Virus record (IMG/VR): IMGVR_UViG_3300032249_000628
Location: 6,970 to 70,969 of that record
Reading direction: 5' to 3' (one strand)
Length of the DNA stretch: 64,000 bases
Source: a virus
The notes under the pieces were generated by a model. That model was given only the letters and a program-made list of their open reading frames with translations, was not told where the DNA came from and did no database searches. Below are positions 1 to 64,000 of this stretch, in pieces; the first letter of the stretch is position 1, and the number at the start of each line of letters is the position of its first letter. The position numbers and the translations under genes are program-made.

Positions 1-228
1 AAAACTTCATACATTGGAACAAAGGACGAGGGAAACAATACAGCTGAAGAAACTATCAAGATCATGCTACAAGATGGTACAACTTTCGATCTAGGAGCAA
101 AGAATAGACTATCATCTGTTACATATGGCGGTGCTGATGCTGGCGGTGGAAACGCCTCCATGACATATAGTTACTCAACATATAATGACTTAACAGTAAT
201 TGGCCCACGCAACAACGCTGGAGAGTAA
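1..228 (+). CDS. C-terminal end of a structural protein, probably the major tail tube protein (partial)
   Basis: Frame 1 is open from base 1 to TAA at 226-228 (…TFDLGAKNRLSSVTYGGADAGGGNASMTYSYSTYNDLTV…). It is beta-strand-like and lies directly upstream of the chaperone-like genes and TMP, the usual tail tube position. Confidence 0.5.
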   Translation, partial: KTSYIGTKDEGNNTAEETIKIMLQDGTTFDLGAKNRLSSVTYGGADAGGGNASMTYSYSTYNDLTVIGPRNNAGE

Positions 229-307
229 TAATCTCTCAAACGCCATACAATTAGTTAATTAGGATTTTAAAGGAAACAAAATAGAAGACTCCTGCCATGA
301 GGTTTTT

Positions 308-1357
308 ATGAAACAGCATGAGCGGGAGTTTTTTATTGCTATGATAAGAACAGGAAATACATTTATAAAAACAGACGATTGCTCTTTAGTTGTTAAGCCT
401 CTTACAATTGATCAAGCTTACGAAGCCTCAGATGTTTATCAGCAAGCTTATCAACAGGCTTACATTGACGGCATGATGAGCGAAGAGGAAATGAATCAAT
501 GGATGATAGAAAATAATTTATGGACAGATGAGGACGAAGAAAAATCAGAGGGATTCAAGAAGGATTTAGAAAGACTCAAAATTGAGATATACAACGCTAG
601 AAATAATGAAACTCTAAAAGAACGTATTAGATTGTACTTAAGGGCGGGCGAATCTCAGTTTGGTCATCACTTATCTAAGAAACATGTTTATCATCAAAAT
701 ACAGCAGAGGGTTATGCTACAACAGAAAAAGTAGCTTGGTCTATTAAAAACTCAACATTTGTTAATAATGAGCTATATGATTTTTCAGACCACACCTTGG
801 CTTATATTGTTGAGGAATGGCAATCATCATTTCTGCACGATTCCCATATTAGAGAACTTGCTAGAAATGAACCTTGGAAATCGTTATGGGTAGTTAGGGA
901 TAATACAAAAATAAGGTTATTCAATAACTCTGAAAATTCAGAATTAACGTATAATCAGAAAAATCTTATCATTTGGTCACAAATGTATGACAATATTCAA
1001 GAGTCACTAGACTGCCCAAACAAAGATGTTATAGATGATGACGATATGCTAGATGGTTGGTTTATCATACAGTCTAAGAAGCGAGAGCAAGAAAAAGCAG
1101 AACAAGATATTAACGAAGCAAGTAAAAATAGTAAAATTAAAAATGCATCAGAAGTATTCGTAATGGCTAATACTAAAAAGGATGCCGATAGAATAAATAG
1201 TGTTAATACAATGCATTCTCAAGTTATTAAAAAGCAAAGAGATACAATGCTAAAGCAAAAAGGCACCGTCAATGATCACGATTTTGTTGATCAAAGACAA
1301 AAAATCCAAATGGAACAAACAAATATGCTCAGAGGGAATATTAAAGGAGGACGATAA
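308..1357 (+). CDS. Putative tail assembly chaperone, long paralogue (GT-like)
   Basis: Lies between the tube-like gene and TMP. Its N-terminal ~155 aa align by eye with 1719..2585 (DG[MI]M, W, QNTAE, NSTF). It has an extra C-terminal region (YDNIQESLDCP…DDDMLDGWF). Confidence 0.5.
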   Translation: MKQHEREFFIAMIRTGNTFIKTDDCSLVVKPLTIDQAYEASDVYQQAYQQAYIDGMMSEEEMNQWMIENNLWTDEDEEKSEGFKKDLERLKIEIYNARNNETLKERIRLYLRAGESQFGHHLSKKHVYHQNTAEGYATTEKVAWSIKNSTFVNNELYDFSDHTLAYIVEEWQSSFLHDSHIRELARNEPWKSLWVVRDNTKIRLFNNSENSELTYNQKNLIIWSQMYDNIQESLDCPNKDVIDDDDMLDGWFIIQSKKREQEKAEQDINEASKNSKIKNASEVFVMANTKKDADRINSVNTMHSQVIKKQRDTMLKQKGTVNDHDFVDQRQKIQMEQTNMLRGNIKGGR

Positions 1358-1707
1358 TGGACGATATCAAACAACAAGTTTCAGAATATAAAAAGCTTAG
1401 AGAAACAAAGTACAAGGCAGATTCAAAAGAAAGACTGTCCAAAATTCTTAAAAAGAAAATTCAAACTACTATGATTGGCGCACTTAGCACAATCGAAGAA
1501 AATTTTGGATTTTTATGGAATAGCCCAGATGGTAAGTTGACCAAAGAACAAGAGGCTATGAAGAATCTATATAATAAAATTCGTTCAGATATATTAGATA
1601 AAGGAAATAACCAAGCAAGAAATATTGATGCCGAGTTGGCTCAGTATGATATTGAGTGGTTAAGATATTCGATTAAGATGCCCGTTATTCAACAACCAAA
1701 GAACTAA
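1357..1707 (+). CDS. Hypothetical helical protein in the tail chaperone locus
   Basis: 116-aa ORF with an AGGAGG RBS and a TAATG overlap with the upstream gene. Confidence 0.7.
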   Translation: MDDIKQQVSEYKKLRETKYKADSKERLSKILKKKIQTTMIGALSTIEENFGFLWNSPDGKLTKEQEAMKNLYNKIRSDILDKGNNQARNIDAELAQYDIEWLRYSIKMPVIQQPKN

Positions 1708-1718
1708 GGAGGAAACAC

Positions 1719-2585
1719 ATGTCACAGGACAAGGAAAAGAAAATTGATGTTAGCGTAAAAAGAGGTGATACCGAAGAAATCGTTAAAATCTTGGTTCGTC
1801 GCCCCAATAATGCTGTTATGTCTCAGGCACAAAGAGTCGGAGCAAAAGCTTGGACAGATTGCGTCAGAGATGGAATTATGACGAAGAAAGAACTAGAAAA
1901 GTTCATGAAAGAGCAAGATATTTGGAACGATGGCAAAGACGAAGAGCAAAAGAAGATAGTTAAGGAAATTAGCGATCTAGAAAAGCAGCTTTTCGTTAGC
2001 GGCACCCACAAGGATGGCAAACTTAGAGCCTCAGAGGGCAAGGATATTGCTATCCAGATGAGAGTAAAGAGGGCAGAATTACGAGACTTCATTGCTGAAA
2101 GAATGAGCCTAGAACAGAACACCGCCGAGGCTATTTCAGATAATGCTAGATTCGACTTTTTAGTATCAAATTCCACATTTTATGAAAATGGTCAGAAAGT
2201 GTATAAAGACTTGGATGACTATAAGGAAAATTCTGATGGAGAAATAGGTTTTGCGGCTGCTACAGCTTTGGCTTCGATGCTATACGCTGTAGATAAGGAC
2301 TTCGAATCTAAACTCCCAGAAAATAAATTTCTTAAAATGTTCAAGCTTGTCGATGACAATCTTAGTCTTGTCAACGATAAGGGTGAAACAGTTGACCTAG
2401 ATGGCAGAAGAATAGATAAAAGTGGTTATTATATCAATGAAACTGGTCATCGTGTAGACAGAGATGGTAATCCACTAGACGAGTTTGGAAATTACGTACC
2501 AACCGTGGAATATGTTAATGATATAAAGGAAGAAGTAAAGTCCGAAGATCAACCAAAAAAAAGAACCAAACACACGGCTAGTTAA
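1719..2585 (+). CDS. Putative tail assembly chaperone (G-like)
   Basis: AAGGAGG RBS; immediately upstream of TMP; charged and helical; paralogous to 308..1357. Confidence 0.55.
   Translation: MSQDKEKKIDVSVKRGDTEEIVKILVRRPNNAVMSQAQRVGAKAWTDCVRDGIMTKKELEKFMKEQDIWNDGKDEEQKKIVKEISDLEKQLFVSGTHKDGKLRASEGKDIAIQMRVKRAELRDFIAERMSLEQNTAEAISDNARFDFLVSNSTFYENGQKVYKDLDDYKENSDGEIGFAAATALASMLYAVDKDFESKLPENKFLKMFKLVDDNLSLVNDKGETVDLDGRRIDKSGYYINETGHRVDRDGNPLDEFGNYVPTVEYVNDIKEEVKSEDQPKKRTKHTAS
2370..2495 (+). repeat. Six tandem 7-aa repeats h-[DN]-x-x-G-x-x
   Basis: VNDKGET VDLDGRR IDKSGYY INETGHR VDRDGNP LDEFGNY, read directly from the translation. Confidence 0.85.
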
Positions 2586-2618
2586 GGGATAGTGTGCAGT
2601 TTTTAGTGAAAGGGAATT

Positions 2619-5600
2619 ATGTCCAGATTCGTACTAACTGCACAATTACAATTACAAGCACCTAACAATGTAGCACAAGTAGTTCGCCAGATACAAAACC
2701 AGTTAAATGGCGTAACTGTTAATCTACAGGTTCAAGGTGCTGCACAAGCACAACGACAGATACAGCAAGTAACTCAGAACGTCAATCAAGCCACAACAGC
2801 GGCTGAAAGGATGGGACGAGCATTTGCTGTATCAGTTCGTCGTTTTGCCGCATTCTCTATTGCCACAAGAGCGGTAGGTTTATTTACTAGCACTCTTGGA
2901 GATGCTGTACAAACCGCTATTAACTTTGAAAGACAATTAATCAAAGTTTCTCAAGTTACAGGTAAGAGTGTTAGTCAACTTAGAGGACTAACTGATGAGA
3001 TCACCAGATTATCTACGGGTCTTGGTGTTTCATCAGACTCATTATTGGAAGTATCTACAGTCTTAGCACAGGCTGGTCTTTCTGCTAATGATACTAAAAT
3101 TGCTTTAAATGCTTTAGCAAAAGCTGCTCTTGCTCCTAACTTTGATAGCATCACAGAAACAGCGGAAGGTGCTATTGCTATTTTAGCACAATTCCAAGAA
3201 GGCGTTGGAGCATTAGAAAGACAACTTGGTTCTATTAATGCCGTTGCCGGTGCGTTCGCAGTAGAAGCTGGTGACTTAATTGACGTTGTTCGTAGAACCG
3301 GCGGTGTGTTTAAATCTTCTGGTGGTAGTCTAAACGAGCTACTTGCGTTATTTACATCAGTAAGAGCCACAACGCGAGAAAGTGCTGAAAGTATTGGTAC
3401 TGGTTTGCGTACCATTTTTACTCGTATTCAGCGACCCAAAACCATTGAATTCTTAAAACAATTTGGCGTTGAGCTTGTTGATCTTGAAGGTAAGTTCGTT
3501 GGTCCATTTGAAGCAGTTAAAAGACTTAGTGAAGGTTTAGCTGGTCTTGGTGAACGAGATATTACTTTTATCAAAATTGCAGAAGAACTTGGTGGATTCC
3601 GTCAGATCGGTAAAGTATTACCACTATTACAACAATTCTCTACTGCTCAAGCCGCACTGAATGTTGCTACCAAAGCTAGCAACTCTTTAAGTTCAGATGC
3701 AGCATCTGCACAAGCCGCATTAGCTATCAGAATAATCAAAGTCAAAGAAGAGTTTTTGGCCTTGGTTCGTAGCATAACAGAAACATCTACATTCCAAGGA
3801 TTTGCTAATACTGCACTATCACTAGCATCTGCTCTTATTAAACTAGCAGAGTCTATCAAGCCGCTTATTCCATTATTGGGAGCTATGGCTGCTATTAAAT
3901 TAACTAAGGGTATTGGTGGATTCTTAGGAGGTGTTAGTGGGGGATTATCTTCTGGAAGAACCTTTAACAAGGGTGGCAAAGTTCATAAGTTTGCTAGAGG
4001 TGGAATGGTTCCCGGTTCTGGAAATAGAGACACTGTTCCAGCAATGCTACAGCCGGGAGAATTTGTAATACGAAAGAGCAGTGTGAATAGGTTAGGTGCA
4101 GGAAACCTTGCTGCTATGAATGAGAATAAATATGCAGCGGGCGGTTTGGTAAATATAAATAGGGCCGCTTATGGCTCAACTGTTCCAGCATCAATATATA
4201 AAAGAGCTAAAGGACAATTTTCTGAATCTGCATGGAGGAAAATGTCTCAAGATGAAAGAGATCAAGCTGCTGCCAGTTTAGCCAATAAAATGTCACAGCG
4301 ACAAAAAACTAGTAAAAAAGATGCAGATAAATTAGCTAAAGATCGCAAAAAAACTTTGGATAAATATCCCGGTGGAGCATTTACAACTAGACCAAAAAGT
4401 ATCGGTGGTTTTTTTCTTACTCCAGAGATGGGTACAGACGGAAAGTATTCCTTGCCAACAGATAGGGTATTTGAATTAAATGGACAAAAAGCTGCTATCC
4501 TACAGGGATCAACCATAGAAAACTATGTTCCATTTCGTGGAGATTTAGCTAAAAATTCAGCAATAAATAATATTGTAGATTCTAATGCCCAAAAGGGTAT
4601 TTCAGATGCTGTGACTAATGCTTCTAATCAAATTGGTAATTTGCTAAATACATCACAAATTGCGATTAATAAAAATAGAATTCAGAAAGCTGCCGCTAAG
4701 TCTTCATCTGATAAACAAGTATATTCTACTCTTGGTGGATATATGTATGAGGGAATTATTCAAGGTTTAACTGGATCAAAATTAAGTGGTGGTCAAATTG
4801 ATTTTGATTTTAATAGTTTAACTGGCAATAATAAAAAATCTCTCTCTTCATTCTTTGGTAGAAATGAATCAGAATTTGCTGGGTTAATCAAAGCTGACGC
4901 CAAGAGAGCTTTGAATTCCAAGATGAATAGCTCTATATTTGATAAAGTCGCTAATAGTATTACCAAGGGTGATATGAGAGGCGTTAAAAAACTAGGTGAG
5001 CTTCGACAAACCAAAAAATATTTTGGTGGCTTAATTCAAAAATTTGCTGCTGGTGGTATGGCTCAAGCCCCACTAATTGATGATATTATCAATGCTAGCG
5101 GCACAGTAATGCCTCGTCCAAGTTCTGCCATAGCAGCACTTATTAAAGCTGGCGGCGGTGCTATTGATATTGATAGAACTCTAAAAAGAACGATTGGTGA
5201 CAAAGCTTATGGTATGGCTAAAACATCCGGCCAACAATCAGCAGCGTTAAATAAATACTTCCGCGATCCAAACGCTAGACTAAAAGATGTTACATCTGCT
5301 CCTCTAACAGTATTTGGCAAAGAACTACAAACAGCTATAAAATCTGGACAATTACAACCCGGTAAATTATCTATTATTAGTAAATCTCAAAGAGTGCCGG
5401 GAGTTGCAGAGTATCTTAGTAAATTATTTGGAATACCACTCGCTAATATGATATTCACTCAGGGTGGTAGCAAACAGCCAGCAATGGACGCTTTAAGAGC
5501 CAAGGGTCCAAGGTCAACAAGAGTTGCTAGATTTGCTACTGGAGGTGGAGTTGGAACTGATACCGTTCCAGCATTATTAACTCCCGGTGAGTTTGTTATA

Positions 5601-8600
5601 AACCGCACTTCTGCCTCAAAAATTGGTTACGGTAATTTAAACCGTATGAATAAAGTTGGTAGATATGCCAAAGGAGGCGTTGTTCAGCAATATGCTACTG
5701 GAACTCCTATGGTGGGGGCGCAACCAGCACGAAGTTCTAGTAATCCAAATATTGTAGCATTTGCATCATTGCAAGCACTTGGTCAGCAGGCTCAAGTTGT
5801 ATCACAAGCGCAGCAGCAACAAGCTCAAGCAACTCAACAAAATACACAAGCTCAACAGCAAAATAGAAGAAGTATAGTAGAAACAGCAGCAGCAAATAAA
5901 ATGCTGGTTGCATCTATGACTGTGGGCTTTTTACAAAGTATGTTACCAGCGCTTGATGAAAATGCATCTGGATTAACTCGCGCTTCACACAGTTTGTTAG
6001 GTTTAGTAACTACTATAACATCGGTTGGTTTCGCTTTAGAAGCTTTCAATATACAACTGAAAACTAAAGCTATTTTTGATTTTATTGGTGGAACTAAATC
6101 TGCTTCTCAAACCCTTAAGTCATTACCACAACTTAAAACACTTATGGGTGGTTTTAATAGAGGTATGTCTGGTTCTACTAAACAGGCCACAACAGCACTC
6201 GGAAAAGTTGGTCAAAATGTTGGTTCTGTAGTAAGCAAAGGAAGAAATGCAGCATCTTCTATCGGTAATAGGTTAGGATCATTTGGATCATCGATAAATC
6301 AATCTCAAATAGGTAGAGGATTTAGTGCTGGATTAAATAGTCCAAATGCTACTTTTGGTAGAATAGCTAATAGTTCAAGAGGTATCGGAGCAAAAGCTGG
6401 AGGATTTGTTGGTAGGTCTTTAAGTGTTGGTGGTCAAGCTTTATCCAGAATACCCGGAGCTGGATTAATTGGTAAAGGATTATCTTCTGCTGCAAGTTTT
6501 GCTGGCAGTACCGGATCGCAATTTACAAAAGGGGTCGGTGCTACACTAAAAAATCCTGCAAAAACTATAATCGGTAGTGGAGCTTCTACATCCGCACAAG
6601 CCGGTGGATTTGTTGGTAAAGGTTTAGCCAATCTAAATAAACTTGGCGGTGCAGCACTAGGTGTAGGTTTAGCTTTTACTGGAATAACATCAATCGTTGA
6701 TTCGTTCAGTGACTATCAAGGTCAAGCAAATAAAGCTATTCAAGAAGGTAATATCGAGAAAGCTAAATCAAATTCTGTAGAAGCTGTTGGATCAGAGGCT
6801 GTAAATAGTCTTGGTTCATCGATCATAGCTGCTAGTGCGATTTTTGGCCCCTTTGGACTTGCTGCTGGAGCGGCAGCGGCTGGGTTATTAAAATTAGGCA
6901 GTGAACTTCCGGGTGTTGGTCCATCAATTAAAAAATTTGCAATTGGTATTGGAACATTCTTTGGCGGTAATACTTTAAATAGTATTGAGACATTAGCTTC
7001 TGCACAAGCTCAAGCAGTTAAAACGCAAAAGGCTTTTGAGCAAGGGCAAAAAGATGCAGCTTCTGCTTTAGAAGATTTACAAAATGGCACTATTAGTGCT
7101 AGTGAAGCTCTTGGTAAAATTGCTAATGTTCAAACTTCTAGACAGGCTATGCAAACGGCCAATGAAAAAGCTGTTGAAGCTAATAAAGGTAATAAGAGCG
7201 GGGCTGTTGGAGGCTTCTTGCGTGGTACAGCTAGAGTTGCAACACTAGGTTTAGCTGGATATTTTGGTTTAGAATCTGGCAAACAAAGAAATCAAAGAAT
7301 TGATAAAGAAAATGCAGGCATGATTAAGCAAAATGCTGAAGCCGAAAGAAAAGCATTTGAAATTTCTCGTCCCGTTGTTAATGAAAGCATGAAACGCGGC
7401 ATTGCTCAAGGCATGAGCCGCGATCAAATTGATGAACAGCTTGGTGCCAATTCTCCGGGTGCCATGAGAAGCAGAATGAGTCAATTAAGAATAAAGGCAT
7501 CACAAGCAGATATTGCTGGAAATACAGAAGAAGCTAATGCTTTTAGAGAGCAAGCTTCTATACTAGAAGAACAAGCTAGAGAGCTAGATAAGTCTTTTGA
7601 AAATTTACAAAAAGAAGCTGAAAGAACTCAAAAAGCTTTTGACGCTATGAACCTTGGTATGCAAGATGTTCAAGGTGCCGCCGCTGCCGCTTCTCTAGGA
7701 ATTACTAATTACATTGCTTCTCAACAAGCTGGAAATATACCATTACAACAATCATTAGCTGTTTTAGAAGCTAGCGTAACTTCTGCGGCTCAAGGTATTA
7801 GTAATGCTGATTTTGATGCTGCATTTAGTGACGCAGAAGCGACTCTAAGAAAATTTGGAGCAAATGACGAACAGATAAACAAGTTTAAGGGGAACCTTAA
7901 GGCTGTAAATGAAGTTCAAAAGAATTCTGCTACTCTATTTGAGGAAACAAAAAATGATCTCAAGGGAAGATTAAGTTCTGGAAGTGCTGATGACAGAAGA
8001 AAAGCCTTTGGAAACATACTTGGACAGAATTTAGCTAGTCAAAAAGATGCCGCTGGAAATCGCCTCTATGATGATGATACTATTAAGCGACTACAGGATC
8101 AAATTGGCACACTTAGCGAAGACCAAATAAATGAATTAGGTAAAGGAAACTTCACTGTTTTCGAACAAGTGATGGGCGATCTTGGCAAGAAAGTTCTTGA
8201 TCAAGTAAATGGTCCACTTAATGATGCCATAAAAATTCAAGAACAACTCAATCAGCTTACTAAAAATAGAATAGAAGCTGAAAGACAGTTAATGTCTGCA
8301 CAGCAAGAAGCTTTAAATGTGCAGATGGAAGCAAGAGATATTGAAGCAAAGTATGGCGGTAAAGCTGTTACGCCAGAAGAAAGACGAGCTAATATTGTAG
8401 CTCAAGCAAACGTACAAGCAACTGGAATTAGCGGTGTTGATAATCTTAAAACTGGAAGTGCTGCCGAAATTGCTAAGAGAACACAACAGATGGGAGCAAG
8501 ACAGCAAGAAATAGCTAATATTAGAGCGGCTGCTGGACAGGGTGATAAAGCTGCACAAGCTCAATTAGCTGGAGATGCTGGATTAAAATTAGAGGAAGAA

Positions 8601-9812
8601 GAAAAACGTCTTAATGAGGCTGCTAGAAGTCAAATACAAACAACTAGAGATTTAATCAAGGCCAAAGAAGAAGAATTAAAGACAATAGAGGAAAAGAATA
8701 AGCTTGAAAAGCAATCTATGGAATCTCTTATTAATGGAGATATAGAGAAATTCTTCGACCAACAGGCGGCGGTTGGTGCTACAGCCGCTATTGCAACGGG
8801 AAATCAAGACCTTATGAATGCTTTTGGAGCAACGGCTCTTGCTGGTGCTTATTCCGATATTGAAAGACAAAAAGAAGCCGGTGTTCAAGAAATATATGGT
8901 CAACGCATTGCTGGTCCGGGTGGTTTGGGTGAATCAGCCGCCACAGCAGCATTAGCAGCAAGAGGTGTTCAAAATCCAGCCGCAGCACAAATGTTAGCAG
9001 GAACTACTCCAGCAGAAGAAGCTGTAAAGAGTGACATACGCGCATTGGCTGCTACTATGAGTCCAACAGCTGATTTACAAGTATCAGCCGCACAATATCA
9101 ATTGGATGCTGCTAATATACAATTACAAGCTGCTCAGAAGAAGGCAGACGAAGCGATAAGTAATACTAGAGACAGAGAAATGGCACCACAGGTTAATCAG
9201 AGTGCTGAATCCGAAAGAGCTTCTAGAGATGCTGAAGCTGCTAGTAGGGGTCGTGAGCCTACAATGTTCAGAAATGGCGGAACCGTGTATGCAAATAGGG
9301 GTATCTTCGTTCCCCGTGGAACAGATACTGTTCCCGCGATGTTAACACCCGGAGAGTTTGTTGTAAGAAGAGAAGCTGTAAATAGAGGTAATAATTTACA
9401 ACTATTACAAGCAATGAATAATGGTTTAAGCGGTTCTGCTGGAGCATCAGCGGGTGTTCAAAACTTTGCCAGAGGTGGTAAAGTACAGTATTTAGCTGGA
9501 GGAGGATTACTAAACGGAATAGTCCAGAATATTCTAGGTACTGATGTTATTGGTATGCTTACCAAGGCATTGACATCATTTACTTCTCAAATGTCGGATA
9601 CTATCAAATCTTTACAAGATACTAAGTTTAAAATCACATTAGATAGCACAAATGTTAATGTGAATATTTCTGGAAATAGTAGCCTCCTTGGAGGATTAAC
9701 ACAAGAAACAAGAAGTGAAATCGCAAAAATTGTTTCAGATAAGATTAAAAATACCAGCGTTGGTTCTGGTGGTAAACTTGTAGAGAATACATCAACGATG
9801 CCCAAGGGATAA
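2619..9812 (+). CDS. Tail tape measure protein (TP901-like N-terminal core) with internal inserted segments
   Basis: 2,397 aa, rich in Ala/Gln/Gly. N-terminal TMP core (FERQLIKVSQVTG…LAQAG…ESAESIGTGLRTIFTRI). Three DTVPA[ML]LxPGEFV modules of the type common at TMP C-termini. Hydrophobic central segments. Confidence 0.92.
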   Translation: MSRFVLTAQLQLQAPNNVAQVVRQIQNQLNGVTVNLQVQGAAQAQRQIQQVTQNVNQATTAAERMGRAFAVSVRRFAAFSIATRAVGLFTSTLGDAVQTAINFERQLIKVSQVTGKSVSQLRGLTDEITRLSTGLGVSSDSLLEVSTVLAQAGLSANDTKIALNALAKAALAPNFDSITETAEGAIAILAQFQEGVGALERQLGSINAVAGAFAVEAGDLIDVVRRTGGVFKSSGGSLNELLALFTSVRATTRESAESIGTGLRTIFTRIQRPKTIEFLKQFGVELVDLEGKFVGPFEAVKRLSEGLAGLGERDITFIKIAEELGGFRQIGKVLPLLQQFSTAQAALNVATKASNSLSSDAASAQAALAIRIIKVKEEFLALVRSITETSTFQGFANTALSLASALIKLAESIKPLIPLLGAMAAIKLTKGIGGFLGGVSGGLSSGRTFNKGGKVHKFARGGMVPGSGNRDTVPAMLQPGEFVIRKSSVNRLGAGNLAAMNENKYAAGGLVNINRAAYGSTVPASIYKRAKGQFSESAWRKMSQDERDQAAASLANKMSQRQKTSKKDADKLAKDRKKTLDKYPGGAFTTRPKSIGGFFLTPEMGTDGKYSLPTDRVFELNGQKAAILQGSTIENYVPFRGDLAKNSAINNIVDSNAQKGISDAVTNASNQIGNLLNTSQIAINKNRIQKAAAKSSSDKQVYSTLGGYMYEGIIQGLTGSKLSGGQIDFDFNSLTGNNKKSLSSFFGRNESEFAGLIKADAKRALNSKMNSSIFDKVANSITKGDMRGVKKLGELRQTKKYFGGLIQKFAAGGMAQAPLIDDIINASGTVMPRPSSAIAALIKAGGGAIDIDRTLKRTIGDKAYGMAKTSGQQSAALNKYFRDPNARLKDVTSAPLTVFGKELQTAIKSGQLQPGKLSIISKSQRVPGVAEYLSKLFGIPLANMIFTQGGSKQPAMDALRAKGPRSTRVARFATGGGVGTDTVPALLTPGEFVINRTSASKIGYGNLNRMNKVGRYAKGGVVQQYATGTPMVGAQPARSSSNPNIVAFASLQALGQQAQVVSQAQQQQAQATQQNTQAQQQNRRSIVETAAANKMLVASMTVGFLQSMLPALDENASGLTRASHSLLGLVTTITSVGFALEAFNIQLKTKAIFDFIGGTKSASQTLKSLPQLKTLMGGFNRGMSGSTKQATTALGKVGQNVGSVVSKGRNAASSIGNRLGSFGSSINQSQIGRGFSAGLNSPNATFGRIANSSRGIGAKAGGFVGRSLSVGGQALSRIPGAGLIGKGLSSAASFAGSTGSQFTKGVGATLKNPAKTIIGSGASTSAQAGGFVGKGLANLNKLGGAALGVGLAFTGITSIVDSFSDYQGQANKAIQEGNIEKAKSNSVEAVGSEAVNSLGSSIIAASAIFGPFGLAAGAAAAGLLKLGSELPGVGPSIKKFAIGIGTFFGGNTLNSIETLASAQAQAVKTQKAFEQGQKDAASALEDLQNGTISASEALGKIANVQTSRQAMQTANEKAVEANKGNKSGAVGGFLRGTARVATLGLAGYFGLESGKQRNQRIDKENAGMIKQNAEAERKAFEISRPVVNESMKRGIAQGMSRDQIDEQLGANSPGAMRSRMSQLRIKASQADIAGNTEEANAFREQASILEEQARELDKSFENLQKEAERTQKAFDAMNLGMQDVQGAAAAASLGITNYIASQQAGNIPLQQSLAVLEASVTSAAQGISNADFDAAFSDAEATLRKFGANDEQINKFKGNLKAVNEVQKNSATLFEETKNDLKGRLSSGSADDRRKAFGNILGQNLASQKDAAGNRLYDDDTIKRLQDQIGTLSEDQINELGKGNFTVFEQVMGDLGKKVLDQVNGPLNDAIKIQEQLNQLTKNRIEAERQLMSAQQEALNVQMEARDIEAKYGGKAVTPEERRANIVAQANVQATGISGVDNLKTGSAAEIAKRTQQMGARQQEIANIRAAAGQGDKAAQAQLAGDAGLKLEEEEKRLNEAARSQIQTTRDLIKAKEEELKTIEEKNKLEKQSMESLINGDIEKFFDQQAAVGATAAIATGNQDLMNAFGATALAGAYSDIERQKEAGVQEIYGQRIAGPGGLGESAATAALAARGVQNPAAAQMLAGTTPAEEAVKSDIRALAATMSPTADLQVSAAQYQLDAANIQLQAAQKKADEAISNTRDREMAPQVNQSAESERASRDAEAASRGREPTMFRNGGTVYANRGIFVPRGTDTVPAMLTPGEFVVRREAVNRGNNLQLLQAMNNGLSGSAGASAGVQNFARGGKVQYLAGGGLLNGIVQNILGTDVIGMLTKALTSFTSQMSDTIKSLQDTKFKITLDSTNVNVNISGNSSLLGGLTQETRSEIAKIVSDKIKNTSVGSGGKLVENTSTMPKG

Positions 9813-9813
9813 A

Positions 9814-12800
9814 ATGAGTGATATTTGTTTATCTTGTGTAAAGAATTATTCTACTAGAATAGGCTCTGCTGGTAGCTTCAAAGCGAAAGCAATTGTCAAT
9901 CATTCTCCAATAATGAAAATTGGAGGGGTTGGAACCATTATAGTCAATAACTCTCTGAAATCTTCTAATGAAGCCAAGCTAGCAGCACAGGGGGATTTAA
10001 AGGGTAAATGTCAATTAAGTATTGGTTTACCGGCTTTATCAGAGTCTGGTATTGGAAAAATAAGAGGATCAGTACAATTAGCTAAAGCGAATCTATCTGC
10101 CCGCGTATCATCTATTTCCAAGATTCCTAATGTCAAAACTGATAAATTTGCAGGCTCTATAAATCAACTTAACAATATTAATGATTTTAATGCAACTCAA
10201 AAACTATATCCGATAAGAGATATCGTTACATCGCTAAATAATAGTTACTTTGTTGATAGTACCAACGGTACACAGAGCTTATTTGCCAATATCGATGAAG
10301 GTGTTTTTATTGGCAACTATACCAAGCATGGCAAAAATAGCAAAATTATTGCAGATGACAAGCTAACATTTATACAACCATCTTCTGTTATGAGCGATGG
10401 TGATTTTAGGTATACATGTGAAGTAACTAAGCCGATTGATAATGCAGAAGAGAGTTTTCTTTTTATTCGCGCCGCCGCCCCAACTTATACAAAATCTTCT
10501 TACATACCACCGCAATATAGAATACATAATATCAAACTGCTTGATCCTAGCGGCAACTTGGTTATAAAATATAAGGATATTTTTGTTCACGGAGATGCTG
10601 ATTATCAATCCGATTATGTGAACTTTGCCACATATATTTCAGAACCAGAAACTAATAATTTGTTGCTTCGCACTTGGGAGTCTGGTTATCCGCTGATGGG
10701 ATATCCAAGCGGGTATACTCTTAATTTAGATTTCTCAACTCAGTGTTTTTATGATCCTTTTTCAGAAGCTTTTAATAAAGGATATGAAGAATCCTGTGAG
10801 CAAGCAAATCTAGATAAAAACACCAACTTTGCTTTGACTAGAGAAAATTCTATAAGAATATCAGCTATAGAAATATGTAATAGTGGCGGCTATGACTCTG
10901 TTTTCTCTAGCGGTGTTGGAATCTTAAGAGATAATTATCTGCCATTCTATACGGACGTTGCTCCGATAGGACAAAGATTAACTAAGTATATCGTTCCTAT
11001 CGATATGATTGCTAGCGACGTTGATGTTGATATTTATCCAGAAGCATATAGTTTGTGGGAATCTAATCCTGACTCTTATGAAAATAAAGATAATAGTTTA
11101 ACTAATCCTACTAGAACTGCTTCAAGATTACAAGATGATTACCCATTCCACTATATCAAATTATTATCTAGCACACCACATATAGATAGCGGAAGATTAA
11201 CTCTAAGATTCACCAACCTTCCACCCAAAGCGGTTTGGTCGCAATCAGATGGATCATTCACTCAAGCATTCTCAAATAAATCATATAATATAGCAGAATT
11301 TGCACCATCAAAAGAAGACGATAATTTCTTTATAATCGATGAAGTATACTTAAAAGTAATAGCTAAAAAAGCTCCGGGTTCAGTCGATTATGCTTTAGAT
11401 GTTTTGGGATATAACGATGACAAATTATTGAATCGTACCCCAAAAATTGGAGCATTTTTACAAAACGAACTTGATATTAATCAGCGAGGTTTTACACCTC
11501 AAGTTTCTGGATTCCGACACATCGATGATTTTGGCATATCTACTCTTTCCATTTCAGACAAAGATCAAGTCTATATTAGGGATATAACTCTAAATCCAGC
11601 TAAAGATCATTATGAATTATCTCAGTCTCCATTAATTGACTCTACTAATTTTAAAGAATACAAAATCCCGCTTACTATATATGACGATCCTGTTCTAGTT
11701 GGTAAGTCAGTAGACTATAGAAATAGTTCATACATAGAAAATTTATTTGTTGATTTGTATCCTATTCCAAGCGGAGCAATTATTTCAACAGTACAGTTGG
11801 TTGTAAAGTACAAGCCGTCTAATGGCTTAATGCTCCATACTTTTGCTCAGGGGTCAAAAGAATTAACACGAAGAACAGTTAATCTAACACCATCAGCTAA
11901 ACAGTCTATTGATCCACCAATTTTTTCTAATGCTCCTTTGTCTTATATTTCTGGTATTCCGCAGGGATATACCAATGTAACAAAAACAAATTCTTCTAGA
12001 AGATGGAGAGGCGTTGGCGGCACTATTGTAAATGGTCCATACGATCCTAGAGCTTTTGACTTCTCATTTTATAATCCAGAAGTAAATGTTCCTTTCCTAT
12101 CTGGTTATTTTAATTTTAATCACACCACAGGAAACGTTATTTTATCAGAAGCTCTAGGCAACAATCTTGGTAATGTGAGCGGTCTATATGTTGGAGATTT
12201 GCAAAACAGTTTAATATCTAATATTGGAAATAGATTTAGGAATAATGATATATTCTCCACACAGTTGCCGGGATATAACTCACAATATAGAACTATAGAT
12301 TGGACTAGCTTATCTAGCGGTCAAATGAATTTTGTAAATGATCCATTATATGGCAAGATATCTGATTCTTATGAACACGCTGTTAGAACTTCTGGATCAA
12401 ATGGTTATATTTCTTTTCCACCATTTAATTCTGGGTTTCCAGTTGGCGGAAAGGGATTTGGATTTTATCTTAGATTTACTCCAGACGTTAGAAATAGTGG
12501 CGTAGGATATAATTTATTCAATTCTGGAGTTCTTGCTGCACAGCATACATCTAATCTAGGATTTATTTTATGCTATGAAAATGAGAATCTATGCTTAAAA
12601 TATCCGGGTGGTCAGATCAAAGATACTAGAAAATATTATGAGTACTCCTATCCTTTAAATGTATTAGTAACATTTGGTGAACTTGAGGTAAGTAATACTC
12701 CAAACTTATTTATTCCCATACAAGCTGACTCAAAATTTAAACTATATGTTGATAGCGATAATAGGGAATCAGTTTCTTCTTTAATTGGTGTGTCTAATAC

Positions 12801-15800
12801 AATTTCACCGGTATTAACTAGTAATATAACAGTCGGACACTGCGCATCTTCTGGCGTTGGATTAAATATGTTTGTACACGAAATAGGCTTAACGTCTATT
12901 GCAGTGGGATCAAATAATACAACCAAAGTCTGTAATATTGTACAAAACGCCCCAGTAGTTTCTCAGCCTTGGATCGATTACATAAATAATCCTCAAATTT
13001 CACAATTTGATAGAGAATCTGCTAGTGGGCTTGTTTTCCATCCATATGATAGACCTAGCCCGCTAAAATATATCTTAGCAGAAGACTTCTTTAAGTCAGT
13101 ATCCTCGAAATACATAGATAATGCAACGTATGATAAAAATTACTTATATGAATATATCGATGAAGATGTTTCATCTTGGAAATTAGGTGCTTTCAAAATA
13201 TGTTCTTTCTCTGCTGCTTTTGATAGCTTTACCAAACGTATAGGTAAAGATTTTATCAATCACTATATAAAGAGCAATGGGATATCTTATTCTGAGATTT
13301 TCGATTTATCTCTACCATCTAATATCTATGCCTCTGGATTATCATATCATACGCAAATAGAGAATGACTCTCTTAGAGTATTTTTATCTGATGTTCCAGA
13401 GAGTGGAAGTTTTTATTCTTCTCATCCAAGAATTTCTAAGACTTTACCAAGAGGTTATAACTTTGTAGAAGATGCATTGGTTGTGGACTCTATAATTCAG
13501 CATGAAACTCTTAACAATATATCTTGGTCTGATGGAAAAATTGGACCAAAGCTTATTGTTAGTTTGTATACCCCAACAAAAGACCCATCTTATGCTCCCA
13601 GTAAAAAGAATTGGGGTTTAGTTAATAGAGCTATTCATTTCTTAGAACCCTCTGGCTGTTGGCAAAAGATTAGTAGCACATTTAACTATCAAGATTTCTT
13701 AGACACATCAGAGCCTTGGGCAAATTTTGATTTTGATCAAAGCATAACTGAGTTTGATACAAAGTATTATTCTACAGATATTAATAGAATGTACTTGCAA
13801 TATGATCTTGTTTATCCGTCATCTGCCCCATTCGAATCTCAAATCAAATTACACTCGGTTAATGTTAGACTAGCAAATGCTCTAGTCTCAGAAGAGAATA
13901 TTAATAATGGTATCAATTTTTATTCCAATGCTGATAAGAAATGGTTAGAGGATATCAACTTATATGTTTATGGTCGCGGAGTTATGTCTGATGATCTAAA
14001 CTTATATACTAGCGGTACTTTTCCAGATTCTACATCCGGCAATTTCAATATGTTTGTTACCTCTGCTTATTATGCAAACGGAGAAAACATTAAACTATTT
14101 ACCTTGAATAAAAATACAATTGATAGCTCAACGTCACAATTATTTGGCGCTATTGCTGGAGAAGATTATTATTTAGGACCAAACCTCTACGTTTCTGGCA
14201 GATACAACAAGTTTGATGAACAGTCTTTACCCATTACCATTATCAATAGAATAGAGGACCAATCATCTAGCGGTTCTCTACCAATTTTTACTAAGAGCGT
14301 TGGATTGACAGAGGATACTAAATCTTCTATTATCTTACATATTCAAGCTTCTCCAACAAGATCGTCATTGGTATACAGAGAAGTTATGCCAATGTTCATA
14401 AATTCTCCTGCAATACCTCTTAAGGTAGACGGAGAAGATAACGGGCCGAAGATGAATCTATGGATTGATGGTAAAGATTTTAGTGTTACTTCCATTGATT
14501 CTTCAATAAATATGTTCTTAGTTAATTACCCAGCATTTAATGTAGCTGGATCACAACAAGACACCATTACTTGGAATAGCGACTATACTGGTAAAAATAT
14601 TGCTGTTGATGATAATAAATATGCATATTTAAATGCCAACGATGAAATTCGTGGCGTTGAATTATTATGTTACGGAAATTGTCAGAATACCGACTCTTGC
14701 TCAGAAATGCCCATTATATTGCATGAAGATATATGGTCCACACAAAATGATTGTGTAGACGGTGGCATATTTAGAGCTAAAAATACTTATACTAATCTAG
14801 AAACTAGCGGATTTAAAACAGACGTTGGGTATAGCGGACATTTCTATGGTATTAGAAAATATACTAATTTGATTCCACAAGCTCCTTACCTTGTTAATAT
14901 TGTAGGAAAAACTGGAAGTAAAGCCACCATTGAGTTACCAACAGAATATATAGAGAGCGAATACGGTATTGATGAAAATGTAATAAATAATATTACTGTT
15001 AATAGTGGATATACTAATTATACTAATAGAAAACTCACTGCTGATTCTATCTTAGGTAATCAATCATATTACGATAGACAAATCAATGAGAAGTTCGGAA
15101 AGTCTGTTGCAGTAAAAGGTAATTTGGCTTGTGTTGGCGCTCCGGGTCATAATATAGCATACACAGAGTATGATGCTAACGGCAATCTTGTTAATTATAC
15201 ATTAGATGATGCTGGAGCGGTATATATTTATCGTCGTGATAATAGACCAAGTGGATATTCTTGGCCCGAAGGAACACAAAAATCGTCTTGGTACTTAGAA
15301 GAAAGATTATATCTACCTTCTGGATTTTTAAAAGATTATTACGATAGAATAGAAACACAGTTGTTTTTCGGTGGACCTAATGCTATTCAAAGAAAGTGGA
15401 ACGTTGGACAAGAAGGAAGACAATTTGGGCATAGTTTAGATTTAGCAGTTTCTAATAATCATAAATCTTTTGGTCATGATAATAGAGAAGTACTTGTTGT
15501 TGGTGGACCAAGCGCAAAATGGAATAGAGATTTTGAAGACTTATATACTTCTGGTGTTCAAATTGGTGTTATAATTTTTACCGATGAATTTTTTCCAACA
15601 ATACCAGTACCAGGGCGTAGTCCAAGAAACTACTATTCTTATGAAGATATTCTAGAGACAATCTATAATAAAGACTTACTGTTTAGATATTTTGCTGATC
15701 CACCAATTCGTTTTGATGTCAAAGTAATTATTTGTGAACCTATTAAAAATACTAACACCATTGTAAAAGAATTTCCAGAACCAAAACCAGATTTTATCAT

Positions 15801-18800
15801 CAAGAAACAGATAGAAAGAATAAGGGGAATACGAACAGATGAGAAAGATCAAAGAATATTGAGTGGAATTAAAGAGGCTTTCCATGAAGCTTTCCCTTAT
15901 GATGAAAACAAATTACATAACAACATTCCGCTAATTCTAGGTTTATATTCTGACAATAGTGCTTCTATGAATAGGTCTTTAGGTAAAGCAAAAGACTTAT
16001 TTAAGAGTTACTATCTTGACTATAGCTTTGCTAGTGGTCTACGAGATTTTTATGGGGTAAGAAATTCTGGAGCATGTGTAGAATATACTTCCAACTTTGG
16101 CTCTGCTGAAAATTGGGTAATTATGAGCCAAACAATTTTAAATGATGTTCTTGATACCGGCAGATTGATTCAAAATGACCAAGTTAAATATTTAACATCT
16201 GGAGTTGGTCAAGAATTTTTTAATGAAAATCTATCACAATTTAACTACCCACCAGAAAGTGGTGGTAGAGTTTATATCTTTGAAAAAGAAAGCGGAGCTT
16301 GGAATCTTATTCAAGAGATAAGGTCGCCCAATATAACTTATGGCACACCAGACAGATTTGGACACGCGGTAGCAATTAGTGATGATACCGAAGTTATAGC
16401 TATCGGATCACCATACATTTCAGAAGCTTGTAAAGTATACGAATATAAACCAGAAGAAAAAGATAGACTATACGCCAGTCTATATTCTTGGTTAAGACAT
16501 AAGAATTCAATTACTGGAGGATTATCAGCAAAATATAGAAATCTAATATCTGATTACGAAAATTGGGCTAGTGCATACGGTATACAATATGCAAATCAAA
16601 TTTTATATTCTAAGATTGATTCTACAGATAAATTTGAAGCTAGAAAGTATTTTAATATTCGAGAATATCAAAATATCTACACATATGGTTATAATAGTAT
16701 TAATTATACTTTTGGAACATGGTCTTTCATACCAGAACACTTTGCTCCAACTTCAAGATTAGGCTATAGCGTTGATGTTAATGAAGATGGAACAGTTGTG
16801 GCTTTTGGTGCGCCAACAGACAGCTTCAACGAATGGGAAGATGGAAATGTATGGTATAAAAATGAAGGGTATAGTGACCCCGACAATGATGAAAATCTTA
16901 ATACAAATCTAATTAGTCCAAGCTGGATAAACAGCACAAATGCTGGAGCAGTAAGACTATTCGAAGCCAGAAAATATTATCCACATAATAGTGTTGTAGA
17001 ATTTGGTAAATTTGGAAACTTACAAGAAAGTATGTCTTTCCCAGAAGATTCTGGTCATTTTAATTATCTAGCTACAGCTTTTAGCGATATGAATTTCAGA
17101 AAAACAGAATTTACGGAAGTCAAGATTCCGCAAGAAGCCGGATTAGCATTTATTATAACGCCAGAAGTAGACGCTCTCAGTGACGAGGTGGCAGATAACA
17201 TTCTAAACTGGTTAGCACTTGGCGATAGGAATTTAGTATTAGTTGGCAATGATCCAATTTGGGAAAAAGATGGTATTTATGAAGATTCTAATGATATAGT
17301 TAACAAAATCTTAGAAAGATTAAAATCTAGATTAAGAATATTTCCAGCTAGAAATTCTTATGAAGCACTATCTTCTGGATGCTCTTGGGCATTACCCTCA
17401 TATATTCCACGTTATACAACTCCATCTTATATTCAGCCTATAATTACTAATGCATATGGTGTTGGCGATATTAGAATGTATCTAAAAAATAGTACAAATT
17501 TTGCTCAGTTTATGCCGTGTACATCTAAAAATGATAAGTTGCCTTCAGAATTGATAGATTATGGCGAGTCTGAATTTGAGATTATCAATGAAAAGTGTGA
17601 GTTACCACTTAAACATCTTGGAGATTTAAGAGCAGAATGGCTGGAAGTATGTACCACCTGTTTTGATGACAGGAAACTTTATTATCCTGTCAATTGGGCA
17701 TATTTATTCAGAACATATTCTCCCGCTTGTTGCTCACCAAAAGTTGGACCATTTAATTTGCCACAGCAAGAACCTGTACCATTGATGGTTGCTGGAGATT
17801 ATGTAATCAAAACTACAAAAATTCCAGCTTCTCCAGCAGTGTCTGGCATTAGACCAATTTTTAAAACTGTAACCCAAGAAGGTTCTTCTTCCGAAACTAT
17901 TTTTGATGCGCCCATATCCCCATCTAGCGTAGAATTTATTTGGAATTCTGGACAAAATACTTCTTCATATTTGAATCTTAATGATGGACAAATAAACTCT
18001 GATGGACTATTCTACACGCCAGAAATATTTGATGATCGACAATCTTTGATTATGGCAAACGCTATTCCTCAATCTGAAATGCTTGAACAAAGAGAACTCA
18101 TTTCTCCGGCTGGATATTATTGTGTAGAAGAAACACTTGAAAATGGATCGTCTAAGATTATATTTATCGCTGGGGTATTTACTGAATCAGAAAATAATCT
18201 ATACTCTGGCGGGGGTGATCGAAATCTTAATTTTTATGCCAATTTGGTAGGAAAAACTATAGAAGGAGAGTCCTTGGTGGCACAGCTTGGTGGCTGGACC
18301 AATAGAGCTAGTTTTGCAGAAGGGTATGAAAAATCATTCTTACTTGATCTATTCCTAAATCTTGGCAATGATGTAGAAGAAAACGTCACAACGATATCAG
18401 ATCAACACGATGTTTGCTGGATCGCTAATGCTGCCGGTATTCCATCTCCAGAAGAATTAAATCAAATCAAATCTTGGTTGAATCTACCAAACAAAAAATT
18501 AATTATTACATACGACAATACAACATCTCAGGTACTAATTGCTAAACAAATTTCTGATTTATTAAACAGTAGAATTAAGCCACTATACTTGCCAGTTTTA
18601 GATATATACCCAATAGTAAATATTGGTATTGGTTATTTCAACAGCAGGGGTTACTTAGAATTTAACTCAATTCATCCGGTGTCTACTGGACGGAATGCCA
18701 ATACATCTATAACTTATTTTTATATTGTAGATTTTGCGGGGTTTGTGCCTCTCGCTCTTGTGCAAGACACAGTTCCAATCTGTTATGATACACAACCAAT

Positions 18801-21411
18801 ATTTGATAAAAAATTCATTACTAATGGTTATTGGCGGGCTAAGTCTGGAGTGACTAAAGTTTCTTTCCCAGTACTCCCCGGCTCAGGTTACAAAATATTT
18901 ATAACTACTATATCTGAAACACCGGCAGAAACACAGTCTCTATTGGTTGGAACACAAAATGTAAATAGAAGGATAACTCTTGATTCATCAAAATCAGACT
19001 CTGAGGGGCTATTCTCATATGAGTTCGATGAAGGATACATTGTAAATAGGCTTGGTGATTGCGGCAGTTTTCGTCCACAACTTATAAACAAACCCACCAC
19101 TTATTCTTTTGATGCTCAAGTTTTAAGAGATAGTTCAACTATCAGTTTCTATGTGAGTAATAATTCTAGAAGACTAGATATTAAAACAAATTCTTATTTA
19201 CCAAAAACAACTAGATTGCTAGGTATATCTGGAGTTTTAATCCCCATAGAAACTGTTAGAAGTACATTTACAAGCTCTTTTCAAGTATTTGATAGATATG
19301 AATACTATCGTATTTCTGATCCTCAACCAGAACAAATTATTACAGAAACAGTACTATCACCAATATTAAATGACAATACCGTATACTGTGTTGATGGATG
19401 TGAAGATACTTTGGGTGGCAAACAAATTGCTGACGGTCCAGTTATTGTCGCACAAGAAATAGAACATTTTTCACAATTTATGACCGGCGTAGCAAGATCA
19501 AGAATTACTGTGATATCTGACTCTAGCCTAGTTCAAGGTCAGTGTATGGGAGATGAAAATTTCAGAATGAGTGCTGACACTGTTAGATTCCTAAGAAGCC
19601 TATACCCATTTACGAATTGGCCTAACACAAATGCGGGTAGACAATATACTAATATGACAAAAATTATGTCTCCAGAAAGAGGCAGTCCGCAAAAATATAG
19701 AAGTATTGTCAACAATAGCGGGTTAGCACATATGTTTGGTGATTTTGCAGGATCGCCAGCAGCTATTTCTGCTTTCTCAAATAAAGAATCAAGATATGAT
19801 CCTAAGTTTGTTAAACGCCCTAAAGACCCTTGGCCTGACGATGCTGATTTTGACGCAATAGAAGCTGCCAAAAAAGCTTTTATTAGACTCTTTAGTAGTA
19901 TACAGAGTTCTTACGGCGCTACGGCTATGTTTAGCGGTGTAGTAGATGGAACTTTATATAGAGATGCTGGTATCGGTGGCGGTATGCCACAACTGATGAA
20001 GGATAAGGGATATGATTATTTGGACTTCGATATCATGCAGTCTGGATATCCCGGTGATCTATTCGGTTATTCAATTTCGCTCTATAAAAATAAACTAGTT
20101 GTTGGTTCACCATATAGTGCATTCTCAAGAGAGAATACATCTTCTTGGGATTATATTCTTAATGGAGGAGCTTCTTCTGGAATAGAATTATCTTATAACG
20201 GAGGCGCTGGAGCGGCCTACATCTTTGAAAGAAATAATAGAGGTAGTGGCTTACACGGAGCATTTACTCCTTGGTCATTCACTCAAAAATTAAGACCAAA
20301 TAGTATAAATACAGGAGCTAATTCTGGTATAGCAATTATGGGTGATAGATTCGGTAATGATATAGATATCGATGGCGATATTGTTGTTATTGGCGCTCCC
20401 GGCCATGACTATGGAAACTATGTTATAAATGGAAGTGGAGAATTTATAAGAAGGTGTTTCAATCCAGAGTTTAATATTCCATCTAGAACTGTTATTGATC
20501 TAGGGAACTCTGGTGTTAGAAATACTTACGATCCATCAGTTGTAGCAGACAATACCAATATCAATGGTGGAGCCATTTTTACATTTGAAAATAAGATAGT
20601 AGATTGGCCCACAAAGAAACAAGAATGGGTGTATGTTGAAAAAGTCATAGAAAATGCCTCATTCTATCACTCAGGCATTCTCTATAACGAAGAACCATCA
20701 GACAGATTCGGAGAGTCCGTATCTGTAGATAGATCAAGAAGAACAGATGCTGATTATACGATTTTAGGAAGTTCCAGAAGTGAAACATCCAATAGACAAT
20801 TATCTGGAACTAATCAATTTGTTATCGGTGCAGGAGCTACGTTTGTTACCGATATTATGTTAAGAGGACAATCTCCAGCTATTCAAAGTCCAAACGCCTT
20901 TATTGATGCAAAATTCTTTGGAGAAACCAATGCTTCTGGACAAACAATGTTTATGTCATTCCAAAATAATAATGACGCTAACAAAGAATATCGAACTAGT
21001 GGAGTTATTTATAGTAATGATCAAGGAGAAATCTTTATCGAAGCATCTGGACAAGACCCAGTATTAAAGGGCTTTATTGAACACAGGCCATACATTAAGT
21101 CTGTTGAAGGAATCTATTTCTTTGGTATACCAAATAGCGGTAATTTACCACTATTTATTGACAGCATTAACAATTCTTCTGGAAATATGAACCTATTTAC
21201 TGGTGTGGATAGCATAATTAATGTGTATAATGATTTAGGATTGTACACTAGCGCCGTCGATGGAATAGTTTCCAACGACCCGTCTGGAATGCTTTTATAC
21301 GTACATACTCCAGACCCAACCGTTGTATTCGCGTCTGGATTAATATTGTATATGGCTAGTGGGGTAGGAAGTTATTCTGATAGCCTAAATCTAAGAATCA
21401 GAGGAAAATAA
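9814..21411 (+). CDS. Giant (3,865 aa) virion tail/adhesin protein: LamG-like domain, seven FG-GAP repeats, vWA-like and GATase-like (DUF4350-type) inserts
   Basis: FG-GAP motifs such as KFGKSVAVKGNLACVGAPG…GAVYIY and RFGNDIDIDGDIVVIGAPG. LamG-like strand pattern at about 12,390-12,900 (FYLRFTP…VLVTF…KLYVD…ITVG). Directly follows TMP. Confidence 0.75.
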   Translation: MSDICLSCVKNYSTRIGSAGSFKAKAIVNHSPIMKIGGVGTIIVNNSLKSSNEAKLAAQGDLKGKCQLSIGLPALSESGIGKIRGSVQLAKANLSARVSSISKIPNVKTDKFAGSINQLNNINDFNATQKLYPIRDIVTSLNNSYFVDSTNGTQSLFANIDEGVFIGNYTKHGKNSKIIADDKLTFIQPSSVMSDGDFRYTCEVTKPIDNAEESFLFIRAAAPTYTKSSYIPPQYRIHNIKLLDPSGNLVIKYKDIFVHGDADYQSDYVNFATYISEPETNNLLLRTWESGYPLMGYPSGYTLNLDFSTQCFYDPFSEAFNKGYEESCEQANLDKNTNFALTRENSIRISAIEICNSGGYDSVFSSGVGILRDNYLPFYTDVAPIGQRLTKYIVPIDMIASDVDVDIYPEAYSLWESNPDSYENKDNSLTNPTRTASRLQDDYPFHYIKLLSSTPHIDSGRLTLRFTNLPPKAVWSQSDGSFTQAFSNKSYNIAEFAPSKEDDNFFIIDEVYLKVIAKKAPGSVDYALDVLGYNDDKLLNRTPKIGAFLQNELDINQRGFTPQVSGFRHIDDFGISTLSISDKDQVYIRDITLNPAKDHYELSQSPLIDSTNFKEYKIPLTIYDDPVLVGKSVDYRNSSYIENLFVDLYPIPSGAIISTVQLVVKYKPSNGLMLHTFAQGSKELTRRTVNLTPSAKQSIDPPIFSNAPLSYISGIPQGYTNVTKTNSSRRWRGVGGTIVNGPYDPRAFDFSFYNPEVNVPFLSGYFNFNHTTGNVILSEALGNNLGNVSGLYVGDLQNSLISNIGNRFRNNDIFSTQLPGYNSQYRTIDWTSLSSGQMNFVNDPLYGKISDSYEHAVRTSGSNGYISFPPFNSGFPVGGKGFGFYLRFTPDVRNSGVGYNLFNSGVLAAQHTSNLGFILCYENENLCLKYPGGQIKDTRKYYEYSYPLNVLVTFGELEVSNTPNLFIPIQADSKFKLYVDSDNRESVSSLIGVSNTISPVLTSNITVGHCASSGVGLNMFVHEIGLTSIAVGSNNTTKVCNIVQNAPVVSQPWIDYINNPQISQFDRESASGLVFHPYDRPSPLKYILAEDFFKSVSSKYIDNATYDKNYLYEYIDEDVSSWKLGAFKICSFSAAFDSFTKRIGKDFINHYIKSNGISYSEIFDLSLPSNIYASGLSYHTQIENDSLRVFLSDVPESGSFYSSHPRISKTLPRGYNFVEDALVVDSIIQHETLNNISWSDGKIGPKLIVSLYTPTKDPSYAPSKKNWGLVNRAIHFLEPSGCWQKISSTFNYQDFLDTSEPWANFDFDQSITEFDTKYYSTDINRMYLQYDLVYPSSAPFESQIKLHSVNVRLANALVSEENINNGINFYSNADKKWLEDINLYVYGRGVMSDDLNLYTSGTFPDSTSGNFNMFVTSAYYANGENIKLFTLNKNTIDSSTSQLFGAIAGEDYYLGPNLYVSGRYNKFDEQSLPITIINRIEDQSSSGSLPIFTKSVGLTEDTKSSIILHIQASPTRSSLVYREVMPMFINSPAIPLKVDGEDNGPKMNLWIDGKDFSVTSIDSSINMFLVNYPAFNVAGSQQDTITWNSDYTGKNIAVDDNKYAYLNANDEIRGVELLCYGNCQNTDSCSEMPIILHEDIWSTQNDCVDGGIFRAKNTYTNLETSGFKTDVGYSGHFYGIRKYTNLIPQAPYLVNIVGKTGSKATIELPTEYIESEYGIDENVINNITVNSGYTNYTNRKLTADSILGNQSYYDRQINEKFGKSVAVKGNLACVGAPGHNIAYTEYDANGNLVNYTLDDAGAVYIYRRDNRPSGYSWPEGTQKSSWYLEERLYLPSGFLKDYYDRIETQLFFGGPNAIQRKWNVGQEGRQFGHSLDLAVSNNHKSFGHDNREVLVVGGPSAKWNRDFEDLYTSGVQIGVIIFTDEFFPTIPVPGRSPRNYYSYEDILETIYNKDLLFRYFADPPIRFDVKVIICEPIKNTNTIVKEFPEPKPDFIIKKQIERIRGIRTDEKDQRILSGIKEAFHEAFPYDENKLHNNIPLILGLYSDNSASMNRSLGKAKDLFKSYYLDYSFASGLRDFYGVRNSGACVEYTSNFGSAENWVIMSQTILNDVLDTGRLIQNDQVKYLTSGVGQEFFNENLSQFNYPPESGGRVYIFEKESGAWNLIQEIRSPNITYGTPDRFGHAVAISDDTEVIAIGSPYISEACKVYEYKPEEKDRLYASLYSWLRHKNSITGGLSAKYRNLISDYENWASAYGIQYANQILYSKIDSTDKFEARKYFNIREYQNIYTYGYNSINYTFGTWSFIPEHFAPTSRLGYSVDVNEDGTVVAFGAPTDSFNEWEDGNVWYKNEGYSDPDNDENLNTNLISPSWINSTNAGAVRLFEARKYYPHNSVVEFGKFGNLQESMSFPEDSGHFNYLATAFSDMNFRKTEFTEVKIPQEAGLAFIITPEVDALSDEVADNILNWLALGDRNLVLVGNDPIWEKDGIYEDSNDIVNKILERLKSRLRIFPARNSYEALSSGCSWALPSYIPRYTTPSYIQPIITNAYGVGDIRMYLKNSTNFAQFMPCTSKNDKLPSELIDYGESEFEIINEKCELPLKHLGDLRAEWLEVCTTCFDDRKLYYPVNWAYLFRTYSPACCSPKVGPFNLPQQEPVPLMVAGDYVIKTTKIPASPAVSGIRPIFKTVTQEGSSSETIFDAPISPSSVEFIWNSGQNTSSYLNLNDGQINSDGLFYTPEIFDDRQSLIMANAIPQSEMLEQRELISPAGYYCVEETLENGSSKIIFIAGVFTESENNLYSGGGDRNLNFYANLVGKTIEGESLVAQLGGWTNRASFAEGYEKSFLLDLFLNLGNDVEENVTTISDQHDVCWIANAAGIPSPEELNQIKSWLNLPNKKLIITYDNTTSQVLIAKQISDLLNSRIKPLYLPVLDIYPIVNIGIGYFNSRGYLEFNSIHPVSTGRNANTSITYFYIVDFAGFVPLALVQDTVPICYDTQPIFDKKFITNGYWRAKSGVTKVSFPVLPGSGYKIFITTISETPAETQSLLVGTQNVNRRITLDSSKSDSEGLFSYEFDEGYIVNRLGDCGSFRPQLINKPTTYSFDAQVLRDSSTISFYVSNNSRRLDIKTNSYLPKTTRLLGISGVLIPIETVRSTFTSSFQVFDRYEYYRISDPQPEQIITETVLSPILNDNTVYCVDGCEDTLGGKQIADGPVIVAQEIEHFSQFMTGVARSRITVISDSSLVQGQCMGDENFRMSADTVRFLRSLYPFTNWPNTNAGRQYTNMTKIMSPERGSPQKYRSIVNNSGLAHMFGDFAGSPAAISAFSNKESRYDPKFVKRPKDPWPDDADFDAIEAAKKAFIRLFSSIQSSYGATAMFSGVVDGTLYRDAGIGGGMPQLMKDKGYDYLDFDIMQSGYPGDLFGYSISLYKNKLVVGSPYSAFSRENTSSWDYILNGGASSGIELSYNGGAGAAYIFERNNRGSGLHGAFTPWSFTQKLRPNSINTGANSGIAIMGDRFGNDIDIDGDIVVIGAPGHDYGNYVINGSGEFIRRCFNPEFNIPSRTVIDLGNSGVRNTYDPSVVADNTNINGGAIFTFENKIVDWPTKKQEWVYVEKVIENASFYHSGILYNEEPSDRFGESVSVDRSRRTDADYTILGSSRSETSNRQLSGTNQFVIGAGATFVTDIMLRGQSPAIQSPNAFIDAKFFGETNASGQTMFMSFQNNNDANKEYRTSGVIYSNDQGEIFIEASGQDPVLKGFIEHRPYIKSVEGIYFFGIPNSGNLPLFIDSINNSSGNMNLFTGVDSIINVYNDLGLYTSAVDGIVSNDPSGMLLYVHTPDPTVVFASGLILYMASGVGSYSDSLNLRIRGK

Positions 21412-21412
21412 T

Positions 21413-23119
21413 ATGATTATTGTTTACAGGGGCGGTACAACAGCCCAAATCATACGCCCGTGTCCTCTAATATCACTGACATGGAATGCTTCGCAAAATA
21501 AGGGTGGTACAGGTGGTGGTTCTTATTCCATAACTCTCACCGGAACTATATTAGATGATGAAGGTTCGCCATTTGTAACAGGTGGAACAGGTGATACAAG
21601 CCCTTCTGATATTGCAACTTTTTCTGTCTCTTATGAGCCTAGGCCGGTCAGTCAAGTTATTCCCACTGATGAAAAACTTGGTAGTATTTTAAAGAAACAA
21701 ATTGCATTAAGAGAATTATTTGCAGATAAATGTAACAAGATCGAAGTATTACCGATCAGTGGAAATGAGCCGGTTTTTACTTTTTATCCCAAGTTTGTGT
21801 CTATAAATTTTGACCAAGGGGTTTGGGTAAATACTTGTAATTATACCATAGAACTTGAAGCTGGATTTTTATTAGACAAAGATGAAAAAATTATTGGCGC
21901 TGCTAGTTATGGTGCTAATTCTGGTATCACACTTGATGCTTTTAAGCAACAGTTTGGAGGATTCGTTGAGGATTTTTCTGAAAGTTGGTCTATAGAGCCA
22001 GAAGATGGTAATGGAAATACACATGCCCCCACCGATTTAGGAAATAAATATAATATCAGAAACTATCGTGTTACAAGAAATTTAAGCGCTACTGGAAAAC
22101 GCGGAGGTCCGCTTTGTGACGATTCTAATCATCCAGCTATGCAAGCCAAAAAGTTTATTCTCAAGTATGCTGCAAGCGGTTTGCCCAATCACCAAAATTA
22201 TCCAGATAATTTTGTTGGTGGATTCATTGCTAGTGGTACTATTAATATAGCTGATTCTATTTTTGGTGGTTATAATCACTTAAGAACAGAAAGTATTGAC
22301 AAAACCGGAGGAGTATATACGCTAAATGATACTTGGTTATTATCTAGTGGCACAGCGTATGAGAATTATAGCTTATCGTTATCTAGCTCTATAACAGATA
22401 CTGTATCAACTGTTTCTGTTAACGGTACTATAAAAGGATTAACCTCCGTTCCACCAAGTGGTTCAATTTTTGGAGGCAATTACTCTGCGCAAGGTTTCAA
22501 TAATCCATATCAAAACGCAACATTAAAATATTATGAAATAACTAATAATGGGGCTTTTGGTCCTCTTTGCCACGTATACAAGCGTGCAATGAATATTACT
22601 GATTTGAATTTAAATCATCAACCGTTGTCAATCAGTATAGGAACCAATGAATTTACTGGAGAGATAACATATAATATTGAGTATAATGATAGACCTTCTA
22701 ATTTAGTTAGTGGCGTTTTATCCGAAAGTATATCTGTCAGTGATACTTACCCCGGCGATGTTTTTGCAGTTATTCCGGTGATAGGTAGAGCTACTGGGCC
22801 AGTATTACAATACATTGGCGGTAGAACAGAATACCAAAGAAGTGTAAATATTGATCTAGTTATGGATAGAAAATATTATCAGAATCTAAGCAATGTTCCA
22901 AACCCAAACCCATCTCAAGTTCGTAATTTTGGTATTTTATCAAAGCCAAGCTTGGTAGAGCCTTTTAGAAGTCAGATCAATTCTATTGTATCAGCTTATA
23001 GCCCAGCACAAGAAGTGGGAGTTAGAAAATACTTTCTTAGTCCACCAACAGAAACTTGGGATGCAAAAAGTGGAAGCTACAGTTTAAGTCTAAATTGGAC
23101 CTACGAACTAAACCAATAA
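21413..23119 (+). CDS. Putative tail tip/distal tail structural protein
   Basis: 568 aa, rich in beta-strands and Ser/Thr/Gly, with repeated strand pairs (YSITLTGT, YTIELE, YNIEY, YSLSLNWTYE); tail module position. Confidence 0.5.
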   Translation: MIIVYRGGTTAQIIRPCPLISLTWNASQNKGGTGGGSYSITLTGTILDDEGSPFVTGGTGDTSPSDIATFSVSYEPRPVSQVIPTDEKLGSILKKQIALRELFADKCNKIEVLPISGNEPVFTFYPKFVSINFDQGVWVNTCNYTIELEAGFLLDKDEKIIGAASYGANSGITLDAFKQQFGGFVEDFSESWSIEPEDGNGNTHAPTDLGNKYNIRNYRVTRNLSATGKRGGPLCDDSNHPAMQAKKFILKYAASGLPNHQNYPDNFVGGFIASGTINIADSIFGGYNHLRTESIDKTGGVYTLNDTWLLSSGTAYENYSLSLSSSITDTVSTVSVNGTIKGLTSVPPSGSIFGGNYSAQGFNNPYQNATLKYYEITNNGAFGPLCHVYKRAMNITDLNLNHQPLSISIGTNEFTGEITYNIEYNDRPSNLVSGVLSESISVSDTYPGDVFAVIPVIGRATGPVLQYIGGRTEYQRSVNIDLVMDRKYYQNLSNVPNPNPSQVRNFGILSKPSLVEPFRSQINSIVSAYSPAQEVGVRKYFLSPPTETWDAKSGSYSLSLNWTYELNQ

Positions 23120-23122
23120 CAA

Positions 23123-23458
23123 ATGTCATACGAAAATTTAGTACAAATACCAGACAATACTGTAATCCCCTCGGGTCAATCCGTTAGTACGACCCAAGCC
23201 CCAACCTTTGCGGTAAATCCTAATGCTGTTCCAATAGTAGCTCCTAGTGGATTGGTTTGGACTGAAAATTTCAATTTATCTAACGGACTATCCTCTAGGT
23301 TAATAGCTGGTGCTTCTGGTATCAACGATTTTACAATTGTAAATCCATATATACATTATGCTTCACCAACCGGCACTATCATTAAATTCGATCCAACATC
23401 ATTGCTAGAATTAGCAACAACTAGATTCAATATTTATAGTTCACAATTCAGAAATTAA
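23123..23458 (+). CDS. Small hypothetical virion-associated protein
   Basis: 111-aa ORF tightly packed between tail genes (3-nt gaps). Confidence 0.6.
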   Translation: MSYENLVQIPDNTVIPSGQSVSTTQAPTFAVNPNAVPIVAPSGLVWTENFNLSNGLSSRLIAGASGINDFTIVNPYIHYASPTGTIIKFDPTSLLELATTRFNIYSSQFRN

Positions 23459-23461
23459 ATT

Positions 23462-26400
23462 ATGCCATACGAAGATATCATTCAAAATCCCGGCACTACG
23501 GCAACAACCACCACCACAACTACTTCTCAACCAGTATTTCCTTTTGGTATTCAGCCAGCTTCTGGATACTATGGCAATAATTGGCCTGCTAGTAGTGGTG
23601 CTATGCCATCGTCTTTTTCTGCTGGGGGATGGACAGTAGACGCTCGCGGTTTTGCCCAACAGACGTTTCTCGGAGCTTCTATTCGCAGTTTCACAATGAA
23701 TGGCGGGTTTGGTGATTCTAGTTCTTCGTTAAGTGTTGAATTAATAAATGATGAATATAACATATCTGATAAAACCCCTATTGGTCTAGGAGATGATGTA
23801 TACCATAGCGGCCAATATGATAAATTCTCTCCACCTATGGTTGGATCGCCCGTGTTTTTTAAATTTGGACAAAATTTTGCAACAGTGTCGGAGGCATATA
23901 AGCAAACCTTTGATGATCTATACGGTACTAACACCGCCCAAGCTCTTATCGAAAGAACCATTGTCGGCACTTATGATAAAAATAATTTTCGTAATTTACC
24001 TGACGGTCACTATGTGGATATTTTTTTGAGCGGGATATATGATTATAATCCCATATTAAATAGCGTTGATCGTGGTAGAAACCACATGGTTTTTGGCGGT
24101 ATTTTACAAACATATACTCAAAATAGAGGACCGGGAGGAAATCCACTATATAGTGTTCAAGTAATTGATCCCAGAGAAATCCTTTCAAATGTTACATTGA
24201 TTCTTAATAATTATACTGGATCAATTTATAATCAAAATAACCTTCTTAATATTTATGGATTTCTTGAGTTTAATCCATCTACAGAAACAGAAGAAGCTAT
24301 AAAAAAAGTACTAAAACTAAAGTCAGAATTAAAAAAGGTTGTCTCCGCAAGTGGATCATTTGCTTTCAGTGGAAATGATACATACTCTGCTTCTGGTAAT
24401 AATCAGAAAATTACTGCAACCTCATTACCATCATCTTTCCCCATAACTGGCACCGGTTTCTCTAGAAGAGGCTCTCAAGGAATTCCGTACTATAGAGTGC
24501 AACAAGCCGTTAATACTATTATGGGATATAACGGCGCTATGCCTCAAGAATATATCGATAAAGCGTTTGGTGGAGCAATTAATTTTAGAGGATTTAATTA
24601 TGTAGTAGACTTTGGCTCTCTGCCAGAGCTTCCTAGTATGTATTATCTGGATTTTGATCAGATCAACCTTTTAGAATTAGCTATGGAAATTTGTGATATT
24701 ACCAGTAGAGAATTATTTGTTACATTATTGCCAATAATAGATCATCCTACTTGTGCATTTTTAAATGCTTGGAATCAAGCTAATGGAACCGATCCGAAAA
24801 AGTTAATCGCCGGTATCATACGATTAGATGCTATAGATAGATCAACTCAGCCTAGATATGGTGCAATTAAATCTTATATTGATTCTTTAGCTACTAGCGG
24901 AATTTATGTTGAGAATCAAGACGTTGGCTATGAGTTATCTAACATTACCACCGATAAATTTATAGTAGGCGCACAAGAAGTAGAAATGTATTATTTTTCT
25001 ACCAATGCTGATAGAGATGAGCTTGATGTTCTAGCTAGACAAAACGGACAAGTCGAAAATACCCCCATTGGAGGTCAGTGGAGATTAGAATCTTCACTGG
25101 AACAGCAATTATTGCCTTACTATGGTATGCTTGGTAAAAATGCTGTTACTATTCCAAAGGGTTTTGGAGCATACCAGCAAATTTTACTGGATACTACCGG
25201 ATTAAGTGCTAATGGCGTAGGTGCTTATTATGTAGCTACAGAAATGGAGTTGAGGTGTGCAGCGGTATCATACGATAGATGGAAAGAATTCTTAAAAATA
25301 TATAACGATACATATATAGAGTCTTTAGAAAAAGATGATGCCACACAAACATCTGAATTGATTAAGGCAGTAGCACCCCCAAATTCTCCGCCAGTTGAAA
25401 TATCAAATTCATATGCCGTTACAGTTCCAAGATCATTATTCGATACATATGCTTTAAAAGATTATGGCGATGATGATTTACCGTTTAGCCCTTGTAATCC
25501 ACCATATGGGTATCCGCTATATTATAAGCGCATGACAAAGCTAGGTATTCCAGAGGGCGGCTTAACTGATTTACAAACAAGATATACTACAGTATTAACT
25601 AATTTTGCAGAATTAAAGTCAACAGATCAAAAGAATTTTAAAGCTGTATTAGAGACTCAGTTCAAAAGACTTAAAGAGATTAAAGAATCTACTGGATTGA
25701 GTCCATTCGAAGAAGAATATTTTAATTCTTTGCAAGACTTGATGAATACTCCTACTCCTACCCCGAAAAAAATTACTGAGACTGTTGCTCTTGTCGAAAG
25801 AAGCCTCACTAATAACAAGGATGTTTTCGCCGTTTTTCCAAGAATTGCCAAGAAAAATACAGAAAATGCTATGAGGGTATATAATTTCTTGAAAAATGTT
25901 GCAGATGAATGTTTGGGTAAAAAGTTTCTTGTTAAGCTTCCCAAAAAAGTCAATTTAGGATACGACAAACAAATTAGACTTAAAGGAAGTTATGAATATG
26001 ATCGCGGACCATTTGGTTTTCAACCAAGAGCAACCAATAACATTCCGGGTTATGAATTCTCTAAAGCATTTAAAAAGCAAATAGATTTAGATATAGATCC
26101 CAACACAAATATGATTAAGGGTTTTCTAAACTCTGGTATTAGAAATGAATTGTCAAAATACGGTGGAGCATTAGAAATAAATTATAATCCCATATCGGAA
26201 CAGCATGAAACTAATTATGTTCCTATGGACTTGGGTGGATTTTTTGAATTTGATTTATTCCAGAATTTATTGTCTCAAGAAGCTATCAATCAAGTAATAA
26301 AAACTAACTATACTAGCGCGCCACTTGGTGTGCAGCAATGTTTAATCCCTCAAGATTTAACTAACTTTATTAATGAACAAGGCAGAGTATCAGCATATGT

Positions 26401-28189
26401 AAGATTCGATCATAGTCAATTTTTATCGCTAGATAATATTTCTTCTAACGATTTATCTCAACAGTTAAAAGTTGGAAATGCTATGATTCCAGATTTATGT
26501 GAATCACTAGATAATGTTAATGGTGATGAATGGCATAGTTTTCCTAACCTTGAAAAAGACAAAGATGATGAAGATAAGAAAGATTTACCGGAACAAATAG
26601 CATTCGTGAAATGTACTGTTTCTGAACAGGTGTTTATGCCGCCTAAGACAGAAAGAAGAGCAATAAATGTTCACGGTGGAACATATAAAGACATCGGGCG
26701 AAAAACCCTACCACAAAAAATTTACTTGCCAGATGAAGACAGATATGTAGATAGTTTTACATATTATAGACCCCATTATGTACCACTTGCTGCTAGCATA
26801 GAACAGGCAGAATTAATAGATTTCAAGAGAACGGAAAATACTATTTTAAATAGTTATATTATTGATACAGAAATACATCAACTAGATACTGACAACGTAT
26901 ATGCTCTAATTACTTTACCCTCAAAAGTAATACCAACTAAAGATGCTAGATTCAGAGATGGTCCATTCCAACAAATGAATGCTGATAGATTTAAGCATTT
27001 TATGACAATGGACACCGTAAATGTACCAGAATTTAGTATACCAGTAATTCCTCCAAAACCATTTCCAAAGGGTAACGGGGATTACAGAGATAGATTATCT
27101 GATGATCAAGAATTACAGGCTTGGATGGCAGCTAAAAAAGCAATTGATTCATTGAATTTCGCTTTTCCAAATAGAATTAATGTTACTAGTCCTTCTCCAA
27201 TATATCCAAACTTGGTCGTTTTACCATTAATGTCAAAAGATAGATGTTATGGACCCTGGGTGTCTTCTCAACTAGACGGTCAAGCAAATGTATATAAAAA
27301 TATTGGTGGTAGAGTAGAATTTATTAAAGATGAAAATTTATCCCCTTGGAATTATGCTGGATATCAATTGATGAATGAAGCTGGTAGATTACAAGCAGAA
27401 TTTTCTAACAGTATGCTTTTATTCTCAGAAAGAGGTGGTTTTGTTATACCGGGATTACCTCCGGGTAATTCTTTGGGAAAAGCCTTGATCAATGGCGGTC
27501 CTTTGGTCACAAATATAGATGTTAGTATTTCTGAAGGTGGAGTTCAAACCACATTCAAAATGGATTTATATACCTCTAGTTTTGGTAAATTGCAAAAACA
27601 AAAACAAGATCAAATTTCTAAAATTAGTAGAGAAAGACAAAGATTGCGAGATGAACGAAATGCTCTTATTAGGAAAGGACTTGGTAAAGCTGCAACGTCA
27701 TTTAATTATGGAACAATGTATGATACACTACGAAGTGTTAATCCAGAAAATGTACAACAATTTGCTAATCCGATGGGTAATGTTGTAGCGTCTGTGAAAA
27801 AATTCACTGAAAAAAGAATTAGCACTCAAATGGGTGGAGCCAATGCTTCTCCAGACAAATTATTTGGCGCTGGAGAACCTAGCTGGACTCCTCACGACAC
27901 TACAGATTACATGGTGCAAGGATCATTGCAGGATAATTCTCAAATCGGTAGATTAGCTCAAAACTTTTTGACAGAAGATAGTTTAGCAAGAGAGTATTAT
28001 AATACAGCCTCTTCGGCCATTTGCGGTGGAGGACCAAATGATCTTTTTGTTCCAGCATCAAAAGATGCATATCATCCAAATATGGCATCTAAGCCAATAC
28101 CATTTATTAAATCTAAGTCTAGATACTATGTTGCCCCAGAAAATGCTGAAACATTTGATGATTCTGATGTAACAAGATACGGAGATTAA
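23462..28189 (+). CDS. Putative tail tip/baseplate hub protein (1,575 aa)
   Basis: Hub-like elements: FLGASIRSFTMNGGFGDSSSSLSVEL, FGGILQTY…YSVQVIDPREIL, and C-terminal GPLVTNIDVSISEGGVQTTF followed by a coiled coil; tail module position. Confidence 0.55.
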   Translation: MPYEDIIQNPGTTATTTTTTTSQPVFPFGIQPASGYYGNNWPASSGAMPSSFSAGGWTVDARGFAQQTFLGASIRSFTMNGGFGDSSSSLSVELINDEYNISDKTPIGLGDDVYHSGQYDKFSPPMVGSPVFFKFGQNFATVSEAYKQTFDDLYGTNTAQALIERTIVGTYDKNNFRNLPDGHYVDIFLSGIYDYNPILNSVDRGRNHMVFGGILQTYTQNRGPGGNPLYSVQVIDPREILSNVTLILNNYTGSIYNQNNLLNIYGFLEFNPSTETEEAIKKVLKLKSELKKVVSASGSFAFSGNDTYSASGNNQKITATSLPSSFPITGTGFSRRGSQGIPYYRVQQAVNTIMGYNGAMPQEYIDKAFGGAINFRGFNYVVDFGSLPELPSMYYLDFDQINLLELAMEICDITSRELFVTLLPIIDHPTCAFLNAWNQANGTDPKKLIAGIIRLDAIDRSTQPRYGAIKSYIDSLATSGIYVENQDVGYELSNITTDKFIVGAQEVEMYYFSTNADRDELDVLARQNGQVENTPIGGQWRLESSLEQQLLPYYGMLGKNAVTIPKGFGAYQQILLDTTGLSANGVGAYYVATEMELRCAAVSYDRWKEFLKIYNDTYIESLEKDDATQTSELIKAVAPPNSPPVEISNSYAVTVPRSLFDTYALKDYGDDDLPFSPCNPPYGYPLYYKRMTKLGIPEGGLTDLQTRYTTVLTNFAELKSTDQKNFKAVLETQFKRLKEIKESTGLSPFEEEYFNSLQDLMNTPTPTPKKITETVALVERSLTNNKDVFAVFPRIAKKNTENAMRVYNFLKNVADECLGKKFLVKLPKKVNLGYDKQIRLKGSYEYDRGPFGFQPRATNNIPGYEFSKAFKKQIDLDIDPNTNMIKGFLNSGIRNELSKYGGALEINYNPISEQHETNYVPMDLGGFFEFDLFQNLLSQEAINQVIKTNYTSAPLGVQQCLIPQDLTNFINEQGRVSAYVRFDHSQFLSLDNISSNDLSQQLKVGNAMIPDLCESLDNVNGDEWHSFPNLEKDKDDEDKKDLPEQIAFVKCTVSEQVFMPPKTERRAINVHGGTYKDIGRKTLPQKIYLPDEDRYVDSFTYYRPHYVPLAASIEQAELIDFKRTENTILNSYIIDTEIHQLDTDNVYALITLPSKVIPTKDARFRDGPFQQMNADRFKHFMTMDTVNVPEFSIPVIPPKPFPKGNGDYRDRLSDDQELQAWMAAKKAIDSLNFAFPNRINVTSPSPIYPNLVVLPLMSKDRCYGPWVSSQLDGQANVYKNIGGRVEFIKDENLSPWNYAGYQLMNEAGRLQAEFSNSMLLFSERGGFVIPGLPPGNSLGKALINGGPLVTNIDVSISEGGVQTTFKMDLYTSSFGKLQKQKQDQISKISRERQRLRDERNALIRKGLGKAATSFNYGTMYDTLRSVNPENVQQFANPMGNVVASVKKFTEKRISTQMGGANASPDKLFGAGEPSWTPHDTTDYMVQGSLQDNSQIGRLAQNFLTEDSLAREYYNTASSAICGGGPNDLFVPASKDAYHPNMASKPIPFIKSKSRYYVAPENAETFDDSDVTRYGD

Positions 28190-28190
28190 A

Positions 28191-31100
28191 ATGTTCGATT
28201 CCAATATACATTCAGCTTCTACAGAATATCATTCTTTTGCTACCAATGACTTTGCACTAGAGTCTTTGGGTATAGCTTCGTATTCAACATCAAGCTTAAA
28301 AAGATATCTAGTAGATAAACCAAATGATGATGTCAAAGATTTATTTAATGACACTACTCAGGAAACTTATGATGCTCTGGTCGGGAAAACATCTGTAGAC
28401 TCTTTATCTATTCTTGTATTTAACGAAGAGAATAAAGTATACGAAGCAAAAACGGGTTCTGATATCTTTAAAACTAAAGGTGGAACTTCTGTTGCCACAG
28501 ATTTACCAGAGTTACTCAGTAAACATAATACTAATGAGTGGGGTATAGCAATAGATGAAGATGTAAAACAGGTGGTAGAAACTATACAGGGAAGTTATTC
28601 TGGCTGTATAACATTTAATCCATCTTTTTCAATTAAATTTGGTTCTTCTTCGCAAACAAGAAATCCTCTTGTAAAGGTATACTTAAAACCAAAAAGTAAT
28701 AGCGATACTAGTAGATCATTAGCCCAAAACGGCTCACCATTAATTTCGTCTGTTCCGAAAAGACCAACTGGGCCAAAATATGGCTGGCAAGGAACACAAA
28801 ACCAACCCATTGGAGTATATCAAAATCCATCTGAAGGTGGTAATATAAATCCAGAAAATGCCGTTGCTGCTAATTTAAGATTAACATATAATCCTTCTAT
28901 TGGAGAGTGGGAATCTGGGACTCAGCAAATACTTGCTCGTTTATTAACAGATGTTGGTGCCGCTAAGATCAAAGATATTCCATTTGATAGTATAGACGAT
29001 ATTGCTCCAGATGAATTTTATAATACAGAGTCGAATTATTATATGGGTCAATTTGAGATAGGAAAAGCACTACCTATCAGTATAGAGGGTGGAAATCCCC
29101 ACATGTGCGGACCAAATATGACAGCAACCGCTAACGATGGAAACAAAAAAGAAAAAATACAGGTTGTAAATAGATCGCCAAGAAGCTTTAAAAAGGGCGA
29201 CGTTGTAATGTGTAGCCATATTGACGGGGAGTGGATTATACAAGGTTTCGACGCTGGAACAACGAGCGTGGCACCTATTAGTTTAAAACTTGGCAAATGG
29301 TCTTTTGCTAAATTTCTTGCTGATTCAGACTCATTTTTTAAAGATGAGAGATATAGATCAAGTAACGGTACACAATATGTACAAAGTGTAAACGGTAGAC
29401 AGTATGAAGCATACATCAGAATGAGATATTATGTTTCAATGTTTCAAGGTGGTGGAGATAATGCCGCACCAGCAATATCTAACACATTAATTTCATCTTT
29501 ATCCGAAATGAATAATTTGAATCTAATTGCAAAATTAAATCTATATTTACCAGCCGCCAAACCAGATCAGCCATATTATGTCTTCGATGATGTGGATGAA
29601 GAGGCAGCAATACTATCATCTTTACCAACTCCATCAGATTATGATTTTCAACCATCTAAAAGATATGTGCAAGTCACAGCGTTTGATCAAGTCGGTTCTC
29701 ATATGGGTGGAACCAATCAATACAATATTATTGGAAGAACAAACGTAACATATTCACCGGATGGGTCAACCGATAGTGAGAATTTGTATCAAGAAAATTT
29801 TCCTAATTTTTGGGGGCCAATATTTACAGAAGGATATTCCGTACAACAGGTGGCTTTGCTTAAAAAACCAAGACCAATGATACCAATGAATGGAAGCGCA
29901 AGACTTGGAATTGAACGGGGTAGTCCATTTTTTGTTGTTCCCTCTGACGGCACAGAGATTCTATCTGCAACAACAGAAAAGAATAAAACTCTTGATTCAA
30001 ATAATTTTATGTTTTCTAACACAAAAGATGCTGGATTATATCAGCTACCAGCAGAAATAGGAGTCAATGGATCATTATCTGGTAATTATAGTTCTCCAAT
30101 AGAATCTTTAGATGAATTAGCTAAACTAGAATCACCATCTACAAATTTATTGGACATATATTACAATTTCTTTACCTCTAAAAAGAGATATACTTGGCTA
30201 GCTAGTCCGAGTGATAGTGGTAATGTTTATGGTTTATCATCATCGCAAGCATCTAGAGTTCAATTTTCTCCTTTACAATTACAATATGCTGTTCATGCTT
30301 ATAAGGCACTTTCTCCAAGCGATCAATCACAATATTATGATAGATTGCGTTCTAGATTTTTTAACAATTTAACAACAGGAGATACTGGTGGACACCTATG
30401 GGGAGGTTTGATTCCCGGTAATACATCTCAGGGCAGTGTTCCAACAAGAGGGTTGGCACCCTTCCCGTTGATAGGACCAGATACTGTTACCAATGGGGAA
30501 GGACCACTTGGTGGGCCAGACATATTGCCGTACTCCGACGCTAGTAGCGGCGATGAAAAATCAAATTTTGTTGGAATTATTATTGCTAAAAATAAATTTG
30601 GTGGCGGTGGTAGTATCAACTTTACAACAAGTCAATATTTTGGACTACCAAAACGAGTAACAGTTGGTGGAGGTCAAACTGGTGATCTTACCATACTACC
30701 AATCGGTGGGGGTATAGGATGGATAGGACCATCCAATCCTTCATTTACCCGTGGTTCTCCCCAGTGGGGTTCTGCGGAAGATAGACCAAATAGTTTTGGC
30801 ACCACAGCATTACATGTTCGTATTTTTGACCAGTGGCCTGACGAACAAACAATATATGATCCTAGATATTTTGGTGTGTTACATTTTAATCCTCTACCAA
30901 TGGGTATGAATATAAGAAAAATCAAAGTAGACGAAGGTGCTAGTCCAGATTTAGCTGATTGGAATCCAACCAAGCCTCTTCCTAAATACGCTAGAGATGT
31001 TGATCAATTTGACACCTCTGTAGATTTTAGGATACCAACATATGCTGATCCTATCAACCAAGCTATGGATAATATCCCATTACCTTTAGGTGCCACCGTT

Positions 31101-31754
31101 ACTAGAGAAGGTTCTAACGGCAAGGCTATTAGACCAGTATCTGAATGGAGAGTTAATCCTATTAGAAGGGGTCAATTACTAACAGGTGGTGGATTTAGAT
31201 ACTATAAGAGAATCATAGGATTATCAGATAATTGCATGATTATTGATGGTGGAGAAGGATTCAGTAATGACCAAGAAATTAATCTTACAAAGGGAGCAAA
31301 GTGTACCGTAAACGTTGACAGTAATGGTAAAATAACTAAGGTTAATATTTCTACTTCAAATCGTGGAGAGGGTTTTATGCCGGGAGACTTTTCAACTTCT
31401 TACAAACCCCCAAATTCTACAGTAACCTCGTATGGTTTGAGATTAACACTTAATGGTGGATCAAAATCGGCATCTATTCTATTTTTTAATGGAATTGTAT
31501 ATGATAAGTTGGCCTATGATGCGTGTCCTTTGGAAAGTACAGGTGGGCCTATTCGATTGAGTTTACCAAGCTATAGGGGAGAAAAAGCCACAGAAGGTAC
31601 GAATGTTTCCAGCGTAGGCTTGTCTCCAAATAGAGATGGAAAATATGATGCGTTCTATTTCTTTCATAACGATATACTGCATACACTTTTAAGCCCAGAA
31701 GCTTTCGTTCCGGGTTTCCATCAATATGTCAATTTAGAAATCGGATCAAGTTAA
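28191..31754 (+). CDS. Putative tail spike/fibre-associated structural protein (1,187 aa)
   Basis: Gly/Pro-rich. Late segment IIDGGEGF…GKITKVNISTSNRGEGF resembles tail-associated beta repeats; tail module position. Confidence 0.45.
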   Translation: MFDSNIHSASTEYHSFATNDFALESLGIASYSTSSLKRYLVDKPNDDVKDLFNDTTQETYDALVGKTSVDSLSILVFNEENKVYEAKTGSDIFKTKGGTSVATDLPELLSKHNTNEWGIAIDEDVKQVVETIQGSYSGCITFNPSFSIKFGSSSQTRNPLVKVYLKPKSNSDTSRSLAQNGSPLISSVPKRPTGPKYGWQGTQNQPIGVYQNPSEGGNINPENAVAANLRLTYNPSIGEWESGTQQILARLLTDVGAAKIKDIPFDSIDDIAPDEFYNTESNYYMGQFEIGKALPISIEGGNPHMCGPNMTATANDGNKKEKIQVVNRSPRSFKKGDVVMCSHIDGEWIIQGFDAGTTSVAPISLKLGKWSFAKFLADSDSFFKDERYRSSNGTQYVQSVNGRQYEAYIRMRYYVSMFQGGGDNAAPAISNTLISSLSEMNNLNLIAKLNLYLPAAKPDQPYYVFDDVDEEAAILSSLPTPSDYDFQPSKRYVQVTAFDQVGSHMGGTNQYNIIGRTNVTYSPDGSTDSENLYQENFPNFWGPIFTEGYSVQQVALLKKPRPMIPMNGSARLGIERGSPFFVVPSDGTEILSATTEKNKTLDSNNFMFSNTKDAGLYQLPAEIGVNGSLSGNYSSPIESLDELAKLESPSTNLLDIYYNFFTSKKRYTWLASPSDSGNVYGLSSSQASRVQFSPLQLQYAVHAYKALSPSDQSQYYDRLRSRFFNNLTTGDTGGHLWGGLIPGNTSQGSVPTRGLAPFPLIGPDTVTNGEGPLGGPDILPYSDASSGDEKSNFVGIIIAKNKFGGGGSINFTTSQYFGLPKRVTVGGGQTGDLTILPIGGGIGWIGPSNPSFTRGSPQWGSAEDRPNSFGTTALHVRIFDQWPDEQTIYDPRYFGVLHFNPLPMGMNIRKIKVDEGASPDLADWNPTKPLPKYARDVDQFDTSVDFRIPTYADPINQAMDNIPLPLGATVTREGSNGKAIRPVSEWRVNPIRRGQLLTGGGFRYYKRIIGLSDNCMIIDGGEGFSNDQEINLTKGAKCTVNVDSNGKITKVNISTSNRGEGFMPGDFSTSYKPPNSTVTSYGLRLTLNGGSKSASILFFNGIVYDKLAYDACPLESTGGPIRLSLPSYRGEKATEGTNVSSVGLSPNRDGKYDAFYFFHNDILHTLLSPEAFVPGFHQYVNLEIGSS

Positions 31755-31758
31755 ATTT

Positions 31759-31776
31759 TGTGTATAATACATATAG
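31759..31776 (+). promoter_or_regulatory. Candidate phage late promoter TGTGTATA
   Basis: TGTGTATAATACATATAG lies in a 47-nt intergenic gap. The same 8-mer occurs in the gap before the GIY-YIG gene. No -35 box is evident. Confidence 0.45.
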
Positions 31777-31801
31777 AACCGTTTAAAATAGGGAGAATTC
31801 T

Positions 31802-32515
31802 ATGGCTGACATTAAATTTTATGCGAATATCAAAGACCAAAGCGGTGATGGTGAACTTATAAACCATGCTGCTGGTTCTGGTATTGGTTTTTATGGAAAC
31901 GGCTTTGGTATTTCGGTTCCAGTTGGTGCCAAGCAAACGACAACTTTCGTTACCAATGCTATTGGTACGAATCAAGGCCCACAATTAAATAATACAGCTT
32001 TTGTTACGAGTGGAAATTTAACCACAAAAGGCACTATTAGTATCAATGGTGCAAGTGCTATCGATTTGGACAAGTTACCAAATTATCTCTGTCCACTCAA
32101 TATTAGATTCACACATTCAGAACCGGTGCGTGTTCAGAATTGCCGTCTTCGCATTTTTGATCGTAACAATATAAATAATCACGCTAGCGGCGTTGTAACT
32201 TATGTTTATGAATCTAGACACCCAGCAACCGTGCAATCTGTAGTTAATCTAAGTCATCGCGGTCGAAGTGAAACTAGCTGGTATGAATTTGATCCCGTTG
32301 ACGCTATGACAGATATGATATTTACAGCATCGCCGGGAGCAAGTGGCAAAAATACTAACACTCAAGATGCCAGCACTTCTCTTGGATATACTTCACAAGA
32401 TGGCGTCACTCATCAGTCAATAAGACACGATTGGTATTTAGCACTTAGCTCAGAGCCAGTAACCGTAGGCAGTAAGACTCAATACGGTTTATACTTTACT
32501 CTTGAATATCTCTGA
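31802..32515 (+). CDS. Hypothetical virion structural protein
   Basis: 237 aa, GGGAG RBS, beta-rich, aromatic C-terminus (YGLYFTLEYL); last gene of the + arm. Confidence 0.55.
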   Translation: MADIKFYANIKDQSGDGELINHAAGSGIGFYGNGFGISVPVGAKQTTTFVTNAIGTNQGPQLNNTAFVTSGNLTTKGTISINGASAIDLDKLPNYLCPLNIRFTHSEPVRVQNCRLRIFDRNNINNHASGVVTYVYESRHPATVQSVVNLSHRGRSETSWYEFDPVDAMTDMIFTASPGASGKNTNTQDASTSLGYTSQDGVTHQSIRHDWYLALSSEPVTVGSKTQYGLYFTLEYL

Positions 32516-32523
32516 AAATAAGT

Positions 32524-32560
32524 AAGAATGAATAAGGGGGTAGTTTTTAATGCTACCCCC
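32524..32560 (-). terminator. Intrinsic terminator between the convergent arms
   Basis: Stem GGGGGTAG (32536-43) pairs with CTACCCCC (32553-60). On the - strand it is followed by U-rich TTATTCATTCTT. Confidence 0.8.
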
Positions 32561-32574
32561 AAATTCTTCCCTCA

Positions 32575-32877
32575 TCAATACTTATAGATAGGCAAGCAAC
32601 GCCTGTTATATCCCCAGTGATAATATTGACTCACTGGTACTGTCACCGCTTGGTAGGGATATCCCCATACCATACGCTGTTCTACAACCGGTTGAGGTTG
32701 AACAACAACTGGAACCATTACAGTATAGGCCGGTGCTTGATACACCATAACCTGTAGATACGGTACTGGCTGTATAGGGGCAGTTACAACATTAGTAACA
32801 TAAGTAACCTCACAAGCTTTTGCGTCTAATGACGCAAACGCAACAAGCAAAAATAAGATACTTGCAATTAATCTCAT
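32575..32877 (-). CDS. Secreted Val/Pro/Tyr/Gln-rich low-complexity protein with a Sec signal peptide
   Basis: Signal peptide MRLIASILFLLVAFASLDAKA with an A-x-A cleavage site; AGGAG RBS. Confidence 0.7.
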   Translation of the reverse strand: MRLIASILFLLVAFASLDAKACEVTYVTNVVTAPIQPVPYLQVMVYQAPAYTVMVPVVVQPQPVVEQRMVWGYPYQAVTVPVSQYYHWGYNRRCLPIYKY

Positions 32878-32890
32878 AAGCTCTCCTTTT

Positions 32891-33226
32891 TTATTCCGAT
32901 TGCTCAGTCTTGGGATTCCATTTCACCCAACCATTGTCTGGCAACCACTTCCCATCGTTATCTTTTCGCTTTGGAAATAGACCGCCACCCTTCTTATGAA
33001 CTCCGAAGGCGAGTCTAGCAGCACACTTTGAGCAACGTAACTCATAGTATTGGTTATCATCGACAGTTCGGACAACGAACTTTACATCTTCGTTACCGCA
33101 CTTGCCACAAATATTCTCTTCGAAAACCTCTTGAAACTTATTTAGTTCACCAAATAAATCCTTCTGAGATTCCCCTTCTAGCTCTGCTGTAATCCTGCCA
33201 TTTTTTGTAGTATATGTTAGTTTCAT
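32891..33226 (-). CDS. Zinc-ribbon protein
   Basis: CGKC…CSKC pairs; coupled to the upstream annealing gene by a TAATG overlap. Confidence 0.7.
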   Translation of the reverse strand: MKLTYTTKNGRITAELEGESQKDLFGELNKFQEVFEENICGKCGNEDVKFVVRTVDDNQYYELRCSKCAARLAFGVHKKGGGLFPKRKDNDGKWLPDNGWVKWNPKTEQSE

Positions 33227-33996
33227 TAGTTACGCCACTCCTGTTGATAGCCGGTTATATCTTTTGGAATTAAATTCTTATCCCGCTGGTAATCATTGAG
33301 AACATCAATAATATCACTAGCGACTTTCTTAGAAACCTTTTTTCCGCTATCCACATTAAATTGCTTGAATAGCTTCTGTCCATCAATATTAAGTTGCTTG
33401 CACTTAACATCGATAAAATTGTACTGGGCATCGCTCATACGACTCTGATCATCGTACTCGCCTTCGCTACTGGCCTTAGTAGCAGAAATAGCACGAACAA
33501 TCTTGGCTGTATCTTTCTTTGTAAGTTCTTCCGCAGCAACACCCTTAATCTTAAGAGCCTTTCGTAAAGCTCTTGCTTCTGCTCTTGTGCTAGCAATAGC
33601 AACAGCAAAAGCACAGAACATATCATCGGTATTGCCTTCCCAAGAGTCTGCTACTTCTGAATAAGTGACACCATTAGCAAACTTTACTGAAAAAACTACA
33701 GTAGCCCTACCGTGATGATCTTCTCTTTGAACTGGAAACACTTGTGTTGGGCCACTAAAAACAATGGTTCCTAATACTAGTTCTGCTACTCGCCTCAAGC
33801 CAGCAACGAGAGGATGACCATCTACTAGTTCTGATTCATGGAAAAGACCCATAGCATAATCATGCCATTCCGCACTAAGCATAGATGGGGCATTAGATTC
33901 AATCATATTTTTAACCGATGTATCAGTGTTACTAGGGGTGGATAATTCAACTCCTGCGAATAGATTCTCTGTCATTATTTCTGTGACTGTATTCAT
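33226..33996 (-). CDS. Putative single-strand annealing protein (Rad52/RecT superfamily-like)
   Basis: GLRRVA…ATVVFSV…AIASTRAEARALRKAL resembles the conserved MA.TRA..RAL helix of annealases; small C-terminal helical domain (MSDAQYNFI). Confidence 0.5.
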   Translation of the reverse strand: MNTVTEIMTENLFAGVELSTPSNTDTSVKNMIESNAPSMLSAEWHDYAMGLFHESELVDGHPLVAGLRRVAELVLGTIVFSGPTQVFPVQREDHHGRATVVFSVKFANGVTYSEVADSWEGNTDDMFCAFAVAIASTRAEARALRKALKIKGVAAEELTKKDTAKIVRAISATKASSEGEYDDQSRMSDAQYNFIDVKCKQLNIDGQKLFKQFNVDSGKKVSKKVASDIIDVLNDYQRDKNLIPKDITGYQQEWRN

Positions 33997-34760
33997 ATTT
34001 CTATCTCAATATACCTTTCTGATTCTTTGGGAAACGACTTCTTTATTGTATCCAAGCAATTCAAAATGTCAACCCTCAATTTTTCTTTATCGGCTAAACA
34101 CACGGAGTCCGATAGATTTTTTATTCTTACGATTACCATGCCCTTGCTTAAGATCAAGCCGGTTTTATGGAAATCTGCTTTAATTTGTTTTTGTAACTTT
34201 TCTTCGCCCCATATTGGAAGAAAGTGGGAAGGGCCGTCTACCTCTATTATAGTCTTGATCGACGGTACGTACATGTCGATTTCTAGATTCTCATTTTGAA
34301 TCAATTGTTTTTTATGATATTCTACTCTGTATCCATGTTTCACAATTTCTTCATAAATAAACTTCTCTAGTTTTGAACCTTCTTTGCCAGCTAATTGTAT
34401 GCTCTTTATAGCTGACTCAAGCATTTTTTCTTTCTCAATTTCTGGTATCTTCTGCCAACGCTCCTTGGCTTGTTTAATTTTATCCTCATAATCTTCCTGG
34501 CTCATGTCTTCCCAATACTTTTTGAGTCCAGAGCTTATCTTTATTTTTTCTTCGTGAGTTCTTTGTTTACCGCTAGTTGGATGAATAGAGATTCCTTTTT
34601 CGATAGCGTTCTTTTGCGCTTCGCTTTTAGTTTTAAGCTCAACGCCGCTTCTAATTAGAACTCTTCTAATTTTATTTGGATATGTTTTCATAGCTTCAGC
34701 TATTTCATATGTACTTTTATTTTGATTAGTATACATATCCACTATTTTAGCTTCATCCAT
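33993..34760 (-). CDS. Vsr/DUF559-like (EDxHD-type) endonuclease with N-terminal HTH and NUMOD3-like segment; possible homing endonuclease
   Basis: STYEIAEAMKTYPNKIRRVL (HTH), GKQRTHEEKIKIS (NUMOD3-like), SKLE…IDMY…IIEVDGPSH (nuclease core). Confidence 0.7.
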   Translation of the reverse strand: MDEAKIVDMYTNQNKSTYEIAEAMKTYPNKIRRVLIRSGVELKTKSEAQKNAIEKGISIHPTSGKQRTHEEKIKISSGLKKYWEDMSQEDYEDKIKQAKERWQKIPEIEKEKMLESAIKSIQLAGKEGSKLEKFIYEEIVKHGYRVEYHKKQLIQNENLEIDMYVPSIKTIIEVDGPSHFLPIWGEEKLQKQIKADFHKTGLILSKGMVIVRIKNLSDSVCLADKEKLRVDILNCLDTIKKSFPKESERYIEIEI

Positions 34761-35205
34761 TTTTTTGACCTTTCAGTATATCGACTATATTTTCGAAGTT
34801 TTTGCTTAGTCCAGTTGGGTTTTTGCCAGTGATTCTTTTTATGTAAGACGCATCCTCTTCGTTTCTGCATATTATTTGTACTCCACGCGAAATAGCAAAT
34901 AATATATTTAATGCTTTGAGTTTATTCTCCCACCCATAGTAATAAAAAATATTTATCTTATTGACTATATTGAGTGAACTTATCAAGCTATTAAGATTTG
35001 TGACTATTAAATACCCATCAAAATTCCATAGGTCAGTACTATTGAATAGTCCAAAATTTAACTTTATGGGAGTATGACAAACCCCATTGTAAAATAAACT
35101 AGCATCCACAATCTTCTTATTTGCCAATTCTTTATTTAATTCTTGAGCTATACCTTCCATTTGATCGATATTGCTAAAATCATCGACATAAACTCCTATA
35201 TTCAT
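34753..35205 (-). CDS. Glycosyltransferase-like Rossmann half-domain (degenerate GT-B N-terminal domain)
   Basis: MNIGVYV start, beta/alpha pattern, IFYYYGWE. Start moved to 35205 because of the ATGA overlap with the upstream gene and an AGGAG RBS. Confidence 0.4.
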   Translation of the reverse strand: MNIGVYVDDFSNIDQMEGIAQELNKELANKKIVDASLFYNGVCHTPIKLNFGLFNSTDLWNFDGYLIVTNLNSLISSLNIVNKINIFYYYGWENKLKALNILFAISRGVQIICRNEEDASYIKRITGKNPTGLSKNFENIVDILKGQKNG

Positions 35206-35942
35206 TGATCCCAAGCTCCTATCATATTTGAGAAATAATTGTTACCCATATAATAATCTCTTTCAAACCCAGCGGATTGTAAGAATGGATTTAACGTCGA
35301 TCCTATATCTAGATAAGTATTATTCTCATTAGCCTCTGTTAGTCTATGACATAATATATTACCAAAAGGGCCACAGCAAAACAGAAAAATCATGTTCTTG
35401 AATGCTTTTTCACGAACAAGCCAAGTCAATTCTTGAACCAAATCCCAATCTTCTTTCCAAGCATTGTTCTTAACTGGAACTGTTATATATGGAGTAAATG
35501 GCAGATTATCAGTCTTAGCGTTTTCATTGCATACCAAAATAACTGGTCTGGTATTATAAAGAGGGACTATATTATCGACGTAGTATCTATAATTTGAATT
35601 TACCCAAATATCAGCCCAAGTTAAATGATCTTCGTTTTGCCCACTTAACCCCTTCATTTCTTTATGAGTTTTTAATCCAAAAACATTAACGCATGTTACT
35701 CCAACAAAATACCTAGGATTTTTATATTGAAAAGCTGCGATTAGTTCTTGTCGTTTTAATTGATCTTGTTGATCATTTGGATCAAACCAAAACTCTTTGT
35801 TATTAAGTTGGTTATTGGTCATGACTGCCCATTCACCATCACAGAACTTAGAAAAACTTATATTTTCACCGTTCTCTAAAGCCTGCTTTAGAATCTTTAT
35901 ATCTTCTTTGAAGCTTTTATTTGGTGGAGTCGTGAACTTCAT
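35202..35942 (-). CDS. Putative GT-D-fold (DUF1792-like) glycosyltransferase
   Basis: ISFSKFCDGE resembles the RFGDGE motif; LFCCGP and YLDIGS near the C-terminus; GT cluster context. Confidence 0.55.
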   Translation of the reverse strand: MKFTTPPNKSFKEDIKILKQALENGENISFSKFCDGEWAVMTNNQLNNKEFWFDPNDQQDQLKRQELIAAFQYKNPRYFVGVTCVNVFGLKTHKEMKGLSGQNEDHLTWADIWVNSNYRYYVDNIVPLYNTRPVILVCNENAKTDNLPFTPYITVPVKNNAWKEDWDLVQELTWLVREKAFKNMIFLFCCGPFGNILCHRLTEANENNTYLDIGSTLNPFLQSAGFERDYYMGNNYFSNMIGAWDQ

Positions 35943-36711
35943 TTTCTTTCTCCTGCTCCGTTTCTTCTGCTACTATAGGATAGCCCATCTGTCTAACAAA
36001 ATTCCAATATCTATTCATGCCTATATTAGCATTATAATCCATAGAAATTGCAACTGGCTCTTCACCATATCTGATAGCTGTATCTGGCATCGATCCCCAT
36101 AAGTCCTTATCATTTTTTGGATGAGGAGGCACATAAGTATTTAATCCGAAATGTTTCTTAACGGCGTATGAAAGATGGGTATCTTCTCCGTATCTCATTG
36201 GAGAAACTTCTGGCATTTCTGCCCAAAACGCTCTTAGCCAAGTTTTTTCAAAAAACCAAGAGTGACACCCCATATCAACCCTAACCGTAGTTTCATTTGG
36301 GTTGCACCATCCTATAGCCGTATAGCTCTCTGGTGCTGGATAAGAAAGATCGTATCCGGCATTGGCTAAAACTCCCCGTGTGCTTAAAACCCCATAATGA
36401 GTTTGCATTGTTGTCAAACAATTTTCTAGCCACTTTTTTCCGGGTATTGTATCATCATCCATTACGCAAACATACTTTGTTCTAGCATTGAGAGCCATCA
36501 CAAATCTGCCCCAGCTTCCATAATCACTATTAGCTATAACAGAATGACACTCATTAATAATATTTTGATCAAAATCTAGGCTAAGTTTATCTGTTAAATT
36601 TACCCATAGCATTATTTCAAAATCTTGAACCGTTTGCTCCTTTAGTGCAGCATATTGTTCTTTTAGAGTGTGCGGTCTTTTGAATCCGTTTAATACAACT
36701 GTAATACTCAT
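35917..36711 (-). CDS. GT-A fold glycosyltransferase (GT2-like)
   Basis: ITVVLNGFKRP, NSDYGSWGRF, YVCVMDDD (DxD motif), GEDTHLS. Confidence 0.85.
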   Translation of the reverse strand: MSITVVLNGFKRPHTLKEQYAALKEQTVQDFEIMLWVNLTDKLSLDFDQNIINECHSVIANSDYGSWGRFVMALNARTKYVCVMDDDTIPGKKWLENCLTTMQTHYGVLSTRGVLANAGYDLSYPAPESYTAIGWCNPNETTVRVDMGCHSWFFEKTWLRAFWAEMPEVSPMRYGEDTHLSYAVKKHFGLNTYVPPHPKNDKDLWGSMPDTAIRYGEEPVAISMDYNANIGMNRYWNFVRQMGYPIVAEETEQEKENEVHDSTK

Positions 36712-37574
36712 GATATTCCTCCAATTAATTTGTCTATTTTATTTAGATATTCACTTGAAGGTAATTGTGAGAGTATAGACTTGACTCTATGAAAACAGGT
36801 GTGCCTATCAAGTAGTTTTGTTCTCAATTCTGACTTATCCGAATTTGGATCGCATATATCTACTTCTGTTCTGAATATTTTTTTAATTTTATCCGAAACC
36901 ATTTGTCTGAGTTGTTTGTCATCAATATCATATCCCACAGATTTTCCATAATAAATAGCATCATATAAAATTTGAGGCACCGTTGATCCAAAGCTTCTAA
37001 AAATGAGTAGGTCATAATTGCTATAAATATTAGATAATTGATTTATTGGCAGCAGTATATCAACATCGTTTTCTAGATTTTTGTTATACGATATTGTATG
37101 ATACGGACAGTCAAAATGCTTTATATGATCTTTGGATAAAACTATTTGTCCGACTTTTATAGAATATGGCAAGTTACCCTTGCTTAAAAATAAATCTGCT
37201 CCAAATCCTATTTTTGCTAGTCGAGCTTCAGATTTGATTTCCGACTCATCGCTATTAGTGAATAGGAAAGCTACAGGCACTTCGTGTTCTTTTAGTATTC
37301 TTTCCGTGTTATCCACTACTTGTTGATTAGCTCCGGTGATATTGATAATAAGTTGAATTCCACCATTCTCTTTGATATAAGAGATCACATCGGACATAAT
37401 GCTTGTGATGTGGGTTATGTAGTAATTTGGCTTAACTGTATCGAATATATCATAAGCACTCACTTTCGATGGATTCCAAAGAACCGACTTGCACCCTATG
37501 TCTCTTAAAGTGGCATCAATATACATAGGTTCAGTGTGCGTGAGTGATGAATAATTACCAATAATAAAATTCAT
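36708..37574 (-). CDS. Degenerate GT-B (CgeB-like) glycosyltransferase homologue
   Basis: C-terminal HTCFHRVKSIL matches the HT..HR…IL ending of CgeB-type GTs; also LSNIYSNYD and LYDAIYYG. The canonical acidic motif is weak. Confidence 0.45.
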   Translation of the reverse strand: MNFIIGNYSSLTHTEPMYIDATLRDIGCKSVLWNPSKVSAYDIFDTVKPNYYITHITSIMSDVISYIKENGGIQLIINITGANQQVVDNTERILKEHEVPVAFLFTNSDESEIKSEARLAKIGFGADLFLSKGNLPYSIKVGQIVLSKDHIKHFDCPYHTISYNKNLENDVDILLPINQLSNIYSNYDLLIFRSFGSTVPQILYDAIYYGKSVGYDIDDKQLRQMVSDKIKKIFRTEVDICDPNSDKSELRTKLLDRHTCFHRVKSILSQLPSSEYLNKIDKLIGGIS

Positions 37575-38317
37575 ATATTTTCCTTTATAGCATGATATGT
37601 TTTAATGTTGCTTATTTTTTGAAGCTTATGTTTATTTGGTATGCACTTTATCCTGTGTTTGGTTTTGAGTAGTTCATTTAGTGCTTCAAATAAAAATTTA
37701 CTTTTGTTATCCTGAGACACTATTATTTTTCTAAATAATTCTACTGTCTCAAAGTTATGCAAGTATAATATTTCTGACCATATTGTTCTTGCTCCAAAAG
37801 AAAAATACTCTGCATCATGCTTCTCGTTTATATTTATTCCTATTTCTAAATTTTCAGAAGGATTGGTTTCTGTCAAGACGCATGTTTCGTCATTTTTGAT
37901 CAAAGATAGACTCTTATTATTTAATAGTAGATTACCATCACAAATCAATACCTTATCGTTCAGAGTATTATTAAGTGCTATTCTAGCACTCTCACAAGAG
38001 TTGCAACTATTAAACATTTGATTCTCTACTATTCTTATATTGACCTTATTATGATATGTACGGATATATTTACATATTTTTTCTGTATCGAAGCCTACGC
38101 ACAAAATAATCTCATTATTGAGAAAAGTCTGCTGTATAGCCTGTATCTGAAGATCAATCAATCTTTTCTTTGCTATACTTATTAGCGGTAAAGGTCCATA
38201 AGATTTCATTCTATACCCCGGAGAATCGCACAGCAAGATAACCGTCATCAACTCAGAAGTTGGCTTGGGTAAAAATCCAGCTTTTGGTGATGTAATGCAT
38301 TTCGTTTTCATAATCAA
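37571..38317 (-). CDS. Sugar-phosphate nucleotidyltransferase homologue, degenerate
   Basis: VILLCDSPGYRMKSYGPLPLI corresponds to the (A)AGxGxR…PK motif but is altered; also CVGF, ENQMF, NSCES, and ICDGN in place of GD. Confidence 0.65.
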   Translation of the reverse strand: MIMKTKCITSPKAGFLPKPTSELMTVILLCDSPGYRMKSYGPLPLISIAKKRLIDLQIQAIQQTFLNNEIILCVGFDTEKICKYIRTYHNKVNIRIVENQMFNSCNSCESARIALNNTLNDKVLICDGNLLLNNKSLSLIKNDETCVLTETNPSENLEIGININEKHDAEYFSFGARTIWSEILYLHNFETVELFRKIIVSQDNKSKFLFEALNELLKTKHRIKCIPNKHKLQKISNIKTYHAIKENI

Positions 38318-39045
38318 ATATCTATATACATGCCTATGTTTTTTGCAGTGTTAACAATATCGTCTATATTGTTTTTATAATTATCGATTTGGCTATTGGC
38401 ATAATTCATTCTATATGCCATATTAGAAATTACCAAAACTTCGCCACATTTAGCGATTATAAACTTTTCCAGATTTTGATTAACTAAATCATTCAGCTTA
38501 TTTAAGTTTGCAAAATCAAAATCGCCGGAAACAACCATATGGCAGTTTCTTTTGGACTTTAATACAAATTCATGTAGAAATTGCTTGGATTCTAAACAAG
38601 CAGAAATTTTGATAGTCTTATTGCGAGAATATATGTCTAGAACCATAGACTTTACATTCGATGGCGAAACGTAATTGTGAAATAAATTAATGTTAGTTTT
38701 ATTCTTGTAATATTCTATTTTGGGAATAGTATCAATTAGATAATTTCTAAATTCCTCTGACATTTCATTGCAATCAATCATAATATCAAAATTAAGCGTA
38801 GATTCTTCCATAGCTTTATCCAAATTTTGTACGCCGCCATTCCAAGTTAATGGCCTGTACAGATTACAAAATTTATTCACAACATAGAACTCTTTTTCAT
38901 TATCATAAGCTTCGATAATGTCTGTTTTATCAAATTTGTCTATCCTGTTGGCAAAACATCCAACTTGAGTTAATCCGCTATATATTGCGAAAATACAGTT
39001 TTTGCAACTAGTTTGAAGCCTGCGATCTTGTGACTGAAATTTCAT
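38314..39045 (-). CDS. Hypothetical protein with a Cys-rich N-terminus, in the GT cluster
   Basis: SCKNCIFA…GC…FCNLYR; coupled by overlaps on both sides. Confidence 0.55.
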   Translation of the reverse strand: MKFQSQDRRLQTSCKNCIFAIYSGLTQVGCFANRIDKFDKTDIIEAYDNEKEFYVVNKFCNLYRPLTWNGGVQNLDKAMEESTLNFDIMIDCNEMSEEFRNYLIDTIPKIEYYKNKTNINLFHNYVSPSNVKSMVLDIYSRNKTIKISACLESKQFLHEFVLKSKRNCHMVVSGDFDFANLNKLNDLVNQNLEKFIIAKCGEVLVISNMAYRMNYANSQIDNYKNNIDDIVNTAKNIGMYIDI

Positions 39046-39436
39046 AATTATATCCCTTGATTGATGATTTGTTGATTGTCAAGTTTTTATTCTGTAGCAA
39101 TGAAATTATATCACTTACATTGTATATTCCACGCTTAGAAAAGATTAGTTCATTATATTTCTGAGTATTTAAATTACCCAGTAAAATATCTCTAGACACG
39201 ATGGACAATTCAGTACCGCCAATCACTAGTTCGCTATTAAATCTCATCCTGCTTTTAACATCTTCTAGAAACGTGTCTATAAATTGGACAGGGATACTAT
39301 CTAGAGCATCGGTAGCTAAAATAGATTGAGCAGCATTATTTGGAATTTGTCCCAAATCTACTTTCCCGTATATAATAGGGATCATCACATATCCCTCTAT
39401 AACCTTGTCAATATTCTCAGTAATATAAACTTTCAT
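39008..39436 (-). CDS. Truncated or degenerate SAM-methyltransferase-like protein
   Basis: IPNNAAQSILATDALDSI…LEDVKSRMRFNSELVI parallels the D.I…LEH…L..GG.L.I core of class I MTases; no GxG motif. Confidence 0.4.
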   Translation of the reverse strand: MKVYITENIDKVIEGYVMIPIIYGKVDLGQIPNNAAQSILATDALDSIPVQFIDTFLEDVKSRMRFNSELVIGGTELSIVSRDILLGNLNTQKYNELIFSKRGIYNVSDIISLLQNKNLTINKSSIKGYNYEISVTRSQASN

Positions 39437-40431
39437 CTTATTGAAACCTCATAAGTTATATCGAAAATTTCATTCCACTTTTTAATAAATGTATCCTCTG
39501 AAAAACGCTCTAATATAGTTTTTCTAGCATTTTCTCCAAGAGTTTTTTGTAAATCTTTGTCTTTGAGAACTTTCTTCAAATAGATTTGTAATTCTTTTTC
39601 GTCATTTGAAATAAACCCATTTACTCCATTTTGAATAATTTCTGGTATCATACATGTAGCAGTCGAAACTACAGCACACCCACAACTCATAGCTTCTAGT
39701 AAAGACGTTGGAATAGGGCTTAAAGTTGAGCTATTGAAATATACTCCACACGAATTATATTCTTGTACTAATTCTTCTGTGGATGATGCTGACTTCGATA
39801 AACCCTTAGTATCTCCAACGAGTTTTGTTTTGAATGTATCAGTAACCCTTTGCCAGCCACTGTAATTGAGGCAATAGTCTCTATTTACAAAATCATTTGC
39901 TACAGTTAGAACATAGTCTTGCTTTTGTTCTTCATTTGGTTTAAATGTTTCAGAATCTATACCATGATGGACTACCATAGAATTATATTTTATATTCCAA
40001 GCTTCCATAGAAAATTTGGATATAAATATATTGATATGTCCCACCATCTTTGTCATTGCTTCTATATTTTCTTTACTAAGTGTTTGCGGGGTTGGTAAGG
40101 TATGTTCTAGACATATAATTGGAATATTTAACCTTTGATTTATTTGCTGTGCAGCTTGATACTGCCAATACTTACTTTGTACCAATATAAAATCATATCC
40201 AATAAAATCGCATATATTTGATTCTGGAAGGATATAATAATTAGATGGGGTGGGTAATTGTAAAGAATTCCACTTTTTCAGATTTGGCAAGTGAAATGAA
40301 TAAAAATTATGTCCAGTTTTGCAAAGTTGAGTTTCATACCTTTCGTGAGTTGGGAAGGTAAGTATATTATATTGCTCTGGTTTTGTTTTATTAGCTATAC
40401 TAATCAATCTTTCTACGGAATTATTAATCAT
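39433..40431 (-). CDS. GT-B glycosyltransferase (GT4-like)
   Basis: HHGIDSETFKP, SPIPTSLLEAMSCGCAVVS, EIIQNGVNGFI. Confidence 0.9.
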   Translation of the reverse strand: MINNSVERLISIANKTKPEQYNILTFPTHERYETQLCKTGHNFYSFHLPNLKKWNSLQLPTPSNYYILPESNICDFIGYDFILVQSKYWQYQAAQQINQRLNIPIICLEHTLPTPQTLSKENIEAMTKMVGHINIFISKFSMEAWNIKYNSMVVHHGIDSETFKPNEEQKQDYVLTVANDFVNRDYCLNYSGWQRVTDTFKTKLVGDTKGLSKSASSTEELVQEYNSCGVYFNSSTLSPIPTSLLEAMSCGCAVVSTATCMIPEIIQNGVNGFISNDEKELQIYLKKVLKDKDLQKTLGENARKTILERFSEDTFIKKWNEIFDITYEVSIR

Positions 40432-41539
40432 TTAGAGCATCCTTCATTTTTTGTCCGATTTTATCATAAGAGAATTTAACGGCTTGTTTTATTCCAGCCT
40501 GTCTATCTATAGAATCGCCCTTCTCATAATAGAATCTCATAGCTTTTTTGATTTCTTGCTCACTAGGAGTAAACCATTCTTCTCTTCCAGTAAATAAATT
40601 TGGAAAAGCCGGATCAGAGTGATTACAAACAGAGTATACTCCGTTTACCAACCACCCAGTATCTGTATTATTTTCGTCTATAAATTCTCTAGGACCACCC
40701 TCTTTACTACATATTGGGGTTTTTCCAAAACACATAGCATCAAATGCTGGGATAGACCACCCTTCTCCGTGAGATGGGGCTACAAAACAATCACAAGATT
40801 TATGGATAGATAATATCTGATCATCTGTTAGATCATCACAGATAATGAGTTCTTTATGATATTGATTTATATCACTATATATTCTTAGTTCTTTTTTAAT
40901 AGTAGAACAAATATTAGTAACATGTTGAAATAAGTCTTTGCCATTGATTCCAAACTTTTTGACTTTTAATATCAAGCTAACCGGTTCAAAGTGATGAAAT
41001 TCGCTATGAAAACATCTGATAATAGACTCTATATTTTTTCTATCATTTAGATCGCCTATGTAGTAAAATTTAAACTTATGATTACTTGGTCCAAAATTAA
41101 TGCTATTTTTTGTAGCCTCATATTTGTTTAAGTCAGAAGCGTATGGTATTACTTTTACAGTCTTTACTCCGTCATTAATCAAAGACTCTTTTAGAGACTC
41201 GTTAGGAACCCAAACCTCGTCCACTATTTTGAGATTAGTTATCCAGTTATTATATCTTAGTGTGTTGGATTCCCCTACATAATATGCAATGTTTTTCTTA
41301 AATTTCTGCGTACCAACAATATGGTGAGGTAAAACATTTTGTATACAAAAATCTATGTTTTGCAACGATTTGTTTTCTAGAGATAAAATTCTTTTGTCAA
41401 TTTCTGGTTGATAATTAGTTAGCTTTATATTTCTAGCAACAATATCTATTCCAGCAGAGCTTGCTGCAAGTAAAGAATTTATAGCCGCATGTGACCAGCC
41501 ACTGCCTTCTTTGTAATGTCCTATAAATAATGTTTTCAT
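40424..41539 (-). CDS. GT-B glycosyltransferase (GT4-like)
   Basis: SGWSHAA, RKNI, SHGEGWSIPAFDAMCFGKTPI. Confidence 0.9.
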   Translation of the reverse strand: MKTLFIGHYKEGSGWSHAAINSLLAASSAGIDIVARNIKLTNYQPEIDKRILSLENKSLQNIDFCIQNVLPHHIVGTQKFKKNIAYYVGESNTLRYNNWITNLKIVDEVWVPNESLKESLINDGVKTVKVIPYASDLNKYEATKNSINFGPSNHKFKFYYIGDLNDRKNIESIIRCFHSEFHHFEPVSLILKVKKFGINGKDLFQHVTNICSTIKKELRIYSDINQYHKELIICDDLTDDQILSIHKSCDCFVAPSHGEGWSIPAFDAMCFGKTPICSKEGGPREFIDENNTDTGWLVNGVYSVCNHSDPAFPNLFTGREEWFTPSEQEIKKAMRFYYEKGDSIDRQAGIKQAVKFSYDKIGQKMKDALND

Positions 41540-43197
41540 ATAAGTCTAAATGCCTCTGCTCTTTTTTGTTCCCAAAAATTTCTTCTGTTGCATAACCCTG
41601 CCATTTGTTGATAAGCTATATTAAAATCAAACGGCATTCTCCCCTGTTTACCATCAAAGGCGGCTGAACTCTCGTTAAAATACATACCTCCTGTCGTGGA
41701 AGTAGTGGCTTTGTACATCAAGTCTCTGACTAATCGCGCTTCCATAAAACTGTTGATTTTATCTGGTTCGCAAAGCACCTTTGTTATTAACCATCTAGCT
41801 AAGTCTTGGTGACTAGCATTTGGTGGTAATGTTTCTGGTTTTGGTTCTGGCTTAAAAATACGCAGAGGGGATTTCCATGTTAAGTCTTCTGGTAATATAT
41901 TAACACTGTCGAAATAATCTTCCCAAGCTTTTCCGCTTTGATTCCACTGATAATGTTTTAGAAATGCTTGTCTAGTTTCAAAGCCCATCTTTTTTCTCAT
42001 ACTAATAGGCTGATTAAAGAATTCTATTAATTTTTGTGCTGCTAATTCGTTATCTGGAACTGCTCTTAGACATCCTGTTTCTAGTTCTTTGTATAGAGCT
42101 TTTGGCTTTATTGGTATTCCTCCAAGATTTCTAACCACGCTTTCCATAGCAGAGTAATCGGTAGCCATAACTGGAATTCCACACGCTGCCGCTTCCACTT
42201 GTGGCAAACCGAATCCTTCACAATTAGCATACTGAACATATATGTCAAACAGATTTATTATCTTGGATAAATCCTCATACTCTACCCCATTCTTTACATT
42301 AGATAGAGAGGCACCATATTGTCCAGTATATGGTGACTGTGCTACCGCCCCCTTGAATAAAGACACAAACGGTCTATTGGTTTGGCCGCATATGTATGTA
42401 AACAATACTTTAGAAGATAGCTTGTATTCTTGAAGTAGCTCTGGTATGTCCCACCCCAAATCTGGATAGCTAGTATGACAATACAAATAAAAGTTTGAGT
42501 TGTCATCAACGTTATCAAGCAATATACGAAATGCTTTAAATAGGTCGGGGTATAGTTTTCGCCTCTGATTACGCATTACTGTACCAATAATTTTAGCGTC
42601 TGGATCGATTCCCAATGCGGATCGTAGCCCAGCCCTATCTTCTATTGGAGTATATGCACCGTGGGCCGAAGGTGGTGCTATCCCAAGATATTTAATTTTG
42701 CCACCAGATTGTTCTTTTAATACTTCTCCAGCCCATTCCGAATAAGTTAAACAAGCATCAGCTGATTCATAGGTTGATATCCATTGTCTTGCTTGAGGTT
42801 TTGCATCTACTGTTGGCATAATGCACCATTTAAAGAATTTTCTATATGGTGATCTTTCTGCAAAATCCAACATCCAAAAGTCTCTGATATCACAAACTAT
42901 ATCTGGTTGGAAATCCAAGCAAACGGGTTCAAATATCCACTCACCGAATTGAGCTATAGGATTATTAGCATATTGAGATTTTTCTTCTTCTGATGCATCC
43001 TGCGGAGGAACAACGCCATAAAACTTCCAAGGAATATTGGAGGCTCTACGATCATTTCTCTCGCCATATGATGCTAATTCTGCTAACTCATATTTGCCAG
43101 TACTATGTAAATAGTTTAGTATTTCTCTAGTATATGTGGCGTATCCGGTATTTAAGAATGTAGCTTCGCTACAAAATAGTATTCGTTTTTTTCTCAT
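41536..43197 (-). CDS. GT-B glycosyltransferase (GT4-like) with a C-terminal extension
   Basis: TGYATY, RNQRRK, EGFGLPQVEAAACGIPV. Start moved to the ATG at 43197 (MRKKRILF) to avoid overlapping ssb. Confidence 0.9.
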   Translation of the reverse strand: MRKKRILFCSEATFLNTGYATYTREILNYLHSTGKYELAELASYGERNDRRASNIPWKFYGVVPPQDASEEEKSQYANNPIAQFGEWIFEPVCLDFQPDIVCDIRDFWMLDFAERSPYRKFFKWCIMPTVDAKPQARQWISTYESADACLTYSEWAGEVLKEQSGGKIKYLGIAPPSAHGAYTPIEDRAGLRSALGIDPDAKIIGTVMRNQRRKLYPDLFKAFRILLDNVDDNSNFYLYCHTSYPDLGWDIPELLQEYKLSSKVLFTYICGQTNRPFVSLFKGAVAQSPYTGQYGASLSNVKNGVEYEDLSKIINLFDIYVQYANCEGFGLPQVEAAACGIPVMATDYSAMESVVRNLGGIPIKPKALYKELETGCLRAVPDNELAAQKLIEFFNQPISMRKKMGFETRQAFLKHYQWNQSGKAWEDYFDSVNILPEDLTWKSPLRIFKPEPKPETLPPNASHQDLARWLITKVLCEPDKINSFMEARLVRDLMYKATTSTTGGMYFNESSAAFDGKQGRMPFDFNIAYQQMAGLCNRRNFWEQKRAEAFRLI

Positions 43198-43201
43198 TTT
43201 A

Positions 43202-43513
43202 TCAATCTTCAAAGTCTTGGTGACAAAAATCAAACTCATTGATTCTAAAAATCACAGAGCGATTATCCTTGGATACATTTTTTGCAGAAGCCAAAACATT
43301 TAATTTGGTTCCCTTTGTCGCATACTTTTCTAAGGTTTCAGCACCGGTATGCCAAGCTTCGCAGTAAAGATAGGTTGGTATTCTATTCTTTTCGCCATTT
43401 TTGGTTTTACGATAAGTATAAACTACCATTACAAATTCTGCTTTTACAATATCATCTATGACGGATATTCTTGGATTTTCTACTAAATATCCGGTAAAAG
43501 AACACATATTCAT
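43202..43513 (-). CDS. ssb: Single-stranded DNA-binding protein (short OB-fold)
   Basis: MNMCSFTGYLVENP…YLYCEAW…AETLEKYATKGTKLNV; only a very short acidic tail. Confidence 0.75.
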   Translation of the reverse strand: MNMCSFTGYLVENPRISVIDDIVKAEFVMVVYTYRKTKNGEKNRIPTYLYCEAWHTGAETLEKYATKGTKLNVLASAKNVSKDNRSVIFRINEFDFCHQDFED

Positions 43514-43537
43514 TAGTTTAGTCTCCTTGATCTTAAT

Positions 43538-43546
43538 ATTTTAGCA
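43538..43546 (-). promoter_or_regulatory. Candidate extended -10 promoter (TG-C-TAAAAT) upstream of ssb and the GT cluster
   Basis: TGCTAAAAT in a 54-nt gap, followed by an AAGGAG RBS at 43523-43528; no clear -35. Confidence 0.4.
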
Positions 43547-43567
43547 AGAACATGTTCAAAAAACACA

Positions 43568-45127
43568 CTACACTTCGTGTATTTGATTAACAATGAACGA
43601 ATTATCATTTTCGCCAACAGAGCCACAAAAGATTAGATTATTGCCTTCATATAGAACGTATTTGTATTTATCTTTTACTTTAGGAAATACTATCACGCTA
43701 TCTAACATGCAAGTATCATCCTCTATAGTTAAGAACGCCATCATCTGACCCTGTGATTCACCCTTGGTTATTTTATATTCCGAAATACGCTGCACATTGG
43801 CAACTACGCATAAGTCTTTACCCTTTTTGCCATTTATAATTTCTTTGCAAGTTGTATTGGCCGCTGATGTATCAGAAGTTTCTACCTTTGTCATGCTCAC
43901 CGGACAACCCAAAAACTTTACTTCTTGGTCTATTAACCAGCTTGGCTCGTCCTCTAGATCATATGGTGGATTAATTAAAAGCTGAATTTCATTCTCTATT
44001 GCTTGTTTTCTATCAGCTTTACTTGTGCCGCCACCCTCTTTTTTCGTTGGAGCCAAGTCTGTTAAGCAGTCTACGAATGTTTTCCACTTTTTATCTGAGT
44101 ACTTTTCTTTGATCCAAGTTTGTTCAGCTTTGGTTAAAACTCTATATATCTCGTAATCATATAAAGCCTTATTTCTTGTGATCTTATCTTCAAAATCTCT
44201 AAAAAATCCAACTGATGCTAATGCCTTAAATGCTGTCGAGCTAATCTTTGGGCTTAGATATAGTAATATCTCTAGCCAGTTAAACTTTGTGATGGGCTTA
44301 GATAGTTCAGTTTCTGCTTCTTTAATGGATTCTATTAGCTTGTCGCCCGTCTTGCCCGTCAATGACTTTATATCTTTAATCCCAAAGTAGATTTTACCCT
44401 TAGTAAAATTGAATTTACTAGCATAGTTTGCCAGTGAAGGGGTCTTGACTTGTATATCGAATAGTTTAGCTTCTGAGATTAATTCGTATGTTTCTCTCTG
44501 TGGGTCTTGTTTTTCTATGGCATGATACAAATATGATAAAAAGAATTCTTGGGTATTGTGCGCCTTAAAATAGGCACTCCAATAAGAACATACGGCATAT
44601 GAAACGCTGTGGGATTTATTAAATGCATATCTTGAAGACTTTTCAATCCATCCGAAGATTTGTTCTGCTTCTTCTTTGGTGACTGTATTAACCTTCTGTG
44701 CGCCCTCTATAAAAGACTTTTTAACTTCGTTCATAAGAGCCGCGTTTTTCTTACCAATAGCCTTACGAAGAACGTCAGCCTCTTGAAGATTAAATCCCGC
44801 AATCTTTTGAGCAATACGCATAGATTGTTCTTGATAAACAAGAATACCATACGTTGGCTTTAGTATTTCCTCAAGGGCTGGATGAAGATATGTGACTTCT
44901 TCACGACCGTGTTTTCTATCAACATAGTGCTGTGTCATGCTTTTGCCGTCAACAAAAGCCTTTAGGGTTCCCGGTCTAATAATTGCTATCAAGGCCGACA
45001 ATTCTTCTAAATTAGTTGGTGCTAGCTTTTTAGACCAAGATTTACCAAGGTTACTCTCTAGCTGAAAGATACCCTTAGTTTTTCCTTCTGCAAATAATTG
45101 CCAAGTGGCTTTATCGTTATAATCCAT
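43568..45127 (-). CDS. dnaE: DNA polymerase III alpha, C-terminal part (fingers, HhH, OB-fold)
   Basis: GIFQLES, LIAIIRPG, TYGILVYQEQ, ADVLRKAIGKK, YAFNKSHSVSY, OB-fold MAFLTIED. Confidence 0.93.
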   Translation of the reverse strand: MDYNDKATWQLFAEGKTKGIFQLESNLGKSWSKKLAPTNLEELSALIAIIRPGTLKAFVDGKSMTQHYVDRKHGREEVTYLHPALEEILKPTYGILVYQEQSMRIAQKIAGFNLQEADVLRKAIGKKNAALMNEVKKSFIEGAQKVNTVTKEEAEQIFGWIEKSSRYAFNKSHSVSYAVCSYWSAYFKAHNTQEFFLSYLYHAIEKQDPQRETYELISEAKLFDIQVKTPSLANYASKFNFTKGKIYFGIKDIKSLTGKTGDKLIESIKEAETELSKPITKFNWLEILLYLSPKISSTAFKALASVGFFRDFEDKITRNKALYDYEIYRVLTKAEQTWIKEKYSDKKWKTFVDCLTDLAPTKKEGGGTSKADRKQAIENEIQLLINPPYDLEDEPSWLIDQEVKFLGCPVSMTKVETSDTSAANTTCKEIINGKKGKDLCVVANVQRISEYKITKGESQGQMMAFLTIEDDTCMLDSVIVFPKVKDKYKYVLYEGNNLIFCGSVGENDNSFIVNQIHEV

Positions 45128-45491
45128 TTGTATCTTCCTTTAGTTTATCAACTAGTTCATCAATAGTCATCTTTATAGTATTATTATGTGATTGATTGTT
45201 ATTTTTATGAGTAGCTTCCATGTGACAATTATGACATAATAATCTACACTTTTTAATTTCTGATATCAATTCTTCTGTGCTATGTTTTTTGCCATATAAC
45301 ATAAACATTCCACCAGCACAACTTCTTTTGGAACAACCATTTTTAGTTATTTCAGCTTTTTCAAATCCCGGTAAATGATCAAAACATATCGCTGCTGGGT
45401 GCTTATTGTATCCACAATTAGAACACCCATTAGACAATTTGTATTTATCTATCCAATGTTTTCTGTGTGCTATTGTTTCTTTATTATTCAT
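45117..45491 (-). CDS. Small HNH endonuclease (zinc-binding)
   Basis: CSNCG…FDH…CRLLCHNCH. Confidence 0.75.
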   Translation of the reverse strand: MNNKETIAHRKHWIDKYKLSNGCSNCGYNKHPAAICFDHLPGFEKAEITKNGCSKRSCAGGMFMLYGKKHSTEELISEIKKCRLLCHNCHMEATHKNNNQSHNNTIKMTIDELVDKLKEDTNGL

Positions 45492-46168
45492 TTGATATAA
45501 AGAGGATTATTTGCAAATGCCTTATCAAAAGTAATATTCTGATATACTGATCTGTGGGTCTTCAGTAGCTTTATAAAGATATTAGCTGAATCCTTAACGT
45601 CTTGTAAAGCGTCGTGTGCGTTTTCTTTACTTAGACCCATTCGTTCTCTTAGCGAATCCATACTTATAGACTTGATACTTGGATCGCTCTCTGTCCAAGC
45701 AAAGACATTATCCATAATATCTATCTTATATACTTTGCTAAATAACTTTTGTTGCTCACGCTCAGTATCCCAAGGTCCAAATTCTTTGCATAGTCTATTA
45801 ATAATATGCATATCAAATCCAATAATATTAAATCCAACTGGTATTGGAGCAAAGAATGGTTCGCCCTTCCAATTATACTGATCAACGAACTTTGTGAATT
45901 TGTTCCATACAGATTTCAATGACGGTGCTAGCTCTAGTTTTTCTTTAGTCTTGCCAGTAATTCTCAAAGCTTCATCTTGAATTGGATCAAACCCTGCCGC
46001 AATAGCCTTGTCATCGTCTAAGATGGGTTTAATTTCACTATTAAATGTTCCCTTAAGATTCAGGCTTCGACCATCTAATGCAATAGCTGCAATTTGTGTC
46101 GGCTGAGTCTTGTGTGGATTTCTTGAGCCTGTTTCAAAGTCAAATATGATATAATCTCTATTAGCCAT
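45488..46168 (-). CDS. dnaQ: DEDDh 3'-5' exonuclease (Pol III epsilon-like)
   Basis: ExoI DFETG, ExoII GFNIIGFD, ExoIII HDALQD. Confidence 0.88.
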   Translation of the reverse strand: MANRDYIIFDFETGSRNPHKTQPTQIAAIALDGRSLNLKGTFNSEIKPILDDDKAIAAGFDPIQDEALRITGKTKEKLELAPSLKSVWNKFTKFVDQYNWKGEPFFAPIPVGFNIIGFDMHIINRLCKEFGPWDTEREQQKLFSKVYKIDIMDNVFAWTESDPSIKSISMDSLRERMGLSKENAHDALQDVKDSANIFIKLLKTHRSVYQNITFDKAFANNPLYIK

Positions 46169-47768
46169 TTATTGTTTCCTTGTCTTTAATAAACATCAAT
46201 TTATCTAATAAAGAAAGACCAAGCACATCAAACTTGACATGACCAAGACTTTCTAAATCAGACATTTCTAGACCAGCTATCTTTTCAGATGAATCACGCT
46301 GATCCACCATTGGGCAAACATTGTACAGTTCGTGTTTAGATATAACTACGCCAGCGGCGTGTTTTCCTTGAGTTTTAAATGTTCCTTCAATCTTTATTGC
46401 TTGATCAAAATATTCTGCATAATCTCCAGATAATTTCCCATCTTCATCTATATGGCAGAAATCACGTAATTCATCCGCATTGTGAATTAAAGCCCAGCGA
46501 ATGATAGACCTATCTTCATCATCCATGTCTGCCAACTGATCTGAAATTTCAGCTTCATTAGGAATGCTCTTTGTTATAGCGTTCATTTCTGCAAAAGAAC
46601 ACGCCTCATTGATACGCAATACTTCTTTAATAGCACTACGCCCCTGTAGTCTACCAAACGTAATCATTTGACTAACATGATCGTTGCCATACTTATTCTT
46701 TAAATATAGTAATACATCATCGCGTTTTTTTGCTGGAACGTCCATATCAATATCTGGTAGTGAAATATGATCAGCACTATTTCTACCAGCGTTATAAAAT
46801 CTAGAAAATAGCAAATCGAACTCCAGCGGATCAATCTTGGTAATGCCAATAAGATATGATATCAGACATCCAGCGGCTGAACCTCTACCGGGACCAGATA
46901 GCCACCCTTGATCATTCACGTACTTTATAATGTCTTGAACGATTAGAAAATATCCAAAGAGATTAGCACCCTTAATAACATCAAACTCTTCTTTGAATCT
47001 TTCTAAATACTTCTCTTTATCTTCTGGCTTAGATACCTTGTCGCCGTCTATCAAAAGACCCTTCCATCCTACGCGACACAATTCTTTTAGATAATCTTCT
47101 TCTGTTTCCCCGTTTGGGCATGGAAATGCTGGTAGCATTGGCTTGCTAAGAATATCATATTCTTCACAACTATCGATGATAGTATTAATATGTTCAGCAT
47201 CTTTCTTAGAAGCTTCCGGCAGTGCTTTTTCAAAAGTTGACTTTGACCACACGCAAAGGTCATCATGTGTAAATTGATACTCTAGTTCTTTTGATAATTC
47301 ACCCTTATGAATTTGTTTATGAACTTTGGGTAAGGTAGTCTTTAATTCAGAACACAATAAAACCCTATGTAGTTTAGCATCTTCGCTATGAACATAGTAG
47401 CTAATAGGAAATAGTTTAGAGTTATTAGAAACGCTAATTATATTATTCTTTTTCAGAACCTTGTTAAGTATATCGCTAGGAACATTTTCACTCTCATCTA
47501 GAGAAGAAACTATCTTAATAAGGTCGAACCAGCCATCCTTATTCTTGGCAAATAACGTGAAGTCATCAAATGAACACCCAATAATGGGCTTAATGCCGAC
47601 CTTTTTACAAGCTTTATAAAAGCGCACAGCGCCAGATATGGTTTTATAGTCAGTAAGACCACAGGCTATATAGCCTTCTTCTTTGCACTTTTGTGCTAGC
47701 TCGTCTGGCTTAGAAAAACCTTTTAGCAAACTATAGTGTGTGTAATTTCTTAATGGACACCAATTCAA
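46161..47768 (-). CDS. dnaE: DNA polymerase III alpha, N-terminal part (degenerate PHP, palm, thumb)
   Basis: GPGRGSAAG, LPDIDMD, GKHAAGVVI, KFDVLGL. Start moved to TTG at 47768 after an AAGGAG RBS. Confidence 0.93.
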   Translation of the reverse strand: MNWCPLRNYTHYSLLKGFSKPDELAQKCKEEGYIACGLTDYKTISGAVRFYKACKKVGIKPIIGCSFDDFTLFAKNKDGWFDLIKIVSSLDESENVPSDILNKVLKKNNIISVSNNSKLFPISYYVHSEDAKLHRVLLCSELKTTLPKVHKQIHKGELSKELEYQFTHDDLCVWSKSTFEKALPEASKKDAEHINTIIDSCEEYDILSKPMLPAFPCPNGETEEDYLKELCRVGWKGLLIDGDKVSKPEDKEKYLERFKEEFDVIKGANLFGYFLIVQDIIKYVNDQGWLSGPGRGSAAGCLISYLIGITKIDPLEFDLLFSRFYNAGRNSADHISLPDIDMDVPAKKRDDVLLYLKNKYGNDHVSQMITFGRLQGRSAIKEVLRINEACSFAEMNAITKSIPNEAEISDQLADMDDEDRSIIRWALIHNADELRDFCHIDEDGKLSGDYAEYFDQAIKIEGTFKTQGKHAAGVVISKHELYNVCPMVDQRDSSEKIAGLEMSDLESLGHVKFDVLGLSLLDKLMFIKDKETING

Positions 47769-47807
47769 GATTATTCTCCTTCGCAAAACTTAAGAGTTCA
47801 ACTAACT

Positions 47808-47836
47808 ATTATACATCAATGCAACGGCGCTTACAA
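47808..47836 (-). promoter_or_regulatory. Sigma70-type promoter upstream of dnaE-N
   Basis: TTGTAA (47836-31), 17-nt spacer, TATAAT (47813-08), in an intergenic gap. Confidence 0.7.
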
Positions 47837-47848
47837 TACGAGCTAATA

Positions 47849-48079
47849 CTAATTTTGCTCGTCGTTCTGTTGCCTATCTGTAAATACTTTATCTAGTTTG
47901 TGGACAAGCCCACTTCCTATGTGCGTATAAAAACATGGTAAAATACCATGTATTATTAAATACGCCCCAGCCATGACGCACTCTAATCCATGTAATATTG
48001 CAAAATTCAAATGTTGTGAGTAGGTCATCTTATTTTCTGCAAGATGACCCACCCACCTATCATATAGTGTTTTTACCAC
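47849..48079 (-). CDS. Small membrane-associated protein (DUF6356-like)
   Basis: HLAENKMTYSQH…AG…IIHGILPCFY…GS pattern. Confidence 0.55.
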   Translation of the reverse strand: MVKTLYDRWVGHLAENKMTYSQHLNFAILHGLECVMAGAYLIIHGILPCFYTHIGSGLVHKLDKVFTDRQQNDEQN

Positions 48080-49104
48080 GATTTACACGCCCAATATCTA
48101 GCTTTCCACTTTGGGCCGGGATTATCACAATTATGTCTGGCTCTAAAGCTTTTTCTTCTTTCTGGAATATTTTTCTTGATTGTCATATTAGGATCACCAA
48201 AACGAACAATAACAACATTCCCGCTTTCATTCTTAACGTAAACTGCAAATTTCTTAGGACCATTCGATGTTCTAAATGGTTTATTTAGTGTTACTTTGCG
48301 ACCTTGATATTCTGAGGCTTCGCCTTTATAGATTAGGATTTTACCATCTTTTTCGTAATATCCTTTTCTTCTATATGTATAGATTTCTCCACTTTGAGGG
48401 TCTTGATATTCATAAGCACCCTCTTCCTCTTCCATTTTTGGTTCTTCTGTTTCAAGCTCTGATGGCTCTTCTATTTCTTCGTCGCTGGTATATTCGTCTT
48501 CGTACTTTCCGGGTTCGTAGTACTTAACAAAATCATAAACATTTTGAACATAAATTTCTGCCTTTGATATCATATCTTTTGTCCAATCTTGGAATTCAAC
48601 TGATAATGACATGCCTTTTAGCTTCATTACAATTTCCATCAATTGATCATGCATCTTTTGAATTTGTTCCAAAGCCATTTCATCTCCACCATCTGATTGA
48701 GCTTTCTTCCAAGATTCGGGGTCTGGACGATCTGGATCACCACGCTTTGCTGGCTTATACTTCTTTCCTAATCTTTCCTTCTTTTTCCTAATATTTTCCC
48801 ATAAACCGGGTTTTGCTACAGATACATCCCACTCTTCTGTTTCCTCGCCAAAATCTTCGTATTCTGCTTGACTTGGAATATATAGATTATCTTCTGTGAT
48901 TTCTTCTTCGTATCCAAATAATTCTAGCTGTCTTTCGAAATCTGCCGCCTCTACGCAGTCACAATCTGCCGTGGCTTGTCCAATACATATAGCCACTCTC
49001 TGCTTTTCATCTGGGTAATCTTTTTTCATTACCTCATTACTCATGCAACGAGAAACGAAATTTGTTTTATCTTCATCTTTATTTCTGCGAGGAATAGGCA
49101 TCAT
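48073..49104 (-). CDS. Modular protein of five short domains joined by acidic linkers; possible internal virion protein
   Basis: Modules PIP…FVSRCM…QRVAIC, PGLWENIRKKK, EMALEQIQKM…DW…KA..YV, YEYQDP…YKG, EYQGRKVTLNKP…RRKSFRARHNC…ARYWAC..W. Confidence 0.55.
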   Translation of the reverse strand: MMPIPRRNKDEDKTNFVSRCMSNEVMKKDYPDEKQRVAICIGQATADCDCVEAADFERQLELFGYEEEITEDNLYIPSQAEYEDFGEETEEWDVSVAKPGLWENIRKKKERLGKKYKPAKRGDPDRPDPESWKKAQSDGGDEMALEQIQKMHDQLMEIVMKLKGMSLSVEFQDWTKDMISKAEIYVQNVYDFVKYYEPGKYEDEYTSDEEIEEPSELETEEPKMEEEEGAYEYQDPQSGEIYTYRRKGYYEKDGKILIYKGEASEYQGRKVTLNKPFRTSNGPKKFAVYVKNESGNVVIVRFGDPNMTIKKNIPERRKSFRARHNCDNPGPKWKARYWACKSW

Positions 49105-49110
49105 TGTCTC

Positions 49111-49965
49111 CTAATTAAGTGTTTGTTGTATAGCAGCCTGTAAAATATTATCAACACTGCTAGGTGGTATTCTTTCGTAAAAATATTGCTTAATATCAGA
49201 TATCATTTGATGATTTGGGTCTTTTGTTATGTCTAACCATCCAACAAAATAATTCCAGATTCTATCTTCAAGTATTAATGGATACTTTACCCCATTAGGT
49301 CTACTAAAGCGATGGTTCCATCTTAGTTGTGGCAAACATATATTTTTACCACCCCACTGTCTAAACTTTGCTGCTATGTACCCTTCCTCTGCACCGAATC
49401 CTTTAAAATGAGGACTGATACCTTGCCAAGCAGATTTTTCAAAAGCTAACAATCCCATGCCTTGCATTTCGATTTCAAATGGTTCACCAGCATCGTATGC
49501 TGCTTTATTTGTTTGCCATGTGCCATACATATCGCCACTCCATTTTTGATCAAAATTGGTCGATATATTATGTAAATCATCATACCACAATGGGCCTTGT
49601 ACTAAGTTTTTACAATTAGGATTATGAGAAAAATAATGAAGAAGTGCTGATATAGCTTGTGGCTCTAATAATACGTGGCAATCCATTATAAGAATGTATC
49701 TTCCTTCGGCATGATCGACAGTTTTGTATTTATTGAAAGAGCTTGGAACGCCAGTATATGGTATATATTTACCTATTACTTGATTTTCTATAAAAGTTTT
49801 GCAAGCTTTACCGTGTTCGCTACTGGGATTTCCATCTAGTAGAACAAACTCAACGGCGTCAGTTTTACATATATCATGGTAAATTCTTAAAGCTTGGATG
49901 GAGAAAAAGACTCCATCATAATCATCATGGGTTGCCATAGCAATAGTAAGTAATTTATTTGACAT
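49111..49965 (-). CDS. GT-A fold glycosyltransferase (GT2-like)
   Basis: LTIAMATHDD, YILIMDCH, MGLLAF, FKGFGAEEGY. Confidence 0.85.
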   Translation of the reverse strand: MSNKLLTIAMATHDDYDGVFFSIQALRIYHDICKTDAVEFVLLDGNPSSEHGKACKTFIENQVIGKYIPYTGVPSSFNKYKTVDHAEGRYILIMDCHVLLEPQAISALLHYFSHNPNCKNLVQGPLWYDDLHNISTNFDQKWSGDMYGTWQTNKAAYDAGEPFEIEMQGMGLLAFEKSAWQGISPHFKGFGAEEGYIAAKFRQWGGKNICLPQLRWNHRFSRPNGVKYPLILEDRIWNYFVGWLDITKDPNHQMISDIKQYFYERIPPSSVDNILQAAIQQTLN

Positions 49966-49974
49966 TTTAGCCTC

Positions 49975-50994
49975 TTAGCCGGGAGCAGAATAAAATCCTA
50001 TATCAAAGCCTTTTCTGGTGCAATCTTTAATAGTTTGCTCCATTCCATTGTTTTTAAGGCTATTCTCAATATGTATACACATATTATCGTTGGTTCCCGG
50101 CCAGTTGTTCTTGCAATAGTGGCATAATTTGGTACATTTCCAATTCTCCCTATTCTGAGAAATAGGCTGCGGGGTATTGTTATTTTTAATATCTTCGAAT
50201 CTATTTTTCAGCATTTTAAGGAATTTATGCTCATCTTGCTTATCAAAACACATAGAGAATGGTCCTCCATCCTTGATAAAAAAGATACTCATAATAGACT
50301 GCTTATACTCTGGGAAAAGCTTGGAAATAGCATAATTATATAGCAATAATTGGGGATCAGAGCATAGTTTATCGTATGTTTTCTCTTCTCCGGTTGCCCA
50401 ATCTAATCTACGGCCAGTTTTCCAGTCTATAACCTCTATTATACCCTCTGAGGACTCTGTTACAAGGTCTATGGTTCCTTTTATAGCCAACTGTCCCTTA
50501 ACTTTTTGGCCGTTTATTTCGTATTCATAAAAAGCCCAATCCTCATCAATTGGTATATCAAAATGTGGTTCTGCTGCTACAATGTGGCGATATCTAGGAT
50601 CAAATTGACCATCATTATATGATAATGTGTTCCATACTAGGTCTGCACATCCGCTATGGTCGCCTTTTGTAAAATTATGCTTAGAATCCTTAGTATAAAA
50701 ATCAAAGCTTCTTTGTATGATTTCTTTCACAAAGTCATCTGTAAACAGTTCTGACTTTTTAGATTCTACTTTACCAAGAGCATCATCGGTCACAATTAGC
50801 TTATTTTTGTTTGGATTATCTTGATTAAACTTTTTGAGTTTTGCCAAAGTTTCCATTACTTTGTGAACTATCGTTCCTAATTCTGCCTTTTTACCACTAT
50901 CTGCTTGGTGTCCTAATACATATGTAATAAAGTATTGCATTTGGCAATACGCATAATTATTGTAACTTGATGATCTAATATAAGTAACTAGCAT
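49975..50994 (-). CDS. Cas4-like/AddB-type PD-(D/E)XK exonuclease with a Cys cluster
   Basis: N-terminal C…GTIVH, GTID, IDWKTG, QLLLY, C-terminal CTKLCHYC. Confidence 0.85.
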   Translation of the reverse strand: MLVTYIRSSSYNNYAYCQMQYFITYVLGHQADSGKKAELGTIVHKVMETLAKLKKFNQDNPNKNKLIVTDDALGKVESKKSELFTDDFVKEIIQRSFDFYTKDSKHNFTKGDHSGCADLVWNTLSYNDGQFDPRYRHIVAAEPHFDIPIDEDWAFYEYEINGQKVKGQLAIKGTIDLVTESSEGIIEVIDWKTGRRLDWATGEEKTYDKLCSDPQLLLYNYAISKLFPEYKQSIMSIFFIKDGGPFSMCFDKQDEHKFLKMLKNRFEDIKNNNTPQPISQNRENWKCTKLCHYCKNNWPGTNDNMCIHIENSLKNNGMEQTIKDCTRKGFDIGFYSAPG

Positions 50995-50995
50995 A

Positions 50996-51733
50996 TTATC
51001 TCCATATCCAAGTATTATTTTTTAGTTCTTCGCACAAGCCTTCTAGAGTAATATTGCTATTATCTATGACCAGATCAAAATTAGACCAATCAAAATTGTC
51101 TTTATCTAGGGCCACTTCTGGTTCCGATTTACTATCAAAAATATTTCTCGTTAACCTAATTACAATGCCACCAGCATCTTTAATTGCTTCGACTTCATTA
51201 GGAAATCTTACATCTGGAACTATAGCTATTTGAGATTGTTCGCTCAATATTCTGTTTAGAGAATACTTGCTCCAAGCATTATTCTTTATCTTTCTAATAA
51301 TCTTGGTGCCAAAATATTCTAGAAATTCTCTAACTGTCATGAGTCCGGTTTTGTTGTCATTGTTTGGCAGAGTATCCCAAGAAATATCGGTTAATTGATT
51401 TTTATCGTCATCATTACCATATACATGAATAGGATTGAGTCCAAACAGATTGATAGCCATTTCCTTAAGCGGATCAGCAAAATGATAAATCTTTATGTAA
51501 GGCCACAAGCCTATATGGGCATATTCTGTGAATTCTGAATCTTTTCTTGTTACATCGAAGACGCCGAATCCTAATTCGCCATTAGCATCTGTTGTTTGAA
51601 CAACTAGCTTTCCGTCGTTATCTATGTAGAAATCCTTCACCATCTCCTTACGATGAAGAACATCCCCATTGATATAATTAGCGACAGTGTTTTTACCGGA
51701 TTGTTTCTTACCCGATATTCCTATGATTTTCAT
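50996..51733 (-). CDS. Deoxynucleoside monophosphate kinase
   Basis: ISGKKQSGKNT, FADPLKE, REFLEYFGT, DVRFPNE. Confidence 0.88.
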   Translation of the reverse strand: MKIIGISGKKQSGKNTVANYINGDVLHRKEMVKDFYIDNDGKLVVQTTDANGELGFGVFDVTRKDSEFTEYAHIGLWPYIKIYHFADPLKEMAINLFGLNPIHVYGNDDDKNQLTDISWDTLPNNDNKTGLMTVREFLEYFGTKIIRKIKNNAWSKYSLNRILSEQSQIAIVPDVRFPNEVEAIKDAGGIVIRLTRNIFDSKSEPEVALDKDNFDWSNFDLVIDNSNITLEGLCEELKNNTWIWR

Positions 51734-52746
51734 GAATTAAATCCTTTGATTTGTGGCAATATTTTTTCTTTGACTTGATCTATGGACATGTCGCCAACAT
51801 CTTTGGCAACTAATTTTGGAAATGTTAGTTTGTACATTCTATTTAATTGTCTTTGAAGCTGAGTCTTTGATTCTCTACCGGCTTGGTCATTATCTGTTAG
51901 TACTATTATATGCGTGAGAGGCATTTTGTGTAATTTGTTTTCTTGCTCTCTACTAAGTGTTTTTCCAAAAAGGCTCATTACGTTGTGAATACCAGCTTCG
52001 TATAGCCTCCAAACATCGCCTTGACCCTCTACTAAAAATAAAGTCCCTGTCTTATTGACTTGCTCTATAGCTCTATGATAATTATAGAAAAAGTCGCACT
52101 TATTGAAACCCTTCGGATATATTAAGAACTTAGGGGACTTATATTCTTTTATAGTTCTTCCTATCATCCCAACTATATGTTTGCCCTCTTCGTCATGAAT
52201 AGGTATAACTGCTCTATCATACATCTTGGATGTTGAGCTAGTACAGTCACCAACGCCAAAGTGGTTTATGGTTTCTTCTTTGAAGCCTCTGCCAATAAAA
52301 TATTTTGATGGGTACGATAATTTTTCTATTTCTATTGGATCAGATGATTTTTTGTAGCTTTCTTCATTTATAATATCCACTAGCTTTGTGAATTCATCAC
52401 TGTAATTTTCAACTGGTGCTGGAGTTGTGGTTCTTTTAAGGTCTAATAAACCGCAGGCCCATTTAAGAGCTTGAGAAAATCCTACGTCGTGACCCTCTCT
52501 ATTAGAAAGTGTTCCACGTATTAGTCCAAAAATATCATTTCTATATTGATGTTGACAATCTCTAGTCCAGCATTTCCATATTCCTTTATCTACAGAAAAG
52601 GAGAAAGCCCTAGGATTATCGCTAGACTCATGAACTGGACATGTAGAATATATGTTGTCTCCAAAGACTTCACATTTCATATCTAGCTTTTCGAATACTT
52701 CTATAGCTCTGTTATTCAGAGTCTGTTTGATCTTCTGTAAGTCCAT
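51730..52746 (-). CDS. dnaG: DNA primase (zinc finger plus TOPRIM)
   Basis: CPVH…WKC…C zinc-binding domain; VEGQGD; DNDQAG; KDVGD. Confidence 0.9.
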   Translation of the reverse strand: MDLQKIKQTLNNRAIEVFEKLDMKCEVFGDNIYSTCPVHESSDNPRAFSFSVDKGIWKCWTRDCQHQYRNDIFGLIRGTLSNREGHDVGFSQALKWACGLLDLKRTTTPAPVENYSDEFTKLVDIINEESYKKSSDPIEIEKLSYPSKYFIGRGFKEETINHFGVGDCTSSTSKMYDRAVIPIHDEEGKHIVGMIGRTIKEYKSPKFLIYPKGFNKCDFFYNYHRAIEQVNKTGTLFLVEGQGDVWRLYEAGIHNVMSLFGKTLSREQENKLHKMPLTHIIVLTDNDQAGRESKTQLQRQLNRMYKLTFPKLVAKDVGDMSIDQVKEKILPQIKGFNS

Positions 52747-54187
52747 CTATATTTAGTTTTTCTAGAGTTTCGTTGCTAACTAATCCAGTATCACCAATTG
52801 GTTGATTTTTAAATTCATTGCGAGTTTTGAGTTCTCTCAGTTTAGAGTGAGAACCCTGCATCAACATATTTATATAGTCTCCATCGTCTAGTCCAGAGCC
52901 GTGTCTAGCTACGATGGGAACTAATTTGCGATTTCCAGCATTTGGACCATCTTCTGCCAATTCTTCTGGAGATTTGATTTTGAAGATAGTGAAAGATGTA
53001 CATAGCCAAATTAATCTATCTGATCCGCTAACAGCGTCAGTACTTTCTTTAGTTATACCATCACGATTTAATTGCACGAATGATAAACATGGTATATCTA
53101 GCTTTACGCAAAGATTATGCAAAGAAGTAATTTGAAAACCTAATGCTTGATATTCTTGAATATTATTGGTAATAGAACTAGAAGACATCAATTTCAAATA
53201 GTCATAAATGATAACGCAGTCATTTGTTTTCCCGCTAGAATCTGTTTTTACTTCTTGCATTACCCATCTTTTAATGAGATTTAGAATTTGTTCGAAAGGC
53301 TTTCCTGCTACACTGATGTAACTATAAGGTAAGGATTCTAGCTTTTTCATAGCTTCGACTACCTTTTCATGTTTTTCTTCGTCATCTATAAATCTGCCAG
53401 TAGCAATTTCGTTAATTGGAACGCCACTAATGTTAGCGAGTAATCTGTTTAAATGATCTTCCTTGCTCATTTCTGTATCAAGCATAAGAACAGGATATCC
53501 TTTGATGGCAACATTGAGAGCAACATTGTCACCAAAAACGCTTTTGCCAACCTTGGGTCTAGCGGCAATAAGATCAACACATTTTCTTCTAAGACCTCCA
53601 CCGATAGCTTCATCAAATCGTGTAAACCCAGTGGGAATCCCTATAATATCGCACTTATTGTTTTCTAGGAACTCAATATACTGTTTTATATCCTTGCCGA
53701 TCTTTTCTGGATTTTCTGCACCATCATCTTCTCTTAGAAATTCCGTTACTGGATTCTCTAGTATTTGAATAATGTCATTGATAGATTCTGTACCAGTAAC
53801 ATCATCAATATCTTTATGAATTTTAGCGGTGAGTTTTTTAATTTTACGAGCAAATTCAAACTTTTTAAGTTGTATTCCAAAACTGAATATATTTTCTCTG
53901 CTGATGGGAAAATCTAAGAGTGACTTTATATATTTTAACTCTTGAGGAGTGTTCACAGAATCATAGATATTTAACTGTGATGCAGCAGCCAATATAGCTG
54001 GAATATCGACCTTTTGCTCATTATTTATAACCCTATCTATGCACTTAAATAGAATTTGGTTATTAGCATGACCAAATGAATCAATAGTTATAAGATCAGA
54101 TACTGTTACATATCCGTCTATGCCGTGCTGCATTATGCCCGCTAATACTGCACGTTCAGCACCTATGTCTGTTAGTTTGCTATCCAT
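52712..54187 (-). CDS. dnaB: Replicative DNA helicase DnaB
   Basis: AERAVLAG N-terminus, GIPTGF, ARPKVGKS, IIYDYL, QLNR. Start moved to ATG 54187 (MDSKLTD), just after the stop of the upstream gene. Confidence 0.92.
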   Translation of the reverse strand: MDSKLTDIGAERAVLAGIMQHGIDGYVTVSDLITIDSFGHANNQILFKCIDRVINNEQKVDIPAILAAASQLNIYDSVNTPQELKYIKSLLDFPISRENIFSFGIQLKKFEFARKIKKLTAKIHKDIDDVTGTESINDIIQILENPVTEFLREDDGAENPEKIGKDIKQYIEFLENNKCDIIGIPTGFTRFDEAIGGGLRRKCVDLIAARPKVGKSVFGDNVALNVAIKGYPVLMLDTEMSKEDHLNRLLANISGVPINEIATGRFIDDEEKHEKVVEAMKKLESLPYSYISVAGKPFEQILNLIKRWVMQEVKTDSSGKTNDCVIIYDYLKLMSSSSITNNIQEYQALGFQITSLHNLCVKLDIPCLSFVQLNRDGITKESTDAVSGSDRLIWLCTSFTIFKIKSPEELAEDGPNAGNRKLVPIVARHGSGLDDGDYINMLMQGSHSKLRELKTRNEFKNQPIGDTGLVSNETLEKLNIDGLTEDQTDSE

Positions 54188-54188
54188 A

Positions 54189-54596
54189 TTATTTGCCGAC
54201 GCACCTACTGCATCGATGATATTCTCCATAAATGTATCTTGGATCGGTCTTGAATGATCTTCCACAAACACTGCACTCAACATCTATTTTCTTTTGTGGT
54301 TGTCGATTTCGTGGGGTTTTTTCACCATAATTAGTTTCGATATCTCTAAACTCCCCCTCGTCTTTCCACTCATTCTTTTTGGCTCTCACGGGTTCTCTTC
54401 TCCTGCTATTCGATGAAGTATCTTCTGTCTTTGTAACTATAAAATTATCACTGACAGTGACAGAATTCTGTCGTGATTTAGTTTTCTGTGGTGGCTTTGT
54501 GGTGGCTGGCTTCTTTGTGTCTTGCGACAAAGCGGCCATAAACTTAGCCTTTTGTTCATCAGTCAATGATGCTACGAAATCATTAAAATCGGTCAT
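54189..54596 (-). CDS. Hypothetical protein with a C-terminal zinc ribbon
   Basis: CSVC…CSRC; disordered basic middle region. Confidence 0.65.
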   Translation of the reverse strand: MTDFNDFVASLTDEQKAKFMAALSQDTKKPATTKPPQKTKSRQNSVTVSDNFIVTKTEDTSSNSRRREPVRAKKNEWKDEGEFRDIETNYGEKTPRNRQPQKKIDVECSVCGRSFKTDPRYIYGEYHRCSRCVGK

Positions 54597-55075
54597 TGTC
54601 GTTTTCCTTTCTCTAGCAGAATATCTGCTTTTCTCTTTAGCTCATAAACCTTACCATCTAATAGATTCAGTCTAGCTTCCGCTACTTCCCTCATATTTTC
54701 TAATGACGCCGCATAAGAATTATTGTGAGCCAAAATATGTTTTTTAGACTCATGCTTAGTGTATTGAGGAAAATCATTTTGATATTTGACTATAAGCTTT
54801 TCCATTTGATCGTTACACCAGCTTAAAGCTACCTTATTTTTATTAATCTCATCTTGAATATATGTTGCATATCCGTACATTAAATATGCGGCATCAAATA
54901 ATTCCTGCTGTGTTAGCTTTTTAAGCTGATCCATCGATAAGTCCGAAACCAGTAAATACTCTTCTCTAAAAGATGAGAATTTTGTGTTACTACTATTTAT
55001 ATAGTTATTGATAGACTCAATGTGTTCTGCTAATCTGTCAGACGCTTTTAATTCTTTGTCGCCACTCATCATCAC
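54593..55075 (-). CDS. Coiled-coil protein, possibly a recombination mediator (UvsY-like)
   Basis: Long helical heptad pattern; located in the recA-dnaB block. Function inferred from position only. Confidence 0.3.
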   Translation of the reverse strand: MMMSGDKELKASDRLAEHIESINNYINSSNTKFSSFREEYLLVSDLSMDQLKKLTQQELFDAAYLMYGYATYIQDEINKNKVALSWCNDQMEKLIVKYQNDFPQYTKHESKKHILAHNNSYAASLENMREVAEARLNLLDGKVYELKRKADILLEKGKRQ

Positions 55076-55460
55076 CTTCTGTATATTTTAAAGTTACAAT
55101 TCGTATGTCGTTAAGTTCGCACCAAGTTATTTTATCTTCATCCCTAGCTTTTGCCTTTAAAAAATCTGCTTTGCTTCTATGAAAAAATGGGCAAAATTCA
55201 TAATGCTGTTGCCCATGAACCTCTATAGCTAGTTTAATCGAAGGAATGTAAAAGTCAAGATACAGTACAGACTTTCTGTGTAGTTCTGTGCTTCCCGGTA
55301 ATTTTACTTCTTCTAATATTCTATAACTATTGAATAGCTCTTTTAGTAATATCCTAGCTCTAACATGGAATTTTGATCTTTTACGCTTATCGTCATTAAA
55401 AACATCATATCCTGTTAAGTTCCACACATATTCTTTACCATTGATGCCTACTACTTTCAA
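55038..55460 (-). CDS. Vsr/DUF559-like endonuclease
   Basis: LYLDFYIP…AIEVHGQQH…RDEDK…C…IRIV. Confidence 0.8.
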   Translation of the reverse strand: MKVVGINGKEYVWNLTGYDVFNDDKRKRSKFHVRARILLKELFNSYRILEEVKLPGSTELHRKSVLYLDFYIPSIKLAIEVHGQQHYEFCPFFHRSKADFLKAKARDEDKITWCELNDIRIVTLKYTEGDDEWRQRIKSV

Positions 55461-56563
55461 TGTAGCTCCTTTATCTTCTGATATAAGAAGTTAGCAATAG
55501 ATGGGTTATTGTTTATGAATTCGGCAACATTGTTTATCCCTTGGAACTTAAAAAATCTTTCGATTTCTTCTGGGGTCTTATTGACGTTATTGCTTTCTAG
55601 TACCTTGACTATAACTGGATTTTCTACATCATCTACCGCACACTGAATTGTATACCAAGCTCCAGAAGCTTTGATAAGTCTAAATTCACAGGCTATTTGT
55701 ATGATTTCTTGTGCTTCATCAATGCCGATACCATATTTAATCCAGCTTTCTGCTGTGCTATTTGGCCTACCTCCAGCATTTGAGGTTTTAATTACCCAAT
55801 TAGCAATTTGACCAACGTGCGGTCCAGTGTCTTTTGGGACTTGCCACTTGCCGCGATGAGTAATAACCATATTGGTTCCAGCTTGATACTGCAACATGTT
55901 TCCACAATCAGCCATTTTTTGTGGTGCATACGGAGAGCCACCAGTATTAGCAATATTATGAGTAATACAAATTAGCATTGTCTTATTCTTCATAAGAGTT
56001 CCACTGATACGCTTAAAAAACATAGATAATAGTCTTGGCAAAGCATTTCTAACCCCTGTACGCACTTCACCCTCTAGTTCACAGGCAGGAACCATATTGG
56101 ACAAAGAATCAGCAATAATCAAGCAGCCGGGATCATTATTGATATAATACTCAATAATATTTAGGAAGTCTTCTGCGGATAATACTCTTTCGTCTGTAGA
56201 TTCAACAATTAAGATATTGTCTGGTTGCAATCCTTTGATGCCTTCAAAATTCTGTTTGGATAGTCTACCTTCTGTGTTAACGTAAATAACACGTTTATTT
56301 AACTGTTGACATTTTGATGCAAAGTGAAGGGCAGTTGTTGTCTTGCCGCTTTTAGGATCGCCGGTCATTACAACCACAGAGCCTTCTCGTATTCCTCCAC
56401 CTAAAGCAATATCCAGTGCTGGAGAAACGCCGATAACAGAAAGATTATTTATACTATCTAGTACTTCCGTTCCACTACGTACAACTTCTCCGTACTTGCT
56501 GATTATCGAACTACTTACACTGTCCTCTGCAAATTTTGTACTCGCCTTTTTTGTCTTACTCAT
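55457..56563 (-). CDS. recA: RecA/UvsX-like recombinase
   Basis: LDIALGGGI, Walker A GDPKSGKTT, IIADSL, C-terminal GAWY. Confidence 0.88.
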   Translation of the reverse strand: MSKTKKASTKFAEDSVSSSIISKYGEVVRSGTEVLDSINNLSVIGVSPALDIALGGGIREGSVVVMTGDPKSGKTTTALHFASKCQQLNKRVIYVNTEGRLSKQNFEGIKGLQPDNILIVESTDERVLSAEDFLNIIEYYINNDPGCLIIADSLSNMVPACELEGEVRTGVRNALPRLLSMFFKRISGTLMKNKTMLICITHNIANTGGSPYAPQKMADCGNMLQYQAGTNMVITHRGKWQVPKDTGPHVGQIANWVIKTSNAGGRPNSTAESWIKYGIGIDEAQEIIQIACEFRLIKASGAWYTIQCAVDDVENPVIVKVLESNNVNKTPEEIERFFKFQGINNVAEFINNNPSIANFLYQKIKELH

Positions 56564-57069
56564 AGATTCCTCAGTTGGTTCATGGTTGCTCTTTTTGTAT
56601 TATAGCTCTGTGTTGATCTTGTCTCAATCGTTTTTTCTTCCGTTTCAACATTCATATTTACTTGAATTTGCTGCTTTGATTCCTCTAGTATTTGTTGATA
56701 TTTTTGTATAACTTTTTCTGCCAAAGGATTGACTTTATACCCTCTACCGTTTTGAATACCAATAACGAGCAAGCTATCAAAGTCTTTTGATTTTATAGCA
56801 TTCAGTATGGCTTCTTCACTATATTTCTTTTTAAGTTGTAGAGCAGCACCGTACTGTTTTTTCCAAAGCCAGTGTAGAGGATCGCCCTTGGTCCAAAACT
56901 TATAAGATGGTTTACCCAAATTAAGCTTCTCTGATCTTCTTAAAACAATATATTCTGCAACATACGCCTCAAATGTACAATGTTCTCCAGTATGGATATG
57001 CTTGTATTTGTGCGTTTCAGACCATTGCTTTTGGTAATCTTTATTGAATAGTTCCGGTTTTTTCTTCAT
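56560..57069 (-). CDS. Hypothetical protein
   Basis: 169-aa ORF coupled by overlaps within the operon. Confidence 0.7.
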   Translation of the reverse strand: MKKKPELFNKDYQKQWSETHKYKHIHTGEHCTFEAYVAEYIVLRRSEKLNLGKPSYKFWTKGDPLHWLWKKQYGAALQLKKKYSEEAILNAIKSKDFDSLLVIGIQNGRGYKVNPLAEKVIQKYQQILEESKQQIQVNMNVETEEKTIETRSTQSYNTKRATMNQLRNL

Positions 57070-57472
57070 AATTCAAAATCAATGCTTCTTGGAAACATTC
57101 TGCAATATGTGTAATTTCTTCAGTTTCTTTGATAAGTTCTGGAGTTATCCACAAAGATTTGTGAACCTCCGTACCGTGCAATTTACCTATAGTAATGGTA
57201 TTTCTGCTATTTTCACCCATTACGCCAACCAAGGATCGAACCAAGTATACACCATCAGCATCGGCTGTGTCAACATCAACAGAGTGTGAACGATACTGTA
57301 GACCCACTCTGATTATATTGAGTTTATTATCTTGACAATACTTTTTAAGCTTTAGCCAATCTTTGTGTTCTGGTAAATAAATATCTGACCCATTGGACAA
57401 AGAGGCTTTAATCCATATCTTATATTTATCTTTTCGATATTCTTCTAGCCAAGTTTCATAAGACGTTATCAT
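57041..57472 (-). CDS. Hypothetical protein
   Basis: 143-aa ORF coupled by overlaps within the operon. Confidence 0.7.
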   Translation of the reverse strand: MITSYETWLEEYRKDKYKIWIKASLSNGSDIYLPEHKDWLKLKKYCQDNKLNIIRVGLQYRSHSVDVDTADADGVYLVRSLVGVMGENSRNTITIGKLHGTEVHKSLWITPELIKETEEITHIAECFQEALILNYEEKTGTIQ

Positions 57473-58094
57473 ATATTAAATTTCTAAATTGGGGCTGTTG
57501 TCTAAAATCATGAAATCCAAATGAATTATTATCACTATATTTTCCATACTCTGTAGAGAATTGATATCCTATATCTATGGGTGCGTATTTGCATCCCATA
57601 TCAAGAAATTTGTCTCTTAGCTTAAGGCATAATGCAACATCATCGTTCAATCCGTGATTTCCATGTTCATCGTCTATTTCTAACTTATATTCTTTAGATA
57701 ATACTTTTTGAGCCTCAAGAAATTTTTTGCTTTTCAAACAAAAGCCACTATTCCCACACATTTTATTCCAAGGCCAAGGCGCACCAATGTAATCATATTC
57801 AAGAAATTCTTCTCTCCAACCATCTGGATTAACAATGAATCCATCCCACTGAATAGTTAAAACAAAATCTGTATCAATATAATCTGGTAAATAATAATAT
57901 ACGAACTCGTTATACTCTAAAACTGATCGTATCTTATTTATTTTGATTGTGTAGTCTGTTTCAATATCAGAGAAAAATAGTATTTTTTTGAAATCTGCAT
58001 GTGTTGTACATATTTTAATTGCTTTTAAACTCTCATTTATTTTATCAGAAGACGCACAAACTAAAGCAATACGATTTAATTGCAGCTTATTCAT
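57456..58094 (-). CDS. GT-A-like protein (DUF5672-like)
   Basis: VLTIQWDG, FLEYDYIGAPW, GNSGFCLKSKK, DD, FSTE, FGFH. Confidence 0.75.
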   Translation of the reverse strand: MNKLQLNRIALVCASSDKINESLKAIKICTTHADFKKILFFSDIETDYTIKINKIRSVLEYNEFVYYYLPDYIDTDFVLTIQWDGFIVNPDGWREEFLEYDYIGAPWPWNKMCGNSGFCLKSKKFLEAQKVLSKEYKLEIDDEHGNHGLNDDVALCLKLRDKFLDMGCKYAPIDIGYQFSTEYGKYSDNNSFGFHDFRQQPQFRNLIYDNVL

Positions 58095-58395
58095 CTCGTT
58101 TAATTTTAGTTACACAATTACTATTTCTTGGAACAGATATTGATTTTCTTCTGGCATCACCAATTGTTGATGCATTTTCTGTCATTACAACGGCCCCACG
58201 CTTCTTAGCAAATTGATCACCGGCAATTAGTTTAGCTGGTTGATTTTCTTTTTGAGCTTTAATAACACATTTTTCGATAGACTTCGCTGGTCGATCTAAA
58301 TCTGTAGCTATTTCATTTATATCCTTACCCATCTTGACATGCTCTGCTACATAAAAAACTTCGGCCTTGCTTAACGGTCCTCTTTTACTAGCCAT
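58087..58395 (-). CDS. Small HTH DNA-binding protein
   Basis: DINEIATDLDRPAKSIEK helix-turn-helix pattern. Confidence 0.55.
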   Translation of the reverse strand: MASKRGPLSKAEVFYVAEHVKMGKDINEIATDLDRPAKSIEKCVIKAQKENQPAKLIAGDQFAKKRGAVVMTENASTIGDARRKSISVPRNSNCVTKIKRDE

Positions 58396-58732
58396 TGATA
58401 AAACTCCTTTGCGCTCTTGTCATATATAATCCATTCTTTGATCTTAGATAAAGAAGGTAGTAATCAAATGTTTTTTGAGATACAGACTTTAATTCCGTTC
58501 TCCTCCATATATCTCTTCTAGACTCTGGACCCATAGGATCAAGAGGAATATTATTATATGTTCTAATGAAATATTGGTGTTGAAATTGATCGTGACCTAG
58601 ATCAATAGAAAGACTCTTGGCCCAAATCTTCTCTTTTTCATCGATCAGATTATTTCCTTTATCGTCAAAAAGATGCTGGGTTGATGACTTATTTGCTGGA
58701 GCCGCATCAAGATATGATTCAATAAACTTCAT
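58388..58732 (-). CDS. Hypothetical protein
   Basis: 114-aa ORF coupled by overlaps within the operon. Confidence 0.7.
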   Translation of the reverse strand: MKFIESYLDAAPANKSSTQHLFDDKGNNLIDEKEKIWAKSLSIDLGHDQFQHQYFIRTYNNIPLDPMGPESRRDIWRRTELKSVSQKTFDYYLLYLRSKNGLYMTRAQRSFING

Positions 58733-59082
58733 TTTTCACCTGTGATAATATACTTTCTTTTTTGTTCATTCGTCATTTTGTTTATTTCTTTTGTAGACGC
58801 TGTACCAAAAGATGAAAATACAGACTTTTCTTCTGTTTTCTTTTCACGATTCTTATGTTCTATATCTGATTTCTGATATGAACCCATTTTAGACCAATTT
58901 CGATCAGCTACTTGTCCTATGGTATTAGCATCTTTCATAAACGAAGCTAGTCCACCATATATTACCCTACACAGAGTGTCTTTTCCACACGATGGACACT
59001 CTGTGAGGGCTTCGTCCTTGATCGATTGATATACATCTTTCAATTCATGTGAACAATTGTCACATTTATAATCATATAACAT
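58729..59082 (-). CDS. FmdB-family zinc-ribbon protein
   Basis: YDYKCDNC…CPSCG. Confidence 0.8.
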   Translation of the reverse strand: MLYDYKCDNCSHELKDVYQSIKDEALTECPSCGKDTLCRVIYGGLASFMKDANTIGQVADRNWSKMGSYQKSDIEHKNREKKTEEKSVFSSFGTASTKEINKMTNEQKRKYIITGEK

Positions 59083-59089
59083 AATTTCC

Positions 59090-59782
59090 TCAAGATTCTA
59101 AAGCGTGTAACACTGCTCCTAATATTCCATTTCTTTGAATATCACTATAACTTAATTCGCAAATACCTATACCATTTATTCCGCCTAGCTTATTTAAGCA
59201 ATAAGACAGTCCAGTATTATTATATAGGTCTGTTTGTTTGGTGTCGCCATTAATTATTACTTTAGAATGTTCACCCATTCTTGTAATAAACATTTTGATC
59301 TGTTCTAAAGTACAATTTTGTGCCTCGTCTAATATCATATACGCATTGTGAAAGGTTGCACCACGCATAGTTTCTAGTGGTTCAAACTTTATACGCCTAG
59401 TATTAAAATAGAGTCCAAACTTATCTCGTCCTAGAAAATACTTTAGATTCTCTTCCATTGGTTGTAGATAAGGTTTGATTTTGTCATTCAATTCTCCGGG
59501 TAATGATCCAATATCTTTGCCCGTGCAAACTAATGGCCTCGTTACTATTATAGTTTCAATTTTATCTTTGATAAGATGTTCAGCAGCTATGCCAGAGGCT
59601 ATAAAAGATTTGCCTGTGCCAGAGGGGCCAGTACAAAATGTAATATCATTTTCTACTATTGATCTTATATAGTTTCTTTGATTTTCAGTTTTAGCTACTA
59701 ATACATTATCTTTGGTGGCCTTGTTCTTTTTATTCTTTTTTGAATATGGATTTGTCGAGTTGTTATGTTCCGCTGCTGCCAA
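59090..59782 (-). CDS. phoH: PhoH-family ATPase
   Basis: GPSGTGKS, LPG, MRGATF, LDEAQN, GD..Q.D. Confidence 0.93.
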   Translation of the reverse strand: MAAAEHNNSTNPYSKKNKKNKATKDNVLVAKTENQRNYIRSIVENDITFCTGPSGTGKSFIASGIAAEHLIKDKIETIIVTRPLVCTGKDIGSLPGELNDKIKPYLQPMEENLKYFLGRDKFGLYFNTRRIKFEPLETMRGATFHNAYMILDEAQNCTLEQIKMFITRMGEHSKVIINGDTKQTDLYNNTGLSYCLNKLGGINGIGICELSYSDIQRNGILGAVLHALES

Positions 59783-60224
59783 AGCCGTTGTCTCCTCGTT
59801 GCGAGGAACCTAACGAGTCATGGACCTCCATAATTACGCGAGGAACCTCTTGGAATATAATCTGAGCGATTCTATCCCCGGCGTTTATAGTAACATTTTC
59901 ATCAGAAGTGTTATATAAACAAACCATTATTTCTCCTCTATATCCACTATCCACTACTCCTGCTAGAACATCTATTCCTTGTTTAACAGATAGACCCGAT
60001 CTGGGCCAAATTAAACCAGCAAAGCGCTCTGGCATTTCTAGCGATATTCCGGTGTTGACAGTCTTCCTTTGTTTTGATGGGATAATAGTATTGACTATAG
60101 AATATAAATCAAAACCTGCATCCGTAAAATTTGTTTTCGTCGGTACTTTAGCCAAACTATTTATTAGAACAACTTTTACAGTTTCTGTAGGAATTATATC
60201 GCAATAATTTTCATAAATTGTCAC
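59763..60224 (-). CDS. dut: Trimeric dUTPase
   Basis: AGFDL, PRSGL, GVVDSGYRGEI, GDRIAQ, RGDNGFGSSG. Confidence 0.95.
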   Translation of the reverse strand: MTIYENYCDIIPTETVKVVLINSLAKVPTKTNFTDAGFDLYSIVNTIIPSKQRKTVNTGISLEMPERFAGLIWPRSGLSVKQGIDVLAGVVDSGYRGEIMVCLYNTSDENVTINAGDRIAQIIFQEVPRVIMEVHDSLGSSQRGDNGFGSSGT

Positions 60225-61300
60225 AATTCGATACCTCCAAAATCCGTGTCTTCAAGATCATTTTTACTAGCACCTATTTTATATGAAGTAATCTCATGTT
60301 CTTGTGGTGCTACTTGGACAGACTCACTATTCATCCAAGGATCAGTCCATCCAGAAATAGGATTTCGACAACCTTTGTCATATGGTAATCCTATATTTTT
60401 TCTTCTTGTCATACATAGCCAATTTATGTAATCTGACATTACCTTTTCGTTAAGGCCAATGATGGAGCCATCTTTAAAGAGATACTCTGACCAAGCCTTT
60501 TCTTCGAAAGCGGCAGATTCAAACATTCTTATAGCGTCTTCTTGACACTCTTCTGCTATCTTTGTAAATCCTTCATCTGGATTGGTGTGTAAAATCTTAA
60601 TAATTTCTTGCGTATTATAAAGATGAAGAGCTTCATCACGCTTGATTAATTTTATGATATCTGCATTTCCAATCATTTTCTTGTTTTCTGCAAACGCAAA
60701 AGCACAAATGAATGAAACATAAAAACGAACAGCTTCAAGTATGTTAACGCTTATGAGAGTTAGGTAAATCTGCTTTTTTATGTCTTTAAGCTTGCCGGAA
60801 TGTCCTATTTCTCTCAGGGCGTTATATTCTTTGATAGCTACATTAGCCCGTTTTAAAATTTCTTTATCGGTTAAACAGCTATCTAATATTTCGCTTGGAT
60901 TGTTATAAACGTTCTTTATAATGTATGTATAGCTATAACTATGAATTTGTTCGAAGAACTGCCAGACATTCATACAGGCTTCTAATTCTGGATTAGAAAC
61001 ATATTCTGTAAGAGTTGGCACACCGCGACAGATAACACTATCCATCATGGTTTGATATTTTAAATTTGATGTAAAGATGAAACGTTCATTCTCTGACATG
61101 ACATCATCATTTTTGAAATCATTTCTATCTTTCTTAAGCTCTATTTCTTCTGGCCTCCAAAAGAATTCCAACTGCTTCTTGTATAGATCAAAGAATACTG
61201 GATATTTGAACTTATCATATCTTTGTAGAGATAAATCTTCGCCCAAAAAAAGTGGCTGGGCTAAATAGTCAACGTTGTTTTTATTTAATATTGTTTTCAT
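60221..61300 (-). CDS. nrdB: Class I ribonucleotide reductase beta subunit
   Basis: FFWRPEE, MMDS, EQIHSYSY, EAVRFY, DEALH, APQE. Confidence 0.95.
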   Translation of the reverse strand: MKTILNKNNVDYLAQPLFLGEDLSLQRYDKFKYPVFFDLYKKQLEFFWRPEEIELKKDRNDFKNDDVMSENERFIFTSNLKYQTMMDSVICRGVPTLTEYVSNPELEACMNVWQFFEQIHSYSYTYIIKNVYNNPSEILDSCLTDKEILKRANVAIKEYNALREIGHSGKLKDIKKQIYLTLISVNILEAVRFYVSFICAFAFAENKKMIGNADIIKLIKRDEALHLYNTQEIIKILHTNPDEGFTKIAEECQEDAIRMFESAAFEEKAWSEYLFKDGSIIGLNEKVMSDYINWLCMTRRKNIGLPYDKGCRNPISGWTDPWMNSESVQVAPQEHEITSYKIGASKNDLEDTDFGGIEL

Positions 61301-61920
61301 AGGTTAAATGGTGTTAAGTTTATATTGATATAATAATCTTCTATGTAATGCTCTTTGTATCTTTTGTATCCGTTAGACTCTAACAAATTTTTCATCTGCA
61401 TTCTTTTATTTTCTTCGCCGTTGTGTTCTGTTGTGATTAAGCCAAAAACATACTTATCTAAAGGAAATGTCTTCATGATATCGTATTCTGAACCTTCAGT
61501 GTCTAATGATAGATATTCTATGTACCTTGGGGCGTTATGTTTGTCAAGAAGGTCTGCTAAAGAAATAGTTGTCATAAACTCTCTATCAGCCATAGTAACG
61601 TGTGGATGATTTTTGAATTTATCCAGACATTTATCTATACCACCAACGGCTCCAGCTTTTATAAAAGATATTGTTTCATCGGATATAGAAAAAACTGGAC
61701 TCTTACATAGTACCGTATTTGTTCTTATTTCAAAATTTGTTGGAAATGGATCGGCGGCAATACCTTTCCAACCATTTAATTCTAGAAGGTATGTGTTGGA
61801 ACCGTCGATCCCGTCACAAAATCCTATATCTACAAAAAATTTATTTTTGCCAAATATATTGTATACTTCTATGTCTTGTCCAAATTGAGAAAACGATTTA
61901 ATTTCTGACTCAGTATTCAT
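61297..61920 (-). CDS. FkbM-family methyltransferase
   Basis: SQFGQD, FVDIG..DG…SNT, LSLDTEGSE, EHN. Start moved to 61920 (MNTESE) after a GGAG RBS. Confidence 0.85.
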   Translation of the reverse strand: MNTESEIKSFSQFGQDIEVYNIFGKNKFFVDIGFCDGIDGSNTYLLELNGWKGIAADPFPTNFEIRTNTVLCKSPVFSISDETISFIKAGAVGGIDKCLDKFKNHPHVTMADREFMTTISLADLLDKHNAPRYIEYLSLDTEGSEYDIMKTFPLDKYVFGLITTEHNGEENKRMQMKNLLESNGYKRYKEHYIEDYYININLTPFNL

Positions 61921-61944
61921 AGTGTAAATTCTCCACAATTTACT

Positions 61945-61973
61945 ATTATATCGCACACGATCCAGATTCGCAA
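61945..61973 (-). promoter_or_regulatory. Sigma70-type promoter overlapping the last codons of nrdA
   Basis: TTGCGA (61973-68), 17-nt spacer, TATAAT (61950-45), 24 nt upstream of the FkbM start. Confidence 0.55.
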
Positions 61974-62995
61974 TCAGATGCTTTTTCTGTTTGACCATCA
62001 CCGTCAGGAGTATTGCAATAATAAAAGTTTTTTATGCCATATTTATACCCATAAATCTGATCTTTTATCAAAATACTCAAAGGTATATTGCCTTCTGGAT
62101 AGTGGGAATAATTATAATATAGATTCACGCTAATACTCATATCTACGAATTTTTGTAGTACCGCACAAATATTTAGGATAGCCTTATTATCGGGCATTTC
62201 CCACGCTAGAGTATAGTAATTCTTGCGTGACATATAATTTGGCACTAGCTGCTTTAGAACGCCATTCTTAGCCTTCTTGTAAGACATTAGGTTCCTGACA
62301 GGCTCAATACCATTTGTGCTGTTCTGGATCACGCTAGACGATTCACAGGGCATAATAGCAGTCAACGTAGAATGTCTTAGCCCGTGTGTTTTTATTCTTT
62401 CTCGCAATCCTTCCCAATCCATAGTATACTCTGGCTTAACCAGTTCGTCAACTGTTTTTTTATACCAATCTATTGGCAGTAATCCCTGCCCATATTTAGT
62501 CTCTTGAAACTTTGCACATGGCCCCTTAATATGTGCCAATTTGCATGACTCATTTAGTAGGTGCCACTGAATCTTTTCCATCATTTCGTGGACAAGTTTG
62601 GGGGTTTCTGGATCATCATATTTTAATTTATTCTTGGCCAAATATGCTGCAAAATTTGTGATGCCAATGCCAAGCGATCTTCTGTTCTTTGTGAAGTTTT
62701 CGCCAGCAGCCACTGGATAGTCTTGATAATCTATAATAGACTCCAAGGTTCTAACAGCAACTGAACACGCCTTTGCAATATCTTTATCATCTTCCAACTC
62801 AAGCAAGTTTAGTGCCGACAAAATACAAATACCAATCTCGCCCTCTTTATCATCAATAGAAGAAATAGGTATAGTTGGATGGATAATTTCTTGGCAATTA
62901 TGTACTAATATGCCATTAGCATAAAAGTTATTATTACTTGCTACTGTGATATCAAAAACATCGGCTCGTTCATTTATTTTTTGGATTTTTAGCAT
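61946..62995 (-). CDS. nrdA: Split-intein C fragment fused to the C-terminal part of class I RNR alpha
   Basis: 33-aa IntC ending ANGILVHN, then CQEI (Cys439/Glu441 equivalents), ICILSALN, RSLGIG, MPCESSS…STNGIEP, FYY, CESGSCAI. Confidence 0.95.
   Translation of the reverse strand: MLKIQKINERADVFDITVASNNNFYANGILVHNCQEIIHPTIPISSIDDKEGEIGICILSALNLLELEDDKDIAKACSVAVRTLESIIDYQDYPVAAGENFTKNRRSLGIGITNFAAYLAKNKLKYDDPETPKLVHEMMEKIQWHLLNESCKLAHIKGPCAKFQETKYGQGLLPIDWYKKTVDELVKPEYTMDWEGLRERIKTHGLRHSTLTAIMPCESSSVIQNSTNGIEPVRNLMSYKKAKNGVLKQLVPNYMSRKNYYTLAWEMPDNKAILNICAVLQKFVDMSISVNLYYNYSHYPEGNIPLSILIKDQIYGYKYGIKNFYYCNTPDGDGQTEKASDCESGSCAI
62897..62995 (-). mobile_element. Split intein, C-terminal fragment (33 aa)
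   Basis: Block F VFDITV…NFYANG, block G VHN/C; has its own ATG and an AAGGA RBS. Confidence 0.93.
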
Positions 62996-63653
62996 GTTTG
63001 TCCTTTAATGTTTTGCTTATTTTTTCATTATATTCTTTTTTGTATCGTTCATTGTATGAAAGCTTAAAAGAATCTTCACTGTGTGGTATATTTAAGTCGT
63101 TAAGCCTTGACTTCAATGCTCTGATGAAATTTTTATAACCGCCACCAAATCTAAATTTTGTGTAACTAACTGGTAGTTTGTTGTTTTTGCAATATTTGAA
63201 CCAAGCCACACGTATTAACTTATTATTATTATCCTTGTAAAACTCTACTGCTTTTTCTAAAATTTCTTCATTTGTTATTGATTTAGAGTTTGGATTATCA
63301 AAACCTTGTGTTCTTTTTTTTATTGACTTTTTCCACGCCTCTAGCTTGTGATCTGGAACGGACCATCCTCCCACGCCACCATATGTTTCATTATATCCGT
63401 TCTTAATTGTATCTAATTCAGTAATATAATACTGCTCTTTTATAAGTGCTGCGTTTTTGTTTTCTGATGAATATAAAATTTCAATAGTAATATTTTCAAT
63501 GCCATAAAGCCTAATAGCCCTGTATAAATGAGAGTCTATTCCATAGCTAGCATTAATATAATGCTTGTGAATTCTATTTATTACTCCTTGACCAGTAAAT
63601 CCTACATATTTTTTATTTGTATCTTTGAATGTTAAACAGTATATTTCGTACAT
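62970..63653 (-). CDS. Free-standing GIY-YIG homing endonuclease between the split-intein halves
   Basis: EIY…YVG, R (NRIHKH), E (KEQYYI), N (GYNET); in a different frame from both nrdA parts. Confidence 0.9.
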   Translation of the reverse strand: MYEIYCLTFKDTNKKYVGFTGQGVINRIHKHYINASYGIDSHLYRAIRLYGIENITIEILYSSENKNAALIKEQYYITELDTIKNGYNETYGGVGGWSVPDHKLEAWKKSIKKRTQGFDNPNSKSITNEEILEKAVEFYKDNNNKLIRVAWFKYCKNNKLPVSYTKFRFGGGYKNFIRALKSRLNDLNIPHSEDSFKLSYNERYKKEYNEKISKTLKDKHAKNPKNK

Positions 63654-63659
63654 TTCTTA

Positions 63660-63696
63660 GCTCCTAAGATGAATAATCTCTATCTTAGTATACACA
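63660..63696 (-). promoter_or_regulatory. Candidate late promoter plus RBS-overlapping hairpin for the GIY-YIG gene
   Basis: mRNA-sense TGTGTATA CTAAGAT AGAGATTATTC ATCTTAG GAG: a perfect 7-bp inverted repeat whose 3' arm overlaps the TAGGAG RBS. Confidence 0.6.
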
Positions 63697-63707
63697 GAAA
63701 TCTTACA

Positions 63708-64000
63708 TCATGGTATAATGTCTAATTCATCATTTTCTTCTAAATTTTTTGCTTCTACATATCCGCGATTTTTTGTAAATATCTTATGCTCTGGTGTACA
63801 CCTAATAGTGAATCCAGAATCAATGTCTTCTATCTGCATTAATTCTGCATTTTCGCCCGTTAATGCACTATCTGATACCTTTTCATATGAAATAATAGAG
63901 GAGTCTATATTTTTAGATAGAACCATTATTTCTTTTCCGGTTTTAAATACATCATTTAATTCTGACAATGATATTAATGTCTTTTTGCCATCAATAACAG
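63708..64000 (-). CDS. Split intein, N-terminal fragment (3' end of the presumed NrdA-N/IntN gene, partial)
   Basis: Frame is open to the window edge (…VIDGKKTLISLSEL…). Hint block B IRCTPEHKIFT and GYVEAKNL..ND are followed by a stop. The first intein residue and the N-extein lie outside the window. Confidence 0.88.
   Translation of the reverse strand, partial: VIDGKKTLISLSELNDVFKTGKEIMVLSKNIDSSIISYEKVSDSALTGENAELMQIEDIDSGFTIRCTPEHKIFTKNRGYVEAKNLEENDELDIIP

Follow-up and report, generated by a model that had tools for sequence, protein, structure and literature searches.

A repeated joint module at candidate cassette boundaries of a large phage tape measure protein, shared with lambda gpH

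Results

The tape measure gene and its setting

The window analyzed here, a stretch of 64,000 nt, belongs to an IMG/VR record of an uncultured virus (71 kb, completeness estimate 43%). It contains one ORF of 2397 aa at 2619..9812 on the plus strand, on which all features described below also lie; its translation is the tape measure protein (TMP) P0001. The protein scores 89 bits against PF10145 (PhageMin_Tail, cutoff 33.2) over aa 126-313 and 98.8 bits against TIGR01760 (cutoff 28.8) over aa 89-425, and it also matches five PHROG TMP families. These matches place a TP901-type TMP domain near the N-terminus (2883..3893, aa 89-425), which is 45-99% identical in 120 homologues, wherever it is present. 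An initial sequence-only reading had called this ORF a TMP, which the family matches bear out; judged by them, P0001 is a genuine TMP of a large uncultured phage.

The gene sits within a run of large same-strand ORFs. None of its eight neighbors matched a PHROG family, and the only Pfam match among the neighbors was FG-GAP, in a protein of 3865 aa. Megablast of 50,697 phage records gave no match to a cultured relative, and tblastn matches in phage records were restricted to the N domain or to single modules of the type described below. Apart from PF10145, no Pfam model scored above cutoff in P0001, and no recognizable toxin domain was found in it.

A joint module in three copies

A module of 70-85 aa, [FY]AxGG...DTVPAxLxPGEFV...NLxxMN...[FY]AxGG, occurs three times in P0001. 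The DTVPA boxes are located at aa 471, 981, and 2236 (nt 4029, 5559, and 9324), and around all three the order is F[AR]xGG, 8-15 aa, DTVPA[ML]L[QT]PGEFV, ~25 aa, and [FY]AxGG. The module opens with [FY]AxGG and goes on to a hairpin-like core, D(T/S)VPAxLxPGE[FY]V, and the short helix IGxGNLxxMN, after which a second [FY]AxGG closes it. A reading of the DTVPAxLxPGEFV core as S24/S26 peptidase-like was dropped, the module being too short for that fold.

Module M1 (3951..4175, aa 445-519) is composed of FNKGG, FARGG, DTVPAMLQPGEFV, a helix, and YAAGG (HMM score 92 bits). It lies downstream of a Gly-rich stretch, as does the module of lambda gpH, and its predicted structure has pLDDT below 50 save for one helix. 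Module M2 (5502..5708, aa 962-1030; 87 bits) contains FATGG, DTVPALLTPGEFV, a helix, and YAKGG, and module M3 (9249..9506, aa 2211-2296; 87 bits) contains FRNGG, DTVPAMLTPGEFV, a helix, FARGG, and YLAGG. M3 occupies the canonical position of a last module, again as in lambda gpH. Between M1 and M2, a bare joint, YFGGLIQKFAAGG (5019..5057, aa 801-813), has the edge of a module without its core; in P0011 and loci L051-L053, this place is occupied by a complete module.

The [FY]xxGG motif occurs ten times in P0001 (aa 449, 458, 505, 809, 946, 972, 1016, 2217, 2283, and 2291), and YFGG is additionally present at aa 801. The sequence-only reading, which covered 3963-9510 (aa 449-2297 of P0001), had listed three DTVPA modules and most of these motifs; all are present, and those at aa 946 and 2291 are further ones. 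In 2000 composition-preserving shuffles, the mean count was 1.34 and no shuffle reached 10, and across the family there are 9.7 motifs per protein versus 1.4 in shuffles, which rules out chance or composition as the origin of the excess. The three module cores share only 62-82% DNA identity over 50 nt; what is maintained in the repeat is thus its protein sequence, and recent DNA duplication is ruled out as its source. In 24 diverse module copies, residues P, A, L, P, G, E, V, N, and GG never vary, and a junction motif, GGx[VI]Q[KR][FY]AxGGxV, is present at every cassette edge.

Two cassettes predicted to be globular

The segments between M1 and M2, which had been described as unlike the helical TMP rod, are indeed predicted to be globular alpha/beta domains, with pLDDT mostly 75-95. 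Both had also been described as Lys-rich. This holds for the first (11.4% Lys at aa 512-800, versus 6.1% in the TMP body), and the enrichment of the second is modest (8.3% at aa 815-970).

Cassette A (4176..5018, aa 520-800) gave an AF2 model with pLDDT 83.3 when predicted alone. Its conserved core, GGYxxEG...FDF...DAK, spans ~aa 704-765, and E711 and D730 show conservation of 90% or more across 61 sequences. An iterated HMM of this ~55-aa core matched 116 of the 121 members of the family, along with 118 of 139 representatives of other multi-module TMPs; a full-length profile found only 36 of the 121. The view of segment A as inserted, unrelated cargo, part of the sequence-only reading, is ruled out by these counts. 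Cassette A is instead one allele, and an extremely divergent one, of a single domain family.

The conserved pattern E711...FDF730...DAK762 was compared with the PD-(D/E)xK-type arrangement E...D...(D/E)xK. The best VIA-align result was Z 5.9 over 62 helical residues, with no nuclease match, in a fold comparison that covered chiefly model residues 142-222. The model had no fold match in PDB or BFVD (Foldseek probability below 0.1 in PDB, no higher than 0.30 in BFVD), and a protein atlas search returned unnamed clusters only, with scores of 0.81 or less. Cassette A is a domain of an undescribed family.

Cassette B (5058..5501, aa 814-961) has a predicted Rossmann-like, CheY/HAD-like fold (pLDDT 80-93) with DIDRT at aa 850-854, in which D850, D852, and T854 are near-invariant (DxDxT). 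VIA-align paired it with CheY-type receivers (Z 7.3, rmsd 3.1, 102 residues aligned) and with a class C acid phosphatase (Z 6.5, rmsd 4.0, 123 aligned). Foldseek, proposed earlier for each segment, gave no match for A; the best matches of B were the HAD phosphatases AphA and phosphoserine phosphatase, though at E 0.05-0.1. A sequence profile of cassette B found no HAD protein in PDB. Of the 121 family members, 114 have the cassette, as do none of the 139 other representatives, and it is absent or replaced in seven homologues, on account of which we abandoned the idea that segment B is a fixed core and not a cassette. Judged by these counts, the slot is usually filled by B within the P0001 family.

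The TMP body and the C-terminal tail

The TMP body (5709..9248, aa 1031-2210), delimited by composition, hydropathy, and the spacing of M2 and M3, comprises ~1180 aa that pass from a Gln-rich start through a Gly-rich region to an Ala/Gln/Glu-rich, putatively helical part. Throughout the family, M2 and M3 lie ~1050-1450 aa apart. By hydropathy, aa 1125-1145, 1342-1363, and 1397-1426 are hydrophobic, and they are predicted to be membrane-type segments of the Gly-zipper kind; Gly-zipper Pfam matches in homologues fall in this part of the protein. Inside the body, a joint-like motif, IKKFAIGIGTFFGG (6924..6965, aa 1436-1449), is the fourth copy of a 'KFAxGG' nucleotide repeat family (D3), and nucleotide homology to locus L001 picks up again within it, at aa 1442. 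After M3, a C-terminal tail (9507..9812, aa 2297-2397 plus the stop codon) corresponds by position to the hub-binding end of lambda gpHC and may, from that position, bind the hub.

Exchange of cassettes among relatives

P0005 is 97-100% identical to P0001 throughout except in segment A (aa 504-806), where identity is 31%; variation between motifs with conserved flanks, which had been put forward as a check on homologues, is thus what we observed. Nucleotide homology to six related loci ends at aa 503-512, is back at aa 796-808, and ends at aa 1010-1029. At the bare joint (aa 801-813), both the P0005 identity and the nucleotide homology resume, and the high-identity block shared by P0001 and P0002 ends at M2. 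The slot of segment B is empty in P0008, holds an ART-like domain in P0045, and holds B plus ART in P0072, each cassette of this series being flanked by [KQR][KQR]FAxGG. PF03496 ART domains were found in the relatives P0040 and P0072, and an ART-like cassette with the pattern R...STS...ExE was present in 22 of 260 TMPs examined, P0001 not being among them.

Within 10 aa of a module or [FYW]xxGG lay 81 of 102 sharp identity transitions, with 14% expected, a statistic that is inflated by sequence relatedness and by uneven conservation of neighboring domains. It was obtained with 150-aa windows and stricter limits; 40-aa windows were discarded because in them the conserved module alone yields 'transitions'. 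The comparisons show the FAxGG edges to be sites at which relatives, as read from their sequences, insert, delete, and exchange whole domains. The proposal of the sequence-only reading that the GG motifs are recombination joints of an exchangeable cassette finds support in P0005, the six loci, and the P0008/P0045/P0072 series.

Occurrence of the module in other TMPs

The module profile matched 20,136 protein cluster representatives (E<=1e-3), and the best 150 of these had 3-11 matching stretches each. The family of P0001 itself has more than 1,800 members. Multi-module TMPs can be as long as 7,872 aa, with about ten joints, and PF10145 was found in all five giant module proteins scanned. The median start of the first module is aa 507, the spacing between modules is bimodal, and in 139 other TMPs the last module ends a median of 123 aa ahead of the C-terminus. 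Tandem-duplicated bodies were considered for the giant TMPs P0126, P0127, and P0130 and ruled out, as their units had no mutual similarity at E<=1e-5. Neither Pfam nor NCBIfam has a model dedicated to the joint module, so it goes unmarked in annotation, and we found no description of the module or of multi-joint TMPs in the open-access papers searched.

A profile built from 24 modules matched residues 733-784 of lambda gpH among PDB sequences (8iyk_H, E 2.5e-5), and the alignment takes in GEFV, IGxGNL, and the two edges, which in gpH are FATGG 733-737 and YATGG 778-782; a local module HMM gave E 1.1e-8 for gpH in a one-sequence search. The module system thus extends beyond the P0001 phage: lambda gpH has one copy. 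The family model TIGR01541 (tape_meas_lam_C) covers gpH 472-813 with 448.7 bits and had no match at E<=1 in P0001 or its three modules; P0001 is therefore not filed in the lambda TMP family, and only the short module is common to the two. The module was also found twice in the Douge TMP gp16 (PDB 8zdo; aa 964-1029 and 1412-1461), and the TMPs of Achromobacter phage JWF and Gordonia phage Yeezy likewise have it repeated or in an interior position. Only residues 1658-1699 of that TMP are resolved in the published structure, and the module is not mentioned in the available part of the paper (PMC13033339). The profile had no match at E<=10 among T5 chains in PDB.

In lambda, gpH matures to gpH* and gpHC by a cut in the module region during tail assembly, residues ~690-817 are unresolved in the structure, and residues 818-849 bind gpI; the available text of this 2025 paper describes the site of the cut and the protease as still not known (PMC12617516). 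A mass calculation, based on gel masses only, placed the cut at ~aa 710-737, just before or at FATGG 733-737. The module of gpH (733-784) would form the start of the C-terminal fragment gpHC, downstream of the cut.

Searches for a protease and for split genes

No peptidase family reached the Pfam cutoff in 12 neighboring ORFs, and Prok-JAB and NLPC_P60 were absent from the 71-kb record, which is ~43% complete. An upstream ORF of 288 aa had a weak Tox-MPTase2 match (E 0.0042, 17.3 bits versus a cutoff of 25); its translation has no HExxH, and it was dropped as a protease candidate on both counts.

Gene fission at joints was not seen among 101 module-bearing ORFs in the fetched loci. None of them starts at a module, and three end within 60 aa past one, one of these on a 1.5-kb contig. 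Evolution has therefore not divided the gene at the joints. Shorter standalone A+B proteins numbered three among 8000 scored candidates and were rejected as split genes: two resemble fragments or the products of frameshifts, and the third is on a 2.9-kb contig.

Discussion

TMPs are usually viewed as passive rulers that later help to form a DNA channel. In the model that we favor, P0001 would be a chain of an N-terminal TP901-type domain, cassette A, cassette B, a body of ~1180 aa, and a C-terminal tail, its units separated by a conserved joint module that would be the same element as lambda gpH 733-784. Cassette A exists as divergent alleles, and the slot after it holds B, an ART-like domain, nothing, or both. 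As parts of the TMP, the globular cassettes would travel inside the tail lumen and pass with the TMP into the host envelope or cell once the tail opens, and the joint would have a protein-level role in TMP maturation. We consider it likely that P0001 is such a modular TMP, in which lambda-type joints are the cassette boundaries and have in addition a maturation-related role that we leave unspecified. Weighing against it are the negative searches for a peptidase (in an incomplete record) and for genes split at joints, the low pLDDT of isolated modules, the placement of the lambda cut by gel masses, and the failure of TIGR01541 to match P0001. By analogy with lambda, M3 may be a processing and anchoring point, with a cut a few residues before or at its first FAxGG and the C-terminal piece bound to the tip; we put the chances of this at about even. 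That the internal joints are further cuts is doubtful. That they are uncut hinges, flexible or partner-binding, is a possibility we take seriously while stopping short of calling it probable.

If every FAxGG joint were cut, during tail assembly or after ejection, P0001 would be a true polyprotein that gives rise to the N domain, A, B, the body, and the C piece, and the released enzymes would be host effectors. The junction motif repeated at each cassette resembles the cleavage consensus of a viral polyprotein, the TMPs of lambda and T5 are each described, in the parts of the reports available, as cut once near the equivalent region, and an enzyme such as the ART-like cassette of the 22 TMPs plausibly must be freed to act. 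Against this stand the failure to find a protease in the neighboring ORFs or the 71-kb record, the lack of joint-split genes among the 101 ORFs, and P0001 itself, in which no toxin domain is recognized and the activities of A and B are putative; we regard complete processing of this kind as somewhat unlikely. The protease and split-gene searches also fit a protein in which the cassettes stay covalently attached and the joints are flexible elements that become folded once a partner is bound. Other TMP chains, the tail assembly chaperone, the tube lumen, and the tail-tip hub are candidate partners, and such joints would let globular cassettes thread between rod segments. Joints of this type would be recombination boundaries because they are conserved interdomain linkers. 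Isolated modules are predicted to be disordered save for one helix (pLDDT below 50), the module is unresolved in the lambda and Douge virion structures as far as the available texts describe them, and only the last module keeps a fixed distance from the C-terminus, which suggests docking. However, gpH, the one studied carrier of the module, is cut right beside it, as placed by the same lambda source and the gel masses, and the residues invariant in 24 copies, in a module found in 20,136 clusters, imply a specific interaction; uncut hinges or docking sites are in our view a credible reading that falls somewhat below even odds.

A pattern with no function at the protein level, resulting from Gly-rich composition or from DNA repeats that promote recombination, has in its favor that the TMP is Gly-rich in places and that short 'KFAxGG' nucleotide repeats (family D3) occur in it. 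It is very improbable, given the excess of motifs over shuffles in P0001 and its family, the core DNA, now down to 62-82% identity under a maintained peptide, and the conservation of the module from the P0001 phage to lambda, mycobacteriophage, and cyanomyophage proteins. A bolder generalization would make the [FY]AxGG module a recognition and processing element of TMP maturation across tailed phages, with the lambda cut at FATGG 733-737 and giant TMPs as polyproteins that deliver, through the tail lumen, a programmable set of free enzymes. A tail-associated or host protease would then cut each joint, and ADP-ribosyltransferases, the E/FDF/DAK domain, and the DxDxT domain would reach the host ahead of the DNA. 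We think this generalization improbable.

Returning to the modular TMP with lambda-type joints, its significance lies in a very large, uncultured class of TMPs whose rulers would be chains of units joined by one conserved element, with enzyme-like domains, ART-like ones in some relatives, shuffled at the joints. A module profile would allow giant TMPs to be parsed into units. As lambda gpH holds the same element beside its maturation cut, an old question becomes experimentally approachable in lambda, and if the joint reading were true there, with the cut at FATGG 733-737, a question open since 1983 would be answered. Were the joints cut, the tail lumen would be a delivery route for swappable effectors, with a bearing on phage-host conflict and on the engineering of phage tails and injection systems for cargo.

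Among known systems, lambda gpH (PMC12617516; 8iyk chain H) is like P0001 in that its module is preceded by a Gly-rich hydrophobic stretch and followed by a short tail. It differs in having one module, with KYEPAG in place of the DTVPA box, and no globular cassettes in 853 aa, whereas P0001 has three modules, a bare joint, and two cassettes in 2397 aa. In T5, in the portion of the report available, a cut after R1127 of pb2 separates pb2* from the muralytic pb2C; it falls between a hydrophobic stretch and this enzymatic C-terminal piece, which stays in the virion (PMC10038345). As described there, this piece exits with the TMP, a precedent for an enzyme-delivering TMP; T5 has one C-terminal enzyme, whereas the P0001 type has internal cassettes. 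Mycobacteriophage TMPs have embedded small functional domains, the Rpf-like motif 1 and motif 3; these published motifs resemble host cell-wall proteins and differ from the joint module (PMC1796659).

Variable toxins on a conserved packaging part are seen in MuF-toxin fusions, including a VIP2-like ART on MuF, in Microbacterium phages (PMC7302621), and polyvalent proteins, as covered by the available part of PMC5512222, are likewise carried in virions and join a conserved packaging part to variable enzymatic or toxin domains. ART domains are common to the MuF and polyvalent proteins and to the TMP relatives P0040 and P0072. According to the same partial sources, the MuF and polyvalent proteins are internal to the head and have terminal toxin domains, and the phrase 'tape measure protein' has no occurrence in the available text of PMC5512222; unlike them, the P0001 type has a tail tape measure as carrier and internal cassettes bracketed by a dedicated joint motif. 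Finally, the effectors Sle1 and Tme of actinobacterial CIS are TMP-like, modular, and ejected as cargo, and consist of a coiled coil and a C-terminal globular domain; the FAxGG joint and the repeated module that characterize P0001 are not among the features reported for them in the available part of that paper (PMC13277306).

The tape measure protein and its gene neighborhood

A single ORF on the plus strand (window 2619-9812) encodes a protein of 2397 aa (P0001) that is, by its profile matches, a tape measure protein (TMP): it scores 89 bits against PF10145 at aa 126-313 (cutoff 33.2) and 98.8 bits against TIGR01760 at aa 89-425 (cutoff 28.8), and five PHROG TMP families match its N-terminal third. 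The source record is a linear IMG/VR contig of 70,969 bp (CheckV completeness, 43%). Megablast against 50,697 phage records returned no cultured close relative, and tblastn matches, in 25 records, were confined to the N domain or to single modules.

The ORF directly downstream (window 9814-21411, plus strand), whose start overlaps the TMP stop region, encodes 3865 aa with FG-GAP_2 as its sole Pfam match (62.9 bits, best stretch aa 3510-3533); the ORFs of 568, 111, 1575 and 1187 aa that follow matched neither Pfam nor PHROGs. The ORF directly upstream (window 1719-2585, plus strand; 288 aa, acidic in its C-terminal half) may, judging from its position, encode a tail assembly chaperone. Its match to Tox-MPTase2 is sub-threshold (E 0.0042, 17.3 bits; cutoff 25), and no HExxH was seen in its translation.

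A repeated joint module

The sequence-only reading had described a DTVPA module repeated three times amid clustered GG motifs, and both features are real. DTVPA[ML]L[QT]PGEFV is present in three copies, at aa 471, 981 and 2236, and [FY]xxGG occurs 10 times against 1.34 expected (0 of 2000 shuffles reach 10); these include every [FY]xxGG of that reading and two further ones. A profile built on 321 distinct homologue copies delimits modules M1, M2 and M3 at aa 445-519, 962-1030 and 2211-2296, in which [FY]AxGG is followed by a variable Gly-rich loop, D(T/S)VPAxLxPGE[FY]V, a helix (xxAxxIGxGNLxxMN) and a second, often doubled, [FY]AxGG. The three module cores of P0001 share just 62-82% of their DNA, yet a comparison of 24 diverse module copies shows no variation at P, A, L, P, G, E, V, N and GG; selection therefore acts on the peptide and not on the DNA. 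In an AF2 model of aa 440-1040, the modules have pLDDT below 50 save for one helix.

None of the 24 copies had a Pfam match at E<=10, and the module is not represented by a model in NCBIfam. TIGR01541 covers lambda gpH 472-813 and does not match P0001. PHROG 35029 (function unknown) matches P0001 three times. We found no description of the module or of multi-joint TMPs in the open-access library searched.

Two globular cassettes

The segments between the joints, here delimited as A (aa 520-800) and B (aa 814-961), had been read as unlike the helical body (aa 1031-2210), and the same AF2 model agrees, predicting both confidently as globular domains. Modelled alone, A reaches pLDDT 83.3. Foldseek had been proposed in that reading for each segment. 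A has no credible structural match in PDB or BFVD (Foldseek probabilities <=0.30; best VIA-align match, Z 5.9 over 62 residues); B matched HAD phosphatases weakly, at E 0.05-0.1.

The sequence of A is hyper-divergent around a core of about 55 aa (GYxFEG...FDFP...DAKR). Searching with aa 440-1040 yielded 1,808 matches in 8,000 scored candidates; 120 of these, with P0001, form the family counted here. The core was found in 116 of the 121 family members and in 118 of 139 other multi-module TMPs, and in 233 of 252 instances it follows the first module. This shared core marks A as a component that is conserved though fast-evolving, and rules it out as random cargo. B is predicted to be Rossmann-like: in VIA-align, CheY-type receivers score Z 7.3 and class C acid phosphatases Z 6.5; its sequence profile retrieved no HAD protein from PDB. 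DIDRT is near-invariant in B, which is present in 114 of the 121 family members and in 0 of 139 other representatives.

Exchange of cassettes at module edges

Family members share a common plan: N domain, M1, a variable slot, B where present, M2, a body of ~1050-1450 aa, M3 and a C-terminal tail of ~100 aa. The relative P0005 is 97-100% identical to P0001 in all regions except aa 520-800, where identity is 31% over 72% of the region; it is lost between AAMNEN and KYAAGG and regained at IQKFAAGG. In P0002, A and B are 98% identical to those of P0001 and the body only 29-47%, the high-identity block extending from within M1 to PGEFVIN of M2. In DNA, the window aligns with six related loci from the upstream genes up to TMP aa 503-512. 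Across A the homology is lost, or weak (66%) in two of the loci; it is regained at aa 796-808 and stops at aa 1010-1029.

The slot after A is variable. It reads FAAGG, B, FATGG and M2 in P0001; is empty in P0008, where A runs directly into M2; holds an ADP-ribosyltransferase (ART)-like domain of about 230 aa between FATGG and FAKGG, before M2, in P0045; and in P0072 reads FAVGG, B, FAVGG, ART, FAAGG, a module and M2. The ART of P0072 matches PF03496 with 31.4 bits (cutoff 23.4), that of P0040 contains R...STS...ExE, and an ART-like segment was detected in 22 of 260 TMPs examined (E<=1e-50). B is absent in 7 of the 120 homologues listed. Where P0001 has QKFAAGG alone, P0011 and three loci (L051-L053) have a complete module; thus, FAxGG is a module edge, and aa 801-813 a bare joint.

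Identity transitions, scored in 150-aa windows with >=93% identity on one side and <=35% on the other, numbered 132 pairwise and 102 after collapsing. Of the 102, 81 fell no more than 10 aa from a module or [FYW]xxGG (14% expected), a count that is descriptive and not a test, since the sequences are related and neighboring domains differ in rate. At the junctions, the consensus reads GGx[VI]Q[KR][FY]AxGGxV. These alignments show that relatives exchange cassettes whose limits are the FAxGG edges, and the exchangeable cassette of the sequence-only reading is supported by the divergent A of P0005 and by the series of B, ART, neither or both.

Two further observations concern joints. A joint-like sequence, IKKFAIGIGTFFGG (window 6924-6965, TMP aa 1436-1449), lies inside the body right after the last hydrophobic segment; DNA homology to locus L001 is regained there at aa 1442 (motif IKKFAIGIG), and it belongs to a short nucleotide repeat family (D3) along with three true joint edges. 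It may be a decayed joint. P0124, a TMP-like protein of 722 aa on a 2866-bp contig, has the N domain, M1 and then B directly, without A, and ends soon after; this could reflect a minimal variant, or else a gene call that is truncated or frameshifted.

Distribution and giant TMPs

Among 1.84 billion cluster representatives, the module profile matched 20,136 proteins at E<=1e-3; at E<=1e-10 the number falls to 5,460, and at E<=1e-30 to 1,092. By this measure, the module is extremely widespread. Lengths among the best 150 of the 20,136 range over 1,026-7,872 aa, with 3-11 matched stretches. In 139 of the 150, counted here as other TMPs beside the 121 family members, the module HMM found 3-10 modules each, the first starting at a median of aa 507. 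From the end of the last module to the C-terminus the median distance is 123 aa, and inter-module gaps are bimodal, at ~200-300 aa and ~800-1200 aa.

PF10145 was found at the N-terminus of all five giant TMPs scanned. Two giants, P0126 and P0129 (7794 and 7872 aa), have ~ten modules and at least five consecutive units of ~900-1250 aa, each closed by a module; units showed no mutual similarity in P0126, P0127 and P0130 (E<=1e-5). As an extended helix throughout, P0126 or P0129 would imply a tail exceeding 1 micrometre, and the single chain may instead double back on itself repeatedly within the tail lumen.

Proposed maturation and delivery

The sequence-only reading also proposed that joints may be cleaved and cassettes delivered. 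Any cleavage is hypothetical, and a role of the joint in maturation and delivery of cassettes into the host are both putative. Several results speak against cleavage. No peptidase family reached its Pfam cutoff in 12 neighboring ORFs, none of 8 TMP neighbors was named by PHROGs, and Prok-JAB and NLPC_P60 were not found in the record (43% complete). Of 101 ORFs that carry a module in the loci retrieved, none starts at a module and three end within 60 aa after one; a search for shorter homologues gave three fragment-like proteins. The text of the paper on the mycobacteriophage Douge TMP (PMC13033339) does not contain SDS-PAGE, mass spectrometry, proteolytic or kDa. In P0133, a TMP of 3569 aa, aa 1457-1486 between two modules match Peptidase_M78 (IrrE-like) below threshold (E 2.7e-4, 21.2 bits; cutoff 22), and this slot could hold a peptidase cassette within a multi-joint TMP.

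Relation to known systems

Searched against PDB, a profile of the 24 module copies retrieved lambda gpH (8iyk chain H) at residues 733-784 (E 2.5e-5), aligning both FAxGG edges, GEFV and IGxGNL; on this profile evidence, the repeat and the lambda gpHC module are homologous. During lambda tail assembly, gpH is cut into gpH* and the C-terminal fragment gpHC (PMC12617516); a calculation from masses puts this cut in the region of aa 710-737, directly ahead of FATGG 733-737 or at it. In the Douge TMP, the same profile matches two stretches, aa 964-1029 and aa 1412-1461. In the virion structures, gpH ~690-817 is described as unresolved, with residues 818-849 binding gpI (PMC12617516), and the Douge account gives only residues 1658-1699 as resolved (PMC13033339). 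There is no solved structure of the module.

In the T4-like cyanomyophage Synechococcus phage S-SM2 (L103), the module lies in the middle of a 766-aa protein (L103 4005-6305; 'putative bacteriophage-related transmembrane protein') encoded between gp26, which it adjoins, and a transglycosylase-domain gene. This protein is likely a myophage counterpart of the TMP. Motifs 1-3 of mycobacteriophage TMPs, as described in PMC1796659, are elements different from the joint module. For T5 pb2, a cut is reported after R1127; it separates a hydrophobic stretch from a muralytic piece, which remains in the virion (PMC10038345). MuF-VIP2 ART fusions are described in Microbacterium phages (PMC7302621), and TMP-like effectors in contractile injection systems (PMC13277306).
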